This document shows, in pieces, positions 1 to 64,000 of a stretch of 64,000 bases of DNA (positions within the stretch are counted from its first letter, which is position 1; each line of letters opens with the position of its first letter). A program made the position numbers and the translations under genes. Below the pieces are notes generated by a model. It was not told where the DNA came from, did no database searches, and worked only from the letters and a program-made list of their open reading frames with translations. This DNA comes from an uncultured Deferribacteres bacterium (GTDB lineage: Bacteria; Zhuqueibacterota; JdFR-76; DREG01). The stretch lies in NCBI GenBank assembly GCA_964464595.1, contig CAYXGW010000002.1:69408-133407 (forward strand). The letters run 5' to 3'.

Positions 1-743
1 TGTTTAACAAAATCTACCCAAACTTTAATAGCATCAGAATAGCGTTCTTCTCTCATATAGGAGTCACCTAAAAATATATACCCTGATGAACAATTCGAAT
101 CTAGTTTAATCGCTTCTCGTAATTGAATTCTACCGTCTTTTTCCTTTAGGGTTTTAAATAAAGACGACGCCATCTCGACTTTGTATAACGCTAATTTAGA
201 GTGTACTTCAGGTATTTTTTCCCATCTATCCAGATGTTTAAGGGTTTTAAATGCATTTTCCCAATCTAGTTTAGATTCGTAAATGAGCAATTCTTGTTTT
301 TTAGCCCATGTATTTCTAGATTCTATTTCCAATATTTGATGAACAGTTTCTAAAGCCTTATCAAAATTCATCGCCTTAACTAAATCCTTAACAAGACTTC
401 GATAAATCTGCTTTTTTGTATCCTGACTAAGATTACGTCTTACTAATAATTCCCGATGAATCTTTATAGCTTTTTCTAGTTTATCTTGCTTGCGAAAAAT
501 ATCTCCCAATCTAATGTATGCATCAATATTTTCGGTATTTTGGTTTACGGATCGGTAAAATAATTTGACTGCCTCATCAATTTCCCCTTCAATATATGCA
601 TTTAATGCTTTTATATAATCATAAGACTCGTTTGGTGCGTTAGCTTTACTTCTTCGAAAACTGAGGATAGTTACAATTATTACGACAAAAATGATACTTA
701 CTACAGTGATAATCAAAAAATTATTCTGTGAAAAATATTCCAT
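1..743 (-). CDS. lapB: LapB/YciM-like tetratricopeptide repeat protein (5' part; runs off the window)
   Basis: Manual translation from ATG at 743: MEYFSQNNFLIITVVSIIFVVIIVTILSF (N-terminal TM), then YIKALNAYIEGEIDEAVKLF...NIDAYIRLGDIFRKQDKLEKAIKIHREL, a LapB-type TPR pattern; directly downstream of lapA-like gene. Confidence 0.7.
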   Translation of the reverse strand, partial: MEYFSQNNFLIITVVSIIFVVIIVTILSFRRSKANAPNESYDYIKALNAYIEGEIDEAVKLFYRSVNQNTENIDAYIRLGDIFRKQDKLEKAIKIHRELLVRRNLSQDTKKQIYRSLVKDLVKAMNFDKALETVHQILEIESRNTWAKKQELLIYESKLDWENAFKTLKHLDRWEKIPEVHSKLALYKVEMASSLFKTLKEKDGRIQLREAIKLDSNCSSGYIFLGDSYMREERYSDAIKVWVDFVK

Positions 744-751
744 AGTAAGCC

Positions 752-1081
752 CTATTCGTCCGTAGCTTCTTCTGGTATATCAGTTTCGAAGGCTTCTTCA
801 ACAGAAAGGTTGCGCAACCTGTTTAGCTCATCTGTTAACAACTTATTTTCTTTGTTAAGCTGTCTACACTCGACTTTTAATTGCAATATTTTAAAAATTG
901 AAACAAATAACCAAGTAAGAATACCCAATGAAAACGCAAAATATACAATTAAATACAGTGGCACTTCCGGTGAGGTCCAAAACCCTACTTTAACGTGGGC
1001 CACCTGGTCTTGATTATAAAATGCAAAACCAAGAACAATGATGATGAGCACCGCCCCTAAAATCCATTTTACTATCCACAT
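752..1081 (-). CDS. lapA: LapA family lipopolysaccharide assembly protein
   Basis: Two TM segments, FAFYNQDQV motif, C-terminal coiled coil; upstream of lapB-like gene. Confidence 0.7.
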   Translation of the reverse strand: MWIVKWILGAVLIIIVLGFAFYNQDQVAHVKVGFWTSPEVPLYLIVYFAFSLGILTWLFVSIFKILQLKVECRQLNKENKLLTDELNRLRNLSVEEAFETDIPEEATDE

Positions 1082-1309
1082 GCTAATTTCTCCTCAAATT
1101 GAAATAAGGGTTGTAATTTGAAACAAATTTGGTAATTTTGAGGTAACATCGAGGATCAAATTAATCTTTTAATCTTTCCAAATTATTGATTTAAAATAAC
1201 ATTATTCAATTAAAAATCAATTCTTTTTGGAATGTAGAATAATCAAGCCGACTGACAAAACCAAAAGTAAAATAAATATTCTAATTCAAATTATTTTAAA
1301 CCCGAAATG

Positions 1310-1339
1310 AAAAAGCCGCCTTAACATAATCAAAGCGGC
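1310..1339 (-). terminator. Probable intrinsic terminator after rpsA
   Basis: Minus strand GCCGC-N14-GCGGC stem followed by TTTTT, about 30 nt after the rpsA stop. Confidence 0.5.
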
Positions 1340-1367
1340 CTCTTATATTACAATAATTCAATAGATG

Positions 1368-3593
1368 TTATTCTTTTGAATCTTCTTCCGACTCTGTAGT
1401 CTCCGAGTCAGTTTTTTCATCTGTTTCTTTTTTCTTTGATTTTGCTTTGGTTATCTTTGCAGGTTCTGTTTCTGTTTCTTTTTTCTTTGATTTTTGGCGT
1501 GCAGTTTTAGGCTTTTTGTCTACCTTTATATCGTCTTTTACAACAGCATCCTCTTTAACCTCAGAATCAACTTCTATCTCAGTATCAACTTCTACATCAG
1601 CATCAACTTTTACCTCAGCATCAATTTCTACATCAGCATCAACTTTTACCTCAGCATCGACTTCTACCTCATTGTCATCATTAACTTCTGGCGCTACCTC
1701 CACTTGAGCTTCAGCTGTTTTTTCTACAGCTTCTTCCTTTGTTTTCAGATTTAATTCTTCCAGACTTTTTTCCGATAAAACAATCCGCTTATTATTTTTA
1801 TCAAACTCAATAACTGTAAGCTCTAATTCATCATCAAACTTATAGGCATCTGAAGTTCGTCGACGTCCGGATGAATCTATTCGTGTCAAATGTGAGATTG
1901 GCACAAAGCCTTCAACTTGATCAGGAATTTCGGTAACCAAACCTTTTTCAATACATCTGGTAACTATCCCTTTCACCTGAATTCCTACTTTGTACTGATT
2001 TTCAAGAATATCCCAGGGATTATCAAATAATTGTTTATATCCCAAAGAAATTCTTCTATTCTCTCTTTCAATTGCAAGAACTTCCACTTCAATATTATCA
2101 TTTTTCTTAATGACTTCACTTGGGTGCCTGATTTTACGTGTCCAGGATAAATCAGAGATGTGAACCAACCCATCTACCCCGTCTTCAAGCTCTACAAAAG
2201 CACCAAAGTTAGTCAAATTTCTCACTACTCCATTATGACGTGTTCCAAGTGGATATTTTTCTTCAATTTGATCCCAAGGATCCGGTTCAAGTTGTTTCAA
2301 TCCTAAAGAAATTTTCTGACCCTCTTTATCCACACTTAAAACTATAGCTTCAACTTCATCTCCCATTGAGACGACTTGGGAAGGATGTTTAATATGTTGT
2401 ATCCATGACATTTCAGAAATATGGATAAGCCCTTCAATTCCTTTTTCAAGCTCAATAAACGCACCATAATCTGCAATATTAACAACTTTACCTGATATTT
2501 TTGACCCAACCTCAAATTTATCTTCAATATTGTCCCACGGGTGAGGGGATAATTGTTTGAGTCCCAGAGAAATTCTTGATTTATCTTCGTCGAAGTCAAG
2601 AATAACTACGTCAATTTTCTCATCTAAAGAAACAACTTCTGAAGGATGTCCGATTCTTCCCCAAGAAAGATCATTAATATGGAGAAGACCATCTACACCA
2701 CCCAGGTCAATAAACACGCCAAAATTTGTTATATTCTTGACAGTTCCTTCTAACTTTTGACCCTTTTCCAGATTCATTAGAATTTTTTCTCTAAGACCTT
2801 TCATATCCTCTTCTATCAAGACACGCCGAGAAACAACGATGTTCCTGCGAAGATGATTTACATTGACAATTTTGAATTCAAATTCTTGATTGACTAATGC
2901 ATCAAAGTCACGCACAGGTTTAATATCTATTTGAGAGCCTGGTAGAAAAGCTTCAACACCAATTAAATCGACAACCATACCGCCTTTAATTCTACGGCTC
3001 ACCTTACCTGTGATCACTTCATCTTTTTCATGAACTTCAACCACTTTATCCCAAGCTCTAACAAAATCGGCTTTTTTGCTGGAAAGAACTAATTGGCCGT
3101 CTTTATCTTCAATGTTGTCTATATAAACCTCAATTTCATCGCCTATATTGAGATCTTCTCTATTGTTAAACTCTTCAAAGGGGACCAGGCCTTCAGATTT
3201 AAAACCAATATCCACAGATACATCTTTGGAATCAATTGAAATAATTCTACCTGAAACAATTTCTCCGTCGGAAAATTTATTTATTGTACTTTCATAAATT
3301 TGTTCAAATTTTTGAAATTCATCTTGAGAATATTCTTGCTCTTCAACTAAATCTTCTAATTTAACAGTTTCTGCTTCACTAAAATTTTCGATGCTTTCTT
3401 TACTCTCAGAATTAGCTTCTTCTATTATATCAGTTTTTGTTTCTGTCTGTTCAGATTGGTCTGTCTCTTCAGTCATACCTTCGGCTTCAGTTTCATTGGA
3501 ATGTGTAATTTCAGGTGTTTCATTTTCCCCTTTTACTTGATCTTCTTTGGTAATTATCTCCTCAGAATTTTGATCTTTTTCCTCTTTTGACAT
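1368..3593 (-). CDS. rpsA: 30S ribosomal protein S1 with long acidic N- and C-terminal extensions
   Basis: Six S1 repeats (e.g. GTVKNITNFGVFIDLGGVDGLLHI); in cmk-plsC-rpsA order. Confidence 0.95.
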   Translation of the reverse strand: MSKEEKDQNSEEIITKEDQVKGENETPEITHSNETEAEGMTEETDQSEQTETKTDIIEEANSESKESIENFSEAETVKLEDLVEEQEYSQDEFQKFEQIYESTINKFSDGEIVSGRIISIDSKDVSVDIGFKSEGLVPFEEFNNREDLNIGDEIEVYIDNIEDKDGQLVLSSKKADFVRAWDKVVEVHEKDEVITGKVSRRIKGGMVVDLIGVEAFLPGSQIDIKPVRDFDALVNQEFEFKIVNVNHLRRNIVVSRRVLIEEDMKGLREKILMNLEKGQKLEGTVKNITNFGVFIDLGGVDGLLHINDLSWGRIGHPSEVVSLDEKIDVVILDFDEDKSRISLGLKQLSPHPWDNIEDKFEVGSKISGKVVNIADYGAFIELEKGIEGLIHISEMSWIQHIKHPSQVVSMGDEVEAIVLSVDKEGQKISLGLKQLEPDPWDQIEEKYPLGTRHNGVVRNLTNFGAFVELEDGVDGLVHISDLSWTRKIRHPSEVIKKNDNIEVEVLAIERENRRISLGYKQLFDNPWDILENQYKVGIQVKGIVTRCIEKGLVTEIPDQVEGFVPISHLTRIDSSGRRRTSDAYKFDDELELTVIEFDKNNKRIVLSEKSLEELNLKTKEEAVEKTAEAQVEVAPEVNDDNEVEVDAEVKVDADVEIDAEVKVDADVEVDTEIEVDSEVKEDAVVKDDIKVDKKPKTARQKSKKKETETEPAKITKAKSKKKETDEKTDSETTESEEDSKE
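1570..1670 (-). repeat. Tandem 18/36-nt coding repeat in the rpsA tail (V/I-D-A-E/D-V-K/E units)
   Basis: 36-nt unit tctacatcagcatcaacttttacctcagcatcaatt at 1591-1626 repeated at 1627-1662 with 2 mismatches; degenerate 18-nt copies on both sides. Confidence 0.85.
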
Positions 3594-3636
3594 ATAAGTA
3601 AAATCCTTATTTATTAATGGTTTAGGGTTAATAAAT

Positions 3637-4254
3637 CTAGTTAATTATTGAGTTTTTTAATTCTCTTACGGAATTCATCACGTCGTTTGATATCATTGTA
3701 TAAATTTCTTTAACCGGTAAATCCAAATCTTGATACTTTGAAATTGAGATCATCTGTCCGAATTTCACTGTTACTGGTGGCGATCTAAAAATCGCATTTT
3801 TTAAATTTAAACTACCATGAACATAAACAGGTAAAATATCTACCTGGTTTATGTAAGAAAGCAGTCCAACACCTCTTTTCACAGGTAGAAATTCACCATC
3901 TCTACTTCTTGTTCCTTCAAAAAAAACTAACAGAGGTTTATAATTCTCTAACATACGTTTTGCATGTTTAATAGCTCCAATATCAAATCCTTTGCGCGTT
4001 GTTGGAAATGAATTTAATTTCTCAGCAATAAAACCAAGAACCGGCCAACTAAATATTTCTTTTTTTGCCATATAACACATTTCCACTGGAGCTGCACTAC
4101 CAACAAAAAAGGGATCTAAATAACTTTGATGGTTTGAAGCAACAATAAATCCTTGGTTTTTTTTCCAGTTATTAATCCCTATCACAGAGTAGCCAAACAG
4201 TATTCGGAATAGTATCCGGAGAAAATAAACGATAAGAAAATAATAATTACGCAT
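3637..4254 (-). CDS. plsC: 1-acyl-sn-glycerol-3-phosphate acyltransferase
   Basis: SNHQSYLD (HX4D) and FEGTRS motifs. Confidence 0.9.
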   Translation of the reverse strand: MRNYYFLIVYFLRILFRILFGYSVIGINNWKKNQGFIVASNHQSYLDPFFVGSAAPVEMCYMAKKEIFSWPVLGFIAEKLNSFPTTRKGFDIGAIKHAKRMLENYKPLLVFFEGTRSRDGEFLPVKRGVGLLSYINQVDILPVYVHGSLNLKNAIFRSPPVTVKFGQMISISKYQDLDLPVKEIYTMISNDVMNSVRELKNSIIN

Positions 4255-4367
4255 TGTAATTGCAACAAAATAGTGTTACATAATCTGACAATCGAAATAG
4301 GCAAGGTATGAATCTTTTTGAGATTCCAACATATATTAATTGACAAATATTCTGCTTGCCTGACAAA

Positions 4368-5096
4368 TTATAATTTGTCCGATCTATCTGCTATTTCCAA
4401 TTGATGGGAATATTCTATTATTTTTTTGTAAAGCAGATTGACCTGCCCATCAATGGTTAAATTTGTTGTGTTGACTTCTAGAGCACCTTCTGCTTTTATT
4501 AATGGACTCAACACTCGTTCGGAATCTATCTTATCTCGTTGATCGATTTCTGCAACGATGTCCTCCAAGAGTCCTGCATCACCTCTTTCTTTTTTTTCAT
4601 CCCAACGGCGTTTTGCCCGAGTTTGTAAATCGGCTGTCAAAAAAAACTTTAAATCCGCTTCAGGAAAAACAACAGTACCAATGTCTCTTCCCTCGGCAAC
4701 CACTCCCCCATTCCGCCCAAAATCTCTTTGCAACTTTACTAAATGCTCCCGAACATCCGGAATCTGGCAAACCCAGGAAACTTCTTTATCAACTTTTTTG
4801 GATCTAATTTCATTGGTAACATCAATTTCATCCAAAAAGATAGAAATATGCCCGTCCTTATTTTTTAAATCAATTTCTGCTTCCTTTAATAAAGAAATAA
4901 TCTTTTCAACATGGTTCTCCATTAATTTAGCCTGTATAACTTTCAATGTTATTGCTCGATACATCGCTCCTGTATCTAAGTAAAGATAGTCTAGTTTTCT
5001 AGCAAGCATCCCTGCAGTAGTACTTTTTCCTGATCCGGCTGGACCGTCTATTGTAATAATAAACCTCGGAATTCTAATACTAGAACTTTTTGCCAT
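4368..5096 (-). CDS. cmk: Cytidylate kinase
   Basis: ITIDGPAGSGKST, YLDTGAMYRA, EGRDIGTVVFP. Confidence 0.95.
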   Translation of the reverse strand: MAKSSSIRIPRFIITIDGPAGSGKSTTAGMLARKLDYLYLDTGAMYRAITLKVIQAKLMENHVEKIISLLKEAEIDLKNKDGHISIFLDEIDVTNEIRSKKVDKEVSWVCQIPDVREHLVKLQRDFGRNGGVVAEGRDIGTVVFPEADLKFFLTADLQTRAKRRWDEKKERGDAGLLEDIVAEIDQRDKIDSERVLSPLIKAEGALEVNTTNLTIDGQVNLLYKKIIEYSHQLEIADRSDKL

Positions 5097-5150
5097 CCTA
5101 TTACAAGCTCCTGATATTTTAATATAAATTGACTCGTAATGAGTAACAAT

Positions 5151-5864
5151 TTAATTAAGTCTTACTAAATTCTTCAATTGAACAACTTCATTTTTATTAA
5201 GGAAACGCCATTCTCCAAGTTTTAAACCATTTACACATAAGGATGCAAATTGCTCGCGAATAAGTGACGTTACAGAAAATCCCAAAGTTTTTAGCATTCT
5301 TTTGATTTGTCGATTTCGACCTTCATGCAGACTTAAACGTATTTTTTTCTCACTGACTTTTTTAATATGATAGGCCCTAGCAAGCATTTCATCGCCAATA
5401 TTAACCCCATTTTCTAATTCTACAATGGCTTTGTCGGCGATTTTTTTGTTTAATCCAACCAAGTATTTTTTTTCAATTTCATATTTCGGATGAGTCAAAC
5501 GATTTACCAGTTCTCCATCATTTGTTAAAATTATAGTGCCCTGTGTATCTAGATCAAGTCGTCCTACTGGTACAATGCCAGAAATTTTGGGAATTAAACT
5601 CATAACGGTAGGTCTATGAAATGGATCTGATACTGTTGTAATGTAACCAGGCGGCTTGTTTAATAAAAAATAGACATGATTTATTGCCGGTTTAACCAAA
5701 CAATTGTCTAATTCAACCTTGTCTGTTTTTTCATCACACTGAGTCGCCAGTTTTCTAACAATTTCACCATTGATCTTTACCCGACCGGAAATAATAAGTT
5801 GTTCCGCACCTCGTCTTGAAGTAACTCCACATTTCGCTAAATACTGGTTAAGTCTCATTTCCAT
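5151..5864 (-). CDS. rluB: rRNA pseudouridine synthase, RluB/RsuA family
   Basis: N-terminal S4 domain (RLNQYLAKCG), PVGRLD catalytic motif, EGRNRQIKRM. Confidence 0.85.
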   Translation of the reverse strand: MEMRLNQYLAKCGVTSRRGAEQLIISGRVKINGEIVRKLATQCDEKTDKVELDNCLVKPAINHVYFLLNKPPGYITTVSDPFHRPTVMSLIPKISGIVPVGRLDLDTQGTIILTNDGELVNRLTHPKYEIEKKYLVGLNKKIADKAIVELENGVNIGDEMLARAYHIKKVSEKKIRLSLHEGRNRQIKRMLKTLGFSVTSLIREQFASLCVNGLKLGEWRFLNKNEVVQLKNLVRLN

Positions 5865-6441
5865 CGACTATTTGGGTCTGTTGAAGCGATTCCATTTTTT
5901 CTTCCTCTTCTCTGGCCTTCAATAATGCTTCTATTTCTTCATAGCTTGGTAATTCGGAAAAATTATTAAGTCCAAAATATTGCAACAATTCTTGAGTCGT
6001 ACCGTACAAAAGCGGTTTTCCTACGGTGTCAGCTCGTCCCAGAATTTTAATCATTCCTCTCTCAAGTAGAGTACCGACAACACCATCTGAATTAACTCCC
6101 CTTATCGCTTCAACTTCTACACGTGAGACCGGTTGTTTATAAGTAATAACAGCGAGTGTCTCTAATGCTGCTTGTGATAGCCTAGGTCTTGTTCTAGCAG
6201 CATGAAATTTTTTGATATATTCATGATACTCCAGACGTGTAGCCAATTGAAAACCTCCAGCAATCTCAAAAATATTTATTGCATGATCCTTATAAACTTC
6301 ATTTAAGTCCGAAAGAGCTGTTTCAATTTCATCTTTTTTAAAATTTGGTAAAATTTGAACTAGTTTATTCATTGTAACAGGTTTATCTGCAACAAATAAT
6401 ATAGCTTCAATAATTTGGCTTATTTCGTTCATTTTGTTCAA
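5848..6441 (-). CDS. scpB: SMC-Scp complex subunit ScpB
   Basis: IIEAILF, LSQAALETLAVITYKQPVSR, IRGVNS. Confidence 0.95.
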   Translation of the reverse strand: MNKMNEISQIIEAILFVADKPVTMNKLVQILPNFKKDEIETALSDLNEVYKDHAINIFEIAGGFQLATRLEYHEYIKKFHAARTRPRLSQAALETLAVITYKQPVSRVEVEAIRGVNSDGVVGTLLERGMIKILGRADTVGKPLLYGTTQELLQYFGLNNFSELPSYEEIEALLKAREEEEKMESLQQTQIVDGNET

Positions 6442-7169
6442 TTACTGGAACTAATCCCAAATATCCAAATTTCAGAAAACGGTTTGGTTTGTCTTACTTG
6501 AATGATTTTATTTTTGATGAGTTCTAGCATTGCGATAAATGTGGCAACCAGAACAGCACGTGTTTTGATGTGAACTTCATCTATTAATTCCGAAAAACTC
6601 AATTGATCGCGACTATTGATCAACTTCTTAATAAATTCATACTGTTCATCTACACTAATTGTTGGAGTGTTTATTGTATGAACTGGCTGATTTTCGTACC
6701 TTAGGGTAACTTCACGAAAAGCACTTATTAAATCAAATAATGTAACTTGGCAAGGATCCAAACTTTGTTCTTCATCTTCCAAAAAATCAAATTGATAATT
6801 TTCCCTTTTATGGAATTTACGATATCTATTTTCTCTTGTAGATAATTCAAGCGCAATTTGTTTATATTTACGGTATTCAATTAATCGTTCAATCAATTCC
6901 TGCCTTGGATCAACTTCTTCCATGTCCTCTTCAATATCAGATTTTGGTAACAGCAAATGGGATTTTATTCGAATCAGAGTAGCCGCCATTACAATAAATT
7001 CACTGGCAACTTCCAAATCCAGGGTTTGCATAATTTGGATATATTGCAAATACTGTTGAGTAATGAGAGCAATTGGAATATCATAAATATTCAATTCATT
7101 TTTTTTGATTAAAAAAAGCAATAAATCAAGAGGGCCTTCAAAATTTTGTAATTTTATGCGATATACCAT
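6438..7169 (-). CDS. scpA: Segregation and condensation protein A
   Basis: FEGPLDLLLFLI, ASEFIVMAA, FIAMLELIK. Confidence 0.95.
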   Translation of the reverse strand: MVYRIKLQNFEGPLDLLLFLIKKNELNIYDIPIALITQQYLQYIQIMQTLDLEVASEFIVMAATLIRIKSHLLLPKSDIEEDMEEVDPRQELIERLIEYRKYKQIALELSTRENRYRKFHKRENYQFDFLEDEEQSLDPCQVTLFDLISAFREVTLRYENQPVHTINTPTISVDEQYEFIKKLINSRDQLSFSELIDEVHIKTRAVLVATFIAMLELIKNKIIQVRQTKPFSEIWIFGISSSN

Positions 7170-7179
7170 AAGGATTTAA

Positions 7180-8193
7180 CTATATTATTTCGTAGAAATT
7201 GCCAATTTTCACAGATTCTCGAACCTGCTCCATTGTAATTTTAGCTTCGTTTGATGCTTTCTCATTACCCGAAACAATAACTTCCCGGACAAAAGACTTA
7301 TCTTTTTCTAATGTCTTTCTTTTTTCACGGATTGGTTCTAAAAATTTACTCAGTTTGTCTGCTAAATTGTTTTTACAATCCACACATCCTAACACTCCAC
7401 TACGACAATCTCGTTCAATCTCCGGAAGTTCCGGAGGATTGAACTTTTGGTGGTATGTAAAAACTGTACATATTTCAGGATGTCCAGGATCACCCATACG
7501 AATTTTTGCCGGATCGGTTATTGCAGTTCTTACTTTTTTCTTAATCTCATCAGGAGTATCTGATAATAAAATTGTATTGCCTTTTGATTTGCTCATTTTT
7601 GCTCCATCTAACCCAGGCAGACGGCTAAATTTTGTTAGCAAGGATTTAGGTACCGGAAATACGAATCCATAAGTTTTATTAAACCTTCTGGCAATTTCCC
7701 TTGTTAATTCTACATGGGGTACCTGATCTTCACCTACCGGAACTGCATGAGCCCGATACATCAAAATGTCTGCCGATTGCAAAATCGGGTAACCAAGATG
7801 GCCATAGGAAACTTTATCTTCCAAGTGTAACTCTCGTATTTGCTCTTTTACCGTCGGATTTCGCTCTAACCGAGGCACCGTAACCAGCATCGAAAACAGA
7901 AGATGTAATTCTGCGTGCTCTTTAATAAGAGATTGAATAAAAATCGTGGATTTTTCGGGATTGATACCTGCAGCTAACCAATCAATTACCATATCTATTG
8001 AATCTTGCCAAATATTATCGGTATGCTGAAAATCAGTAGTAAGGTTGTGCCAATCTGCAACAAAATGAAAGCTTTCATACTCATTTTGCAATTTAATCCA
8101 ATTTTCCAATGCACCTGTATAATTTCCCAAATGTAGTTTACCCGATGGACGCATTCCACTTAATATGCGTTTATTCAATTCCATATTAGTCAT
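7180..8193 (-). CDS. trpS: Tryptophan--tRNA ligase
   Basis: SGMRPSGKLHLGN (HIGH-like), YPILQSADIL, KMSKS. Confidence 0.95.
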   Translation of the reverse strand: MTNMELNKRILSGMRPSGKLHLGNYTGALENWIKLQNEYESFHFVADWHNLTTDFQHTDNIWQDSIDMVIDWLAAGINPEKSTIFIQSLIKEHAELHLLFSMLVTVPRLERNPTVKEQIRELHLEDKVSYGHLGYPILQSADILMYRAHAVPVGEDQVPHVELTREIARRFNKTYGFVFPVPKSLLTKFSRLPGLDGAKMSKSKGNTILLSDTPDEIKKKVRTAITDPAKIRMGDPGHPEICTVFTYHQKFNPPELPEIERDCRSGVLGCVDCKNNLADKLSKFLEPIREKRKTLEKDKSFVREVIVSGNEKASNEAKITMEQVRESVKIGNFYEII

Positions 8194-8211
8194 CTTTATT
8201 TTAGCATTAGA

Positions 8212-8703
8212 TTAATCAGGAAGGAAAAGATATGGTCTCCAACGGTCTTCAACGGCTCCAAAAAAATTCTGAATAAAAAATAAATAATTTGGTTTTTGGG
8301 GGATTTTCCGAAGAATCATATCTGCTTCTTCTGGCGATTTATTTCCCTTTTTAAAATTACATTTTTCGCAAGCGGCAACCAGGTTTTGCCAGGTATCCAC
8401 ACCCCCTCTTTCTTTTGGAATTACATGGTCCACCGTTAATGGTTTAGTAGAAGTGCCACAATATTGACAGGAAAAGCGATCTCGTTTCATTATGTTTTTG
8501 CGCGATAGTAGAATCCTCTTTCTTGGAACATTAATAAAACGTCCTAGGCGAACTACACTAGGCATTGGCAGTTCAAGAGTAACAGAGCGGATAACCATGG
8601 AATCATATCGTTCCACCAGATTAGCTTTCTCAAGATAAAGCAAAATAATAGCTTTCCTTACCGAGCAAATCGTCATTGGTTCATAGTTTTGATTAAGAAT
8701 CAA
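8212..8703 (-). CDS. HNH endonuclease (McrA-like, HNH_5); start uncertain
   Basis: LILNQNYEP, RDRFSCQYCG, TVDHVIPKERGG...WQNLVAACEKCNFKK. Confidence 0.9.
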   Translation of the reverse strand: MILNQNYEPMTICSVRKAIILLYLEKANLVERYDSMVIRSVTLELPMPSVVRLGRFINVPRKRILLSRKNIMKRDRFSCQYCGTSTKPLTVDHVIPKERGGVDTWQNLVAACEKCNFKKGNKSPEEADMILRKIPQKPNYLFFIQNFFGAVEDRWRPYLFLPD

Positions 8704-8851
8704 AACCTGTTTGTTAATCTTAAGAGTTTTCTGAACATACTCCTTACAATAATATTTATTATCAACTACATATCTAAATTAAATCAGACAAATAATTTAT
8801 GATTTATTTGGTTAATAATCAAAAAATGTTTTTCAGTGCTTAACGAATCAG

Positions 8852-9016
8852 CTAGAATGGCTCTGCTTCTTCAATGAGCATTATGGGTATGCTGTCTTTA
8901 ATGTTGTACTTTAAACGACAAGAATGACAAATTAATTTTTCGTTTTCTTTGTCGTATTCCAGGTTTCCTTTACATTTTGGACAAGCCAAAATATCAAGCA
9001 ACTCTTTATTCAGCAT
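8852..9016 (-). CDS. Trm112/YcaR family small zinc-binding protein (54 aa, not in ORF track)
   Basis: Manual translation [54 protein letters not shown]. Confidence 0.9.
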
Positions 9017-9029
9017 CAAAATCTCCTCG

Positions 9030-9446
9030 TTAGATATTTTCTTTAATGATATTTAAAAATTTCTTTGGGGGTCTAATAGGCTTGCCATTTTTATTGGTCA
9101 TCGCATGAATAGTAAATGCTTCTGCTAATAGGGTTTGATCTTTGGAACGTATGATTTGATAATCCAGTTTTAAAGTTGACCTGGGAAGACTTTTTATGCT
9201 CGTATGAATTTCTAGGATATCATCATATAATGCAGGTTGGATATATTTGCAGTTAGCCTCAACCAAAGGTAATAATGTACCTTCATCTTCTACGGATTTA
9301 TAAGAATAACCGATCTCACGCAATAGTTCTGTCCTTGCACATTCAAACCACTCAAAGTATCTTGTGTGATGGGCAAACTGCATTCTATCCGTTTCGGCAT
9401 ACCGAACACGGATTGTGGTTGTTGAAGTAATCATTTTTCTTTCCAC
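9030..9446 (-). CDS. Acyl-CoA thioesterase, YbgC/4HBT family
   Basis: [29 protein letters not shown]. Confidence 0.85.
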
Positions 9447-10390
9447 TCTCCAATATTGCGGTATCTTTCTATTCTATTCTCTAGTAAATCATCAAGTGGC
9501 AATTCTTTCAATTCATTCAAATGTCTCAACAAAGCTTCTTTTAGAATATCTGCAGTGCCATCATGATCTCTATGGGCACCCCCCACTGGTTCGGCAATTA
9601 CTTCATCAGCCATTTTCATTTCTAACATATCATTTGCTGTAATTCGCATTGCATCAGCGGCAAGTTCCGCTTTAGAATTATCCCTCCATAGAATAGCTGC
9701 ACAACCTTCAGGAGATATCACGGAGTACCAGGTATTTTCAAACATAATCAATCTGTCGCCTAACCCAATTCCTAATGCGCCACCACTCGCTCCCTCACCT
9801 ATCACAGCATTAACAATTGGCACTTTAAGCTTAGACATTTCAAATAGGTTTCTTGCAATTGCTTGAGCCTGTCCCCTTTCTTCCGCACCGATGCCGCAAT
9901 AAGCCCCGGGTGTGTCAATCAAACAAATAATTGGCATATGAAATTTTTCAGCAAGCTGCATAATTCTTAATGCTTTTCTATAACCCTCGGGGTTTGGCAT
10001 GCCAAAATTTCTATATAATTTTTCCTTGGTTGATCTACCTTTTTGATGTCCAATAATAGCAACTTTAATATGATCCAGTTGCCCAATTCCGGACACAATT
10101 GCCGGATCATCGGAGAAATATCGATCCCCATGTAATTCCATAAAATGGTCCATCATTCTTTCTACATAGTCTAAAGTATATGGTCTTTGGGGATGTCGAG
10201 CGAGCTGGACCCTTTGCCACCGGGTCAGTTTAGTGTAAATGTCTTGCCGTAATTTCATGGCTTTTTTTTCAAGGCGATTTAATTCATCAGTCATTTCCCC
10301 ATTTTCGACAAAACTAAGTTCTTTCAGGTCCTGAATTTTTCTTTCAAGTTCAACAATAGGTTTTTCAAATTCAAAAACAAATTCTGTCAT
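9431..10390 (-). CDS. accA: Acetyl-CoA carboxylase carboxyltransferase subunit alpha (start revised to MTEFVFEFEK)
   Basis: VQLARHPQRP, ELHGDR, FGMPNPEGYRKA, GEGASGGAL, YSVISPEGCAAILW. Confidence 0.95.
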   Translation of the reverse strand: MTEFVFEFEKPIVELERKIQDLKELSFVENGEMTDELNRLEKKAMKLRQDIYTKLTRWQRVQLARHPQRPYTLDYVERMMDHFMELHGDRYFSDDPAIVSGIGQLDHIKVAIIGHQKGRSTKEKLYRNFGMPNPEGYRKALRIMQLAEKFHMPIICLIDTPGAYCGIGAEERGQAQAIARNLFEMSKLKVPIVNAVIGEGASGGALGIGLGDRLIMFENTWYSVISPEGCAAILWRDNSKAELAADAMRITANDMLEMKMADEVIAEPVGGAHRDHDGTADILKEALLRHLNELKELPLDDLLENRIERYRNIGEWKEK

Positions 10391-10391
10391 T

Positions 10392-12545
10392 CTAATTCCT
10401 TTTTGAAGTAGATTTAAATAGTATTTCCAGATCAAGCAAAGGTGAATAATTTTTCAAATATTGAACAGCTAATTTTTCTTCATATTCTAACGATGGCTGT
10501 TGATCTTTTTCCATTTCATAAATTGAAATTAAACCGGGTTTTAGATTAATTCTAGTATTAATTGAAATTAACTGTTCTTTCTCAAATTGAAATTCGCTGC
10601 CAATCAATGTTAAATCGCCTTTTAAAACATAAAAAAGAATTGGCATCATTTGCAATCTGGTTTTCGGTAGCCTGTTCTTTTTGCAGAAAGCGAAGACTTT
10701 CTTGGGAGGTTTTAAATTAGTTTTATCTTGTTGTGGAGAAAAATTCTGTGGATCTAAATCATAGTCTCCTATCCTGGTAAAAATTGGGAATTTTCTTAAT
10801 CGATTTCCCTGCAGAAATAAGATTGGCCAGGCTGGGATACTGACTAACAAAAGAGGCAAAGCAAATGTCCAGTCTACTAATCTCTTTAAAAATCGGTAGC
10901 TTGGTTTGAGTAAGCGATATCGAATTTCGACTAATGAAATTCCTTCTAATCTCTGCAATGTCTGGGCACCAATAAGAACACCCATGTCGTTAGAAGCAAT
11001 TTTAAAGTCCACACCCAAATCTTGTGACTGAGAAATTAAACTAAAGATCTTTTCATATGCAATAGAATCAGGACTAAAAACAACTTCATTGACTTCGAGC
11101 TCTCGAATATATCTCGGAAGATGGTTTACATCGAAAAAAAGAGGTAGGGTTGCGGCTCCGTTAAGATTGTAAACGTTAGAATCCGTTAAAAGTAACGCAA
11201 CAATTTTTGAATCAGTTAAATGAGATTCTTGTAGCTTTTTCACCAAATTTGAAAGAGAAATTCCATCACCAACAATCATTGTTCTTCTTTCTACTACGCT
11301 ATTCCTGATGCGATCGAAAAGTGGAGCTCTACTTTTCTTTGCAAGTCGATATAATGCCCATCTCCATCCGGGAATAAAGAATAAATTTAGTATTCCTGCG
11401 AGCAAAATAACAATTCGCGAGAAAGCAAATGATTTAGCAAAAAATGTAATTGTCGAATTCAATGCTAAACCAAGCAATACGGCTCCTACAGCATTCGCCA
11501 CAGAAAATTTCCGAATGTTAGAAAGCTCAAAGAAATAAAATACCATTAACCAAACAGAGGAATAAATTAGGGTGACCATTAGGTAGGATTGCCAGTGAAC
11601 TAATGATCCAAAACGGAGGTAAATGGCAATCATCAAAGAAATATTCAAGACAAATAAATCAACAATTGACCACTTAATCTTTAGAAACAAATTATGCATA
11701 AAAGACATAAACCCTCGTAATCCAATACCCAAAACCAAGACCCATTGAGGAAGCAAAAAATACCTGCCTTTGAAATGTTTACGCACAAATAAAAGCATCG
11801 CACGGTAGAATTGAAGCAAAGTATCAAATTGAGCTTCTGTAGAACTTGAGCCTTTATAATGAATAATCTGCGTTGTGGGAACATAGTAGATTTTCCAACC
11901 GGCACCGGACACACGATGGCACAAATCCAAATCTTCACCATACATAAAAAACAGATCATCGAACCTCCCCACCTGGTCAATAATGGTTCTTGGCATCATC
12001 ATAAATGATCCTGATATGGCTTCAACTTCCGTAATTTCATTAGGATTCAAATAGGTTAAATTGTATTTACCAAATAATTGACTTTTGGGGAAAAGCTTGC
12101 TAAGACCCACTAATTTAGTGAAACCGACCCAAGGTGTAGGAATACTCCTCCGACAAGAAAGCTGCAAACTACCATCAGGATTGAGTATTTTGCAGCCAAC
12201 AATTCCAGCTTTTGGATGTTGTGAAAAAAAATCAAGTAATGTCTTAAAAGTATCTTCCTGAACTATCGTATCTGGATTAAGAAATATGAGATATTCACCC
12301 AGACTTTCATCAATCGCTAAATTGTTTGCCTTTGCGAATCCAACATTTGTTGTTTTCGAAATCAAATTTACTTCAGGAAAATCTTTTTGCACCATCGCTG
12401 CACTGCCATCCCACGAGGCATTGTCTACAACGATTATTTCTGATGATATTCCCGGTAAAGATCTTTGGACTGAATTAATGGTTTGATAAAGAAACTCTCT
12501 GACATTGTAACTCACTATGATTATTGATAATACAGGCTTTGACAT
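10392..12545 (-). CDS. GT2 glycosyltransferase fused to membrane domain and degenerate WcaJ/PglC-like sugar-transferase domain
   Basis: N-terminal GT2 (IIVSYN, VVDNAS, NPDT, FFMYGEDLDLC); TM region; C-terminal KRLVDWTFA...LFYVLKGDLTLIG; start revised to MSKPVL. Confidence 0.8.
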   Translation of the reverse strand: MSKPVLSIIIVSYNVREFLYQTINSVQRSLPGISSEIIVVDNASWDGSAAMVQKDFPEVNLISKTTNVGFAKANNLAIDESLGEYLIFLNPDTIVQEDTFKTLLDFFSQHPKAGIVGCKILNPDGSLQLSCRRSIPTPWVGFTKLVGLSKLFPKSQLFGKYNLTYLNPNEITEVEAISGSFMMMPRTIIDQVGRFDDLFFMYGEDLDLCHRVSGAGWKIYYVPTTQIIHYKGSSSTEAQFDTLLQFYRAMLLFVRKHFKGRYFLLPQWVLVLGIGLRGFMSFMHNLFLKIKWSIVDLFVLNISLMIAIYLRFGSLVHWQSYLMVTLIYSSVWLMVFYFFELSNIRKFSVANAVGAVLLGLALNSTITFFAKSFAFSRIVILLAGILNLFFIPGWRWALYRLAKKSRAPLFDRIRNSVVERRTMIVGDGISLSNLVKKLQESHLTDSKIVALLLTDSNVYNLNGAATLPLFFDVNHLPRYIRELEVNEVVFSPDSIAYEKIFSLISQSQDLGVDFKIASNDMGVLIGAQTLQRLEGISLVEIRYRLLKPSYRFLKRLVDWTFALPLLLVSIPAWPILFLQGNRLRKFPIFTRIGDYDLDPQNFSPQQDKTNLKPPKKVFAFCKKNRLPKTRLQMMPILFYVLKGDLTLIGSEFQFEKEQLISINTRINLKPGLISIYEMEKDQQPSLEYEEKLAVQYLKNYSPLLDLEILFKSTSKRN

Positions 12546-12549
12546 GTGA

Positions 12550-13278
12550 CTATTCAACCTTACCAAATATTTGTAATAATTTAAGCCGCCATACTTCCCA
12601 AATTGCTTCCCTAACAATTTTTTTAGACATTTTAGAAGTACCTAAAACCCGATCCACAAAAACGATTGGTATTTCTTTAATTCTAAATCCTTTTTTCCAA
12701 GCTTTAAAATTCATTTCGATTTGAAAAGAATATCCACCCGAATCAATTTTTTCAAGGTTAATATTTTCCAAAACCGATCGTCGAAAACATTTAAAACCAC
12801 TGGTGCTATCTTTGATTTTTAGTCCTGTTACAATCCTTGTATAAGAATTTGCTCCATAACTTAAAATCAGCCGACTTAGGGGCCAATTGATCACATTTAC
12901 ACCCTGGATGTACCTGGAACCAATAACAAGATCACAATTTTGAATCGCTGTTATAAAATTCGGAATTTCCCGGGGTTCATGAGAAAAATCAGCATCCATT
13001 TCAAAAATATAATCATATCCATTTTTTAATGATTCCTTGAAACCGGCAACATAAGCAGAACCCAATCCCTTCTTTTTTTCTCTTTCAAGAAGTTGTAAAT
13101 TCTTGTAGTTTTTTTGGTATTCCTTTACTAAACCGGCCGTGTTATCCGGAGAATTGTCATCAACTACTAATATATCAAGGTTTGGAATTTTTAAAGAAAA
13201 AATATCATCTATGATTTGGCGAATATTATTTGCTTCATTATACGTAGGAATAATAACCTGGCAGTTTTTATCCTCCAT
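12550..13278 (-). CDS. Polyprenol monophosphomannose synthase (Dpm1/Ppm1-like GT2)
   Basis: IIPTYNE, VVDDNSPDNT, KGLGSAY, EMDADFSH, DSTSGFKCFRR, GYSFQIEM; alternative GTG start at 13347. Confidence 0.85.
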   Translation of the reverse strand: MEDKNCQVIIPTYNEANNIRQIIDDIFSLKIPNLDILVVDDNSPDNTAGLVKEYQKNYKNLQLLEREKKKGLGSAYVAGFKESLKNGYDYIFEMDADFSHEPREIPNFITAIQNCDLVIGSRYIQGVNVINWPLSRLILSYGANSYTRIVTGLKIKDSTSGFKCFRRSVLENINLEKIDSGGYSFQIEMNFKAWKKGFRIKEIPIVFVDRVLGTSKMSKKIVREAIWEVWRLKLLQIFGKVE

Positions 13279-13403
13279 AATTTTTTGAGCCTCTTTAAGC
13301 TTGCGTAAGCTATTTTCCGTAGATCTATAAAAAGAAGCAAATTCCACAAAAACTCCTGTTTACCATTCTATTAAATCAAATTATTTTGAGTCGATTCATT
13401 AGA

Positions 13404-14291
13404 TCACTCAACCATGGTCTGTTTTAATTTTTTTAAACTACCATTGAGCGAAAACATGTTAATACCGTATGTATCTTGAACTTTCAAAACATTAAGACCA
13501 ACATTAAGTGGTCTTTTTGCTAATTGCTTAAATTCGCTGGTTTTTATTCGCGTGATAAAGTCCGGAATATAGTTAAACTCTTTTGCAACAGCAATAGCCA
13601 AATCATACCTGGAAATTGGTTTATCACCTGCTAAATGGAACAAACCGGTAGCTTTCTTTTCCAGTAATTCTCGACAAGAGTATGCCAGATAATCTGCAAT
13701 AGTTGGATTTCCAATTTGATCATCAACTACTCGAATTGAATTACCATTTCTAAGTTCTGTTAACACCCAAAGGACAAAGTTAGCCTGAATATTATAACCA
13801 TATCCAAAAAGCACAGCTGTTCGGCCAATCAAGAATTCACAACCACTATCAAGAATTGCTTTTTCGCCATCCAGTTTAGATTGACCGTAATAATTAATTG
13901 GGGTTGCCGGATCAGATTCGTTATAATTTCCTTTACCGCCATCAAATACATAATCAGTGGAAATGTGTAAAAGTTTTATGTTTTCCATAAAACATATCCT
14001 GGCAAGATTTTGGACTCCAGCAACATTAACCGCATAGCAAATTTTTTTTTCAATCTCGGCACGGTCAACAGCAGTATATGCAGAAGCGTTAAAAATGATG
14101 TCTGGTTCAGATTCCTGAATTACCGCCTCGACAGTTTTCGGATCTGTTATATCCATCTTGAAATATGGAATTCCCTTGTGGATGGATTCCGAACTTAAAT
14201 CTGCACCACAGAGTTCATATTTTGGAGTTAGTTCAATACTGGCTTTTTGCCCTAAAAGACCATTACACCCAACAATTAGTACTTTTTCCAA
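13404..14291 (-). CDS. rfbD: dTDP-4-dehydrorhamnose reductase
   Basis: GCNGLLG, AYTAVDRAE, HISTDYVFDG, YGQSKLDGE, VDDQIGNPT. Confidence 0.9.
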   Translation of the reverse strand: MEKVLIVGCNGLLGQKASIELTPKYELCGADLSSESIHKGIPYFKMDITDPKTVEAVIQESEPDIIFNASAYTAVDRAEIEKKICYAVNVAGVQNLARICFMENIKLLHISTDYVFDGGKGNYNESDPATPINYYGQSKLDGEKAILDSGCEFLIGRTAVLFGYGYNIQANFVLWVLTELRNGNSIRVVDDQIGNPTIADYLAYSCRELLEKKATGLFHLAGDKPISRYDLAIAVAKEFNYIPDFITRIKTSEFKQLAKRPLNVGLNVLKVQDTYGINMFSLNGSLKKLKQTMVE

Positions 14292-14537
14292 CTCACTGTG
14301 CCTTTACAGTATTATAAGATTTATTCCTAAGATAAAAGATATAAAATAACAACGAAAGTGCAAACAGAACCCATATACACAAATTTAACTCTTCTTCTTT
14401 TTTCCCAATTGGTTTACACCATGAATACAGAAAAAAACCCGGTTGCCATTCCAATTTTAAACGATTTTCATTATTTGATTGGGATTGATTTTAAGAAATC
14501 AGGAATGGTTTAGAAGTTTAGATTCAGGTTTGTACGG

Positions 14538-15032
14538 TTATATTTTAGAACCCTGTTTACGAAACAACCTCAATTTTTCAGTAATATCACGATCACTTAG
14601 GGCTAATATTTCAACATCAAGAACAGCAGCATTCGTGGCGCCAGCTTTTCCAACATCTACGGTAGCTACAGGTATTCCGGATGGCATTTGAACAATGGAG
14701 TAAAGTGCATCAACCCCGTTTAAATGAGATCCGGGCAATGGTACCCCTATCACAGGCACTATTGTTTTTGACGCAATCACTCCAGGTAAATGAGCAGCCA
14801 TACCCGCAGCGGCTATAATTATTTTAGTACCACGCATCTCCAATTGTGATAAATATTCCTGCAGCGCATCTGGATTCCTATGAGCAGAAAGAACTTTCAT
14901 TTCATTTGAGATACCAAAATAATCCAAATATTTCGTACAAGATTGCATAATCTCTTCATCCGATTGACTTCCGATAATCACACTAACAAGAATTTTATGG
15001 AACCTTTCCATTTCAACCACCTGTTTCATCAC
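14538..15032 (-). CDS. purE: N5-carboxyaminoimidazole ribonucleotide mutase
   Basis: GSQSD, SAHRNP, AGMAAHLPG, PVIGVP, VQMPSGIPVATV. Confidence 0.95.
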   Translation of the reverse strand: MMKQVVEMERFHKILVSVIIGSQSDEEIMQSCTKYLDYFGISNEMKVLSAHRNPDALQEYLSQLEMRGTKIIIAAAGMAAHLPGVIASKTIVPVIGVPLPGSHLNGVDALYSIVQMPSGIPVATVDVGKAGATNAAVLDVEILALSDRDITEKLRLFRKQGSKI

Positions 15033-16062
15033 GCACTACTTCTATTTTTGTTTTAAAAGTTCTGGCCATCGCATTTAACTGATCCAATAATGGCACTTTC
15101 TCCATATCAGGTGCAAAAACTGAGCAATCCATCATATATATTCGCCGGGAATTATCATCATAAAATGCATATGCGACAAACGGACCTCCGGCCACTTTTT
15201 CTACATTCTCCCATAATCCTTCAATTTTTAGGCACCACTTCCCCAAAAAATTAATCTCTTTGCTACTGGTGTATTTTCGATTCACAGTATCACCACCATA
15301 ATACTTAACACCAATACTATCCCGCATATCAAGATACCATTCCTTAGTGATTTTATACCGGTCACTATTCTCGAACCATTTTACAAACATCCATCGCTCA
15401 GGAATTCGCCTTCTTAAAAAAACAAATTGCCCGGCCGAATCTTCAATCGCCAGACTATAATCATGCTGAACCTTGACTTTCCATAAATATTTTTCTAATA
15501 AACCATCTGAAGCATCTTTGTTCTCTGATCTACGGTACATAAATCGATCAACAACTTTCTGTTGATGCTCTAGCATCGTCTCATAAATTAAGTCACTATT
15601 TTCACGAATTAATTTTCCAAGATTCAAAATGGTAGTGGATGCCATAATTAAGTTGAGTTGTTCTCTACCCCATTGATCCGTATTTTTAAACAAAAAACTT
15701 TCACCGCTTTTTACTTTTTCTTCTCTTTCAGGATCATTGACTGCTCTTTTAACAATATCCGCAATACTCCCCTCTGATTCTAAACTAGCTAAAAAAATAA
15801 GTTGTTTCTGTGGAAGAGAATATTGAAAACTATCCGGGTTTACATGTACCAGGTTAAAATGAAATTCCTTTTGAGGAGTCCTAATGGTTCGATTAAAAAC
15901 CTCAGAAAGGACCGGATTGAGTTGATCCCAATCCGAATATTCACAAAAAATATATATATTATAATCAGGACCTCTTACAAGCTCCGTTTTATAACACCCA
16001 TTAAATATTAAAAAAACAAACACCAGTAATATAATTTTGTTGTATTTCATGATAATTACCAT
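15013..16062 (-). CDS. DUF4837-like lipoprotein
   Basis: Lipobox-like IFNGC; PQKEFHF, EGLWE...GGPF motif. Confidence 0.65.
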   Translation of the reverse strand: MVIIMKYNKIILLVFVFLIFNGCYKTELVRGPDYNIYIFCEYSDWDQLNPVLSEVFNRTIRTPQKEFHFNLVHVNPDSFQYSLPQKQLIFLASLESEGSIADIVKRAVNDPEREEKVKSGESFLFKNTDQWGREQLNLIMASTTILNLGKLIRENSDLIYETMLEHQQKVVDRFMYRRSENKDASDGLLEKYLWKVKVQHDYSLAIEDSAGQFVFLRRRIPERWMFVKWFENSDRYKITKEWYLDMRDSIGVKYYGGDTVNRKYTSSKEINFLGKWCLKIEGLWENVEKVAGGPFVAYAFYDDNSRRIYMMDCSVFAPDMEKVPLLDQLNAMARTFKTKIEVVRDETGG

Positions 16063-16150
16063 TAAACAAATTATTCTATTTTGAATTAAAGATGTAGTCT
16101 TTCCTTTAAATTATAAAGACAGAACAACCAAATCAATAGTTTTATATCAC

Positions 16151-17095
16151 TTACTTTGGCTGCTTTGGAAAATTCTGCTTGAGTACATACAACATGCCCG
16201 GTCCTGAATTTGTTACGCTTAAGATATGCATGATTAGTGCTAGACTAAACGCTCGAATATAATATAAGTTTTTAAACCGTTTTTTGGAGAACTTTTTTTC
16301 AATAAATATCTTTTCACTCAGTATACAATTATAGTAAATATCATATGGGATGACTGTACTTTTAATCAATTGAAGACCATGCATTTTGACAAATTTTTTC
16401 ATTGAGACTGGCGAAAAATGGTGTAGTCTCCTGGGGGCATCCAGAAAAGCCCAATATTTATGATAAATCAAAAAATCCAGACTTATTAAATTTGGTAATG
16501 CGACATATATTAAACCATTTTCCTTTAACAAACTTATTGCAAGCTCTAAAGCTTCCCTGGGGTCTAAAAAATGATCCAATGAATGCCAAAAAGTAATGAC
16601 ATCAAAATGATTCTCATATTTTGGCACAAGTTGTATAAGGTCATAATAAATTTTGAGCCCTAAAGTTTTGGATGCATATTCTCCCTGAATAGATTTTTTT
16701 CCGACACCAACAACTTCCCAAAGTTGGCGCCTCATTTCCTGAAGAAAATCACCGTTTCTGCACCCCACATCTAATAATTGACCAACGCCTATTTCTTTTT
16801 GAATCCTTTTTCTTCTCCACTTAACTGAATAAGGATGAAAAAAATCATACAGCTTCTCAGTAAATTTTCCAACAAAAAAATTAGAACCAATTAATGGATT
16901 TATATTTTCTGATGAATATGCGGTATTATGTGTTTCTTTATCAAGATGTGGATAAATTGAGCATATTCGACACTTTTGGCACTGGACTATATCAATTGAA
17001 GAATTCGTTTTTGAATAATGATCAAAAGTGGTTACTATTTTTTTGTAATGTTTGTTTTTACAAAATCTACATTCAAATTGTAGAGCATTTTCCAT
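16151..17095 (-). CDS. Class I SAM-dependent methyltransferase with N-terminal Cys pairs
   Basis: CRFC...CQKC, LLDVGCRNG, FDVITFWHSLDH, LDAPRRLHHFS. Confidence 0.8.
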   Translation of the reverse strand: MENALQFECRFCKNKHYKKIVTTFDHYSKTNSSIDIVQCQKCRICSIYPHLDKETHNTAYSSENINPLIGSNFFVGKFTEKLYDFFHPYSVKWRRKRIQKEIGVGQLLDVGCRNGDFLQEMRRQLWEVVGVGKKSIQGEYASKTLGLKIYYDLIQLVPKYENHFDVITFWHSLDHFLDPREALELAISLLKENGLIYVALPNLISLDFLIYHKYWAFLDAPRRLHHFSPVSMKKFVKMHGLQLIKSTVIPYDIYYNCILSEKIFIEKKFSKKRFKNLYYIRAFSLALIMHILSVTNSGPGMLYVLKQNFPKQPK

Positions 17096-18155
17096 TGATA
17101 ATTTTTACTTTAAAGATTTCTGATACTTTCCTTTTTCGACAAAGATAATATTGCCAAACAATACTCCCCCAAAACATTTGTCTCAACAATTGTGAATCTT
17201 GTACAGTTCTTAACCTTTGAATTGCTTTATGCTTTTTAAATATTTTCGCAAAATGCCTGATCACATATAATTGTGCCATTAAAACTGCAAAGGGTCTTTT
17301 CCAATTCAACAGACATAAAAATAACGTTCCAGTTACAATTTCCATTACTATGCGAAGCGGATAGATCCAAAGCAATGATTTTAGCTGATAATTTTTAAGT
17401 AACAATACCAAATTATTGCGGTGATTTAAAAACATTTTTTGCCAGTTTTCATAACCCAATGAATATCCGGAATGATGATAAACGATTGATTCGAAATTTG
17501 AACAAGATCGATAACCTCGTAAATGTAATCGCCAATTTAAATCAATTTCTTCCATATGCGCAAAGAAATCTTCATCAAACAGGCCTACTTCATCCAGTGC
17601 CGATTTTCGCCAAATTGAGGAACAACCCGAGGTCCAAAAAACCTCAAAATTTTCCAAATAATTATTTTTATCATCTTCCATAGAATCAAAAATTCTTCCT
17701 ATCGCAAAGGGATAGCCAAATATATCGATCAATCCTCCCATTGCACCGGCATAGTCAAATTTTCCTTTATTTGTTAAGGAGAGTAATCTACTTTGACAAG
17801 CGGCAATGTTAGCATTTCCCTCCATTGTTTCCACAAGAGGACCCAGCCAATTCGTGTCTACAATAGTATCATTATTCAATAAAACAACATAATCCCCTTC
17901 AGCCTTTTTAATGCCAATGTTACATCCACCGGCAAAACCAAGATTCTCTTTATTGTTGATGAGTATTAAATTGGATACAGAACCAGATAACGATTTTGGA
18001 TCCAATTTTGTACCATTATCAACAACTATTATTTGGTAATTAGAATAATTAATTTGCCGGATAGAATTTAAACACGAATTTAAAATTTCTACCGGCCCAA
18101 TATGGGGTATGATTATACTAACAAGCGGATTAGAACCCCTCCCTTCTGCTGCCAA
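17073..18155 (-). CDS. Glycosyltransferase family 2 (rhamnosyltransferase-like)
   Basis: VVDNGT, NLGFAGGCN, LLNNDT, FFAHMEEIDLNWR. Confidence 0.9.
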   Translation of the reverse strand: MAAEGRGSNPLVSIIIPHIGPVEILNSCLNSIRQINYSNYQIIVVDNGTKLDPKSLSGSVSNLILINNKENLGFAGGCNIGIKKAEGDYVVLLNNDTIVDTNWLGPLVETMEGNANIAACQSRLLSLTNKGKFDYAGAMGGLIDIFGYPFAIGRIFDSMEDDKNNYLENFEVFWTSGCSSIWRKSALDEVGLFDEDFFAHMEEIDLNWRLHLRGYRSCSNFESIVYHHSGYSLGYENWQKMFLNHRNNLVLLLKNYQLKSLLWIYPLRIVMEIVTGTLFLCLLNWKRPFAVLMAQLYVIRHFAKIFKKHKAIQRLRTVQDSQLLRQMFWGSIVWQYYLCRKRKVSEIFKVKIINGKCSTI

Positions 18156-18196
18156 ATTTCCATCCTCTCCAACTCAGTAAATTGTTAAAAAAGTTC

Positions 18197-20836
18197 CTAC
18201 TGATTTCCTTCAGAATCCTGTGTTTTAACAGAATCCTGGGTATTAACAGAATCCTGCGTTTTAACAGAATCTTTAGGCGTTAATTTACTTTGAAAATCTG
18301 ACAGGAGTTGACGCGCCATCTCATCCGTAGGATACTGTTCCAAATATTTGTTCATTAATTCAACTGCTTTCTCGTAATTTTCTGTTCTTTGATAAAAACC
18401 CAACAAAGCTGCATACGCATCTCTAAGTTTGGGATTTCGTTCTATAATCTCCCAAGCCCGCCTTTCCAATTCCTCCGGACGGCCAAGGGTTTCATATAAA
18501 TGTCCAATTGATAAACCGAAGCGGTAATCCGTAAATGGGACATTACTCTCTGGTATTAATTCTTCCATTTTATCCAATGTGGTTAATGCTTTCTCATTAT
18601 CATTTTCGATCCGATAATGATCTGCCAATCGAATAAAGGCAGTACGGTAATTAGTCAGTAATCCCTTTGTTTTATCGTCCAGGTATACTTTTGGATCATT
18701 GAGATTTCGGAATAAAAATTTTTCAAAGAGATTTTCCTGGAGTCTGGTTACCGATATCCGAACGTTGGGATAAGGCAATAATTTGAAGGCCATTCCATCC
18801 ATTCTTAAATAAGATTGCAAGCCAACTTTATTATTATCTCCGACAGTAACAGCGAAATAAATAGGCTTCTTCCATTGATTTGCCGCAATGATATTTAATA
18901 TTGCCAAATCTTGTACTCGAAGGGCTTGTGGTGGGCTGCCAATTGTTGGATTGATTGTAAACTTCATTGAACCTGAGTCCACCAGATCATCTTTCCATTC
19001 TCCCCTGTCCATCATGTTGGTCTTAAATTTATCATAGACCAACTGAGAGATCGGCACTTCATACTCTGTTGGTCCGGGCCAACCCATCAGGCCAATTCTT
19101 TCAATCTGTTGATCGGTATAAGTAAATGGCACTTTTGGTTCCTGGTTTTTAAGTTGCAAAATATACCAGGATGTATTAAGCAGGGAAAGATTCACAATCC
19201 TGATATCCTCCCTTATATGCTTTACGTACTGCAAATACCATAACGGAAAGGTATCATTGTCTCCATTTGTAAAGATAATAGCATTAGGCTCACAAGATTC
19301 GAGAATATTGTATGAATAATCGTAAGGGACAAAATTCCCCCTACGATCATGGGAATCAAAATTAACCAAGAACATATTTATTGGCAGTGCAATCCCTAAA
19401 ATGAAAAGAGTTGCCCAGGTAATGGGTTTAAGCAGTTTGTTTTCTTCGGAGAGAAATTCTCGCAACGACTCAAAAATAGCATAAACTCCAATCCCAATCC
19501 AAATGGCAAATGCAAAGAAACTACCCACGTAAACATAATCTCGCTCTCGTGGCTGTGGATTTTCCTGGTTGAGATAAAATATAATTGCTACACCAGTCGC
19601 GATAAAAAGAGTAAGAACCGAAAATGCATGCATCTTATCTTTACGAAAATGGTAGTAAGCGCCAACGATGCCGGCAATAAATGGAATTCCCAGCAACCCC
19701 TTTAAACTAAACACTTCGATGATATACCCATCAGAACCAATTGTTGTACCCTTACCGATAAACTGCCAGTTAAAATATCGGATGTACATTTTCTGAAACT
19801 GGTAAGCCCAAAACTCGGCTTTTCGATGAAAAATGGTTAGCAAAAGACTTTGTTCACCATATTGCTTCCTCGCCAGGTAATCCATCATACTACTCCATCT
19901 TTCAGGATCATTTTCATCGATCGGCGGATTTAGTCCTGAACGAATATAAATCACAATATAGGTTGAATATCCAATTACAAACAGAATGGGAACAAGCCAC
20001 CACAGTTTAAAAGCCAATTGATCTTTAGCATACAAGTAATATAGTGTTATTGCCAGGGTAACCAATCCCGCGTACTTGAGAAATGTTCCAGCTTTTGCCT
20101 GGTGAGCAAGGAACTGTTCATATCCCATAGACGCAGGGTTATAATTAAAGAACAGGATATACAGAGTAAGTGGAATAAGCGCCTGAAAAAATAAAACCCA
20201 AACTAATTTTTTTGCAGATTCATTTTTTCTAAGGTGAATAATGAATAGCACAAATAGAAAAGTGAGTATATTTAATAAGTGAATTCCAGTAGCCAGGCTA
20301 AACAGATAAACAATTAAAACAAGGTAACTTAAATTCTTATTATCCTCTGAATTATCTCCCCATAAAAGTATAAGCCAGACCACAATTGCAGTAAACAACA
20401 TGCTAATCGCATAAACCTCAGCTTCTACGGCATTGAACCAGAAACTGTCTGAAAATGCGAATGAAAGTGCACCGATAGCTGCGCTGCCAAAGACCAACAG
20501 GCGATCGTAATAATTTTGCGGTTTTCCACGAAACTGGTTGATCAAACGTACGATAATTAAATAAAGGAACATAATGGTTAGTGCACTTGAAAACACCGAC
20601 ATTAAATTTATGCGAAAAGCGATATTACTGATCGGAAGAAATGTAAAAATTCGGCCTAAAAGTATGTAAAGCGGGGCCCCGGGTGGGTGCATCACACTTA
20701 ATGTATAAGAACAAGCTATGAACTCGCCAGCATCCCAAAAAGAAACATCCGGGGCAGCGGTGACTAAATAGACGAAACTCGCAACGATAAGCATTGCGGC
20801 TGCGATCCATCGATTCAATACTTTATTTTGATCCAT
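18197..20836 (-). CDS. DUF2723 (TMEM260-like) multi-TM glycosyltransferase with C-terminal TPR-like region
   Basis: SFWDAGEF, HPPGAPLY, SFWFNAVEAEVY, ERDYVYVGSF, IFTNGDNDTFPLWYLQ. Confidence 0.85.
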   Translation of the reverse strand: MDQNKVLNRWIAAAMLIVASFVYLVTAAPDVSFWDAGEFIACSYTLSVMHPPGAPLYILLGRIFTFLPISNIAFRINLMSVFSSALTIMFLYLIIVRLINQFRGKPQNYYDRLLVFGSAAIGALSFAFSDSFWFNAVEAEVYAISMLFTAIVVWLILLWGDNSEDNKNLSYLVLIVYLFSLATGIHLLNILTFLFVLFIIHLRKNESAKKLVWVLFFQALIPLTLYILFFNYNPASMGYEQFLAHQAKAGTFLKYAGLVTLAITLYYLYAKDQLAFKLWWLVPILFVIGYSTYIVIYIRSGLNPPIDENDPERWSSMMDYLARKQYGEQSLLLTIFHRKAEFWAYQFQKMYIRYFNWQFIGKGTTIGSDGYIIEVFSLKGLLGIPFIAGIVGAYYHFRKDKMHAFSVLTLFIATGVAIIFYLNQENPQPRERDYVYVGSFFAFAIWIGIGVYAIFESLREFLSEENKLLKPITWATLFILGIALPINMFLVNFDSHDRRGNFVPYDYSYNILESCEPNAIIFTNGDNDTFPLWYLQYVKHIREDIRIVNLSLLNTSWYILQLKNQEPKVPFTYTDQQIERIGLMGWPGPTEYEVPISQLVYDKFKTNMMDRGEWKDDLVDSGSMKFTINPTIGSPPQALRVQDLAILNIIAANQWKKPIYFAVTVGDNNKVGLQSYLRMDGMAFKLLPYPNVRISVTRLQENLFEKFLFRNLNDPKVYLDDKTKGLLTNYRTAFIRLADHYRIENDNEKALTTLDKMEELIPESNVPFTDYRFGLSIGHLYETLGRPEELERRAWEIIERNPKLRDAYAALLGFYQRTENYEKAVELMNKYLEQYPTDEMARQLLSDFQSKLTPKDSVKTQDSVNTQDSVKTQDSEGNQ
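18211..18272 (-). repeat. Tandem 18-nt coding repeat (DSV-K/N-TQ) at the DUF2723 C-terminus
   Basis: cagaatcctg(t/g/c)gt(t/a)ttaa at 18211, 18229, 18247 plus partial copy at 18265. Confidence 0.9.
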
Positions 20837-20895
20837 TCATTTTCTCCAAAATTCATATCACTTTAGAACCAAATTTAACAATTTGCTCTAATTAT

Positions 20896-21189
20896 TTATT
20901 TATTATTTTTAGATTTGTTTATATCAGCATCATTACTGGCATTAACAAAATTCATTTGAAGGTTTGCAACAGTTTTATTAAGTAATTTTGATTCTTCTTC
21001 TGATAAGTTTCCCGATGTCTTCGTTTGTATCATATCCAACATATCGATGAAGTATTTGGCCTGTTGTAGATTTTTTTCATTTTTTTTAGTTTGTGGATTT
21101 TCTGATAGCCCCAATTGAATCAATGCCGCACTTTGAAATTGTAGCACCAATTGCGCAAACATCACATCCACTTTTTTGTTTTCACCCAA
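20896..21189 (-). CDS. DUF1844 domain protein
   Basis: ALIQLG..NPQT...NLQQAKYFIDMLDMIQTKTSGNLSEEE. Confidence 0.85.
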   Translation of the reverse strand: MGENKKVDVMFAQLVLQFQSAALIQLGLSENPQTKKNEKNLQQAKYFIDMLDMIQTKTSGNLSEEESKLLNKTVANLQMNFVNASNDADINKSKNNK

Positions 21190-21245
21190 CTTTATACTCC
21201 TTCATCAAAATACAGGAATTAAAATATTACAAAATAGATAAAGTT

Positions 21246-23345
21246 TCATGCTACTTTACTTAATCTAAAACTCTCTTCATAATAATGATCAAAAAACAAT
21301 CTAACCATTTGATTTTTGGGGGTATTTAATGTTGAATCATCTTTTAATAAACTAAATGCTTCATTTCTGGCGATTTCAAGAATATGATAATCTTCAATCA
21401 AATCTGCAATTTTTAATTTCGGCATACCGTGTTGCCGCACTCCGAAAAATTCTCCCGGGCCTCTTAACTTTAAGTCGAATTCGGCAATTTCGAATCCGTC
21501 AGTTGTTCTCTCCAGCGTTTGCAATCGTTTCCTTGCCAGCTGATTCAATGGTTTATGGGCAACAAATATACAATAGGATTGTTCGCTACCGCGGCCTATC
21601 CTTCCACGCAATTGATGTAATTGAGTTAATCCGAATCTTTCTGCGTGTTCAATCACCATTATGGAAGCATTGGCTACATCTACCCCAACTTCTACAACTG
21701 TAGTGGCAATTAAAATTTTATAATATCCACTTTTGAATAATGACATTATTTTATCTTTTTCATCGCCTTTCATTCGACCATGCAGCAACGCAATATTCAG
21801 TCCATGATAAACGCCATACTTCAGGGTTTCGTAGCTTTCTGTGGCAGCTCTCAGATCCATTTTTTCAGATTCTTCAACCAAAGGAAAAATGATATATGCT
21901 TGTCGACCCAGATCTACTTGTTCACGTACATATCGGTATATTTCTTCTCTTTTATCCTGGTAGCGAATGACTGACTTAATCGGTATCCTGTTGCCAGGTT
22001 TTTGATCCAATAAAGAAACATCCAAATCGCCATAGACCGTTAACGCTAAGGTGCGCGGGATTGGCGTAGCGGTCATGACGAGAACATCAGGATTTATGCC
22101 CTTGTGTCTGAGCTTTTGCCGCTGCATTACACCGAACCTATGCTGTTCATCGACTACGATTAATCCTAGTTTTTTGAATTTGATTTTTTCCTGAAAAAGA
22201 GCATGTGTACCTATGATGATATTCGCTTCCCCGGAAGCTATGTTTTTAGTAATTTTCTCCCTCTCAGATTTCTTTTGCCCGCCAATCACCAATTCAATCG
22301 AAATTCCAAAGTCTGCTAAAAATTGTTTCAAAGATAAATAGTGTTGTTCTGCCAATATTTCAGTCGGCGCCATTAATGCGGATTGGTAGCCGTTTTCAAC
22401 AGCAATCAACATCACTGCAATGCCGACAATTGTCTTACCTGAACCTACATCACCTTGTAGTAAACGGTTCATTGGACTGGTACTATTCATATCCTCCCAA
22501 ATTTCTTTGATCACTTTTTTTTGTGCATCAGTTAATTCGAACGGCAGGTTAGCAAGCAATGCTCTGGTTTTTTCTCCGATTGATTCAAACTGAATTCCCT
22601 TGGTTAATTTCTTAACCTTTAATTTTCGCAAACCAATCATCAATTCCAAATAAAATAACTCTTCAAACTTAAGACGCCGTATTGCAGCATCAAGCTGGTC
22701 TTCTGAGTCTGGAAAATGGATTTTATCAATTGCAGCGCGTTGGCTTAACAATTTGTATTTCTTAATGAGTCTTTCTGGTAAATTTTCTTCGATACTTGCC
22801 GAATTCTCTTCAAGAGCTTTCCACATCAATCTTCTCATTGCCCTGCTGTCTAATCCGGCAGTATCCAGTTCTGCAGTACTACGATAAAGAGGAATTATTT
22901 TTCTAGTATTCAGTCCCTGCTGGGATTCGCTCAAACGATCATAATCAGGATGTGACATTTGAATCCCTTTATAAAATTTCACTTTGCCATGCACAGCCAG
23001 CCACTCGCCCATTTTAAAGGTGTTTTTCAAATAGTGCGCACCCCGAAACCAAATGCATTTCAGTTCCCCACTTTCATCACGAATCACTAAAACAAATCTC
23101 TGGTATCTACCCTGGTAGGCTCGAAAAGCAATTACCTGGCCGATTGCGGTTACATCTTTACCAATTTCAATATCCGCAATTTTAGCGATCCGGGTTCGAT
23201 CCAGGTATCGCCGCGGGAAATGTGTCAATAAATCAAATAAAGATACAATGCCAAAATTTTCCAACAATTCCCCACGGAATTTTCCGACGCCTTTGAGGGT
23301 TCTAACTGTTTGATTTAAACCATTATAATGATGTGATGATGACAT
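21246..23345 (-). CDS. recG: ATP-dependent DNA helicase RecG
   Basis: RLLQGDVGSGKT, DEQHRFG, MTATPIPRTL, QLHQLRGRIGRG. Confidence 0.97.
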   Translation of the reverse strand: MSSSHHYNGLNQTVRTLKGVGKFRGELLENFGIVSLFDLLTHFPRRYLDRTRIAKIADIEIGKDVTAIGQVIAFRAYQGRYQRFVLVIRDESGELKCIWFRGAHYLKNTFKMGEWLAVHGKVKFYKGIQMSHPDYDRLSESQQGLNTRKIIPLYRSTAELDTAGLDSRAMRRLMWKALEENSASIEENLPERLIKKYKLLSQRAAIDKIHFPDSEDQLDAAIRRLKFEELFYLELMIGLRKLKVKKLTKGIQFESIGEKTRALLANLPFELTDAQKKVIKEIWEDMNSTSPMNRLLQGDVGSGKTIVGIAVMLIAVENGYQSALMAPTEILAEQHYLSLKQFLADFGISIELVIGGQKKSEREKITKNIASGEANIIIGTHALFQEKIKFKKLGLIVVDEQHRFGVMQRQKLRHKGINPDVLVMTATPIPRTLALTVYGDLDVSLLDQKPGNRIPIKSVIRYQDKREEIYRYVREQVDLGRQAYIIFPLVEESEKMDLRAATESYETLKYGVYHGLNIALLHGRMKGDEKDKIMSLFKSGYYKILIATTVVEVGVDVANASIMVIEHAERFGLTQLHQLRGRIGRGSEQSYCIFVAHKPLNQLARKRLQTLERTTDGFEIAEFDLKLRGPGEFFGVRQHGMPKLKIADLIEDYHILEIARNEAFSLLKDDSTLNTPKNQMVRLFFDHYYEESFRLSKVA

Positions 23346-23469
23346 TCAATACTTTAGTTAAGACTCAGTTTAAGATTTAGACCAAATCAGAATATTAATG
23401 TGATTCCTTGACGGTTTCATATTTAGCTACCTCAATCTTAGACTTAATCTTAACCTCACTGCTATTCTA

Positions 23470-24918
23470 TTACCAGGAATATTCAACAGTATATGTCAGC
23501 TTTGTTTCCTTCTTGGCAGGAATATTTATTTTGAATTCGATTGAGCGAGCATCTTTTGCAGAATACTCATGGCTGGAAGCAATTATTTTCCAATTACTAT
23601 TGGTTGCTCGGTATAATAAATTTTCAATGACTGAAATTGCTACAGTTTTAGATTTCCGGTTCTTAATGATTATCTCATAGGATTCACGTAATTGTTGTTT
23701 CCCAATCCTATCCACTCTGATTTGTTTTCGCTCTGCAACCAGATCAAAAGCTGCTCCCATAAGAATCTCAATCCATTCCTGTTCCGGCGTATGTTTTATA
23801 TTGGCTTCACCCAGGAATATGCCGGTATTAGTTTTGTCTTGATATACTCGAAATCTTCCAGCCGGAAATGGAAGCCCCAACGAATTATTTTCATCATTCT
23901 TGAACCGTAAATAAACCTGCAAACGCTGGTCTCTTTCCCTGCTATTCAACACGTACTTTTTAGTAACATCTACACCATCGGCTTTAAACATCCGTATTTG
24001 CTTCAACTGATTATTGCCAATGCTAACAGGCCGGTCAATTCTGTAAAGATGGTATTCAAATTGTTCTTGTTGGGAAACATCCTGTGCGTAACTGGCTTCA
24101 CTGACAGCCATGGTTTTGTATTGTGGGGTCGGCCTTCTGCTTCGAGTTAAATTTAAATCACCGGCAACGACACTAACATTAGCATTTTCGAAATTTTTCC
24201 CGGATTTATTGTCAATACTAATCCAGGCATTAACATCGAGTTGTGTTCCTTCTTCATTCAGAATGGCAACATATTCAGTGGTCCAATTCATTCCATGGGT
24301 CAAATATTCTATTTCAAGCTGATGGGTTTTTTTCTTTTCGCTTTTCACCAACCAGACCAATGTGGGCTTGGTATTTAATCCGTCGGGCAACTTTGGAAAT
24401 TTTATGGAATGAATATCTTTATTTTTGATGAGTGTAATCTCTTCATTTTCATTTGCAAGCAACAAATCCGATCCAGTACTCAATAACTTTCCTTCAATCA
24501 AATTTCCCTTTGAATCGATGAGTTGAATGGTTTGATTGATAAATTTTGACAGCACCTTATTGGATGCAATCAGATCATATTCAAAAAGTTGCTCCAATAT
24601 TGTGAGCGATTTTGGATCATTCAAGGAATGTAAATGCACGGAAGTAGGATCAATCGATTTGGCTACGTCTTCGATCCGAATATTCTGCTCTCCTTTTTCT
24701 AATTGAAAAGAGAAAGTTTGCCGGACCAGGGCAAGGTTCTGGTTATACACAGTTACTGAAACGTTTGAATTTTGAGCAAAAACAAGAATGGCTGGATACA
24801 AGAAGAAAAGGAAAAAGAGTTTTATCAAAAAGAATGAAATTGTTTGCAGAGAACCAAACAATGGCTTATTCACTAAGTGTGGAGTAATTATTTTGCAGTT
24901 TTTCAAGGTTTTCTTCAT
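23470..24918 (-). CDS. DUF4139 domain exported protein (start uncertain, possibly GTG at 24873)
   Basis: VTVYNQNLALVR, FEYDL, KPTLVW, FEYHLY, PFPAGRFRVY; signal-peptide-like N-terminus. Confidence 0.75.
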   Translation of the reverse strand: MKKTLKNCKIITPHLVNKPLFGSLQTISFFLIKLFFLFFLYPAILVFAQNSNVSVTVYNQNLALVRQTFSFQLEKGEQNIRIEDVAKSIDPTSVHLHSLNDPKSLTILEQLFEYDLIASNKVLSKFINQTIQLIDSKGNLIEGKLLSTGSDLLLANENEEITLIKNKDIHSIKFPKLPDGLNTKPTLVWLVKSEKKKTHQLEIEYLTHGMNWTTEYVAILNEEGTQLDVNAWISIDNKSGKNFENANVSVVAGDLNLTRSRRPTPQYKTMAVSEASYAQDVSQQEQFEYHLYRIDRPVSIGNNQLKQIRMFKADGVDVTKKYVLNSRERDQRLQVYLRFKNDENNSLGLPFPAGRFRVYQDKTNTGIFLGEANIKHTPEQEWIEILMGAAFDLVAERKQIRVDRIGKQQLRESYEIIIKNRKSKTVAISVIENLLYRATNSNWKIIASSHEYSAKDARSIEFKINIPAKKETKLTYTVEYSW

Positions 24919-27535
24919 AGGTAATTTTTTTATTACGCTCTTTGTCGATCACCTCTTTGGGAGCGCGATTAATAAAATTTTCATTGGTTAATTTAATATT
25001 GATCTTTTGAATTTGATCTTCAATTCGAACGATTTCTTTTAGCAACCGTTCCTTTTCTTTTTCGATGTCGATTAAACCTTCAAGTGATATATAAAGTTCG
25101 ATCCCGCGAACAACCGCAGATGCGCTCTGCGGCGGCTTTTCAACTTCGGCTCCAATTTTTAAATTCTGGATCCATCCAAGTTCACGTAAATAGTTTTGAT
25201 TTGCTTCCAGCAATTGATACTCGGAATTGGACGTTTTAATAAATGCATTCGCTTTTCTACCCGGCGGGACATTCATCTCTCCACGAATATTTCGAACCGC
25301 GCTGATAACATCTTGAATAAAAACCATTTCCTGATCCTTAGCGCTTGAAACCATTTCCGAAATTTCTTCGGGCCAGGGTGAGATCATTATGCTTTCTTCG
25401 TCAGTATTCGATTTAAGTTTTTGCCATATTTCCTCTGTGATAAACGGAATAACCGGATGCATCAATTTCATGCTGTTTTTTAATATATGAATTGCAATTT
25501 GCATCGGGATTTGCTTGTTCGCATTATTATCCTTGTCGTACAATCTTGACTTGATTAATTCCAGGTACCAATCGCAAAAATCTCCCCAGAAAAACGCGTG
25601 CATCGAATCCATATATTCACTGAACCTGAAATTCTTCAAAGCCTGGGTTATTTTAGGGATTGTTTGCGCATAGCGGCTAAGGATCCAACGGTCTGCCAGT
25701 TCCAGTTTATCTGAATTTTCTTCACAGAATTTTGAAAAATCCAGGTTAAGATCTACACGCTCGGCATTCATCCACAGAAATCGGAATGCATTCCAAATTT
25801 TATTTGAATAATTTCTGCCGATTTCAAAATCGCCTTTGGTCAAATTGATATCATGTCCCTCAACCGACAATGACAATAGAGAATAGCGCACCGCATCGGC
25901 GCTGAACTTTTCGATCATTTCGAGTGGATCGATGCCGTTGCCGAGAGACTTGCTCATTTTCCTGCCATCCGCATCCCGTACAATTCCATTAAAATAAATA
26001 TGATTAAATGGAATCTCTCCTTTGAATTGAAGTCCGGCCATAATCATCCTGGCGACCCAAAAAAAGATAATATCCGGTCCGGTAACCAGCGTTGAAGTCG
26101 GGTAAAAATATTCCTGGTCTTCCGTTTTTTCTGGCCAGCCCATTGTGGAAAATGGCCACAACCAGGATGAAAACCAGGTATCTAAAACGTCGGGATCCTG
26201 ATTAATATTGTTTTTGCCACATTTCGAACAAATCTCCGGTGCTTCCCTCAAAACCATCATCTGATTACAATCCTGGCAATAATACACCGGAATCCTATGC
26301 CCCCACCAGAGTTGCCTGGAGATACACCAATCACGGATGTTTTTCATCCAGTTTTCATACACGCCAATCCAGCGAGTGGGCAGTATTTGAATATCGCCAT
26401 CCTGAACAGCTTTCAATGCGGGATCGGACAGGGGCTTAATTTTCACGAACCATTGCTCGGACAAGCAAGGCTCAATGACAGTATTACACCTTTGGCAATG
26501 ACCAACCGAATGAACATGTTTCTCAATTTTCTCTAACAACCCCTGTGATTTCAACGCCTTAACCAGTCTCTTTCGAGCCTCAAACCTGTCCATCCCATCA
26601 TAGGGACCAGCTTTCACATTCATCTTGCCATCAGGACTGATTACGATAATAGCGGGCAGATTATGACGATGGCCTAGCTCGAAATCATTGGGATCGTGCG
26701 CTGGTGTAATCTTAACAGCGCCAGTACCCAAAGTCCTGTCAACAGCTTCGTCTGCAACAATAGGCAGCTCCCGGTTCAAAATGGGTAAAATAGCAGTTTT
26801 ACCGATGAATTTTGTGTATCGTGTATCGTCCGGATGCACCGCTACGGCTGTATCACCCAACATGGTTTCGGGCCGGGTAGTCGCTACAATGATTGAATGT
26901 TTGGAATCCTTAATCGGGTAATGAATATACCAAAGAGAGCTCTCGCGATCTGAGTGATTGACTTCTTCATCTGAAATCGCAGTCTGACAGCGGGGACACC
27001 AATTAATGATATACTTGCCACGATAAATCAGACCCTTCTCGTAGAGTTGAACGAAGGCCTCGATAACCGCTTTGGACATGTCTTCATCCATGGTGAATTT
27101 GGTGCGGGACCAATCACAGGAAAAACCAAGCTTTCTTAATTGCTTGAGGATAATATCCCCGTGTTTTTCCCGCCATTGCCAGACCGTTTTCACAAATTTT
27201 TCCCTGCCCAGGTCATGCCGGGAAAGACCCTGTTCTTTCTTGAGTGACCGTTCTACGACAGTTTGTGTGGCGATACCAGCGTGGTCGGTACCGGGAAGCC
27301 AAAGCGCATTATACCCCAGCATACGATAAAATCGGGTTAAAATATCCTGGATGGTGTTGGTAAATGCATGCCCTATATGCAGCCGGTCGGTGACATTAGG
27401 AGGTGGAATCACAATTGTAAAGGGCTTCTTGGCTGGATCGGGATCCGCTTTAAAGTATCCGGAATTTTCCCAATTAGAATATACCCTGTCTTCTACTTGT
27501 TTAGGGTCGTAATGCTTTGAAATCTCTTCTCGCAT
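24866..27535 (-). CDS. valS: Valine--tRNA ligase
   Basis: PPPNVTDRLHIGHA, DHAGIATQ, WCISRQLWWGHRIP, DVLDTWFSS, KMSKS. Confidence 0.98.
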   Translation of the reverse strand: MREEISKHYDPKQVEDRVYSNWENSGYFKADPDPAKKPFTIVIPPPNVTDRLHIGHAFTNTIQDILTRFYRMLGYNALWLPGTDHAGIATQTVVERSLKKEQGLSRHDLGREKFVKTVWQWREKHGDIILKQLRKLGFSCDWSRTKFTMDEDMSKAVIEAFVQLYEKGLIYRGKYIINWCPRCQTAISDEEVNHSDRESSLWYIHYPIKDSKHSIIVATTRPETMLGDTAVAVHPDDTRYTKFIGKTAILPILNRELPIVADEAVDRTLGTGAVKITPAHDPNDFELGHRHNLPAIIVISPDGKMNVKAGPYDGMDRFEARKRLVKALKSQGLLEKIEKHVHSVGHCQRCNTVIEPCLSEQWFVKIKPLSDPALKAVQDGDIQILPTRWIGVYENWMKNIRDWCISRQLWWGHRIPVYYCQDCNQMMVLREAPEICSKCGKNNINQDPDVLDTWFSSWLWPFSTMGWPEKTEDQEYFYPTSTLVTGPDIIFFWVARMIMAGLQFKGEIPFNHIYFNGIVRDADGRKMSKSLGNGIDPLEMIEKFSADAVRYSLLSLSVEGHDINLTKGDFEIGRNYSNKIWNAFRFLWMNAERVDLNLDFSKFCEENSDKLELADRWILSRYAQTIPKITQALKNFRFSEYMDSMHAFFWGDFCDWYLELIKSRLYDKDNNANKQIPMQIAIHILKNSMKLMHPVIPFITEEIWQKLKSNTDEESIMISPWPEEISEMVSSAKDQEMVFIQDVISAVRNIRGEMNVPPGRKANAFIKTSNSEYQLLEANQNYLRELGWIQNLKIGAEVEKPPQSASAVVRGIELYISLEGLIDIEKEKERLLKEIVRIEDQIQKINIKLTNENFINRAPKEVIDKERNKKITYEENLEKLQNNYSTLSE

Positions 27536-27698
27536 AACTCGTACTATTCACCCGCAGTTTGTGTTTAATTATAAAATAATGGCAACTAATATAGAATAAT
27601 TCAATAGCTAAATCAATTATATGTTGGTGGATGGAACGGAGGGATACCTTAATTGGATATAATCAACTTATCATGAACTGGAATTCCCTTTGGAATGA

Positions 27699-27730
27699 TA
27701 TTTAATTCAAGCGTAAGTACACTCTCGTGA
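27699..27730 (+). repeat. Left copy of 32-bp imperfect direct repeat flanking the four-gene cassette
   Basis: tatttaattcaagcgtaagtacactctcgtga; 28/32 identical to 33517-33548. Confidence 0.8.
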
Positions 27731-27782
27731 TTATAATATGTAATAGACGATAAACATTTTAAAGTTGATTACAAATTTTCTC

Positions 27783-27811
27783 TTGACTTTATTAATCCAC
27801 CAAGATACTTT
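27783..27811 (+). promoter_or_regulatory. Possible sigma70 promoter for the cassette
   Basis: TTGACT-N17-TACTTT; motif match only. Confidence 0.3.
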
Positions 27812-28059
27812 CAAGTAAACAAAATTTAGGAAAACCTGGGGTTCTCCATGTCCAATTGGAAACACAGATTACTAAATTTAGAATTTTTCCATTATTCTAT
27901 CGGATTTGGGATGGTTATACATGAGGCAATGAAATGCTGGAGGACAATTGGAACAGGGAGCTGAAAGTCTGGGAATTGCCATTTGAGAAGGTTAAACAAT
28001 TGAGATTGACCAAAAAACTTATGAATAAACCAAAACCAATAGCCTTTATTTAGGAAGAT

Positions 28060-28695
28060 ATGAATAATAAATTAATTGTAAAGGATTGTAGCCTATGCTC
28101 GGCCTTACACGATAAAGATGAGTTCAAAAAACCCGATCGACATTATAACTTCAAATTATTTCAAGATAAGTTTTTCACTATACTGCCAAGTATTGGCCCA
28201 TTAGAACTCGGCCACGTGATGGTTGTAAGTCAGTACCATAAGATGAACTTGGCTTCAATGGGAGTACAATTGCTCAGTAAGTATGACCGACTCATTAATG
28301 GTATTCGAAATAAATATAGCCTTTATCATACCGACCTGCTTGAAGCTGAACATGGTCCTGTAGAAACAAATAGTGCAGGTTCTTGTATTATTCACACTCA
28401 CATTCACTTAATTCCTAACTGTGGTAAATTCGAAAATATTTTTGATGATAAGCTTGATAAAATTCTCATTACTAAAAATATTGAAGATATTGCAGAAATA
28501 ACAAAACCTTATATTTTCGTCCGAGGAAGGTCACAAACAATTATTATTTATGATGCTAACGATGTCCCTTCACAATATATTAGAAGAATCATTTGCAAGA
28601 ATGAAGAAAGAGAGGATTGGGATTGGGCCGTTTTTCCACATAATGACATAATTTTAGAAACTATAAATTATTGGCGTTCTCAGACTTCAAAATGA
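28060..28695 (+). CDS. HIT-superfamily (Cwf19/CwfJ-like) nucleotide hydrolase/transferase
   Basis: CSLC, PSIGPLELGHVMVV...H, EHG, canonical triad HTHIHLI, SQYIRR, WDW. Confidence 0.7.
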   Translation: MNNKLIVKDCSLCSALHDKDEFKKPDRHYNFKLFQDKFFTILPSIGPLELGHVMVVSQYHKMNLASMGVQLLSKYDRLINGIRNKYSLYHTDLLEAEHGPVETNSAGSCIIHTHIHLIPNCGKFENIFDDKLDKILITKNIEDIAEITKPYIFVRGRSQTIIIYDANDVPSQYIRRIICKNEEREDWDWAVFPHNDIILETINYWRSQTSK

Positions 28696-29738
28696 CTTCA
28701 AAATTTGATCCAGATTCTATTCACAATTGGGTGTCTTCTCTTTTTGCGAATTCGAAACAAGATTCATGTATAATTGCGAGTATCAACGATGATGATTGTG
28801 CAGTTATACGATTATTCAACAATTACATTATTGTCACAACCGACTATCTTAATGCTAGACCTATCGCCATTGAACTAGGGGTAGGAGGCTTTTGGGATTT
28901 GGGCAGACTAGTAGTTGCTTCTAACTTATCAGACCTTTGTGGAAGTGGTGCAAAGCCATTTGCGTTACTAACTTCAATAATGATGAAAAGAACTAGAAAT
29001 CGTATGGATTTTGAACAGTTAATGAAAGGAGTCAAATTTGAATTAGAAAAATATGATGTGCCTTTGATTGGGGGCGATACCAAGTTAGGCGATTCAACTG
29101 CAATTCTTGGTGTAGGTATTGGTATTGCTTCAGATATATCAAACCTTTTTTTAAGAAACAGCGCACAAGCCAAAGACATTTTGTGGTGTTCAGGTTATTT
29201 AGGCTCAATGAGTGCGGCAGTATTGGCAATGAATAGCAACAGAATTTCAAAAGGGTTGAAAAGTTGGGCAAAGAATGTGATTATTGAACCCCGAATCCCA
29301 ATAAACCTTTCCCAACAGATATCAGCTTCAGGGTTTGCCAACGGAGGAACTGACGTAAGTGATGGCCTTGGGAATGATCTATTAAGGTTATGTGAGGCAA
29401 GTAAAGTCGGAGTTATAATCAACGCTGACCAAATCCCAATTGAACCAGAAGCGATTGAGATTGCCAAAAAGTTAAATCTAAAACCATGGTTCTTAGCGTT
29501 TGGATTAGGTGGAGATTTCCAATTTATTGTGAGTACGAAAAATGACAGAAAATACTATAATAAGATAATACAAATGGGCTTTCACCAAATTGGTGAACTT
29601 ACTTATAAGCCTGATTGTTTAGTTAAACTCACAGACAATACATTATTAAAGATGCCAACAATTGGACATCGAGACGCTAGAAACCTAAGTTTTTCTAATG
29701 AACTAATGGAAATATTAAGCACAATACAAACGAATTAG
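28692..29738 (+). CDS. ThiL-like (PurM-fold) kinase, divergent
   Basis: DDDCAV, TTDYL, SNLSDL, LIGGDT, DVSDGL; ATGA overlap with upstream stop. Confidence 0.75.
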   Translation: MTSKFDPDSIHNWVSSLFANSKQDSCIIASINDDDCAVIRLFNNYIIVTTDYLNARPIAIELGVGGFWDLGRLVVASNLSDLCGSGAKPFALLTSIMMKRTRNRMDFEQLMKGVKFELEKYDVPLIGGDTKLGDSTAILGVGIGIASDISNLFLRNSAQAKDILWCSGYLGSMSAAVLAMNSNRISKGLKSWAKNVIIEPRIPINLSQQISASGFANGGTDVSDGLGNDLLRLCEASKVGVIINADQIPIEPEAIEIAKKLNLKPWFLAFGLGGDFQFIVSTKNDRKYYNKIIQMGFHQIGELTYKPDCLVKLTDNTLLKMPTIGHRDARNLSFSNELMEILSTIQTN

Positions 29739-29740
29739 GA

Positions 29741-30985
29741 ATGGTTACAATAGACCAAATTTCAAATGCTCAAGCGCGAATTATTGAGCTAATAAATGTT
29801 CAGTGTTCCCAGGGTGCACAATTAGACTCACTTCCTGACGGCACGTCTGCTTGTGGCCAATTCTTTGGAGATAAAGCTGAAAAACTTAAACAAAGAGGAA
29901 TATATGGGACATCAGCGGCAATTAGGTTGCTAACATATCGCGAGGACGATCTATCGTATAACTTGGTGCGTAAATTAATATCCTATCTACAAATTCGGTT
30001 TAAATCTGAATTAAGAGATTCAAAACATAAAGAACTGACTAAAATTACTCACGATGGCGAAAGCGATGAACACAATGTCATTAAATTATCTGAAATATTG
30101 TTCTCTCTCTCGTTTGTAAAACCGGCTATTTGCAATACTGAGGAGTTCAAAACTAATCTATCCAAACGTTTGCTTGCTGGAATGATTGATAACCGCGGGT
30201 GGGCACATTTTTCGGATTCACCGAATTCAAGAATAGAACTTTTACCCACAGCATACGCCGTTCAAGCTCTTATGGCTAATGGCTATCGACTAAAATTAGA
30301 CAAAGCTTTGAAGTATTTGGAGGAGAGATTAAAGCAGATCTTTCTAGAAAGTTTTTCGAGTGAACAAACAGATATTTCTATCTATATTTTCTGTCTTTAT
30401 GTGTTAGTTTTTTTAGAAGATGAGCTTGATAACCATAAAAGGGATTTATATTTGAAAGAACTCAAACCTTTGTGGAGAATCTTAGAGCCTCTATTTAATT
30501 TCGATCTAGAACAGAATATCGAATATTGGTATGCAAACGACAATTTTTATGTAAGAGTACCTTGGCAGATATACTTCATTGCAATATCATATCAATTGGC
30601 TCCTTTGAAGATATTTGGCTCCTCGGTAGTTCAAAGAAGATTGCAATCTATTTTAAATGATGTTTTAAACGATGGTTTTAAGTATCCTCATTCTGGAATT
30701 ATGTTGTCAACTAGAACGAACGCAATTTTGTTCGATATTTTGGGAATTATTAAAAAAAGTTATAACCGATCTATCGGATTTGTTATCTATAATTTATTTG
30801 ATCGAGCCAGAAATCTCCTTAGCAGGCCTAGTTTTACATATGCTGGATACTTAGCTTCGGTGATTTTGGCTAGTATTTCTATTTATCAATGGTTAGCAAA
30901 ATCCGCTTCATTAGGTGACCTAGCTCCCGAGTTTCTTGGTGCAATATTAATTGCACTATTCTCTTCTAGGAAAGCACGTAAATAA
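29741..30985 (+). CDS. Hypothetical alpha-helical protein (prenyltransferase/terpene-cyclase-like toroid, tentative) with two C-terminal TM helices
   Basis: GQF...GIYGTSAAIRLL and DNRGWAH...LPTAYAVQAL repeats; hydrophobic YAGYLASVILASISIYQWLA and LAPEFLGAILIALFS at the C-terminus. Confidence 0.5.
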   Translation: MVTIDQISNAQARIIELINVQCSQGAQLDSLPDGTSACGQFFGDKAEKLKQRGIYGTSAAIRLLTYREDDLSYNLVRKLISYLQIRFKSELRDSKHKELTKITHDGESDEHNVIKLSEILFSLSFVKPAICNTEEFKTNLSKRLLAGMIDNRGWAHFSDSPNSRIELLPTAYAVQALMANGYRLKLDKALKYLEERLKQIFLESFSSEQTDISIYIFCLYVLVFLEDELDNHKRDLYLKELKPLWRILEPLFNFDLEQNIEYWYANDNFYVRVPWQIYFIAISYQLAPLKIFGSSVVQRRLQSILNDVLNDGFKYPHSGIMLSTRTNAILFDILGIIKKSYNRSIGFVIYNLFDRARNLLSRPSFTYAGYLASVILASISIYQWLAKSASLGDLAPEFLGAILIALFSSRKARK

Positions 30986-30993
30986 GGCTGTTT

Positions 30994-33447
30994 ATGGAAT
31001 TTAAGGACATACTTTATGGCAGGATTATAATTCCAGACTGGATGTTACCATTCTTAAGAATCCCTGAATTCGTGCGTCTCAGGGGTGTTAGACTTTCTAA
31101 TGTCGATTCTATTCAGTACAAGGATTTCAACGGCCCAACTCGTTGGGATCATAGCATTGCAGTAGCAGCATTAGCATTGCGGTGCGCAGAAAAGCGTGGT
31201 CTTTCAAGAAAACAAAAAATAGAACTTTCATTGGCAGCGCTTCTTCATGATATTGCTTCACCACCATTTGCACATTCTATCGAATACGTCGTTGAAAACT
31301 ACAACCATGAATTGGAGGCTCAAAAGATTCTGAGTGCGATAACATCAAAGGACTCAGAACCTAATATTCCTATCTTCGCTTCTCAGGTGCCGCAATTCTT
31401 TAAGTCTTGCGAAAAGCTCTCTATTGATACTGGGATTAATATTGATCCAATACAAGTTGCAAAGCTGATTGTGGGGGATTCTGACTTGGGTTTTCTTATC
31501 AACGGCAGCCTTGATTTAGACAACGCGGACAATGTGACAAGAGCATGCCTTTTTCTGGGAATCGAAGTGGATAAAAACGTTCCCCTGCAACTTGCTGATT
31601 GGCTTGCCCAACAGAAACATGTTCCAATTGAATTGGAAATGGTAAAAAATGAGGCCGTTAGAAAGTGGTTTGGTTATCGAAAAAAATTATATCTTGAGTT
31701 CTATAACGCGTCAGATGATGAGCTTGGAAGAGAGGCGTTCTTACAACATCTAGTCCGTAAAGCCCGTTTGGCAGGCTTATCTAGGCAAGCTATAATCTGG
31801 AAAACAGATGAATCACTTTTATTCGCGATTGAGAACCTACAAGAAGAAACCACAAACAACACCAAGTCCACTCTCAAACATTTGGTTCAAAGGTATCGTT
31901 TACTCGAACAAACTTTCAAAATTAGCCAAATTGAAATAACCGATGAAGATCAACTTCGTATACTTCAAACACCTCAAGCTTCAAATTGGATAGAACAACA
32001 ACTATCTACTAATTCCTTTGAACCCTTTGTTTTAGTTAAATCTTTAAGACATGCAACCGATGAGCAAACCGCATCGGATTTGTTTCCAGTTAGTCCAGGT
32101 GTTTTGATTGTGTTTAAATTAACTGACAGCTTAAGATACAAGCAACTTCCAGATTGGTTGCAAGAAGGAATTCCTCAAAGTACAGTTGGGAAGAGTTTAC
32201 GGAAATATTTCACAAATGAAATAAGAAAAATAATCCCAAAGTGGGTCAACTGCAAACCGTGGATTGATACGAGCGCTGAAAGAAAGGATAATGTTCTTGA
32301 AAACCTCTCTAGTTTTGGGAACTGGAGTTTCCATTTGTCGAGAAATGAAAGTATTCACGCATATCCAAGCACATTTGTACATACAATTCCTGCAAGTTTT
32401 ATAAGTGCATTAGGTCTTCGAGGAGAACTCATTTTGGATCCTTTCGGAGGAACCGGCCAAACTGCAGTCGAAGCAATAAAATCCGGGTGCGAAGTTATAT
32501 CATCAGATTCAAACAGAATTGCAGCCTTGATTGCAAAAACTAAACTCTCTTACCTTAATTCAGTGAACCGTAAAAAACTTCGAAAAATATCATTGGATGA
32601 TATCGAGCGCATCGAATGTTTTAAAAAACCAAATTTTCACTTGATAGATAAATGGCATCACAAAGATACCTTTGAAGAATTATGCCGGATTCGGGCATTT
32701 ATAGAAATTCAACAAAACGTACTCTTGAAACAATTCTTAAAAACGAGCTTTTCATCAATCTTGACCTCAACCACAGCAAGGCGAGGTGAGGAGTCTAGTT
32801 ATTTTGCTGATAATACTCCGTTAGCAACAAATGTGGATTCTCCACCATATCATAATGCCATTAGGTTTTTCATTGATAGAATTAATAGAAACCTTAATGT
32901 TTTAGAAAGATTTTACTCATTTATCGAGAGAAACGGAAAGAACCCCGCAGATGAATTAAAACGTGCAAAAGTATTCAATTTTGATGCGAGACATTTGAAA
33001 GCGAAAGAGCTTAAGATAGAGGAAAAATCTATTGCCGGAATAATAACATCCCCTCCTTACTTGTGTATGTCCGATTATACGCTTGGATTACGATTGTCAT
33101 ATTATTGGCTCGAACCTGAATGTTTACAAAAGGATTTCGAAAGAGAAATTGCAGCAAGAAGGCAACGTTTCCGACCAGAGGAGGCATTGGATAATTATCT
33201 AAAAGATTTAGATACTTTTGCGTCAAATGTAACTAAACTTCTGAAATTGGGTGGTTTTCTGGCAATTGTTTTAGCTTCCCCAGAGGCGAGAGCATTCAAG
33301 AAACAAGACATAATTCAAGCAGTCGACGACATATTCTCTAGACATTCTTTGAATAGCTTGTGGTCTCAATGGCGACCAATAAGTTGGCATCGCAAAGGTT
33401 ATCAAAGATTAAAGGAAGAAAGACTTACAGTTTACACTTTAGAGTAA
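30994..33447 (+). CDS. HD-domain phosphohydrolase (SAMHD1/dGTPase-like) fused to N4C/N6A-type amino-methyltransferase
   Basis: PEFVRLR, TRWDHS, LLHDIASPPFAH, DLDNAD in the N-terminal part; HAYPSTF, ILDPFGGTG, ITSPPY in the C-terminal part. Confidence 0.8.
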   Translation: MEFKDILYGRIIIPDWMLPFLRIPEFVRLRGVRLSNVDSIQYKDFNGPTRWDHSIAVAALALRCAEKRGLSRKQKIELSLAALLHDIASPPFAHSIEYVVENYNHELEAQKILSAITSKDSEPNIPIFASQVPQFFKSCEKLSIDTGINIDPIQVAKLIVGDSDLGFLINGSLDLDNADNVTRACLFLGIEVDKNVPLQLADWLAQQKHVPIELEMVKNEAVRKWFGYRKKLYLEFYNASDDELGREAFLQHLVRKARLAGLSRQAIIWKTDESLLFAIENLQEETTNNTKSTLKHLVQRYRLLEQTFKISQIEITDEDQLRILQTPQASNWIEQQLSTNSFEPFVLVKSLRHATDEQTASDLFPVSPGVLIVFKLTDSLRYKQLPDWLQEGIPQSTVGKSLRKYFTNEIRKIIPKWVNCKPWIDTSAERKDNVLENLSSFGNWSFHLSRNESIHAYPSTFVHTIPASFISALGLRGELILDPFGGTGQTAVEAIKSGCEVISSDSNRIAALIAKTKLSYLNSVNRKKLRKISLDDIERIECFKKPNFHLIDKWHHKDTFEELCRIRAFIEIQQNVLLKQFLKTSFSSILTSTTARRGEESSYFADNTPLATNVDSPPYHNAIRFFIDRINRNLNVLERFYSFIERNGKNPADELKRAKVFNFDARHLKAKELKIEEKSIAGIITSPPYLCMSDYTLGLRLSYYWLEPECLQKDFEREIAARRQRFRPEEALDNYLKDLDTFASNVTKLLKLGGFLAIVLASPEARAFKKQDIIQAVDDIFSRHSLNSLWSQWRPISWHRKGYQRLKEERLTVYTLE

Positions 33448-33516
33448 GTTACAATGTGGTACAGAATGTTCAGCCAAAATAGCCGAACAATTGAGGTGCT
33501 TTCACTTTATTTCGAG

Positions 33517-33548
33517 TATTCAATTCAAGAGCAAGTACACACTCGTGA
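33517..33548 (+). repeat. Right copy of 32-bp imperfect direct repeat
   Basis: tattcaattcaagagcaagtacacactcgtga; internal dyad TCAAGAG-N10-CTCGTGA. Confidence 0.8.
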
Positions 33549-33714
33549 ATGTTCTTGCCACATAACAAGCCATACTATACATTTAGGAGCAATCAAAACC
33601 AGAGGCTACAGATCTGTTTTTATACGATTTCTAAATTATCGGCTACCTCTGCGCCGAATATTTCAGGTTAAGGTACTAAAAAAACATTCTTATCAAATAG
33701 TATGGAGGTAAAAA

Positions 33715-34089
33715 GTGAAAGTTTTGGGAATTCGATTTTGTACGGTTTCAAAAGAAGGGAAAGAACTGTCTGATTTCTTGAAGGATGGTTTGGGTCTGCC
33801 AACATTATTCGGCGATGGTACGGATAGCGAGTCTGAGTCAAAAGAATTCCGTGGCAATGTATTTCCAGCCGGCACAAGCTGGATTGAGGTCTGGCCCGAG
33901 GGGCCGGAAATGCCGGAGGGTATTATGCTGCAGATCGTGGTGGACAATGCTGATAAATGGGCCGAGCAAGCCAAAGCCAACGGACTTACCCCCTACGGCC
34001 CCACGGATGCTCACGGCGAGCGCATCTACTACTTGCAAGCGCCGACTGGTTTGGCCATAAGCTTTCAGTCCAAATTGACGCAGGAATAA
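33715..34089 (+). CDS. VOC/glyoxalase family protein
   Basis: GGAGGT RBS + GTG; FLKDGLGL, SWIEVW, LQIVVDNAD, PTDAHGERIYYLQAPTG. Confidence 0.7.
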   Translation: MKVLGIRFCTVSKEGKELSDFLKDGLGLPTLFGDGTDSESESKEFRGNVFPAGTSWIEVWPEGPEMPEGIMLQIVVDNADKWAEQAKANGLTPYGPTDAHGERIYYLQAPTGLAISFQSKLTQE

Positions 34090-34129
34090 TATTTGGTCGT
34101 GTTTTTTTCAATCTAACAAATAATTTTGC

Positions 34130-34158
34130 TTGACTAAAGCAAATCAATAAGGTATCTT
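34130..34158 (+). promoter_or_regulatory. Possible sigma70 promoter of the NHL-repeat gene
   Basis: TTGACT-N17-TATCTT about 65 nt upstream of ATG 34224. Confidence 0.4.
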
Positions 34159-34223
34159 GCGCGTAAAGTTTGACAAAATTTCCACAGAATTTTTATATCA
34201 ACCCATCATTAAAGGTGAGCGTC

Positions 34224-35210
34224 ATGGCACTCAAAGCCGCTTTAATAATTGTTTCATTTTTCGCTTTTCCATATGAATCAATTGCCCAAACCAATCCCTA
34301 TAACATTGTTGAGAACTGGGCCAAGCTCCCCCTGGGCAGACCCTGGGGAGCGACGAGCGCGGTGTATCCTGCCAGTAACGGCAATTTATGGGTAGCCGAG
34401 CGATGCGGACAAAACAGCTGTATCGGAAAAGAGGATGTCCCTCCCATCCTCCTGTTCGATCCTGCCGGGAAACTGCTGAAAAGCTTTGGCGCAGGATTGT
34501 TGGTCTGGCCGCATGGGATTAATGTGGATAAAGACGGTAATGTCTGGATAGCCGATGCCCGGGGAGAAGACGGAAAAGGCCACCAGGTTTTGAAGTTTAG
34601 CCCGGATGGAGAGCTGTTGATGTCACTAGGCAAAGCCGGAGTCGCCGGCGAAGACCGGGATACTTTCAATGCGCCATCTGATGTTTTGGTTGCTCCCAAT
34701 GGCGACATTTTTGTTGCAGACGGCCACTGGGTCGATGGCAATAATCGCATTGTGAAGTTTTCCGGCGAGGGGAAATTCATTATGGCATGGGGAAAAACCG
34801 GATACGGTCCCGGTGAGTTTCGCGACCCCCACGCGCTCGCAATGGATTCCCAGGGCCGCCTGTTCGTCGGTGACCGGGCAAACAGCCGGATCCAACTCTT
34901 CGACCAGGAAGGAAACTACATTACTACCTGGACGCAATTTGGCCGGCCGAGTGGAATTTTTATTACCAAAGATGATGTCATTTACGTGGCTGATTCAGAA
35001 TCAAATACGCGACGAAATCCCGGCTGGAAAAGGGGCATCCGGATCGGCAGCGCCAAAAGCGGCTGGGTTACGGCTTTCATTCCTGATCCTGAACCGGACC
35101 AGGATAATTCCGGCACCAGCGGAGCCGAAGGCATTGCAGCTGATTCAAAAGGTAACTTGTACGGAGCAGAAGTCGGTCCACGGAAGTTGACTAAATATGT
35201 GAAGAAATAG
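34224..35210 (+). CDS. Peptidyl-alpha-hydroxyglycine alpha-amidating lyase-like NHL-repeat beta-propeller, exported
   Basis: PHGINVDKDGNVWIAD, FNAPSDVLVAPNGDIFVADG, FRDPHALAMDSQGRLFVGDRANSRIQ; signal peptide. Confidence 0.85.
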   Translation: MALKAALIIVSFFAFPYESIAQTNPYNIVENWAKLPLGRPWGATSAVYPASNGNLWVAERCGQNSCIGKEDVPPILLFDPAGKLLKSFGAGLLVWPHGINVDKDGNVWIADARGEDGKGHQVLKFSPDGELLMSLGKAGVAGEDRDTFNAPSDVLVAPNGDIFVADGHWVDGNNRIVKFSGEGKFIMAWGKTGYGPGEFRDPHALAMDSQGRLFVGDRANSRIQLFDQEGNYITTWTQFGRPSGIFITKDDVIYVADSESNTRRNPGWKRGIRIGSAKSGWVTAFIPDPEPDQDNSGTSGAEGIAADSKGNLYGAEVGPRKLTKYVKK

Positions 35211-35366
35211 CCACGGTTTTTTGCTGACATCCACAAGTTCTGGACAGCCAAGGGGAACCCATAAGAAAATTCAATCGATGATTTTTTTGATTAAGGGAAA
35301 TATTATCATTATACTTTGGGTTGACAAAAAAGACCTGAACCACATTGCATTAAAGGATGGCTAAAG

Positions 35367-35492
35367 TGAGTTCGACATAACACGGCTATAAGCAAAATAT
35401 TAATATATAATAAGCCTTCGACTCCGCTCAGGCTGCTAAATTAAGCCATGGTGAGCGGAGTCGAACCATGAATGTCCATTATATCGAACTCA
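35367..35492. repeat. Nested inverted-repeat element (REP/MITE-like)
   Basis: Outer IR tgagttcgacataa (35367-35380) / ttatatcgaactca (35479-35492), 13/14; inner perfect 14-bp IR ttcgactccgctca (35417-35430) / tgagcggagtcgaa (35452-35465). Confidence 0.75.
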
Positions 35493-35529
35493 GCTTAACA
35501 AAACACTTTTTGATTGCGTAGATTACAAA

Positions 35530-36576
35530 ATGGAAAGAATAATAAACAGGTTCAAGAACAAGCGCAAACAAGATTATTTAACGATCGAGTATGCTAACGA
35601 GTACGCTTTTGTCGGAATCGGCAACCACAGCATTTATAATTTGTACCCTGTTTTGGATCATCTACGAGTTCCGGTCAAATATATTGTTACACACAGCCAG
35701 GAAAACGCTGCTTTGATTGATACACATTTCCCGAACGTAATTGGAACCAATGATGTCGGGAAAGTACTTTCTGACAGCAATATAGCCGGGGTGTTTGTTT
35801 GTACAAACCCAAAGAGTCATTTTGATCTTATCAAGCAAATTCTTGCAAGGGATAAAAGCGTATTTGTTGAAAAGCCGCCCTGCCAAAATTTGGCAGAATT
35901 ACAGGAATTAATTGAAATTGAAACCCAATCAAAAGGATTTTGCCTAGTTGGAATGCAAAAGAGATATGCACCCATCAATAAACCAATTAATAAAAAAGTA
36001 TCCCGGATAATTTCGTATCATTATCGATATCTTACCGGTCTTTATCCGGAAGGAGATTCACTACTGGATTTATTTATTCATCCCCTCGATCTTATCAGTC
36101 ATTTGTTCGGAGATTACACCATTGAATCCCAACAAGCTGCATTTCCAGCTTCCAATAAAAATTCAAAGTCTATATTTTTGCATTTAAAGCACGATACTAT
36201 TATTGGAAATATTGAACTCTCAACAAATTATTCCTGGGCATCGGCGGAAGAATCGTTGGAGATAAACACAGAAAAGGGCATTTTTAAATCAACCAATTTG
36301 GAAAATTTAACTTTCGAGAATAAAAGCAATCAATTCCTTAATGTCCCCCTGGAGAAAATCAAAGAATTTAATCAGAGTTCGACGACTTTGTTTAATCAAA
36401 ATTCTTTCATGCCGACATTAAAACATAATGAACTTTATACAAAAGGTTATTATATTGAAGTAAAGACATTTATCGATCTTTGCGAAGGACAAAAAGCGGA
36501 CAATTTATCATCTTTAAGCAGTTTGATTAAAACGTACAATACTATTCAACAAATAAAAAAAGAACATTATGTATAA
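35530..36576 (+). CDS. Gfo/Idh/MocA family oxidoreductase
   Basis: YAFVGIGNH, VFVCTNPKSHF, VFVEKPPC, VGMQKRYAP, DLFIHPLD. Confidence 0.85.
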   Translation: MERIINRFKNKRKQDYLTIEYANEYAFVGIGNHSIYNLYPVLDHLRVPVKYIVTHSQENAALIDTHFPNVIGTNDVGKVLSDSNIAGVFVCTNPKSHFDLIKQILARDKSVFVEKPPCQNLAELQELIEIETQSKGFCLVGMQKRYAPINKPINKKVSRIISYHYRYLTGLYPEGDSLLDLFIHPLDLISHLFGDYTIESQQAAFPASNKNSKSIFLHLKHDTIIGNIELSTNYSWASAEESLEINTEKGIFKSTNLENLTFENKSNQFLNVPLEKIKEFNQSSTTLFNQNSFMPTLKHNELYTKGYYIEVKTFIDLCEGQKADNLSSLSSLIKTYNTIQQIKKEHYV

Positions 36577-37798
36577 TACCAAAGATTACATTACCAGGGG
36601 TGTAAAATTTGCTAATAATATTTTACTGCCCGGACACAAGAAACTTTCTACTTTGATGATTTACGGCACAGATTTATGTGATTCAGGATGCAAGCACTGT
36701 TTAATTTGGGCAAAAAGGCCTACTGTACATTTGCCTTTAGAAAAAATCATTGAAATCATGAACAGCAAATGCGTAAGCAAAAGCACAACTGTCGGTTTGG
36801 AGGGTGGAGAATTTCTATTGCATCCTGAAGCGACAGAAATTCTTCAATGGTTTTCGGCAAATCATCCTAGGTTTGATTTATTATCAAATTGCCTTAAGCC
36901 AGAGGGTGTCATTGAGGCCGTAAAGGAATATCCCCCCAGTAGATTATATCTCTCTTTAGACGGAGATAAAGAAACTTACAAATATATGCGGGGGAAAGAC
37001 GGCTATGATAATGTGCTGCACGTAATTGAAGAGTGCAGGAAACTTGTACCCATTTCAGCAATGTTTACTCTTTCTCCGTATAACGATTTCGACGATTTAG
37101 AGCATGTTATTAAAGTATGTCAAAAATATGATATAGATGTGAGAGTCGGGGTTTATAGCAATATTGCTTTTTTTGATACGCTGGATAAAGCCCACGAAAC
37201 TGATATATCCACTAAAGTTGATACCCATATGTTAAAATACAAGGAAGTAAAACATTTGGTACAGGGCGGAACATCAACATTGAATACTGAAATAAATGTG
37301 GTGGAAAGAGAAAATATTAACATCCCAATTCACGATGAAGAAAAAATTATAAGCTCAAACTCATTTAAAAGCTCCGTCCCGGACATTGTAAAAGAAACGG
37401 CTGAAAATTATGATTTTCTCTTACTTTACGATGAGTGGCGTAAGAAAAATACAAAACTAAAGTGCTTCAGTATTTTGGATAGTATCATCGTACTACCCAA
37501 TGGAGACGTACCAATCTGTCAGAATCTTGATTTAAAACTTGGAAATATTTATGAAAAACCACTTGATGAGGTATTTAATTCTGCTGCCTCTCAAAATACC
37601 CAAAAAGAGTATGTGCACAACTGCAACCAGTGTTGGATCAATTTTCATAGAAAATATGATATTGTTATGATGAGATCGATGGAGAAGGTTATGCCTAAAT
37701 GGGTTGTGGAAAAACTCTTCGGACAATATCAATGGTCTGACGATCCTAACATAACATATGATAAGTTTATGAAAAAATACGATGGCTCCAGGAATTAA
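36569..37798 (+). CDS. Radical SAM protein with SPASM/twitch-like C-terminus
   Basis: CDSGCKHC (CX3CX2C), GLEGGEFLLHP, SLDG, C...PNGDVPIC...LGNI...CNQCW; overlaps upstream stop. Confidence 0.9.
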   Translation: MYNTKDYITRGVKFANNILLPGHKKLSTLMIYGTDLCDSGCKHCLIWAKRPTVHLPLEKIIEIMNSKCVSKSTTVGLEGGEFLLHPEATEILQWFSANHPRFDLLSNCLKPEGVIEAVKEYPPSRLYLSLDGDKETYKYMRGKDGYDNVLHVIEECRKLVPISAMFTLSPYNDFDDLEHVIKVCQKYDIDVRVGVYSNIAFFDTLDKAHETDISTKVDTHMLKYKEVKHLVQGGTSTLNTEINVVERENINIPIHDEEKIISSNSFKSSVPDIVKETAENYDFLLLYDEWRKKNTKLKCFSILDSIIVLPNGDVPICQNLDLKLGNIYEKPLDEVFNSAASQNTQKEYVHNCNQCWINFHRKYDIVMMRSMEKVMPKWVVEKLFGQYQWSDDPNITYDKFMKKYDGSRN

Positions 37799-38134
37799 TT
37801 TGAGAGACCACTTGATAAAACGTTAGATAATCTTCATTAGAGCTGAAAAATGATTCGAATAAACAATTTACTAGCCAGGAATTTAGATATGATAGCTTCT
37901 GGCGTTTTTATAGATAGCTAATGATTTAATATTTTACACTATTTCACGCCCCCTTTAACCCATTAAAATAACTTTTCCTACATCCAATCTATCCCTGAAT
38001 TACGTTGTTCAAACCATTTACGAAACTAATATCTAAAATGAGTTGTTATAGATGACATTGATTTTAGAATTTGGAATTTATGATATTTACTTTAGTGAAG
38101 AGTTGGACGTGAACATCATTCGAAAGGAGAAAAC

Positions 38135-38551
38135 ATGATCGGGAAAAATATAAAAATAGGCTTCATGATTCTATTATTTACTATTGTCTTCTATTCTTGC
38201 AGCAATGATTCCAGTACAGGACCTCAGAATCCAACGGTAATTACCAGCGCTACTTTCAGCTTTATTCAATCAGAACTTTTCACTCCAACTTGCGCAACCT
38301 CTGGCTGCCATAATGGATTTGAACGACCAAATCTTACCAGTGGAAATGCTTATAATAATATTCTGAATGTCCAAAGCACTCGAACCTTGGATTATATTGA
38401 ACCTGGCAATCCTGATAACAGTTATTTATTTCGGAAATTAACAGGAGTAAGTATCTCGGGAAGCCTCATGCCAAGACGTGGATCTGCACTTTCAGCCCCG
38501 GTTATTGATTCAATACGAGTATGGATCGAAAATGGAGCGCTCAATAATTGA
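38135..38551 (+). CDS. Small lipoprotein with CX4CH putative haem-binding motif
   Basis: GGAG RBS; lipobox FYSC; CATSGCH; IEPGNPDNSYLFRKL...MP...IRVWIENGA. Confidence 0.65.
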   Translation: MIGKNIKIGFMILLFTIVFYSCSNDSSTGPQNPTVITSATFSFIQSELFTPTCATSGCHNGFERPNLTSGNAYNNILNVQSTRTLDYIEPGNPDNSYLFRKLTGVSISGSLMPRRGSALSAPVIDSIRVWIENGALNN

Positions 38552-38672
38552 GGGCAGATGGGTGTAAGTTATCATAATTTGGCGCATTTAATTTTAGTAT
38601 CCGACTGCATGAAATTCTTATCTACTCATTAAATTCAATTGAAGTGCTAGAATAATTGAACTATTTTTAAGT

Positions 38673-38896
38673 ATGACTATAACAATTGACATAGACAAAT
38701 TACCCATTCATTCAGATCCGAAAACGATGAGTGGCACAACTGTATTCATCGGAACGCGTGTTCCGGTTGAAACTTTATTTGATTACATTGCAGACGGTGT
38801 TCACTTGATGAATTTCTTGACAATTTTCCCTCAGTAAAAAAGGAAGATGCTTTAAAAGTGCTGAATATCGCCCGTGAAGCTTTCATTAAGACATAA
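38673..38896 (+). pseudogene. DUF433 family antitoxin, frameshifted
   Basis: MTITIDIDKLPIHSDPKTMSGTTVFIGTRVPVETLFDYIADGV; frameshift near 38800 into LDEFLDNFPSVKKEDALKVLNIAREAFIKT*. Confidence 0.8.
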
Positions 38897-39208
38897 TGGC
38901 CGGAATGAGAGTCCTTATTGATGAAAGCCTTCCCCGCTATTTAACAAGTATTTTTAAAGATCACTCAGCAGAAACAGTGCAAGAAAAAGGATTGTCTGGT
39001 ATTAGCAACGGTGATTTATTGGCTTTCGCTGAAAATAAATATGACATTTTGTTAAGTAGCGATAAGAATTTGAAACATCAACAGAATTAATTACAATCTT
39101 TCGATTATTATTTTGCCATCGAATAAGCTTAGTGACATCAAATCCAATGAAACTAAACTATTAATTGCTGTTAATAAAATCCTACACAATACTTACATCG
39201 AGCTCTAG
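38896..39208 (+). pseudogene. DUF5615 PIN-like toxin, premature stop plus frameshift
   Basis: MRVLIDESLP...NGDLL...DILLSSDKNLKHQQN* (stop 39088-39090); continues in another frame as SIIILPSNKLSDIK...TYIEL*. Confidence 0.8.
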
Positions 39209-39282
39209 AATTTGAAGCAGTTCTATCTATCTCCCAACTTGCTGCAAATTACTTATTATTAATTATAGACATAGCAATTCAA

Positions 39283-40377
39283 TTAAATCCCGGCTAATTG
39301 ATGAATCTTTCGCACCACATTCTCAGGATTATGGTTCTCTTTCACCCACTCCCGGCTTCGAATACCTACTCTTTCCCGTAAACAGTGATCCTCAATAAAT
39401 GGCTTTAAGTTTTTTTCTATGGATTGACTATTAATTTCTATAAACGGGTGATCCTTATTTTTTTCATTGAATCCTTTTGCCAGCGAACTTGCTGCAGGTA
39501 TTCCCATTGCCATGGCCTCTAGAGAATTGATGCCATAGCCAAGATCGCCAATTTGATCGACGAAAATATCGCATGTGGCTTTTAGTTCTATTGCTCTTTC
39601 ATATGGAAGATTCTCAATCAGAACAATTTCTATACAAGAGGCATTTTTAAGGTGGTTTAAAGCAGCTAGTATTTCATCACTCCCCTTTGCTTCCCGGTTC
39701 GTAGGTGCATGTCCAATTCGAACTGTCTCACCAGGTTCCTTTTTAACAAGCTCAAATCGATCAAGGTTAAAAGGGAAAAAAACATGGTGAATATTCGGGT
39801 GAAAATAAATATGATCGAACTCTACTGTCACATTCAAGTCAGATATTGCATCGATTTCCGGGATAACTCCTCTTACCCGTAAATCACTGCCGGTATAACA
39901 ACAAATAATTGTCTTCCCATTTTCTTTTAAGTTTTTGATGGTCCTGGCATCCCGATAGAATTCCAATCCCCCATCCAATTGAACAACATCAAAACTAAAG
40001 AGATACAAATCTGACGATATTCTGTTGATTTTCTTTTGCCAGATTTTTTCTCTGATTTGAATCAATGTCTTTTCAAAAACTCCATTAGGAGTCCAATATT
40101 TTGGAATATGTTTGGGGATTTTATGGATATTTTGAATCCTCATTACAGATGGATGAGATACCAAGCGCTTTAAAACGCCAATCCCGGGAGTAGTCATAAA
40201 AGGTAAATTCAAACAAATACCCTTGTTGGATGCAAAACTGCTTTTACCCAGTGTTACCAGTTGACTGTCAAAACCCATTTTTCTCTCTGCATCAACAAAT
40301 GCAGACGGGACACCGGCAGTATTAAAAGGAGCTATGTGGAGTATTTTCTTCAGGCTCATTTTGGATTGAACGCTCAT
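39283..40377 (-). CDS. Putative GT-B glycosyltransferase
   Basis: IGHAPTNREAKGSDEI, CDIFVDQIGDLGYGINSLEAMAMGIP. Confidence 0.75.
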   Translation of the reverse strand: MSVQSKMSLKKILHIAPFNTAGVPSAFVDAERKMGFDSQLVTLGKSSFASNKGICLNLPFMTTPGIGVLKRLVSHPSVMRIQNIHKIPKHIPKYWTPNGVFEKTLIQIREKIWQKKINRISSDLYLFSFDVVQLDGGLEFYRDARTIKNLKENGKTIICCYTGSDLRVRGVIPEIDAISDLNVTVEFDHIYFHPNIHHVFFPFNLDRFELVKKEPGETVRIGHAPTNREAKGSDEILAALNHLKNASCIEIVLIENLPYERAIELKATCDIFVDQIGDLGYGINSLEAMAMGIPAASSLAKGFNEKNKDHPFIEINSQSIEKNLKPFIEDHCLRERVGIRSREWVKENHNPENVVRKIHQLAGI

Positions 40378-40511
40378 TCACATCTGATTTCTTTATTGTG
40401 ATCCGTTCAGAATTACGAGCTTATTAATTAGAATTTATTTCTTTTTGATCTGTATCAGATTTTTTCATAGTGAAATCTAAGAAAAGGCTTCTTATTCTTG
40501 CAGATTTTATT

Positions 40512-41465
40512 TTACATTTTACACACAAAAGTATCTCTAAAAATTCCCATTGAACCAAAATTTTCCTTGAATCGAGCCAGACCGTGGTTCGGTTCCATAT
40601 TCACAGTGAATATTCCAAAATCGAGGTAACGGTAACCTTTCTCGATTGAAAGCCTATAAATTTCAAAAAAAAGTAAATTAACTGCTCGAAATTCTTGAAA
40701 AGTCTCGTTATGTGAAATGTAAAATGCCAGAGTAACAAGTTCATTGCAATGAAACATTATAACACCGGCAATCATTTCTTCATTTAAATAAGCCCCGTAT
40801 AATTTGATTTGTTGTGGGAAAAGTTTAATAAGAGTTTTGAGTTCCGCCAATGTATGAGTGGGTTGAACATTATGTCTCAATTTTAAATTCTTCTTCAGTA
40901 TTGCGTAAAACTTGTCAAGATCATTTGATTCTTTGAATTCCACACCCAATTTTTGGGATTTACGTACGGCAGTCCTGGCCTCGCTTTTAAAATGGAATAG
41001 TATTTCATCTTGTTCAAAATTAAGAGTAATAAAACTGGATATCTCTCTTTTTTTATAAGCAAACCGATTTGATATTAATGCAAAATCGATATAATGATTT
41101 ATTTTTTCAGAATAAAATATAGGCGGGTTGGTTAGTTCAATTTTTTTGAAACCGGTAGATTTAGCATATTCCAATAAGCATTCGACAAATTGAAGAGACA
41201 TTTTAAAAGTTATTGTTTTTGAAATAACAAGACCGCCGAATGAAGCTCCCGGATGGGATATCAATTTATCATCAACAACCGCGGCTGGCATTACCCCTAT
41301 GATTTTTTTATCTTTCCGGAAAATTAATGAGTGGTCCCGGAATCTTGTTGCCGGATGATAATTTAGAAACTTCCGGGTATGAAATATAGTGCCATTATTG
41401 GCAGACCACACAAATTCATCCCAACGAGCCTGCCAATTGGAAGAACACAAGCTAATTTTAAGCAT
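40512..41465 (-). CDS. GNAT/FemAB-like acyltransferase
   Basis: WDEFV...NGTIFHTRKFLNYH, SHPGASFGG, YLDFGI...GLARFKENFG. Confidence 0.75.
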   Translation of the reverse strand: MLKISLCSSNWQARWDEFVWSANNGTIFHTRKFLNYHPATRFRDHSLIFRKDKKIIGVMPAAVVDDKLISHPGASFGGLVISKTITFKMSLQFVECLLEYAKSTGFKKIELTNPPIFYSEKINHYIDFALISNRFAYKKREISSFITLNFEQDEILFHFKSEARTAVRKSQKLGVEFKESNDLDKFYAILKKNLKLRHNVQPTHTLAELKTLIKLFPQQIKLYGAYLNEEMIAGVIMFHCNELVTLAFYISHNETFQEFRAVNLLFFEIYRLSIEKGYRYLDFGIFTVNMEPNHGLARFKENFGSMGIFRDTFVCKM

Positions 41466-41480
41466 TTACTTAGATTTATT

Positions 41481-42413
41481 TCAACCGGTAGCGTTCTTTA
41501 AATTCGAAAATAATTTTACCAAAATAGCTTTTTGAACATGCATACGATTTTCTGCCTGGTCAAAAACAACAGATTTTGGACCGTCTATGACACTGTCTGA
41601 TATTTCGTCGCCACGATGAGCCGGCAAACAATGCAGCACAATACAATCATCTACGGCATGAGACACTAATGCATCATCTACCTGGAAATTATTAAAGTCT
41701 AACTTTCGTCTTTCGGTTTCTCTTTCCTGGCCCATACTCGCCCAAACATCAGTGTAAATTACATCAGCATTATTTGCTGCCATTTTTGGATTTCTAAATA
41801 TTTGAATCTGGCTTAGATTCGCTTTTTTTGCAAAGGATAGAATTTCTTTATCAGGATCATAACCCTCGGGAATTCCCAGGTTCAAACGCATCGGAATTCT
41901 CGCTGCAAGGTTCAACCAGGAATTGCAAACATTATTGCCATCGCCAATGTAAGCAATCGTCAGATTCTCAATTCTGCTCTTTTTCTCCAGAATTGTAAAG
42001 GCGTCTGCCATTATCTGGCATGGATGCAATAAATCAGTTAAACCATTGATTACCGGAATGGTTGAATATTCCGCCAGCTCAAGAATATCTTCATGGCCAA
42101 ACAACCGCGCCATAATTACATCGTTGTAGCGAGAAATCACTTTCGCAATATCGCTTACTGATTCTCTTTTGCCAATTTGAACGTCATTTGGCCCCAAATA
42201 AAGCGCATACCCACCTAACTGGTGCATCCCCACTTCAAATGAAATTCTTGTTCTCGCAGATGGCTTCTGAAAAATCATTGCCATGGTTTTCCCCTTAAGC
42301 GGTTGATATGACTCACCGCTTTTTTGCTTTTGTTTAATCTCTTTAGATAACTCTAATATTTCATGGATTTCATCATCAGTTAAATCCGTTATCGATAGAA
42401 AATCCTTCCGCAC
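41481..42413 (-). CDS. argF: Ornithine carbamoyltransferase
   Basis: FQKPSARTR, NGLTDLLHPCQ, YTDVWASMGQE, LHCLPAHRG. Confidence 0.92.
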   Translation of the reverse strand: MRKDFLSITDLTDDEIHEILELSKEIKQKQKSGESYQPLKGKTMAMIFQKPSARTRISFEVGMHQLGGYALYLGPNDVQIGKRESVSDIAKVISRYNDVIMARLFGHEDILELAEYSTIPVINGLTDLLHPCQIMADAFTILEKKSRIENLTIAYIGDGNNVCNSWLNLAARIPMRLNLGIPEGYDPDKEILSFAKKANLSQIQIFRNPKMAANNADVIYTDVWASMGQERETERRKLDFNNFQVDDALVSHAVDDCIVLHCLPAHRGDEISDSVIDGPKSVVFDQAENRMHVQKAILVKLFSNLKNATG

Positions 42414-42455
42414 GTCAATCCTCCAATATCAAAATATTAATTCAAGCTTCACGAT

Positions 42456-43823
42456 TTATAAAATGTAGCGGCTTAAGTCATAATCTTTCACAATACTGTC
42501 TAATGTATCGCGAACGATTTCAGCGGTAATCTCAATTTTGTCTGGTTTTTCATCCGGGATATTAAATAAAGCATCCTCCAATAAAGTTGTCATAATTGTA
42601 TGCAACCTTCTTGCACCGATGTTTTCTGTTTTTTCATTTACATCCGTCGAATATTTTGCAATTTCTTTAATGCCATCCTTTTTAAAGACCAGTTTCACAC
42701 CTTCCGTTGCTAATAAAGCAGAGTATTGTTTTGTAAGTGCATTTTCAGGTTCTGTTAATATTCTTACAAAATCTTCGTTTGTAAGGCTTTGAAGTTCAAC
42801 ACGAATTGGGAATCTTCCCTGCATTTCAGGAATTAAATCAGAGGGTTTGGAAACGTGGAATGCGCCTGACGCAATAAACAGGATATGATCCGTTTTAACC
42901 ACCCCGTATTTTGTAACAACATTGGTTCCTTCAACTACCGGAAGCAAGTCTCTTTGGACACCTTCACGGGAAACATCCGGTCCGGATTTAGAATGCTCGC
43001 CGGCAATCTTGTCAATTTCATCCAAAAAAACGATTCCCGAATTTTCAGCGTTATTTATTGCTTCACGAACAACTTCATCCATATCGATAAGTTTATGAGC
43101 CTCTTCTTGTTCGATCACTTTTCTCGCTTCTTCTATTGACATCTGTCTTTTCTTATGCTTTTTAGGCATTAAACCGCCAAAAATTTCTTGGAGATTGATC
43201 CCCATATCTTCAACACCCATCGGTGAAATTACCTGCATCATTGGAAAGCTATCGTTCGGCACATCAGTTTCTACTTTACGGGATTCGAATTTACCTTTTC
43301 GCAGCAATTGTCGAATTTTTTCACGGGTTTCTTTATAAGTACTTTCATTTTCTGCTGAAATTGATGCTGCAATTGTTTCTGATGAAGTAGATTCTCGTTT
43401 TTTACTCGGCGGTAGAAGTAAATCCAATAATTTTTCTTCTGCTAATTCTTTTGCTTTTTCTTGGACTGCTTCGGTCATTTTTTGCTTGACCATATTCACA
43501 GAAATGTCAACAAGATCTCTAATGATCGAATCTACATCACGTCCCACGTATCCCACTTCCGTAAATTTTGATGCTTCGACTTTGATAAACGGTGCGTCCG
43601 ACAGCTTTGCCAGGCGGCGGGCAATCTCAGTCTTACCAACTCCGGTCGGTCCAATCATAATGATATTATTGGGCATAATTTCTTCACGTAAATCCTCAGG
43701 CACTTGTAGCCTTCGCCACCTATTACGTAATGCAATTGCGACTGACTTCTTTGCTTTATCTTGCCCAATAATATATTTATCCAGGACAGCTACAATTTGT
43801 TTTGGAGTGAGTTCTTGCATCAA
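42456..43823 (-). CDS. hslU: ATP-dependent protease ATPase subunit HslU
   Basis: [42 protein letters not shown]. Confidence 0.97.
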
Positions 43824-43831
43824 TTCCTCTA

Positions 43832-44386
43832 TTACAGGGTTTCAATAGTCAAATGATCGTTTGTATAAACACAAATTGAAGCTGCTATTTTTAATGATTC
43901 TTCGACAATATCTTTTGCATCTAATTTCGTATGCTTCATCAAAGCTCTCGCAGCGGCTAATGCGTATGAACCGCCTGAACCAATGGCTACGATATTATCA
44001 TCAGGTTCAATAATATCACCCGTACCTGAAACAATCAAAGCATGTTCTTCATTTAGTATTGCCAATAAGGCTTCCAACCTCCGCAGGTAGCGATCGGATC
44101 TCCATTCTTTTGCCAGTTCCACTGCTGCTCGATTTAAGTTTCCTCTATATTGCTCCAGCTTAGCCTCAAATTTTTCAAAAAGAGTGAACGCGTCTGCAGC
44201 CGATCCTGCGAATCCGGCTAATATGGTATCTTTATAAACTCTGCGAATCTTTATGGCTTTACCTTTCATTACCGTCTGATTCAGGGTAACCTGGCCATCT
44301 CCGCCTATTGCGACCTGTCCATCTTTTCGGACACCCAGAATAGTGGTAGAGCGAAATTTAAGTGAATTGCTTTGCATCAATTTCAT
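43832..44386 (-). CDS. hslV: ATP-dependent protease subunit HslV
   Basis: TTILGVRK...[20 protein letters not shown]. Confidence 0.97.
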
Positions 44387-45318
44387 CTTATGTTTTTCAG
44401 ATATTTTAAAAATTCACTGTCTGTACTCAAGATCAAAGTAGTATTGGTATTCATAGTTGTCCGGTAAGATTCCAAAGTTTGCAAAAATGCATAGAAATCT
44501 GGGTCTTTGTTAAAGGCTTCCGCATAGATTTTTGTTGCTTCGGCATCTGCTCTGCCTATAATTTCCTGCGCTGTTCTATAGGCACCTGAAGTAATAATCT
44601 GGAATTCCTTTTCTCTTTCACCATCTATTTCCGCTTTTCTACCACCTCCCTCAGAGCGATATTTTTGTGCAATTCGCTTACGTTCGGAAATCATTCTTTC
44701 ATAAACCTTTTGCCGGACATCCTCACGGTAATTGATTCTTTTAATCTTAATATCTAATAATTCAATTCCATATTGCGGCATAATTACCGCTGCATTTTTT
44801 AAGATTAACTTGGTGATCGCTTCACGGCCTTTTGCAATTTGCTGGACAGCGGTCTCCAGTCCAAAACTTTCCTGTTCCTCAATAGTGGTCTCTAATTCTC
44901 TATTAGAGTTTCGGACGACTTCGATCAACAAATTCTCAGAAATGAAATTTCGCGTAGCGCTTTCAATGATATCATCTAACCTGCTATGAGCGTTTCTTTC
45001 ATTATTTACCGATTGATAAAATTGAAGGGGATCAACGATACGCCATCGGGCAAAAGTATCCACCCAAATATAACGTTTATCTTGGGTTGGAACTTCATTG
45101 GCATCGCCATCCCATTCAAGAATTCGTTTGTCAAATGATCTGACATCTTGAATAAATGGCAATTTAAAATACAAGCCGGCACTTGTAATGGTTTTTTTCA
45201 CCTTGCCAAATTGTAATACGATCACTTGTTCGGTTTCATCAACTGTATATGCTGATGAAAGTAGTAAAATCAATCCTAAAAATCCTGCTACCAAACCTAG
45301 AATTCTTGATTTTTTCAT
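44383..45318 (-). CDS. hflC: Protease modulator HflC
   Basis: SPFH domain; [27 protein letters not shown]. Confidence 0.9.
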
Positions 45319-46301
45319 TGCACTGCCTCCTTTTTCATAAGTTGAAGAAGAGGAATCACCCCCTGTTGTTTTTCATCGATAATATAGATGTTTTCCATAT
45401 TCGGAAGAATGTCCAGCATGGTCTCGAGATATAACCTTCTTCTTGTAACTTCTTTTGCTTTTCTATACTCATTCCAGACTGCCAAAAACTTTTCAGCATC
45501 ACCCAAAGCACGATTGGTGCGATTGGTATGATAGCCTTCTGCCTGGGTGATGGTTTGCGCCGCTTCACCTTTAGCTTGTGGAATAACCCTGTTGTAGCCT
45601 TCCAGGGCTTCATTAATAATTCGCTCTTTTTCCTGCCTCGCTTCATTAACTTCATTAAAGGCTGATTGAACCGGTATTGGCGGATTTACATCTTGCAATT
45701 TAATGGTTTGGATTTCCAGGCCCGTGTCAAATTCATCCAATAATTTTTGGGTGATAGAATCCGCTAAAGCTTCTATTCTTTGTCGACTTAATACGATCAC
45801 CTCATCCACACTATGATCTCCAACTACCATTCTCATTACAGATTCGGAAATATCCCGCATGGTTTCGACTACATTTCTCACATTAAATAAATATTTAACC
45901 GGATCTTTAATCCGGTATTGGACAATCCACTCAACCAAAGCTGAATTTAAATCCCCCGTTAACATGAGTGATACTTCTTCAAAACTTCGGGAATCAAATT
46001 GTGATCGCACACCGGCTTGAACCGTACGAAACCCAAACTCTTCTTTATACACTCGTTGGACTTTAACTTTTTTTACAGTTTCAAATCCAAAGGGTATTTT
46101 GAAATGAAGACCAGGTTCTCCGGTTCTTTGGTATTTTCCAAACCGTTGAATCACACCGACTTCATCTGCGTCCACGGTATAAATCATTGAAAATAAAAAC
46201 CAAATCGCTAAAATCCCGCCAACAATTCCAAAAATAATAAATTTTGGAATTTCAGGAACTTCAATTTCAGTATCTCCTACAACAATTCTTTTTCTTGCCA
46301 T
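45315..46301 (-). CDS. hflK: Protease modulator HflK
   Basis: MLTGDLN, VQSAFNEVNEARQE, VTRRRLYLETM. Confidence 0.9.
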   Translation of the reverse strand: MARKRIVVGDTEIEVPEIPKFIIFGIVGGILAIWFLFSMIYTVDADEVGVIQRFGKYQRTGEPGLHFKIPFGFETVKKVKVQRVYKEEFGFRTVQAGVRSQFDSRSFEEVSLMLTGDLNSALVEWIVQYRIKDPVKYLFNVRNVVETMRDISESVMRMVVGDHSVDEVIVLSRQRIEALADSITQKLLDEFDTGLEIQTIKLQDVNPPIPVQSAFNEVNEARQEKERIINEALEGYNRVIPQAKGEAAQTITQAEGYHTNRTNRALGDAEKFLAVWNEYRKAKEVTRRRLYLETMLDILPNMENIYIIDEKQQGVIPLLQLMKKEAVQ

Positions 46302-46330
46302 TTAGCATACCTCCCAACTGATTGTTTTTT

Positions 46331-47755
46331 TTATAGTTGCCGTCTCAATCTTGCAACCGGAATTTTCATCTGTTCACGATATTTAGCCACTGTTCTACGG
46401 GCAAGAGGATAGCCCTTTTCCGCAAGAAGTTTTACAAGAGTTTGATCGTTCAGGGGTTTATGTGGATCTTCATTATCAATGATATTTTTAATCAAATCTT
46501 TAAACTTTCTGTTTGAAACCTCTTCACCCGAACTGGTGGTCATCTTTTCACTAAAGAAATATTTTATCTCAAAAACCCCAAAGTCGGTTTGAACATATTT
46601 GCCATTAGACACCCGGCTAATAGTTGATATATCCATATTCACTTCTTCGGCTATATCCTTTAATATCATCGGTTTAAGTTGACCAGGACCCTTGTCGAAA
46701 AATTTATGCTGCCTTTCGACAATTTCTGTCATCACCCTAAAAATAGTCGCCCGGCGTTGATGAATGGAATTGATCAGCCATCGGGCATTTTCTAATCTTT
46801 TTCGAATAAAATTCTTAACATCCGAAGATACTTTTTTCTTATCGGAAAGCATTTGCCTATATCCCCTATTGATGCGTAGATTAGGAATATTTGATTCATT
46901 CAAGGAAACTACAAATTCATCATCAACTCTTTCAACAATTACATCCGGGATTACATAATTCTGATCCTGGCTTATATAGCCTTCGCCTGGCTTCGGATTT
47001 AGCGTTGAAATCTCTTCCATTGCTGCCTTGATAGCGTCTAAAGAAAGCTCCATTCTCTTAGCAATTCTTTCAAAACGTTTATTCTTAAAATCTTCAAAAT
47101 GGTTTCTTATCATCTCCATTGCTTCTGCTTGGTCTTCCATTTGTTCTAACTGGATTAACAAACATTCCCGAAGATTCCTTGCAGCTATGCCGACTGGTTC
47201 GAACGTTTGAATAAGTCGAAGAACCTTTTCTACTTCCTCTTTTGTGATTTCCAGATTTAAAGCAATCTCTTCCAATTCAATTTTAAGGTAGCCATCTTCA
47301 TTAATATTCCAGATGATATTTTCACCGATCATAATTTCTTTTTCCGGAATGTCCATGATCTCATGAAGTTGTTCAAGAAGATGTTCGGACAAAGTCGTTT
47401 TGCTGACATTAGGACGTTCATAATCTTCAATATTCGGATCTTTGGGAATCCTGAATTCATACTCGTCTTCTCCCGCTATTAAATCCCAATCGATCTCATC
47501 TTCTTTTTCACCATCAGCAGAATCAGTATCCTCTTCTTTATTCTCTGAATCTTCCGGAACTTCTTGCTCCAAAGAAGAATCTTCATCCATTTCCACATCC
47601 TCATCAAGGACTTCTTCCAAAAGAGGATTTTCCTGCAATTCAATTTTAATGCGCTGCTCCAATCTTATAAGCGGTAATTGCAGTAATGTTGAAAGTAATA
47701 CCTGTTGAGGTGATTGGGTTTGATGCAAACCCATTGATAGTTTTTGACTTAACAT
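46331..47755 (-). CDS. rpoN: RNA polymerase sigma-54 factor
   Basis: ENPLLE, PVGIAARNLRECL, STISRV, RpoN box ARRTVAKYRE. Confidence 0.97.
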   Translation of the reverse strand: MLSQKLSMGLHQTQSPQQVLLSTLLQLPLIRLEQRIKIELQENPLLEEVLDEDVEMDEDSSLEQEVPEDSENKEEDTDSADGEKEDEIDWDLIAGEDEYEFRIPKDPNIEDYERPNVSKTTLSEHLLEQLHEIMDIPEKEIMIGENIIWNINEDGYLKIELEEIALNLEITKEEVEKVLRLIQTFEPVGIAARNLRECLLIQLEQMEDQAEAMEMIRNHFEDFKNKRFERIAKRMELSLDAIKAAMEEISTLNPKPGEGYISQDQNYVIPDVIVERVDDEFVVSLNESNIPNLRINRGYRQMLSDKKKVSSDVKNFIRKRLENARWLINSIHQRRATIFRVMTEIVERQHKFFDKGPGQLKPMILKDIAEEVNMDISTISRVSNGKYVQTDFGVFEIKYFFSEKMTTSSGEEVSNRKFKDLIKNIIDNEDPHKPLNDQTLVKLLAEKGYPLARRTVAKYREQMKIPVARLRRQL

Positions 47756-47796
47756 CCTAAAACCAACCCAAATTTATATGAGAATTTCAATTTTTC

Positions 47797-48540
47797 CTAT
47801 CTATTTAACTTAAATTTATCACCTAAATAGAGCATTTTTGTTTCAGAATCGTTGGCAAGGAATTCAGAGGTTCCTGATTTTAATACACTACCATCATAAA
47901 GTAGATATGCTCTATCGGTAATTTCCAATGTTTCATGGACATTATGATCAGTAACCAAAATTCCGATCCCTTTTTCTTTTAAATTCATGATGATATTTTG
48001 GATATCATCTACAGCGATGGGGTCAATCCCTGCAAAGGGCTCATCCAGTAATAGAAATTTTGGATTGAGAACAAGCGCCCGAGAGATTTCAACGCGGCGT
48101 CTTTCGCCACCGGATAAATTATATGCCTTATTTTTTCGAATATGTGTCAAACCAAATTCTTCAAGTAAATTTTGTAATCTGCCTTCCTGTTCGCGCACAG
48201 AAAGCTTTAACATTTGCAATATCGAAATAAGATTCTCTTCTACTGTTAGCTTTCTAAAAATTGATGGCTCTTGTGACAAATAGCCAATACCCAGGCGAGC
48301 CCTGCGAAACATAGGCATTTTTGTTATACGATCTTCGTTCAAGTAAATATCACCGTCATTCGGTCTTATCATTCCAACGATTATATAAAACGTTGTTGTT
48401 TTTCCAGCACCATTTGGACCTAGTAAACCGACAATCTCACCCTGGTTAACATTCATGTTAACCTCTTTTACAACCTGTCGTTTTCCATAGTATTTTACCA
48501 GGTTTTCGACTCTTAGTAAATCTCGGTTGTTTGATTTCAC
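47797..48540 (-). CDS. lptB: LPS export ABC transporter ATP-binding protein
   Basis: GPNGAGKTT, LSGGERRRVEI, LLDEPFAGIDP, LVTDHNV. Confidence 0.95.
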   Translation of the reverse strand: MKSNNRDLLRVENLVKYYGKRQVVKEVNMNVNQGEIVGLLGPNGAGKTTTFYIIVGMIRPNDGDIYLNEDRITKMPMFRRARLGIGYLSQEPSIFRKLTVEENLISILQMLKLSVREQEGRLQNLLEEFGLTHIRKNKAYNLSGGERRRVEISRALVLNPKFLLLDEPFAGIDPIAVDDIQNIIMNLKEKGIGILVTDHNVHETLEITDRAYLLYDGSVLKSGTSEFLANDSETKMLYLGDKFKLNR

Positions 48541-48560
48541 AATTTGCTGGAAAATTATTT

Positions 48561-49709
48561 TTATTGCAATGATTTGATTTTTGATTTTGGGGGATAAAAT
48601 CGCCCACGGGATACTTCCGGATCACCTAGGACAGTTACATCTTTAACTAAGCCCTTGGCAAAATTGATTGCAAGCTCATCACCCAAAATATGGTTAATAC
48701 CTTGAACTTTTCCTTCTTCGATAAGATGATAGATACTTATTGCCTGACCCTTTACTTTAATGTGCCGTACAGAATCATCTTTAATGTCAATCCAAATTTC
48801 CGCTCCTGTCAATTGATCAAAAGCTGGATTATTTTCAATTTTAAAATTAGATAGCATTTCTCCCTTTCCGTTTAAGTATATCTGCCTCAATGAATCATTC
48901 TCAAAAAACATCTCGATTTGGTCTGCTTTCATATTTTTGTTATTTTGAGTTATTCGCGGGTTTTCTTTAATGATAATCCGGCTTTCCTGTTGGTGAAATT
49001 CCGCAAGATTCGCTTGAGCAATGATTTTGCTTTGTGTAATTACAACACTATCTTCGGCAATGGCAACTTTAGTTGAATCAAAATAAGTGATGATCCGTGA
49101 TTCGATGGTGATTTCAGGTTTTCCCAAACTGTCATTTTTAACAAATTTCGGATCGACTTCCAATAATAACTTCTGCAATTTTTTATCATACGTTAATTTT
49201 TCGCAAGTAACAACAACGTCATTCTCCAGATCAACAAATTGAACATTATTATTTGCATAAACCATATCCTTAAAAGCTTCGTGTCTTATTTCATCTGCAA
49301 ATATCTTCTGTTGATTTATAACCAACTCCACATTACCTCTAGCCAATTCTCTTTTCGGATTTGAGTAAGATTCAAAATAATCTGCCAATAAAGTATAACT
49401 GCTGTCCTGATAAAATACATTACCTTTAAAAACCGCCAAATCCTGATCGTCGTAAAATAATGCACGATCACACCGAAGTTCCTGGTTTCCTTTACGAAAA
49501 TAGACATTACCGATAAGCTGAACAACTTTTTGGGAATTTAGCATTTCATATTGAAGTTTATCTGAATCCCAGTAAGTTAATCCTGATCTATCCCAATTTT
49601 TTTGTGCTTGTACATTTTGTATAAACAGCAAAATTATACCTACAGAGAGTAAAAACCGAATGAACCTATTATCCAGTCTTGACCACTTTTGGATCATTTT
49701 CATCATCAT
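48561..49709 (-). CDS. LptA/OstA-like beta-jellyroll LPS transport protein
   Basis: Signal peptide; LIGNVYF...LRCDRA repeats; lies between lptC and lptB. Confidence 0.7.
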   Translation of the reverse strand: MMMKMIQKWSRLDNRFIRFLLSVGIILLFIQNVQAQKNWDRSGLTYWDSDKLQYEMLNSQKVVQLIGNVYFRKGNQELRCDRALFYDDQDLAVFKGNVFYQDSSYTLLADYFESYSNPKRELARGNVELVINQQKIFADEIRHEAFKDMVYANNNVQFVDLENDVVVTCEKLTYDKKLQKLLLEVDPKFVKNDSLGKPEITIESRIITYFDSTKVAIAEDSVVITQSKIIAQANLAEFHQQESRIIIKENPRITQNNKNMKADQIEMFFENDSLRQIYLNGKGEMLSNFKIENNPAFDQLTGAEIWIDIKDDSVRHIKVKGQAISIYHLIEEGKVQGINHILGDELAINFAKGLVKDVTVLGDPEVSRGRFYPPKSKIKSLQ

Positions 49710-49739
49710 ATTTTTAGCAATCCTGATTACTCCGGACAG

Positions 49740-50303
49740 TTACTTTATGCCAATATCAACAGGCCTTTTCGTATGGCCTCTACTTTCTTTTATTTCCCAT
49801 TTACTGAAATCCGTTTCCGCTTCAAATCCGGTTCCGTAAATCGTATCCTGTTCAGTAACAATTGTCACAAAATCATTGGTAAATATTTTCTTTTTGATAT
49901 TGTCCCAGAACAGGCTCTCTGTAAACAATGTAACATCGGCGCTATCCGAGTGTGCGATAACATTCCCATGCGCTTCCATTAATGTTCTGTCTTCTTTTAG
50001 CTTTCCTTTTTCTCCGGTTATCCAGCTGGTTTTTTCTCCAATATTATTATAAAAGTCTATCCGAAATTTTTGATCAAACTCATATTCTTTTCTAGCATTA
50101 AACTGCGAAATATGATCAAACCACAACTGTGCATTAACCAAGCCGTTTTCCGTCGCTTCAAATGTCACATCCCAACTCTCTTGATCAGGCACTTTTATTT
50201 CTTCTTCCAACTCTTCCTGAGTAAAATTAGAATTCATACTACAACCAGCTAGCAGGTTGATAAATATGATCGGCCATAATTTGATCAGTATATCTTTTAT
50301 CAT
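49740..50303 (-). CDS. lptC: LPS export protein LptC
   Basis: Lipobox LAGC; LFTESLFWD...IFTNDFV...GTGFEA. Confidence 0.8.
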   Translation of the reverse strand: MIKDILIKLWPIIFINLLAGCSMNSNFTQEELEEEIKVPDQESWDVTFEATENGLVNAQLWFDHISQFNARKEYEFDQKFRIDFYNNIGEKTSWITGEKGKLKEDRTLMEAHGNVIAHSDSADVTLFTESLFWDNIKKKIFTNDFVTIVTEQDTIYGTGFEAETDFSKWEIKESRGHTKRPVDIGIK

Positions 50304-50324
50304 CGTTTATGAATATAAATTGTA

Positions 50325-51350
50325 CTAGGATAAACCAGCCTTCAACAAATCATGTAAATGAATCATTCCGATAGGTTGTTTTTCTTCGTTAATAATAATA
50401 ACCTGGTTGATTGCGTTTATTTTCACAATATTCATCACATCGGTAGCCATCATGCCGGTTTTAGCGACTACCGGATGGGGAGATAAAATATCTCTGGCAC
50501 TGTATTTATTAAAATTAAGCTGCTTTTCAAGAAGCCGTCTTAAATCACCATCCGTAATAATCCCAATCAATTGATCATCCTCATCAATAACTGCAGTTGC
50601 ACCAAACCTTTTTGTTGTTATTTCAAGCAGAACCTCATGCAAAGTCGCATCTTCACGGACTTTTGCCACCCGTTTACCGGTAAACATTAAATCGTCTATT
50701 CTTAATGTTAACTTCTTGCCGATTACTCCACCGGGGTGCAATAATGCAAAATCCTCCAAACTAAAATTCCTAAGTTCGATTAAAGAAATTGCCAAAGCAT
50801 CTCCCATTGCCAATGTGGCGGTTGTGCTTGCAGTTGGTGCCATATCAAATGGGCACGCTTCCTCATCCACACATACATCCAAAACCACATCACTTCGAAG
50901 TGCAAGTTCAGACTGGGAATTACCGGTTAGAGAAATGATTGGCACACCAATCCTTCGAAAAATCGGTAATATTTGAGTTATTTCGTCCGAATTTCCACTC
51001 TTTGAAATACAGATAGTCACATCATTTTTCATGACCATACCCAGGTCACCATGAACACCTTCAGTCGGATGTAAAAAATAAGCGGCTTTTCCCAAACTGG
51101 TAAATGTAGCTGCTATTTTCTTTCCGATAATTCCGGATTTTCCGATTCCGGTAATAACCACTCTACCGGTTGCATCGTGTATAATTTTTACAGCTTCATA
51201 GAAATTATCATCGATCTTATTTTCAAGAACTTTTAAAGCTGCCGCCTCAATTCGAATTACCCGTTTACCTCTTTCAATAATCTCAGCTTTATCAGCAAAT
51301 TCAAAACGATCCAAATCTTCAACTTTTATTTTTGACAATTCAACGGGCAT
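50325..51350 (-). CDS. kdsD: Arabinose-5-phosphate isomerase (KpsF/GutQ; SIS + CBS)
   Basis: GIGKSG, HGDLG, EACPFDMAPTASTT, HPGG, GIITDGDLRR. Confidence 0.93.
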   Translation of the reverse strand: MPVELSKIKVEDLDRFEFADKAEIIERGKRVIRIEAAALKVLENKIDDNFYEAVKIIHDATGRVVITGIGKSGIIGKKIAATFTSLGKAAYFLHPTEGVHGDLGMVMKNDVTICISKSGNSDEITQILPIFRRIGVPIISLTGNSQSELALRSDVVLDVCVDEEACPFDMAPTASTTATLAMGDALAISLIELRNFSLEDFALLHPGGVIGKKLTLRIDDLMFTGKRVAKVREDATLHEVLLEITTKRFGATAVIDEDDQLIGIITDGDLRRLLEKQLNFNKYSARDILSPHPVVAKTGMMATDVMNIVKINAINQVIIINEEKQPIGMIHLHDLLKAGLS

Positions 51351-52008
51351 TTTTACCCCTATTCTTTTCTAATTTTTTCCAATCATTTAAAAATTTCTCA
51401 ATCCCAATGTCAGTAAGTGGGTGTTGAGCCAGCTGTTTATAAACGGAAACCGGAGCTGTTACAATATCTACACCCATAAGAGCCAATTCTAAAATGTGCA
51501 TAGGATGTCGAACACTAGCCGCTAATATCTGGCTGGGTAATTCGCTGTAATTTTGTAATATACGGTGTATTTGTGAAATCATTTCGATGCCATCTATTGA
51601 AACATCATCCAATCGACCAACGAAAGGGATAAGATAAGACACCCCGGCCTTTGCCGCCAAAAGAGCTTGTGTTGGAGAAAAAATAAGGGTAATACCGGTT
51701 GGTATTCCATCCAGTTCAAGCTTACGAGCCGCTTTGATACCCTCTTGTGTAGCCGGTATCTTTATGACCACTTGGTCTGACCATTTTGACATTTCATGAC
51801 CTTCCTCCAAAATACCGGACTCATCAAGTCGAATAACCTCGGTAAATATTGGGCCTTGGATTTCAGAGGCTATCTCTTCCACAACATCTTTCATATCTCT
51901 CCCTGATTTCATGATCAAAGTCGGATTTGTGGTTACTCCATCTGCAATGCCCAGGTTTTTAGCTTCCTTTATGTCTTTGATATCAGCAGAATCCACGTAA
52001 AACTTCAT
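51340..52008 (-). CDS. Small transaldolase/fructose-6-phosphate aldolase family protein with atypical donor pocket
   Basis: GVTTNPTL, VVIKIP (Schiff-base Lys), PFVGRLDD, AASVR. Confidence 0.9.
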   Translation of the reverse strand: MKFYVDSADIKDIKEAKNLGIADGVTTNPTLIMKSGRDMKDVVEEIASEIQGPIFTEVIRLDESGILEEGHEMSKWSDQVVIKIPATQEGIKAARKLELDGIPTGITLIFSPTQALLAAKAGVSYLIPFVGRLDDVSIDGIEMISQIHRILQNYSELPSQILAASVRHPMHILELALMGVDIVTAPVSVYKQLAQHPLTDIGIEKFLNDWKKLEKNRGKNAR

Positions 52009-52075
52009 ATTTTACTCTTCCTATTATTTTTTTCAGATGTAATATTCTAATAATCAAAGGATATTATTCAATGCC

Positions 52076-52154
52076 ATTTTGAATGTAGTGAGAATCTCAT
52101 AATGCTATCTTATTAGAATTCTACAAACCAGAGTTTCTTCGCTATGCTCAGAAT
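52076..52154. repeat. Degenerate REP-like hairpin between kdsA and the transaldolase gene
   Basis: attttgaatgtagtgagaatctc (52076-52098) pairs with gagtttcttcgctatgctcagaat (52131-52154) allowing several G.T pairs. Confidence 0.55.
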
Positions 52155-52157
52155 CAA

Positions 52158-52994
52158 CTAATCCATGTATTTTTTTGCAATCTGATCGAATTCTTTGACC
52201 TGGATTAAAAGGTCCTTTAATTGGTCTAATGGCCACATACTTGCAGCATCGCATTTAGCATTCTTACAATCCGGATGTGTTTCTATGAAAATAGCATCTA
52301 CACCTGTACTCACACCAGCCCTTGTTAATACAGGTACAAATCCGGGAGTTCCTCCAGAGGGGTCGCTGGAAGGAACGCCATAAATTCGAATGGCGTGAGT
52401 TACATCGAAAACGACAGGGTAACCGGTTTTCTGCATTATAGGAATAGATCGCATATCTACAACAAGATTATGATATCCAAATACACAGCCTCGTTCTGTA
52501 AGCAGAATTTTTTCATTTCCCGTGCTTTCGATTTTATTTACAACTTTTCCCATATCTTCCGGATGTAAAAATTGGCCTTTCTTAATATTAATTACTTTCC
52601 CGGTTTTTCCTGCTGCAACAGTCAGACTGGTTTGCATCGAAAGATATGCCGGAATCTGAATTACATCCAAAACTTCCGCAGCTTTTTGAGCCTGATTTGA
52701 ATTGTGGATATCAGACAGAATTGGGATATTAAATTCTTTTTTAACCTTATCCAGCATTTCCAGACCTTCTTCCAACCCTGGGCCTTGAAAGTACTCTACG
52801 GATGATCTATTATCTTTTGTAAATGAAGATTTGAAAATAAAGGGTATCTCCAGTTCTTTGCAGAGTAATTGAATTGTGCCGGCAGTATCTGATAGTAATT
52901 GCTGGCTTTCGATTACACAAGGTCCTGAAATTAAAACGATGGGTTTACCGCCACCCATTTGAATATCTTTTATATTTATAATCTTTGTGATCAT
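52158..52994 (-). CDS. kdsA: 3-deoxy-8-phosphooctulonate synthase (atypical motifs)
   Basis: SGPCVIE, KDNRSS, QIPAYL, KKGQF, ERG, DVTH, FIETHP. Confidence 0.88.
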   Translation of the reverse strand: MITKIINIKDIQMGGGKPIVLISGPCVIESQQLLSDTAGTIQLLCKELEIPFIFKSSFTKDNRSSVEYFQGPGLEEGLEMLDKVKKEFNIPILSDIHNSNQAQKAAEVLDVIQIPAYLSMQTSLTVAAGKTGKVINIKKGQFLHPEDMGKVVNKIESTGNEKILLTERGCVFGYHNLVVDMRSIPIMQKTGYPVVFDVTHAIRIYGVPSSDPSGGTPGFVPVLTRAGVSTGVDAIFIETHPDCKNAKCDAASMWPLDQLKDLLIQVKEFDQIAKKYMD

Positions 52995-53028
52995 ATAAAT
53001 ATTAAGCTCTATTAATCAAAATAACAGT

Positions 53029-55421
<2,393 letters not shown>

Positions 55422-55441
<20 letters not shown>

Positions 55442-55736
55442 TATTTTCCTGGGAGATTACTTTTGGCACACTAAAAAAGCCATTGACTTTCTTTGGAGCG
55501 TTCTTTGTAGCTTGTTCTGAAGTTAGACATTCAGCGGTTTTATCTTCGCGTGTTATATTCACAATATTTAACACGTGATGTGATGCTTCGACATTTTCCG
55601 TATCTAATTCATTCAATTTTTGTACGTAATTTAAAATATCCGCCAATTGAATAGCTAATTTTTCCTTCTCCGGAATAGTAAATTTTAGTTTAGCTAATTT
55701 AGCGATTTTCTCAACATCTTTAATTGAAATAGACAT
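55422..55736 (-). CDS. gatC: Asp/Glu-tRNA amidotransferase subunit C
   Basis: VEKIAKLAKL...ILNYVQKLNELDT...NAP...FFSVPKV. Confidence 0.9.
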
Positions 55737-55825
55737 ACATACCTTAAAAATATTTTACAATAAGACTGATCAATTTATGGCAATTCAGGGAGAATGTCAA
55801 GAAAAGGCATGATTTTTGTAAAAAG

Positions 55826-58084
55826 TTATAAATCGACAGATTTTGAAGAAAATAATACCTGTAAACGTGATGATAACCTAGTATTTCTTTCATGAACTTT
55901 GTTGTTTTTTATAGCCATTCCTAACGCTTTCTTGGTACCAATAAGTATCATTAATTCTCTTGCTCTTGTAACCGCAGTGTAAAATAAATTCCGTTGTAAC
56001 ATCAAATAATGCTGGGTTACGATAGGGATGATTACAACACGAAATTCAGAACCCTGGCTTTTATGCACTGTCGTTGCGTAAGCAAGTACTATTTCATCCA
56101 GATCGCTGAACTTATACTCAACCCGTTTTTCAAAAGTTATTGTGACCGTTTGATCTTTGAGATCGATTAATGTGATTTTTCCGATATCCCCGTTAAATAC
56201 ATTTTTGTCATAATTATTCCTAATCTGCATAACTCGATCACCTAATCGGAATTCCTGGTGACCTTTTTGAATCGACAACTTATTTGGATTTACACGAGAC
56301 TGCAGGAGTTTATTCAAATTTTCAACACCCAGAGATCCTTTATGCATGGGTGTAAGAATCTGGATATCATTGATCGGATTATAGTTGTATCGACCGGGAA
56401 GTTTCTTGGTACACAATTCTATTATCAACCCGGCTATTTTCCCAGGATCTTCTTCCTGAACAAATAAGAAATCTCCATAATCGTCTATGGGTTTAATCCT
56501 TTTATTTAGAGTGTTATTTGAAGAGTTAACAGGTTTATTCTTTCTTGTTAATTCAATTGTTAATCCCTGGTTTATGAGATGCGCATTGCGAATTATGTCA
56601 CTGTTTTCTGCTTGACGAAAAACTTGATCCAGGTTCACAACAGGTATTGTTTTAGATCGAATCATATCTTTCAAAACATTACCGGGACCAACAGATGGAA
56701 GCTGGTTGACATCGCCCACTACGATTAAGCGAGCTAAAAACGGTAATGCTTTTACCAGGCTATGGGTGAGTAAAATGTCTACCATTGACATTTCATCGAT
56801 AATTAACACATCAAGCTGCAGAAGATTATTGTCATTTTTACTGAATTGCCATCGGCTAGCGTCAAATTCCAATAACCTGTGGATGGTAACCGCTTTATGT
56901 CCTGTTGATTCGGAAAGTCGTTTGGCGGCTCGACCTGTTGGTGCAGCTAATTTAACATTTTGCTTAAGATTTGAAAAAAGATGAATAATCCCTTTTACCA
57001 GTGTGGTTTTTCCCGTTCCCGGCCCACCTGTTATGATTAATATTTTTTCTCGCAGTGCTTTTAAAATGGCTTCTTTTTGTTTTTTATTAAATTCAAAGCC
57101 CCGTTTCACATTCGTATTTAACCAATCCTCGAATAAATTACTGGAGAAACTTCGAAAACGAGCTTTCAACAATTTTATCATTAATTCGGCTGTCTCTATT
57201 TCTGCTCTATGCAAATACGGCAGATAGACTTCGTCTTTTTCTTCAATCAAATGACCTAATTTCGTAAGATCATGATAAACACCTTGAATCAATGATTTTT
57301 CTACTTTAAGTAACTCCGAGCAAGATACAAATAATTGTTCTTGCCGCAGAAATAAGTGTCCTTGATCTTTTGCCTGGTTTAAAATATACTTGATCCCGGA
57401 TTCTATACGGGCAGGCTCTGTTTCGCTGACTCCGATATTTTTTGCGATCTTGTCTGCCGTGAAAAATCCAACTCCAAAAATATCTTCAGCTAATTGGTAG
57501 GGATTTTTTTTCAGAACGGAAATTGACTGGGTGCCATATTCCTTGTAAATCTTAATGGCATATGTTGAACTGACTCCATGGCTTGCTAAAAAAAGCATAA
57601 CTTTTCTGATTTGTCTTTGGGATTGCCACGCATCTACAATTATTTGGTATCGCTTTCTTCCGATGCCTTTTACTTCTTTAAGGCGTTTGGCGTTTTCGTC
57701 CAAAACCGTCAACGTAGAAAGTCCAAATTTCCCGACAATTTTTTCCGCATATACGGGGCCAATCCCCTTGATTAGACCTGAGGATAGATACTTCTGAATG
57801 CCAATTATCGTTGTGGGTTCCATAGATTTGAATTCACTTACTTGAAATTGAAAACCATATTTTGGATGATTTAGCCATTCCCCTGAAGCTTGAATTCTTT
57901 CTCCTTCGTAAATTGTAGGCAGAAAACCGACTATTGTAACTATATTCGCTTTGGACTCACCAAGTCGTAGCTTTGCAATCACATAATCATTTTCATCATT
58001 CCGATAAGTAATTCTTTCTACGGCGCCAACTATAGAATTCTGGTTATTCAAATGATTTGCCATTTTCTTTGTTGGATTTGGCAT
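55826..58084 (-). CDS. recD2: RecD-like DNA helicase RecD2
   Basis: HPKYGFQF, HhH region GIGPV, TGGPGTGKT, APTGRAAKRL, DEMSM, YATTVHKSQGSE. Confidence 0.92.
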   Translation of the reverse strand: MPNPTKKMANHLNNQNSIVGAVERITYRNDENDYVIAKLRLGESKANIVTIVGFLPTIYEGERIQASGEWLNHPKYGFQFQVSEFKSMEPTTIIGIQKYLSSGLIKGIGPVYAEKIVGKFGLSTLTVLDENAKRLKEVKGIGRKRYQIIVDAWQSQRQIRKVMLFLASHGVSSTYAIKIYKEYGTQSISVLKKNPYQLAEDIFGVGFFTADKIAKNIGVSETEPARIESGIKYILNQAKDQGHLFLRQEQLFVSCSELLKVEKSLIQGVYHDLTKLGHLIEEKDEVYLPYLHRAEIETAELMIKLLKARFRSFSSNLFEDWLNTNVKRGFEFNKKQKEAILKALREKILIITGGPGTGKTTLVKGIIHLFSNLKQNVKLAAPTGRAAKRLSESTGHKAVTIHRLLEFDASRWQFSKNDNNLLQLDVLIIDEMSMVDILLTHSLVKALPFLARLIVVGDVNQLPSVGPGNVLKDMIRSKTIPVVNLDQVFRQAENSDIIRNAHLINQGLTIELTRKNKPVNSSNNTLNKRIKPIDDYGDFLFVQEEDPGKIAGLIIELCTKKLPGRYNYNPINDIQILTPMHKGSLGVENLNKLLQSRVNPNKLSIQKGHQEFRLGDRVMQIRNNYDKNVFNGDIGKITLIDLKDQTVTITFEKRVEYKFSDLDEIVLAYATTVHKSQGSEFRVVIIPIVTQHYLMLQRNLFYTAVTRARELMILIGTKKALGMAIKNNKVHERNTRLSSRLQVLFSSKSVDL

Positions 58085-58197
58085 GATGGTAAACTTTTAG
58101 AACTATCTTGTTTAGTTTAGAATGTGAAAGAATAATACCGATTACAAGGATGATGATTTCAGATTATTTTGACTGTAAGTTGTAAAGATATGAAAAG

Positions 58198-58545
58198 TTA
58201 CATTGCCTGGGATTGATTTTTAAAATACATCAACAAAGTAACCCCAAACAAAAGGAAAAACATAATCAAAATAAATCCAATCGATACCAATAATCCAATC
58301 ATTCCAATAATTTCTTTACCTGTATCATTGCGTGTGCGAATGAATTTCCAAATTACGGTATCATAAAACATCTTTCCGATAAAAATGATCAATAATGTTT
58401 CTCCAATGACTATACGAGTGAAACCTACCGCTACTCCATTCATTACTTTTGTTAATGGCAGCAATAAATAGATCACAAGAACCCATTTGCCAATTTCCCA
58501 GGTGTAAAGTCCAAATTTAGATTTCAAGATGAATTTTCCAACCAA
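58198..58545 (-). CDS. Hypothetical membrane protein (about 3 TM)
   Basis: Hydrophobic ORF overlapping the yraN 3' end; no family recognised. Confidence 0.55.
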   Translation of the reverse strand: MVGKFILKSKFGLYTWEIGKWVLVIYLLLPLTKVMNGVAVGFTRIVIGETLLIIFIGKMFYDTVIWKFIRTRNDTGKEIIGMIGLLVSIGFILIMFFLLFGVTLLMYFKNQSQAM

Positions 58546-58898
58546 AAGGCGTTTTCTATGTGATTGACTATATGTTTACTACCTTTAAAGATAACCGTCA
58601 CAATATCGAAGCGACTATCCTGATCGAATAGATCAAATTCCTGGTAGTAAGCCATGGCAATTTTCCCCAGTTGCTTTTGTTTTTGTTGGTTAACTTTGCT
58701 AACGGGCTGACCAAATCTGTCACTCGAAACACTCTTCACTTCGACAAATACCAGACAGCCGCCATCCTTTGCAATCAAATCAATTTCTCCACGATAACGA
58801 CGGTAGTTGCGTTGAATGATTTCATAATTCTTTTGAATCAGGAATCTTTCTGCGATTTCTTCCCCCTTGCGGCCAAGCAATTGGCGATAAGTACTCAT
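58524..58898 (-). CDS. yraN: YraN (UPF0102) family protein
   Basis: LGRKGEEIA, GEIDLIA, VFVEVK; ATGA overlap with rnhB stop. Confidence 0.9.
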   Translation of the reverse strand: MSTYRQLLGRKGEEIAERFLIQKNYEIIQRNYRRYRGEIDLIAKDGGCLVFVEVKSVSSDRFGQPVSKVNQQKQKQLGKIAMAYYQEFDLFDQDSRFDIVTVIFKGSKHIVNHIENAFWLENSS

Positions 58899-59515
58899 GA
58901 TAAAATCCAATTGAAAGATCTTCGATGAATTGGGCATGGACCATATTTTTCTATTGCTTTACGGTGATCTTGAGTACTATATCCTTTGTTTTGAGCAAAT
59001 CCATATAAAGGATATTTTCCATCATACTTAATCATCAAATTATCGCGTGTCACTTTAGCAATAATTGAAGCAGCTGCAATAGAATAAGATTTCAAATCGC
59101 CCCCAACTATTGTTGACATTGGAACTTGCAGGTCTGGTTGTTGATTACCATCAATCAATGCATAATCAGCTTTGCGTGGTAAAACATCCACAGCTAGAGA
59201 CATTGCTTTGAAAGTTGCCTGGAGAATATTAATCCGATCGATTTCAACATGTGGGACAATTCCAACCCCGATAGAAAACGCAGTTTGCTTGATTAATTTA
59301 AAAAGCTCTCTCCTTTTTTTATCATCCAACAATTTGGAATCTGTTACTTCCGGAATCATTTGATAGAAAGGTAAAATAACCGCAGCAGCGACAACAGGAC
59401 CAGCCAGGGGGCCACGACCTGCTTCATCAATTCCCGCAATTCGTTTATAACCTTGCCGGTCTAATTTATTTTCATAGGCCAAATTATCTATTACTTGTCC
59501 GGAAACCGACACCAT
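58895..59515 (-). CDS. rnhB: Ribonuclease HII
   Basis: GIDEAGRGPLAGPVVAAA, DSK, LIDG, SIAAASIIAKVTRD, HRRSF. Confidence 0.97.
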   Translation of the reverse strand: MVSVSGQVIDNLAYENKLDRQGYKRIAGIDEAGRGPLAGPVVAAAVILPFYQMIPEVTDSKLLDDKKRRELFKLIKQTAFSIGVGIVPHVEIDRINILQATFKAMSLAVDVLPRKADYALIDGNQQPDLQVPMSTIVGGDLKSYSIAAASIIAKVTRDNLMIKYDGKYPLYGFAQNKGYSTQDHRKAIEKYGPCPIHRRSFNWILS

Positions 59516-59674
59516 TATAATTCACCTATCCACTAAAACAGTAAACCAGAAATATAAATATTTAATTTTGATAAATTATGAATCGGATCAAATATAACGA
59601 GGTGAAACGGCTTTATCAAGCCTATTTTAAAAGTGGTTATTTGACAAAATTTATTCTATAAAAAGAAGGGTTGT

Positions 59675-60184
59675 TTAGCCGGATTTCAAGCCAACCTCTT
59701 TGATTAGTTCACTCAAATCATTAATGAGTCTTTCCAGCAAATCAAAACCAATCACAAATGAGATTGAATGGGTTTCATTATTTAAATTTCGATTTCGCTT
59801 TAATTCCATTCGGATTTTTGGAGTTACAAATAATTCAAAATATTCAATAACCTTCTCATTCTTAACCGGACTTTCGCTACGTAAAAGAGCCTGTTTGTTT
59901 TGATTATCTTTTTCAATAATTTTCAGGGATTCCGGTAAATATGTGATCCTTTCCGTAATTAGTTTTAATAGGGAATCAAACTTAACTCGATCCAATTCCT
60001 GTTTTAACTGGTATTGAATTGTAATATTGTTCAATTGTGCTGACAATCTTTCTACGTCTTCAAGAAAAACTGTAAATTCAAAATTATCTTTCTCACCAGA
60101 AACTCGAAATTGTCTTCGAACTCTTTCTTGCATAGTTTGAGCGTTTTGTAAAATCGTATTTACAAACCATCTACCTAAATCCAT
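59675..60184 (-). CDS. Hypothetical protein downstream of spoVR
   Basis: 169-aa ORF, co-oriented, 40 nt after spoVR stop, GGAGGT RBS. Confidence 0.7.
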   Translation of the reverse strand: MDLGRWFVNTILQNAQTMQERVRRQFRVSGEKDNFEFTVFLEDVERLSAQLNNITIQYQLKQELDRVKFDSLLKLITERITYLPESLKIIEKDNQNKQALLRSESPVKNEKVIEYFELFVTPKIRMELKRNRNLNNETHSISFVIGFDLLERLINDLSELIKEVGLKSG

Positions 60185-60224
60185 TGAATACCTCCAAAAA
60201 TTTCAAAATATTACTCAAACCAGA

Positions 60225-61736
60225 TTATAGTATTTCTTCTTTCTTTACTACCAGATCAGACGTTTTCTGAAGTAAAAAACTTTCACCATCAAAAGATAAA
60301 ACCCCGGGATTGCCATTAAATGTACTTTCAATCAAAACAGGTCGTGTCCATATTTTGTGTAAGTTTTTTATCGTTTCCTGGGCATATTTATATTGTAATT
60401 CAACACCATCAAAACGATGAATCAGATATAGCTCTCCCCTATTCTCATAATTTGCATTTTCAACTTCAATGGCCGGCTGACCTAAATTGGTTAAACTTGT
60501 TAACAGTTTTTTTTTAATTTTATTAAACACCCGGCTATCAATTTTATAAGCCTTATCCCGATTATCAAATTCATACGTGAATATTTTTTGTTCACGAACA
60601 AAATCTTCGGTTAGATAGGCATCAATAAATGTTACATCATTATAAAGCCTGCGTACTTCAAATATTTTCTCTATTCCCAAACCCAGGTTCATATCCCAAT
60701 TCATTCTACTTTTCAAATCGTCACATTCATCGAATTCTTTGCCAAATTTTCCTTTATCCCACCGATCTTTGATGTCTCTAAACAATTCCACCCCCAGTTT
60801 GTATGGGTTTAATTTCCCTGGGGAGGTTGCGACGGTTCCTGAATGATGGTCAGCATAATCGATAATATCCGCATCGGTTAAGATTTTCTCAGCCATCATT
60901 CGAGAATGCCAGTATGTTGCCCAACCTTCGTTCATGATTTTTGTTTGACCTTGGGGGGCAAAATAATATGCTTCTTCTCGGATGATGGAAAGAATGTCCT
61001 GTTGCCACTTCTTTATCGGAGCATATTCGATCAAAAATTGAAGGATATCTTTTCCTGAATGCTGCGGAAACACCCTGCTTTTATTACTTTCGTTTTCTTG
61101 TGCTAATTTCTGTTGTTCCAGAAATTCCTTAGGATTCACATAAGAATCCAGGTAAGATTTACTTTTCATTTTATGCACAATCGGATGTTGTTCCTCATCT
61201 TGCTCCAAGATATCTTTTGAATCTCTCCGAATGAATGGCGAATGATAATCAATGAGATTCTCGATAGTGAGACAGCTGTCTAAAAAATCCTCGACAACAT
61301 CATATCCATATTTTTCAATATAGCGACGAATTCTGGTGGCATGATTTGCCATCTCATCAATCATTCGACGATCCGTATGCTCAAACCAAAGATTATTTTT
61401 GAAAAAATCCACATGAGCGTAAACATGGGCCATTACGAGTTTTTGGTCAGATAATTTGTTTGAATTTAGCAAGTAAGCATAAGATGGATTGTTATTGATC
61501 ACCATTTCATAAATACGATGGAGTCCATAGGCATAACTTTTTCGCATTTGCTGGTATTCCATACCAAAACGCCAGTGCGGATAGCGATTAGGAAAACCAC
61601 CAAAGCTGGCCAATTCATTCATTTGCGCGTAATCCACTATCTCAAATATGGTTTCATATAAATCCAAACCATAACTTTCGGCATACTCTTTGATCTCAGC
61701 TTTAGCTGCCTTTAGTTTTTCAATGTCTAATGCCAT
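60225..61736 (-). CDS. spoVR: SpoVR family protein
   Basis: YPHWRFG, IYEMVINNNP, HVYAHVDFFKNN, QTKIMNEGWATYWH, NPYKLG. Confidence 0.93.
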   Translation of the reverse strand: MALDIEKLKAAKAEIKEYAESYGLDLYETIFEIVDYAQMNELASFGGFPNRYPHWRFGMEYQQMRKSYAYGLHRIYEMVINNNPSYAYLLNSNKLSDQKLVMAHVYAHVDFFKNNLWFEHTDRRMIDEMANHATRIRRYIEKYGYDVVEDFLDSCLTIENLIDYHSPFIRRDSKDILEQDEEQHPIVHKMKSKSYLDSYVNPKEFLEQQKLAQENESNKSRVFPQHSGKDILQFLIEYAPIKKWQQDILSIIREEAYYFAPQGQTKIMNEGWATYWHSRMMAEKILTDADIIDYADHHSGTVATSPGKLNPYKLGVELFRDIKDRWDKGKFGKEFDECDDLKSRMNWDMNLGLGIEKIFEVRRLYNDVTFIDAYLTEDFVREQKIFTYEFDNRDKAYKIDSRVFNKIKKKLLTSLTNLGQPAIEVENANYENRGELYLIHRFDGVELQYKYAQETIKNLHKIWTRPVLIESTFNGNPGVLSFDGESFLLQKTSDLVVKKEEIL

Positions 61737-61758
61737 AATTGATTTACAAATTTATAAT

Positions 61759-62865
61759 TCATAATCCTTTTCCAAGAAAATCTTTAATAGAATTCAATAT
61801 ATCATCTTTGGACTCTATTGTTGATAAAACCACTTTTTCCTCTGATCCCAGGTGGTTTTCCAGAAAGTTTATATACTCTCCGGAACCATAATCACTTTTT
61901 ACCTGACCATATCCAAATAAATTGCAAACGGGTAATAATTGATTGTTCAAAATGTCAATGCATTTTGAATTATCCGTTTCACCCCAATTATCTCCATCCG
62001 AAAACTGGAAGAAATAAATATTCCATTCATTGGGGCTATAGTCTTTTGCAATAATATTCGAACACAATTTGTATGCAGTTGAAATAATGGTACCTCCACT
62101 CTCTCTTAAAGTAAAGAATGTCTCCTTATTGACCTCGTACGCTGCAGCATCGTGGACAATATATCTTGTACTGATGCCTTTATAATTTGCTTTTAGCCAG
62201 GTATCAATCCAAAAAGACTCAATTCTAACGATTTCTTTCTGCTCATCCCCCATCGACCCGGATACATCCATAATGTAGAAAATGACTGCGTTGGTGTCGG
62301 GTAATTTGGTTTCTTTCCAGGATTTGTAGCGAACATCCTCACGTATTGGCACTACAATCGGTAAATCAAAATCATAACTTTGGGAAGAAATTTGTCTCTT
62401 TAACGCAGCTTTATAGGTCCTTTTAAAATGGCGTAATGATTCAGGACCTGTGTTTCGAATGACAGTGTACTTATCTTTTTGAGTTAATATATTACTCTTA
62501 CCTTTCGGTTCAATCCTGGGAAGTTTCAATTCCTCACCAAGGATTTCGGCGAGCTCTTGCAAACTAATTTCAACTTCCCGGATATGCTGGCCGGGACTAT
62601 CGCCTGCTTTGCCGTTTCCTTCACCATCCGGTTCAAATCCAATAGATGTACCTTCTTCGCCTTCCCCCTGCCCCACGCCACCGGCTTGCTTATAATCAAA
62701 TTTAAATCTTGGAGTTTCAATCTGAGGAATCGGTATACTCACCAATTCCTTCCCTTTTCGACCAATCAGTTCACCATTTGAAATGTATTTCGCAAGGTCC
62801 TTCCTGATGGTTCCTTTAACGATCTTGTTAAATCGAGCAACATCTTTTTCAATTTTTTTTACCAT
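61759..62865 (-). CDS. YeaH/YhbH family (DUF444) vWA-like protein
   Basis: [32 protein letters not shown]. Confidence 0.9.
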
Positions 62866-62879
62866 TGAACATCTCTACA

Positions 62880-64000
62880 TTATGAGTTGCCTTTAACATC
62901 TCCGCGGGCGAAAATACTTGCTACATATTGTAAGACATCCGTAGCACATACATCACAATAGTTGTAATATTTAATCATACGCGATTTCACTACATCAATT
63001 TTTTCTTGTGTATCTTTATCAACGACATGTGAAATCAAACTGGTCAATTTAATTGAATCTTTTTGATCCTCAAACAATTTCAACTCAAGCGCCTTTTGCA
63101 AGCGTTCATTTGTCCGAAAATCAAACGTTCTTCCTTCAATTGCCAATGCACCAATATAATTCATAATTTCTCGTCTAAAATCCTCTTTCCTACTTTCGGG
63201 AATTTCTATTTTTTCTTCTATCGATCGCATCAAACGCTCATCCGGTTCTTCACTTTGGCCGGTATAACGGTTTTTTACTTTTTCTTTTTGCGTATAGGCT
63301 TTAATGTTGTCAATATAATTGGCACAGAGCCTGGTTAAGGCTTCTTCATCGGCAGCTATAGCACGCTGGACTTCGTTTTTTACGATATCTTCGTATTCTT
63401 CTTTTACTAAAGCAAGAAGATCTCTATAACGATGGCGTTGCTCGTTAGAACCGATTAAGCTATGATGCTCTAGTCCTGATTCTAATTCATTTAAAACCAT
63501 AAATGGATTTACACAGCTTTCGTCTTCATTCACTAAAGCATTAGATATTTTATCCTGAATATATCTCGGCGAGATACCGTCCATTCCCTCCCTGCTGGTT
63601 TCCGCCATCAGTTCTTTAACGCTATCCTCTGTGAATCCAGGCAAGGTTTTCCCATTGTAAAGTTTTAATTTCTGCATCATTGTGAGTTGGGCATGTTTTG
63701 GATCTTCTAATCTTGTTAACACAGCCCACATTGAGGCCATTTCCACTGTATGCGGGGCGATATGCTTTCCTTTAATTTTATCAGCATTAAAATCCTTCTC
63801 ATAGATCTTTATTTCACAATCTAAACGAGTAATGTAAGGAATATCAATTTTGACAGTTCTATCTCTTAAAGCTTCCATGAATTCATTGTTTTGCAGCCTT
63901 TTATATTCAGGTTCATTTGTATGACCAATAATCACTTCATCAATATCTGTTTGTGCAAACTTCTTGGGTTTGATCTTATGTTCTTGTGACGCACCCAAAA
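62880..64000 (-). CDS. prkA: PrkA/YeaG family AAA+ serine kinase (3' part; begins outside the window)
   Basis: [32 protein letters not shown]. Confidence 0.9.

Follow-up and report, generated by a model that had tools for sequence, protein, structure and literature searches.

A 32-bp direct repeat around a four-gene operon at a variable site beside valS in an uncultured KSB1 bacterium

The operon and its variable site

The window analysed here is a 64-kb stretch of DNA from an uncultured KSB1 bacterium. In it, four co-oriented genes form a tight operon between valS and a gene for a 124-aa protein, and two similar 32-mers, R1 and R2, lie on either side of this operon (Table 1). The ATG of gene 2 overlaps the stop codon of gene 1 by 4 nt, and the longest open reading frame of this gene starts at a TTG at 28671. 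The product of gene 3 is probably membrane-anchored, judging by the final helices of its structural model and its hydrophobic C-terminal sequence. The composition of the operon is mildly atypical (tetranucleotide z 1.2-2.3; G+C 0.36-0.37, compared with a range of about 0.34-0.41 in the window), no regulator gene is found in or beside it, and PADLOC does not list the four genes as a system.

Table 1. Features of the locus, in window coordinates
Feature	Position	Strand	Remarks
valS	24866..27535	-	conserved left anchor of the hotspot
valS promoter-like element TTGATT-17-TATATT	27588..27616	-	within the conserved block 27579-27625
Segment without homology to the closest relatives	27628..33689		6,062 nt
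R1 TATTTAATTCAAGCGTAAGTACACTCTCGTGA	27699..27730	+	71 nt inside the left homology breakpoint; about 329-330 nt 5' of gene 1
Gene 1	28060..28695	+	211-aa HIT-family (HxHxH) protein
Gene 2	28692..29738	+	ThiL/PurM-like (AIRS) ATP-dependent enzyme, 348 aa as called in assembly L001
Gene 3	29741..30985	+	414 aa, without family assignment; alpha/alpha-toroid fold in the model
Gene 4	30994..33447	+	817 aa; HD phosphohydrolase (dNTPase-like) fused to an N6/N4 DNA methyltransferase
R2 TATTCAATTCAAGAGCAAGTACACACTCGTGA	33517..33548	+	69 nt past the gene 4 stop; 141 nt inside the right homology breakpoint
Promoter-like pair TTGCCA-17-TACATT	33555..33583	+	just 3' of R2; consensus match only
124-aa gene	33715..34089	+	conserved right anchor; 90% identical to a relative at the nucleotide level

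At least 16 genomes from many phyla have the operon as a conserved unit, at 28-55% identity and with a patchy distribution. This recurrence shows that it was acquired horizontally; tblastn searches gave no hit for it on plasmids or phages.

The site it occupies varies. In all close relatives, whose valS is 94% identical, the site is occupied by a PIN-HicB toxin-antitoxin pair, and none of them has a copy of the repeat; in the closest ones, this alternative is a 1,028-nt PIN_3-HicB segment (9908..8881 in contig L002). In a more distant relative, valS and a glycosyltransferase gene are separated only by a DUF72 gene, and the valS-to-glycosyltransferase interval differs between every pair of relatives examined. 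On the left, conservation of the block around the valS promoter-like element extends to relatives whose valS is only 67-69% identical, and the variable segment starts 11 nt upstream of this element. Homology with the close relatives breaks off at about 27627 and resumes at about 33690, about 25 nt before the GTG start codon of the 124-aa gene. Since every close relative has the PIN-HicB pair in place of the operon, the site is a variable hotspot with alternative cargo. The description of the repeats in the earlier note as flanking a discrete cargo module thus holds, given the conservation of the operon as a unit across unrelated phyla and the variability of its site.

The repeat pair

As the earlier note had reported, and as we confirmed directly on the sequence, R1 and R2 agree at 28 of 32 positions (88%; a divergence of 12.5%, or 4/32 positions), lie on the same strand about 5.8 kb apart and are located in the intergenic regions to the left (524 nt) and right (267 nt) of the operon. 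They do bracket the four genes, because only uncalled open reading frames of at most 85 aa intervene; one of these, the 85-aa frame at 33454-33711, overlaps R2 and has no Pfam hit. Both copies are also present in the independent Logan assembly L001 (run SRR9822615), so that the pair is not an assembly artefact.

The pair is highly unusual for this DNA. R1 and R2 are the only non-tandem direct pair in the window with at least 28/32 identities, a level reached in none of 12 windows simulated with a first-order Markov model, where the best pairs had 25-27/32. When the two intergenic regions are aligned locally, the matching stretch is exactly the 32-mer; its score is 44, compared with 20.7 +/- 2.6 (maximum 29) for shuffled sequences. 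Likewise, 82 segment pairs with this geometry were scored across the window, and the present one alone reaches at least 37, the runner-up having 31. The similarity has an abrupt edge on the 3' side and fades on the 5' side. The further upstream similarity noted before (ttcMcttt; 27684-27691 versus 33501-33508) is real, with 7 of 8 positions matching, but weak, because it is offset by 1 nt. The longest exact run common to both copies is 8 nt, and the middle octamer, AAGTACAC, whose GTAC lies on the dyad axis, is identical.

Beyond this pair, the repeat is rare. With a degenerate 27-mer and up to three mismatches, R1 and R2 are the sole matches in the window, with none expected by chance, and a looser scan of the window for further copies gave nothing above noise (at most 24/32). 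Exact-pattern scans of public genome, metagenome and viral collections returned no hits, and the 32-mer is absent from the 61 other loci examined. A 22-mer from the unique right spacer matched one metagenome contig (L062); as this match does not extend, we take it as chance. A dispersed repeat, such as REP, MITE or an uptake sequence, is unlikely, as lowering the stringency brings up no copy in the 64 kb other than these two. In the sampled genomes, the 32-mer occurs nowhere without the operon; the region upstream of the orthologous 124-aa gene, for example, lacks it in relatives from many samples. An ancestral regulatory element belonging to the flanking genes is thereby excluded. No repeat of at least 18 nt flanks the PIN-HicB segment of the relatives, and none lies around a second variable segment of the window (35366-38299; score 22, equal to background).

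Could the pair nevertheless be without function, as a chance similarity within A+T-rich intergenic DNA or a remnant of unrelated patchwork recombination at a hotspot, with no part in the arrival of the operon? It comprises just two copies of 32 nt, its 28/32 identities are beyond noise but not far beyond the random best of the simulated windows, and it was picked out after the whole window had been read. Moreover, the operon homolog in L029 is flanked by a fragmentary repeat as well, which is there a gene fragment. What makes coincidence unlikely is placement: the window's best non-tandem match falls in exactly the two intergenic regions next to the cargo, and an analytic estimate from base composition and region sizes puts the joint chance of match and placement at ~1e-6 to 1e-4.

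The internal dyad, which the earlier note had placed in each copy, is weak, being above chance in R2 only. The arms TCAAGMG and CTCGTGA are complementary at 5 of 7 positions in R1, a value equalled by 68% of random 32-mers from the window, and at 6 of 7 in R2 (17%); with 9-nt arms, the values are 6/9 for R1 and 8/9 for R2, the latter matched by 2.8% of random sequences. No stable hairpin is found at either copy, as neither strand folds better than shuffled sequences (z +0.6 to -1.1; minimum free energies of -1.1 to -5 kcal/mol, as in shuffles).

Several known sequence classes were considered and set aside. A hairpin or terminator is not indicated, since there is no T-run and no fold beyond shuffles, and the similar subterminal stable hairpins of IS200/IS605-type elements or PATEs are absent. 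No tRNA or tmRNA target was found, and no Rfam family matches at gathering scores, with only chance-level matches (E above 2) at a permissive threshold. A coding remnant finds no support either, the minus strand having open stretches of at most 39 aa that lack start codons, and the similarity being limited to the repeat. Finally, a comparison by eye with consensus sequences (attC, IS200/IS605 ends, REP/MITE, uptake sequences, dif/Xer, sigma-54 promoter) gave no fit.

Regulatory site or insertion scar

The earlier note had offered two readings of the repeat, namely a shared operator and att-like sites at the ends of a mobile module. According to the first, the 32-mer would be an operator, activator site or UP-like element that couples the expression of the operon and the 124-aa gene through a regulator encoded elsewhere. 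Both copies lie 5' of plus-strand genes, and a sigma-70-like hexamer pair, which in this genome may be the promoter of the 124-aa gene, begins 6 nt after R2. The dyad of R2 with 9-nt arms and the identical central octamer would suit a protein-binding site, too. However, in the relatives the sequence upstream of the orthologous 124-aa gene is a different one and lacks the motif, no third copy, even a degenerate one, exists in the window, and no similar motif adjoins 17 other copies of the operon. Furthermore, the distances to the start codons are unequal (about 330 nt from R1, 167 nt from R2), R1 is followed by no equivalent promoter pair and has a dyad at chance level, and the operon brings no regulator gene of its own. 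The conservation upstream of orthologs and the recurrence that mark transcription factor operators are thus seen neither in the relatives nor in the window, and we regard a regulatory site as unlikely.

We instead favor the second possibility in a modified form, at a probability of roughly 40%: the 32-mer pair may be the duplicated core of an insertion site, of the attL/attR type, that has since decayed. A circular copy of the operon (about 5.8 kb) would have recombined with a matching short chromosomal site in the spacer between the divergent promoters of valS and the 124-aa gene. R1 and R2 would then be the duplicated junction sequence, a product with attL/attR geometry, and the recombinase would have been supplied in trans, encoded outside these 64 kb. 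The copies would later have drifted at 4 of 32 positions and would today probably form an inert scar rather than a working site.

Several observations argue for a decayed scar. The pair is highly non-random and sits exactly in both flanking intergenic regions, with two direct core copies at the ends of the insert; it goes with the cargo and is absent from the relatives; and the operon that forms the cargo is self-contained, has a patchy distribution and occupies an interval that differs among relatives. The sharp 3' edge and the fading 5' side of the similarity fit as well, as att cores often show one sharp edge and decay on the other side. Removing the operon together with one repeat leaves a plausible divergent-promoter spacer of 361 nt. 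The drift is also compatible with a perfect duplication after the lineage split, because 12.5% does not exceed the divergence from the sister lineage at neutral, 4-fold degenerate sites (17% in valS, 27% in the 124-aa gene). If, on the other hand, the two copies differed from the outset, their joining would have required a site-specific enzyme, given their longest common run of 8 nt.

Other observations weaken the scar interpretation. The homology breakpoints lie 71 and 141 nt outside the repeats, so that the scar model, if right, requires that the PIN-HicB segment of the relatives took the place of the entire ancestral spacer. The window shows no recombinase or transposase, neither by eye (open reading frames of at least 150 aa outside 20-42 kb and of at least 110 aa inside) nor in a profile scan that covered the genes between 28 and 39 kb; likewise, the window contains no tRNA. 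A recombinase core site has inverted binding arms around an overlap of 6-8 bp, whereas the arms of the weak dyad are 10 bp apart in both copies. Lastly, no comparable bracketing repeat exists around the 16 other operon copies; the flanking repeat in L036, for instance, is at background level.

In the comparison with relatives lacking the cassette, which the earlier note had proposed, none has an empty site with a single repeat copy, or with junctions at the repeat, as the place is taken by PIN-HicB. The same note had named an empty-site junction away from the repeat as evidence against att sites; the breakpoints do lie away from it, but in relatives whose site is occupied rather than empty. 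An excised circle had also been envisaged. The strain occurs in only two runs (X1 and X2) of one metagenome, and their assembled Logan contigs, which drop rare variants, contain neither excision or circle junctions nor alternative contigs. Logan-contig mapping did not place the contig on the second 32-nt copy and hence cannot reveal other short copies. Altogether, nothing supports the pair as an active recombination site, nor are the att sites proposed in the earlier note supported by a recombinase in the window, an empty site in a relative or a junction contig.

Relation to known systems and significance

In its architecture, the locus resembles integrase-less cis-mobilisable elements (CIMEs) and pseudo-SCC elements with their attL/attR, which are recombinase-free cargo modules between short direct repeats in the same orientation. 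The repeats of these elements are copies of a defined attB in the end of a conserved gene (tRNA, fda, rlmH), and both their cognate recombinases and their empty sites are known. The site described here, by contrast, is a non-conserved intergenic spacer, for which neither a recombinase nor an empty site is known. Integron gene cassettes are likewise recombinase-free, have sites in direct orientation and often carry toxin-antitoxin or defence genes. Their attC sites have RYYYAAC...GTTRRRY core sites within a foldable palindrome of 57-141 nt, with intI nearby; the repeats described here have no GTTRRRY and no fold beyond shuffles, no integrase is found in the window, and the cargo is a single four-gene operon with a long leader.

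A further parallel is the wzy locus of Salmonella Typhimurium, a small cargo (2.6 kb) between intergenic direct repeats, with no local integrase, beside an aminoacyl-tRNA synthetase gene (thrS) (PMC12074656). Its attL(wzy) and attR(wzy) are perfect repeats of 113 bp, the deletion boundaries coincide with them and the circle was detected by PCR (PMC12074656), whereas the repeats here are 32 bp long and 88% identical, with neither a deletion form nor a circle seen. Homology-driven integration is a mechanism considered for wzy (PMC12074656), and, with this precedent, the operon may also have arrived by a RecA-type, Campbell-like insertion, in which a circular or plasmid-borne copy with a stretch identical to the spacer entered by a single crossover without a dedicated recombinase. 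The resulting geometry would be identical to that of an att-type scar, the copies have not diverged too far to have begun as a perfect repeat, and no recombinase is seen in the window. RecA, however, requires about 23-27 bp of perfect identity (PMC12074656), which places 32 bp at the lower limit; today's copies have no exact match longer than 8 nt, and the donor molecule must already have carried the spacer sequence. We therefore deem this route quite improbable.

The locus as a whole is also reminiscent of the minimal mobile elements of Neisseria (Saunders and Snyder 2002, cited in PMC1797815), with conserved flanks, alternative unrelated cassettes, which are often restriction-modification or toxin-antitoxin genes, and no mobility genes (PMC1797815, PMC3787668). 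What defines such elements is that they are exchanged by way of homologous flanks, for which bracketing repeats are not required (PMC1797815, PMC3787668). The likeness therefore covers the hotspot, where valS and the 124-aa gene are conserved around the operon here and PIN-HicB in the relatives, and not the 32-mer.

A bolder interpretation would be that the operon is an integrase-less cassette moved in and out of a 32-bp att-like site by a recombinase from elsewhere in the KSB1 genome, in a form of cassette capture without attC that stocks the valS-proximal hotspot with defence-type modules, the operon itself being an undescribed nucleotide-centred defence or DNA-modification system. We consider this a long shot.

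Defence-type modules often reside in hotspots without mobility genes, and their route of arrival is rarely clear. If the repeat is a scar, it records one such insertion in an uncultured phylum, and a trans-acting recombinase would be worth seeking; if it is not, the locus is an ordinary variable hotspot. The more solid and reusable results are the conserved four-gene operon and the variable valS-to-glycosyltransferase interval of KSB1 genomes.

A direct repeat on either side of a four-gene operon

Two copies of a 32-mer, R1 and R2, lie to the left and right of four plus-strand genes, here termed the operon, which are closely packed (genes 1 and 2 overlap by 4 nt, and spacers of 2 nt and 8 nt follow). 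Direct comparison bears out the earlier note in that both copies stand at the coordinates given there, share one strand and match at 28/32 positions, and an independent assembly from a public run (L001) has the same R1/operon/R2 layout.

Coordinates of the repeat copies and of the genes between them
Feature	Position	Strand	Sequence or product
R1	27699-27730	+	TATTTAATTCAAGCGTAAGTACACTCTCGTGA
R2	33517-33548	+	TATTCAATTCAAGAGCAAGTACACACTCGTGA
Gene 1	28060-28695	+	HIT-family protein
Gene 2	28692-29738	+	ThiL/PurM-like ATP-dependent enzyme
Gene 3	29741-30985	+	No family match; alpha/alpha toroid model
Gene 4	30994-33447	+	HD phosphohydrolase and N6/N4 DNA methyltransferase fusion

That R1 and R2 resemble each other by coincidence is unlikely, given both the match statistics and their placement in the regions flanking the cargo. 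No other non-tandem direct pair in the 64-kb window reaches 28/32 matches; the best pairs in 12 Markov-1 simulated windows have 25-27 matches, and 0/12 reach 28. Local alignment of both intergenic regions returns exactly the 32 nt, with a score of 44 versus 20.7 +/- 2.6 for shuffles, and among 82 segment pairs of equal geometry in the window, this pair alone scores 37 or higher. A degenerate 27-mer with up to three mismatches matches nothing in the window except R1 and R2 (0 matches expected), and a permissive window scan yielded no third copy of the 32-mer over noise (24/32 or less). This is a real repeat, not a random one, and what lies between its copies is a genuine cargo module of acquired genes.

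It is improbable that the two copies represent a shared regulatory site, as the motif is absent from orthologous promoters and the dyad within the repeat is poor. This dyad turned out to be much weaker than described, which leaves the claim largely unsupported: the R1 arms are 5/7 complementary, as good as in 68% of random 32-mers, and the R2 arms are 6/7 complementary or, with 9-nt arms, 8/9 (equalled by 2.8% of random ones). Neither strand folds better than its own shuffles, which rules out a stable hairpin. Nor is the repeat conserved as a regulatory element of the 124-aa gene, since the orthologous promoter region differs in all relatives, and comparison with the flanks of other operon copies ruled out a cis element common to the operon family. 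Likewise, the repeat matches no tRNA or known RNA, a coding check ruled out a coding remnant, and the locus fails the defining tests of an integron attC site, an IS200/IS605 end and a dispersed repeat, with no further copies within the 64 kb and 61 other loci. Public collections of genomes, metagenomes and viruses also lack the 32-mer. One unrelated metagenome contig (L062, 1516-1537) has an exact match to a 22-mer of the unique spacer that follows R2, which we judge to be chance because the match does not extend. Elsewhere in the window, two minus-strand genes have 18-nt in-frame tandem repeats at their 3' ends (1540-1662 and 18211-18271), giving the acidic tail of an S1-like protein and KTQDSV repeats in an 879-aa membrane protein.

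Variable gene content between valS and the glycosyltransferase gene

The host organism belongs to candidate division KSB1, and many samples have yielded its closest relatives (valS 94% identical as protein, 93.6% as DNA). All of these have a PIN_3-HicB toxin-antitoxin pair instead of the operon between valS and the 124-aa gene, and none has a copy of the repeat. This cargo (9058-9722 in the close relative L002; also in L003, L007 and L017-L019) comprises a 142-aa PIN_3 protein and HicB in two variants, of 76 or 79 aa. Homology with these relatives ends at ~27627 and restarts at ~33690, so that the differing segment is 27628-33689, with 6,062 nt in the window versus 1,028 nt in the relative; R1 and R2 are both internal to it, at 71 nt and 141 nt from the respective ends. 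On the left, the breakpoint falls immediately past the valS promoter block (27579-27625, minus strand; TTGATT-17-TATATT plus flanks), which is kept at 67-69% valS identity in the more distant relatives L014 and L015 and forms the fixed boundary of the variable region on this side.

In a more distant relative, a DUF72 gene alone lies between valS and the glycosyltransferase gene. A second window-specific segment, at 35366-38299 after the NHL gene, corresponds to ~440 nt in the 94% relative; it encodes a Gfo/Idh/MocA-type oxidoreductase and a radical SAM/SPASM enzyme, and no direct repeat was found flanking it. Given the operon, PIN-HicB and DUF72-only states together with this segment, the whole valS-to-glycosyltransferase interval (~27.5-39.3 kb) is a hotspot in which gene content varies. 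The 124-aa gene and the NHL-repeat gene (33715-35210) may themselves have been acquired. Their G+C content is 0.45-0.49 versus ~0.36 for the window; they are missing in L015, and in L016 their homologues are 8.5 kb of accessory genes apart.

Origin of the repeat

The simplest account, to which we assign a probability of about 0.4, is that R1 and R2 are a target or core duplication from insertion of the operon, since the repeat was seen nowhere without the cargo, borders it precisely and has its copies in direct orientation. A circle carrying the operon would have recombined with a matching site in the spacer that separated the promoters of valS and the 124-aa gene (a promoter-like pair, 33555-33583, begins 7 nt past R2), thereby duplicating the target or core sequence. 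The more likely agent would be a trans-acting site-specific recombinase; homology-driven insertion of the Campbell type is a separate, quite improbable rival. The copies would have been identical at first, duplicated after the lineage split and decayed since; their divergence of 12.5% is no greater than that found at neutral positions relative to the sister lineage (17-27%, four-fold sites), so this course fits the data. RecA-dependent exchange requires ~23-27 bp (PMC12074656), and the longest run of consecutive bases common to R1 and R2 is 8, so excision by homology is unlikely today and the site is probably inert.

The att-site reading put forward earlier is plausible but unproven: the window ORFs show no recombinase or transposase gene, and the assembled contigs of the sole metagenome with this strain contain no deletion or circle junction. 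None of the relatives has an empty site, the main weakness of the duplication model, and their breakpoints do not coincide with R1 and R2, which also counts against it; if it holds, the relatives' toxin-antitoxin segment must have replaced the entire ancestral spacer.

Integrase-less cis-mobilisable elements are bounded by attL/attR pairs similar in geometry to R1/R2. The Salmonella wzy locus has a comparable layout, in which a 2.6-kb cargo beside thrS lies between 113-bp perfect direct repeats and, with no integrase encoded locally, excises in circular form (PMC12074656). As a whole, the window locus matches the Neisseria minimal mobile elements, in which conserved genes flank alternative cassettes and mobility genes are lacking (PMC1797815, PMC3787668).

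The operon family

The HD part of gene 4 is kin to dNTPase-like HD proteins. The gene 3 model (mean pLDDT 90.6) ends in long helices, which we read as a putative membrane anchor; ~38 homologues of this gene were found among 5.8 billion clustered proteins, never at more than 42% identity, and no plasmid or phage record has it. The operon gene order recurs in at least 16 genomes at 28-55% identity (loci L008-L013, L023-L036, L045 and L056, beside 28060-33447 of the window), with hosts including Verrucomicrobia, Binatia, Terriglobia, Planctomycetota, Bacteroidota, Balneolaceae and a betaproteobacterium, and with unrelated neighbourhoods in every case. Gene 2 is missing from a Desulfobaccales variant, and an actinobacterial variant has genes 1 and 3 and lacks gene 4. 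The operon is therefore conserved, patchy in distribution and horizontally acquired.

Bracketing repeats were sought at 17 operon loci, with a signal in the window (z 8.9), L029 and L036 only. In L029, a Sedimentisphaerales MAG, the operon homologue lies between 136-nt copies (4591-4726 and 10798-10933, ~80% identical). The upstream copy is within a 303-aa ORF, so the downstream one, an isolated fragment adjoining a DNA methylase gene, probably stems from a paralogue. In L036 (Hymenobacter sp. CRA2), the operon homologue is flanked at a distance by a gapped direct repeat of 62 nt (4664-4725 and 11102-11164), one copy being the leader of a minus-strand gene, and its score is near background (~1% of random segment pairs get as high).

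PADLOC recognizes a generic methylase only, and the operon is not among its listed systems. It may serve in defence or DNA modification, perhaps as a previously undescribed system.

Follow-up and report, generated by a model that had tools for sequence, protein, structure and literature searches.

An HD phosphohydrolase–methyltransferase protein as the core of proposed nucleotide-modifying conflict cassettes

A fusion protein at the end of a four-gene operon

What might a protein do that joins a phosphohydrolase of the SAMHD1 kind to an amino-methyltransferase with no cognate endonuclease for company? The question is posed by the 64,000-nucleotide stretch of DNA analyzed here (the window), from an uncultured Deferribacteres bacterium (GCA_964464595.1, contig CAYXGW010000002.1), in which an ORF at 30994-33447 on the forward strand, opening with ATG, encodes such a protein of 817 aa. 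A first-pass annotation made from the letters had described this ORF, and all the motifs that it quoted are present, each where expected. Pfam recovers an HD domain (E 2e-9) and an N6_N4_Mtase domain (E 1e-8), and the AlphaFold model of the whole protein has a pLDDT of 86 and a pTM of 0.87. The annotation had allowed that the fusion could be an artefact of assembly. This is contradicted by more than 120 full-length homologues (815-835 aa, 46-55% identity) and by 25 fused ORFs from independent genome assemblies; fused ORFs also populate about 22 clusters at 50% identity. It had also allowed for a common, annotated architecture; the fusion does recur, but the names that it carries in the databases are generic ('HD domain-containing protein'). 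Comparison of the homologous sequences shows that the ORF encodes a genuine bifunctional protein, in which an old pair of co-evolving genes has become fused.

The description of the methyltransferase as an 'orphan' did not hold up: its gene is instead the last of a conserved four-gene operon, and together with the HD domain it constitutes an old module. The lack of a cognate endonuclease, in contrast, stands: neither the window operon nor any of the five cassette types considered below has a conserved nuclease. The operon, all on the forward strand, is preceded by an intergenic region (27536-28059) that separates its first gene from the divergent valS and presumably holds the promoter; it includes a weak -35/-10-like match at 27856-27884, and a search upstream of the operon for riboswitches or leader RNAs in Rfam at E<=1 returned nothing but one chance match. 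The first gene (28060-28695) encodes a HIT-like protein of 211 aa, with weak matches to Pfam HIT/CwfJ_C_1, NCBIfam HinT and HIT structures in the PDB, which combines an N-terminal CxxC, the triad HTHIHLIP and a family-specific C-terminal extension. Both the triad and the CxxC are conserved in 23 cassette homologues, and the gene occupies the same operon position in about 22 loci. The second gene (28671-29738) codes for a ThiL-like kinase of the PurM/AIRS superfamily (Pfam AIRS 5e-19; PDB ThiL 1e-17). Its listed TTG start yields 355 aa, but the likelier start is the ATG at 28692, which overlaps the stop of the HIT-like gene as ATGA. The protein matches TIGR01379 (thiL) at 2e-45, with a score of 155 bits that lies under the NCBIfam equivalog cutoff of 184; it shares with ThiL the fold and the active-site motifs, which are conserved, but differs from it in its non-thiamine operon context.

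The third gene (29741-30985) specifies a 414-aa protein that finds no match in Pfam, NCBIfam, PADLOC or PHROGs. It is predicted to form an (alpha/alpha)6-toroid (AlphaFold pLDDT 90.6) followed by C-terminal transmembrane helices, and hydrophobic C-terminal segments are also seen in its homologues; Foldseek relates it weakly to the complement TED/C3d domain, linalool dehydratase and terpene synthases. It always lies between the ThiL-like kinase and the HD-methyltransferase. In the window the genes overlap or are separated by 2-8 nt. The order HIT-like protein, ThiL-like kinase, alpha/alpha-toroid and HD-methyltransferase recurs at about 24 loci that represent at least ten phyla, and the catalytic residues of the HD-methyltransferase, HIT-like and ThiL-like proteins are conserved. 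The four-gene operon is undescribed in the literature that we searched: no description of it or of the HD-methyltransferase pair was found there, including in comparative genomic studies of Dnd and BREX.

A rebuilt nucleoside pocket and a conserved target-recognition insert

The N-terminal half of the fusion protein (aa 1 to about 430; 30994-32283) is an HD phosphohydrolase domain of the SAMHD1/EF1143 clade, as the first-pass annotation had recognized. The family profile matches structures over the whole of this half (9mr6 at 1e-31, spanning positions 3-411; EF1143 at 1e-28; human SAMHD1 at about 1e-22), and the AlphaFold model retrieves SAMHD1 and EF1143 first, with the top Foldseek matches at a TM of about 0.55 normalized to the target; homology and likeness of fold thus extend over about 430 residues. 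The metal-binding motif H...HD...D is intact, with H53, H85-D86 and D176 all invariant, which bears out the claim that the ligands had been retained. These residues lie in TRWDHS (aa 49-54), in LLHD (aa 83-86), which opens the segment LLHDIASPPFAHSIE (31240-31284, aa 83-97), and in DLDNADNVTRA (31513-31545, aa 174-184). Of the catalytic positions of SAMHD1, H215, D218 and H233 have kept equivalents in the alignment (H94, E97 and H105, the first two of them in the same segment as LLHD), whereas a fourth, H210, has not; the triphosphate-binding R164 and R366 have theirs. Also invariant in the family are R28, L29, N36, R50, D174, N177, D179, N180, R183, W225 and Y233, as are H94 and H105.

The deoxynucleoside pocket of SAMHD1 is not kept. 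Q149, L150, Y315 and D319 are replaced by L34, S35, N180 and A184, K312 by N177, H210 by Ser/Thr, and G151 by the Asn that ends RLRGVRLSN (31075-31101, aa 28-36), the segment standing for the canonical RLRxIKQLG. Put as motifs, and aligned to solved relatives, IKQLG has become VRLSN, HDxGHGPFSH has become HDxATPPFAH and DxD(K/R)xDYxxRD has become DLDNxDNxxRA; the changes from RLxxIxQ and DxDR/KxDYxxRD that had first drawn attention to the ORF are therefore real, being seen in alignments and invariant in the family. Residues at the positions of the guanine allosteric site also appear to differ from SAMHD1 on our reading of the alignment. In SAMHD1, Gln149 and Asp319 are the ligands of the 3'-OH, Leu150 and Tyr315 pack against both sugar and base and the triphosphate is bound by Lys312; the H210A mutation disrupts catalysis (PMC7045340). 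The altered positions are thus nucleoside contacts in SAMHD1, as the first-pass annotation had proposed, and because of this it is a fair inference that the HD half acts on a non-canonical substrate. This is strengthened by the replacements forming an invariant family signature: N177 and N180 are invariant across all cassette types, and D.DN.DN occurs in 111 of the 118 full-length top matches, with the canonical motif in none of the 118. A further departure from SAMHD1 and EF1143 is that this HD domain is always fused to or paired with a methyltransferase.

The C-terminal half (aa about 441-817; 32314-33447) is a circularly permuted amino-methyltransferase of the N6_N4 family. It shares with the alpha-order type II N4C/N6A DNA methyltransferases the motifs X, I and IV and their order X-I...IV, with HAYPSTF at aa 455-461, the SAM-binding motif I as DPFGGTG (32437-32457, aa 482-488; D, F, G and G invariant) and the catalytic motif IV as an invariant TSPPY (33046-33060, aa 685-689). 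The permutation is evident from residues 444-510 matching the C-terminal end of the Pfam model, and from the alignment to TTHA0409, in which the SPPY segment falls on residues 22-57 and motif I on residues 209-267. The closest solved relatives are TTHA0409, N4C methyltransferases, M.PvuII and M.RsrI. Like DNA methyltransferases, this half is basic, with a pI of about 9 (median 8.5), and it has weak profile matches to RNA methyltransferases of the Trm11, Trm14 and Tgs1 types. In evolutionary terms, the domain is a descendant of the type II DNA methyltransferases.

It differs from them in having no partner endonuclease and in its target-recognition insert, which is not variable but conserved. 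Across 45 homologues drawn from many phyla, the frequency of the major residue is 0.58 in the insert (residues 541-680) as against 0.63-0.69 in the catalytic parts; the insert is not hypervariable, and it contains a conserved loop, YFADNTPL (32800-32823), that is specific to the HD-associated methyltransferases and is kept across cassette types. The loop is probably flexible in view of its low pLDDT in the AlphaFold model. Stand-alone relatives of this half occur on plasmids, where the HD half has no relatives; they share its whole architecture at 23-29% identity but lack this F/Y-x-A-D-N loop as well as the RLSY and ARRxR motifs. One stand-alone relative belongs to an R-M-like cluster of two methyltransferases and a hypothetical protein. 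The conserved insert, together with the nucleotide enzymes that are encoded alongside, favours a small fixed substrate, whereas the type II DNA methyltransferase descent and the basic pI point away from a free nucleotide.

The pair across genomes, and its distribution

The pair is usually not fused but encoded by two adjacent genes: in each of the 56 loci where the HD gene stands separately, the methyltransferase gene lies next to it. Pairwise distances of the two are correlated (r = 0.89 overall; 0.93-0.97 within types), the HD tree tracks the type of partner, and two HD proteins chosen without the motif also proved to lie in HD-methyltransferase cassettes. From these comparisons the pair emerges as the constant core that unites cassettes of at least five kinds, 4-5 genes long, in Bacteria and Archaea. 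In place of the HIT-like and ThiL-like proteins of the window, the sister cassettes couple this core with a guanylate-kinase/dCTP-deaminase-like fusion and a flavoprotein, with a PP-loop ATPase and a CMP-kinase-like protein, with a B12-radical-SAM enzyme and a NACHT NTPase (STAND), or with a carbamoyltransferase-ASCH protein. Every type has a membrane protein or a STAND NTPase; comparison of the membrane partners of the five types with hhalign detected homology only between those labelled c10 and c11. Apparent Rosetta-stone proteins that join a partner to the HD domain (P0051, P0272 and P0292) were dropped as evidence because their junctions resemble frameshifts or read-through.

The cassettes are rare and patchily distributed, and integrases or transposases are often their neighbours. 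Their immediate flanks, surveyed as an inventory, include integrases, resolvases, transposases, relaxases, retron-type reverse transcriptases and phage genes. A phage origin found no support: tblastn searches of 50,697 phage records (E<=1e-5) with the full protein and with the HIT-like protein returned nothing, the HD half on its own gave only weak EF1143-like matches in unannotated records, and scanning the viral contigs of IMG/VR for two peptide patterns of the family detected no relative. The proteins also lack specific families in NCBIfam 2026 and PHROGs, and no system-specific defence model of PADLOC-DB v2.0.0 matched them. Here the HD-methyltransferase drew generic MTase_II models, mad2 weakly and dGTPase weakly (E 2e-4, about 60 residues), and the HIT-like, ThiL-like, toroid and sister partners went without a match, with the exception of the radical-SAM protein, which weakly matched PDC-M51A.

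A proposed mobile nucleotide-modifying module and its rivals

We tentatively favour, as the leading though far from secure reading, a mobile conflict module that would methylate and then dephosphorylate a fixed, non-canonical free nucleotide rather than variable DNA motifs. The methyltransferase half would N-methylate the exocyclic amine of a single fixed substrate, our best guess being a cytosine-N4 nucleotide, and the kinase of the cassette (ThiL-like here; GMP-kinase-like or CMP-kinase-like in the sisters) would phosphorylate the modified monophosphate on its way to the triphosphate. With its triphosphate and metal chemistry retained and its nucleoside pocket rebuilt, the HD half would hydrolyze the non-canonical (d)NTP, whether to free the nucleoside or as a means of control and self-protection. 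The modified nucleotide itself may be a replication poison or a signal to the membrane protein, and the HIT-like protein could act on the same pool as a nucleotidyl transferase or hydrolase, this being the least constrained step. Which way the pathway runs, which base it modifies and what the HIT-like and toroid proteins do is guesswork. In support of a conflict module we would cite the widespread fusion, the conserved gene order, the co-evolution of the split pair and the clade-wide pocket replacements; the partners, which are predicted nucleotide or nucleobase enzymes such as kinases, dCTP-deaminase-like, HIT and ThiL proteins; the non-hypervariable insert, with a loop missing from the R-M-type relatives; and the presence in each type of a membrane protein or STAND NTPase, the mobile-element flanks, the absence from the phage records searched, and the precedents of Kongming and of the oxetanocin and cordycepin pathways taken up below. 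Against it weigh the basic nature and type II DNA methyltransferase descent of the methyltransferase half, the R-M-like cluster around one stand-alone relative, the housekeeping neighbours and ordinary GC content of the window copy, and the failure of PADLOC v2 defence families to match.

A broader and more doubtful proposal, which we nevertheless consider possible, is that the pair forms the core of hitherto unrecognized modular prokaryotic immune systems that make and police an N-methylated, or otherwise N4- or N6-modified, nucleotide as antiviral poison or second messenger, with the swappable tailoring enzymes defining subtypes and the membrane and STAND proteins acting as effectors or sensors. 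If the conflict-module reading is right, a DNA-methyltransferase lineage would have been recruited to free nucleotides, the pocket of a SAMHD1-type enzyme would have evolved for a modified nucleotide, and a modular family of conflict systems would have spread over bacteria and archaea. N-methylated nucleotides would then join depletion, chain terminators and cyclic or base-modified messengers among immune strategies, and the cassettes could be a source of enzymes for making or sensing modified nucleotides.

The serious rival to this nucleotide model is a DNA-marking system, which we hold to be less likely but not remote. Here, in the manner of R-M or BREX, the methyltransferase would mark host DNA at a fixed motif or without specificity and the HD half would be the effector, either a dNTPase that starves unmarked invaders or a nuclease, with the partners regulating or elaborating the mark (cf. 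Dpd/Dnd). The nearest stand-alone relatives, being annotated plasmid DNA methyltransferases with one in the two-methyltransferase cluster, the best PDB and PADLOC matches to N4C or N6A DNA methyltransferases and type II models, the basic charge and the mobile or island-like context all accord with it. However, none of the cassette types conserves a nuclease, helicase or ATPase motor, the target-recognition insert is not diversified among the 45 homologues, plain depletion of dNTPs needs no remodelled HD pocket, and the kinase, deaminase, HIT and carbamoyltransferase partners are left unexplained. Even were it true, an R-M-like system with a retooled dNTPase as effector would still be new.

Improbable, in our estimation, is the biosynthesis of a methylated nucleoside analogue, an antibiotic or signal in competition between microbes or a product of ordinary metabolism, instead of anti-phage immunity inside the cell, with the HD half freeing the nucleoside. 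Its enzyme logic is identical to that of the conflict module, and it has precedents in the synthesis of oxetanocin-A, in which the HD phosphohydrolase OxsA is paired with the B12-radical SAM enzyme OxsB, and in the cordycepin cluster with the oxidoreductase cns1 and the phosphohydrolase cns2. In each, a phosphohydrolase with a tailored pocket stands beside a nucleotide-modifying enzyme, and the same classes, B12-radical SAM and oxidoreductase, pair with the HD domain in the B12-radical-SAM and flavoprotein types of sister cassette. Yet those pathways have no methyltransferase and the likeness is one of enzyme class, OxsA being a small HD protein of the YfbR type, outside the SAMHD1 clade. The cassettes, moreover, hold only 4-5 genes and conserve no transporter or resistance gene, one type has a NACHT STAND NTPase, and a conflict system agrees better with the integrase and transposase associations and with a distribution that is rare and patchy.

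Still less probable is an RNA-directed module, in which the methyltransferase would modify tRNA or rRNA bases (m2G or m6A type), or the cassette would process, cap or repair RNA 5' ends, with 5' phosphates as the substrate of the HD half, a 5' monophosphate as that of the ThiL-like kinase and cap-like pyrophosphate links as that of the HIT-like protein. HIT proteins and ThiL indeed have chemistries, the latter taking a phosphate to a diphosphate, that suit work on 5' ends; the methyltransferase half is basic, with its weak matches to Trm11, Trm14 and Tgs1-type enzymes, and one sister partner has an ASCH domain. However, these RNA methyltransferase matches are far weaker than the DNA methyltransferase ones, the cassettes contain neither an RNA ligase nor RtcB nor any other hallmark of repair, and the distribution is that of a rare, mobile element rather than of a housekeeping function. 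That an ordinary dNTPase was joined to a solitary DNA methyltransferase by chance or misassembly, with nothing special about it, could appeal to the generic database names but is already contradicted by the fused ORFs of independent assemblies and of about 22 clusters, the strict adjacency and co-evolution of the split genes, the invariant non-canonical pocket and the conserved operon partners, and we give it next to no credence.

Among known systems, anti-phage nucleotide depletion uses dGTPase and dCTP deaminase (bioRxiv 10.1101/2021.04.26.441389). The cassettes resemble it in having an HD triphosphohydrolase of the broader dNTPase kind and, in one sister type, a kinase-dCTP-deaminase-like fusion; but depletion relies on single genes with canonical pockets, whereas the cassette core is multi-gene and includes a methyltransferase. 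Closer in concept is Kongming, in which a base-modified nucleotide, dITP, serves as the immune messenger, and which relies on a deaminase, a kinase borrowed from the phage and an effector that depletes NAD+ (bioRxiv 10.1101/2024.12.20.629578). In Kongming, and putatively in the cassette, a base-modifying enzyme and nucleotide kinases produce a non-canonical dNTP, which drives immunity. None of the components of the two were seen to be homologous, and in contrast to Kongming the cassette brings a kinase of its own, along with the methyltransferase, the HD domain and the membrane protein.

An HD-methyltransferase fusion with an altered nucleoside pocket

The ORF at 30994-33447 (+) is an intact reading frame for an 817-aa protein. 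Its Pfam matches are to an HD domain at aa 50-118 (E 2e-9) and, at aa 444-510 (E 1e-8), to the C-terminal part of the N6_N4_Mtase model; every motif quoted by the first-pass annotation lies where it was described. A search of 5.8 billion proteins recovered more than 120 full-length homologues (815-835 aa, 46-55% identity), whose names are uniformly generic, for example 'HD domain-containing protein'. Together with 25 fused HD-methyltransferase ORFs counted in independent genome assemblies and approximately 22 fused clusters at 50% identity in a library of 1.84 billion representatives, these rule out an artefactual fusion.

An HD profile built from 29 family members and compared with solved structures is matched along the entire domain by SAMHD1-type proteins, namely Rhizophagus SAMHD1 (9mr6; E 1e-31, profile positions 3-411), Enterococcus EF1143 (E 1e-28), BT4208 (E 8e-27), Aquifex 2hek (E 5e-26) and human SAMHD1 (E about 1e-22). 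The same proteins are the first structures retrieved with the AlphaFold model of the 817-aa protein (pLDDT 86, pTM 0.87). The HD half keeps the metal ligands (H53, H85-D86, D176), the equivalents of SAMHD1 H215, D218 and H233 (H94, E97, H105) and the triphosphate-binding R164 and R366 (R50, R229). Alignment to the solved relatives shows that in this family the canonical IKQLG has become VRLSN, HDxGHGPFSH has become HDxATPPFAH, and DxD(K/R)xDYxxRD has become DLDNxDNxxRA. The altered positions are those with substrate-binding roles in SAMHD1, where Gln149 and Asp319 contact the 3'-OH, Leu150, Tyr315 and Tyr374 surround the sugar and base, Lys312 contributes to triphosphate binding and His210 is required in substrate coordination (PMC7045340). 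N36, N177 and N180 are invariant in all types of the gene cassettes described below, and D.DN.DN occurs in 111 of the 118 best full-length matches of a motif-independent phmmer search, with the canonical motif in none. Given this invariance, the altered pocket motifs are, at the level of sequence, a clade signature and not drift. As SAMHD1 contact positions are changed, and invariantly so within the clade, the earlier proposal of a non-canonical HD substrate appears sound.

Conserved partners and five cassette types

The methyltransferase had been taken for an orphan, which is not borne out: its ORF comes fourth and last in a compact row of same-strand genes. It is preceded by genes for a HIT-like protein (28060-28695, +), a ThiL-like PurM-superfamily kinase (28671/28692-29738, +), whose ATG and the HIT stop codon share the sequence ATGA, and a 414-aa protein without family (29741-30985, +), which ends 8 nt before the HD-methyltransferase start. 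For the 414-aa protein, a confident structure prediction (pLDDT 90.6) gives an (alpha/alpha)6-toroid with only weak resemblance to complement TED domains and terpene-cyclase-like enzymes; its homologues carry C-terminal transmembrane segments. The same four-gene order with a fused HD-methyltransferase gene recurs in about 24 loci, with hosts including Desulfobacterota, Planctomycetota, Verrucomicrobiota, Bacteroidota, Acidobacteriota, Armatimonadota, Pseudomonadota, Spirochaetota, Binatia and the 'cyanobacterium TDX16' assembly, and the cassette HIT and ThiL-like proteins keep their catalytic motifs. Cassette decay and variation are also seen: two loci (L005, L022; around 6000-8000) carry the HIT-like, toroid and fused HD-methyltransferase genes but lack the ThiL-like gene, an rve-type insertion sequence splits it in another (L001:5129-6787), and all four genes are fragmented in L026.

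A further 56 bacterial and archaeal loci encode the HD protein (about 410-560 aa) and the methyltransferase (about 400-430 aa) in separate adjacent same-strand genes that often overlap; archaeal hosts include Methanothrix, Methanoregula, ANME-1, Methanoperedens, Bathyarchaeia, Heimdallarchaeota and a haloarchaeon. By the conserved partners of the pair we define five cassette types: type A, that of the window, with HIT, ThiL-like kinase and toroid protein (about 24 loci plus 3 with a split pair); type B, with a small membrane protein, a flavoprotein and a guanylate-kinase/dCTP-deaminase-like fusion bearing a C-terminal membrane helix (about 27 loci); type C, with a PP-loop ATPase, a three-helix membrane protein, a CMP-kinase-like protein and a second methyltransferase (11 loci); type D, with a B12-binding radical-SAM enzyme and a DUF4062-NACHT NTPase (8-9 loci); and type E, with a membrane protein and a carbamoyltransferase-ASCH protein (4-5 loci). 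Grouping in the HD tree follows cassette type, pairwise distances of HD and methyltransferase correlate (r = 0.89 overall, 0.93-0.97 within types), and two HD proteins picked from the motif-independent phmmer hits are likewise encoded within cassettes of this kind.

A second fused ORF (805 aa; L061:7974-10391) occurs in a type C cassette with PP-loop ATPase and CMP-kinase-like genes, while the pair is separate in the other type C cassettes; this suggests that fusion happened more than once, the alternative being that a single base was misread where the two genes normally overlap by 4 nt. The second type C methyltransferase, encoded downstream of the CMP-kinase-like gene (about 10850-12200 in L040, L052, L057, L065, L066 and L073; on the opposite strand in L050 and L055), is a paralog that shares the permuted architecture and is about 410-440 aa long. 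Three database proteins are apparent fusions of the HD with partners, namely P0051 (1171 aa, toroid-HD-methyltransferase), P0272 (668 aa, toroid/TM-HD) and P0292 (687 aa, radical-SAM-HD); at their junctions a stretch of unusual sequence precedes an HD N-terminus that is itself normal (M..F.D.LYG), and hence they are likely frameshift or read-through artefacts.

The cassette parts are members of known enzyme families. We found no description of the HD-methyltransferase pair or operon in Pfam 2025, NCBIfam 2026, PADLOC v2, PHROGs or the full-text literature, recent Dnd and BREX comparative genomics included. That the cassettes form a new modular family of nucleotide-modifying immune systems is less likely than not, but a serious possibility.

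A putative nucleotide-modifying pathway and its rivals

In the methyltransferase half, motifs I (DPFGGTG) and IV (TSPPY) are invariant in the family, and their order X-I...IV is a circular permutation of the beta-class enzymes; in the alignment to TTHA0409, the SPPY segment pairs with N-terminal sequence and motif I with C-terminal sequence. Its closest solved relatives are N4-cytosine and N6-adenine DNA methyltransferases, and in PADLOC and PHROGs it is matched best by models for type II or 'DNA methyltransferase' enzymes. Stand-alone relatives of the same architecture (23-29% identity) are found on plasmids, and one lies in a Helicobacter cluster of R-M-like appearance with two methyltransferases and a hypothetical protein; unlike the plasmid enzymes, the HD-associated ones conserve an F/Y-x-A-D-N loop, RLSY and ARRxR. 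A 140-residue insert at the target-recognition-domain position shows no hypervariability across 45 homologues drawn from many phyla. The half is basic (pI 9.2 in the window protein, family median 8.5), which is compatible with binding of either nucleic acid or polyphosphate.

The pair is conserved and co-evolving, with intact catalytic motifs, a rebuilt nucleoside pocket and a non-diversifying insert; its partners are nucleotide enzymes and a membrane or STAND protein, and its contexts are mobile. We infer that its substrate is a single, fixed non-canonical nucleotide. In three cassette types there is a dedicated kinase of the phosphomonoester to diphosphate type (ThiL-like, guanylate-kinase-like or CMP-kinase-like); modified-base phages use the same logic, as does Kongming, in which a base-modified dNTP is the immune messenger (bioRxiv 10.1101/2024.12.20.629578). 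Several cassette components point to the cytosine N4 position: the SPPY/N4C-like methyltransferase, the CMP-kinase-like protein, the dCTP-deaminase-like domain and the ASCH domain, the last because an E. coli ASCH protein hydrolyses N4-acylcytosines. In oxetanocin and cordycepin synthesis, HD phosphohydrolases tailored to unusual nucleotides work beside B12-radical-SAM or oxidoreductase enzymes. On the strength of the kinases, the cytosine-N4 pointers and these precedents, we tentatively favor, with somewhat less than even confidence, a free-nucleotide pathway: the methyltransferase would methylate a free nucleotide, the cassette kinase would re-phosphorylate it, and the HD half would hydrolyse the non-canonical (d)NTP, either for control/self-protection or for nucleoside release. 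The product would serve either as a poison or in signalling, and the role of the membrane protein would be that of effector or anchor.

The chief competing model is a DNA-marking system of the R-M or BREX kind in which the HD half is the effector. It is supported by the DNA-methyltransferase ancestry and basic charge of the methyltransferase half; we consider it a serious but less likely alternative given the nature of the partner proteins, the non-variable insert and cassettes that hold neither nuclease nor motor. A nucleoside-analogue pathway for export is improbable, and an RNA-directed module still more so.

Distribution and genomic setting

The cassettes are rare and patchily distributed, with about 106 confirmed matches in a pattern-based scan of 185,579 species genomes. 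Pfam or PADLOC matches among their immediate neighbors, given as raw counts, include tyrosine integrases (5), resolvases (5), large serine recombinases (2), rve transposases (2), relaxases (2) and retron-type reverse transcriptases (2), alongside phage portal and replication genes, DUF499, a Schlafen-like helicase and SMC-like ATPases. Also present are TrmO_N (tRNA m6t6A methyltransferase family; 2), PADLOC mad3 (2), an adenosine deaminase (1) and a SAM synthetase (1). In L087, rve-type transposase genes (3581-4796 and 10868-11278) bracket a type B cassette (HD, methyltransferase, kinase/dCTP-deaminase-like protein and flavoprotein) in a composite-transposon-like arrangement. Phage records (tblastn, E<=1e-5) and IMG/VR contigs (pattern scan) yielded no relative.

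The window copy lies between valS and ordinary metabolic genes, with GC at the local level. Directly downstream (33454-34100) lie only short overlapping ORFs, one of which (124 aa, 33715-34089) has no Pfam match, followed by an NHL-repeat gene (34170-35210) with a GC of 0.45 versus about 0.36 in the rest of the window. At 35530-37798, the genes for a GFO/IDH/MocA oxidoreductase and a radical-SAM/SPASM protein overlap, and glycosyltransferase and FemAB-like genes come next; together they seem to form a distinct cluster for sugar or envelope modification that has no connection with the HD-methyltransferase operon. A 64-aa ORF (38896-39090, +) resembles, by eye only, DUF5615 small proteins, and a DUF433/DUF5615 pair lies a few kb downstream of another cassette (L003:16377-16945), which may be a coincidence.
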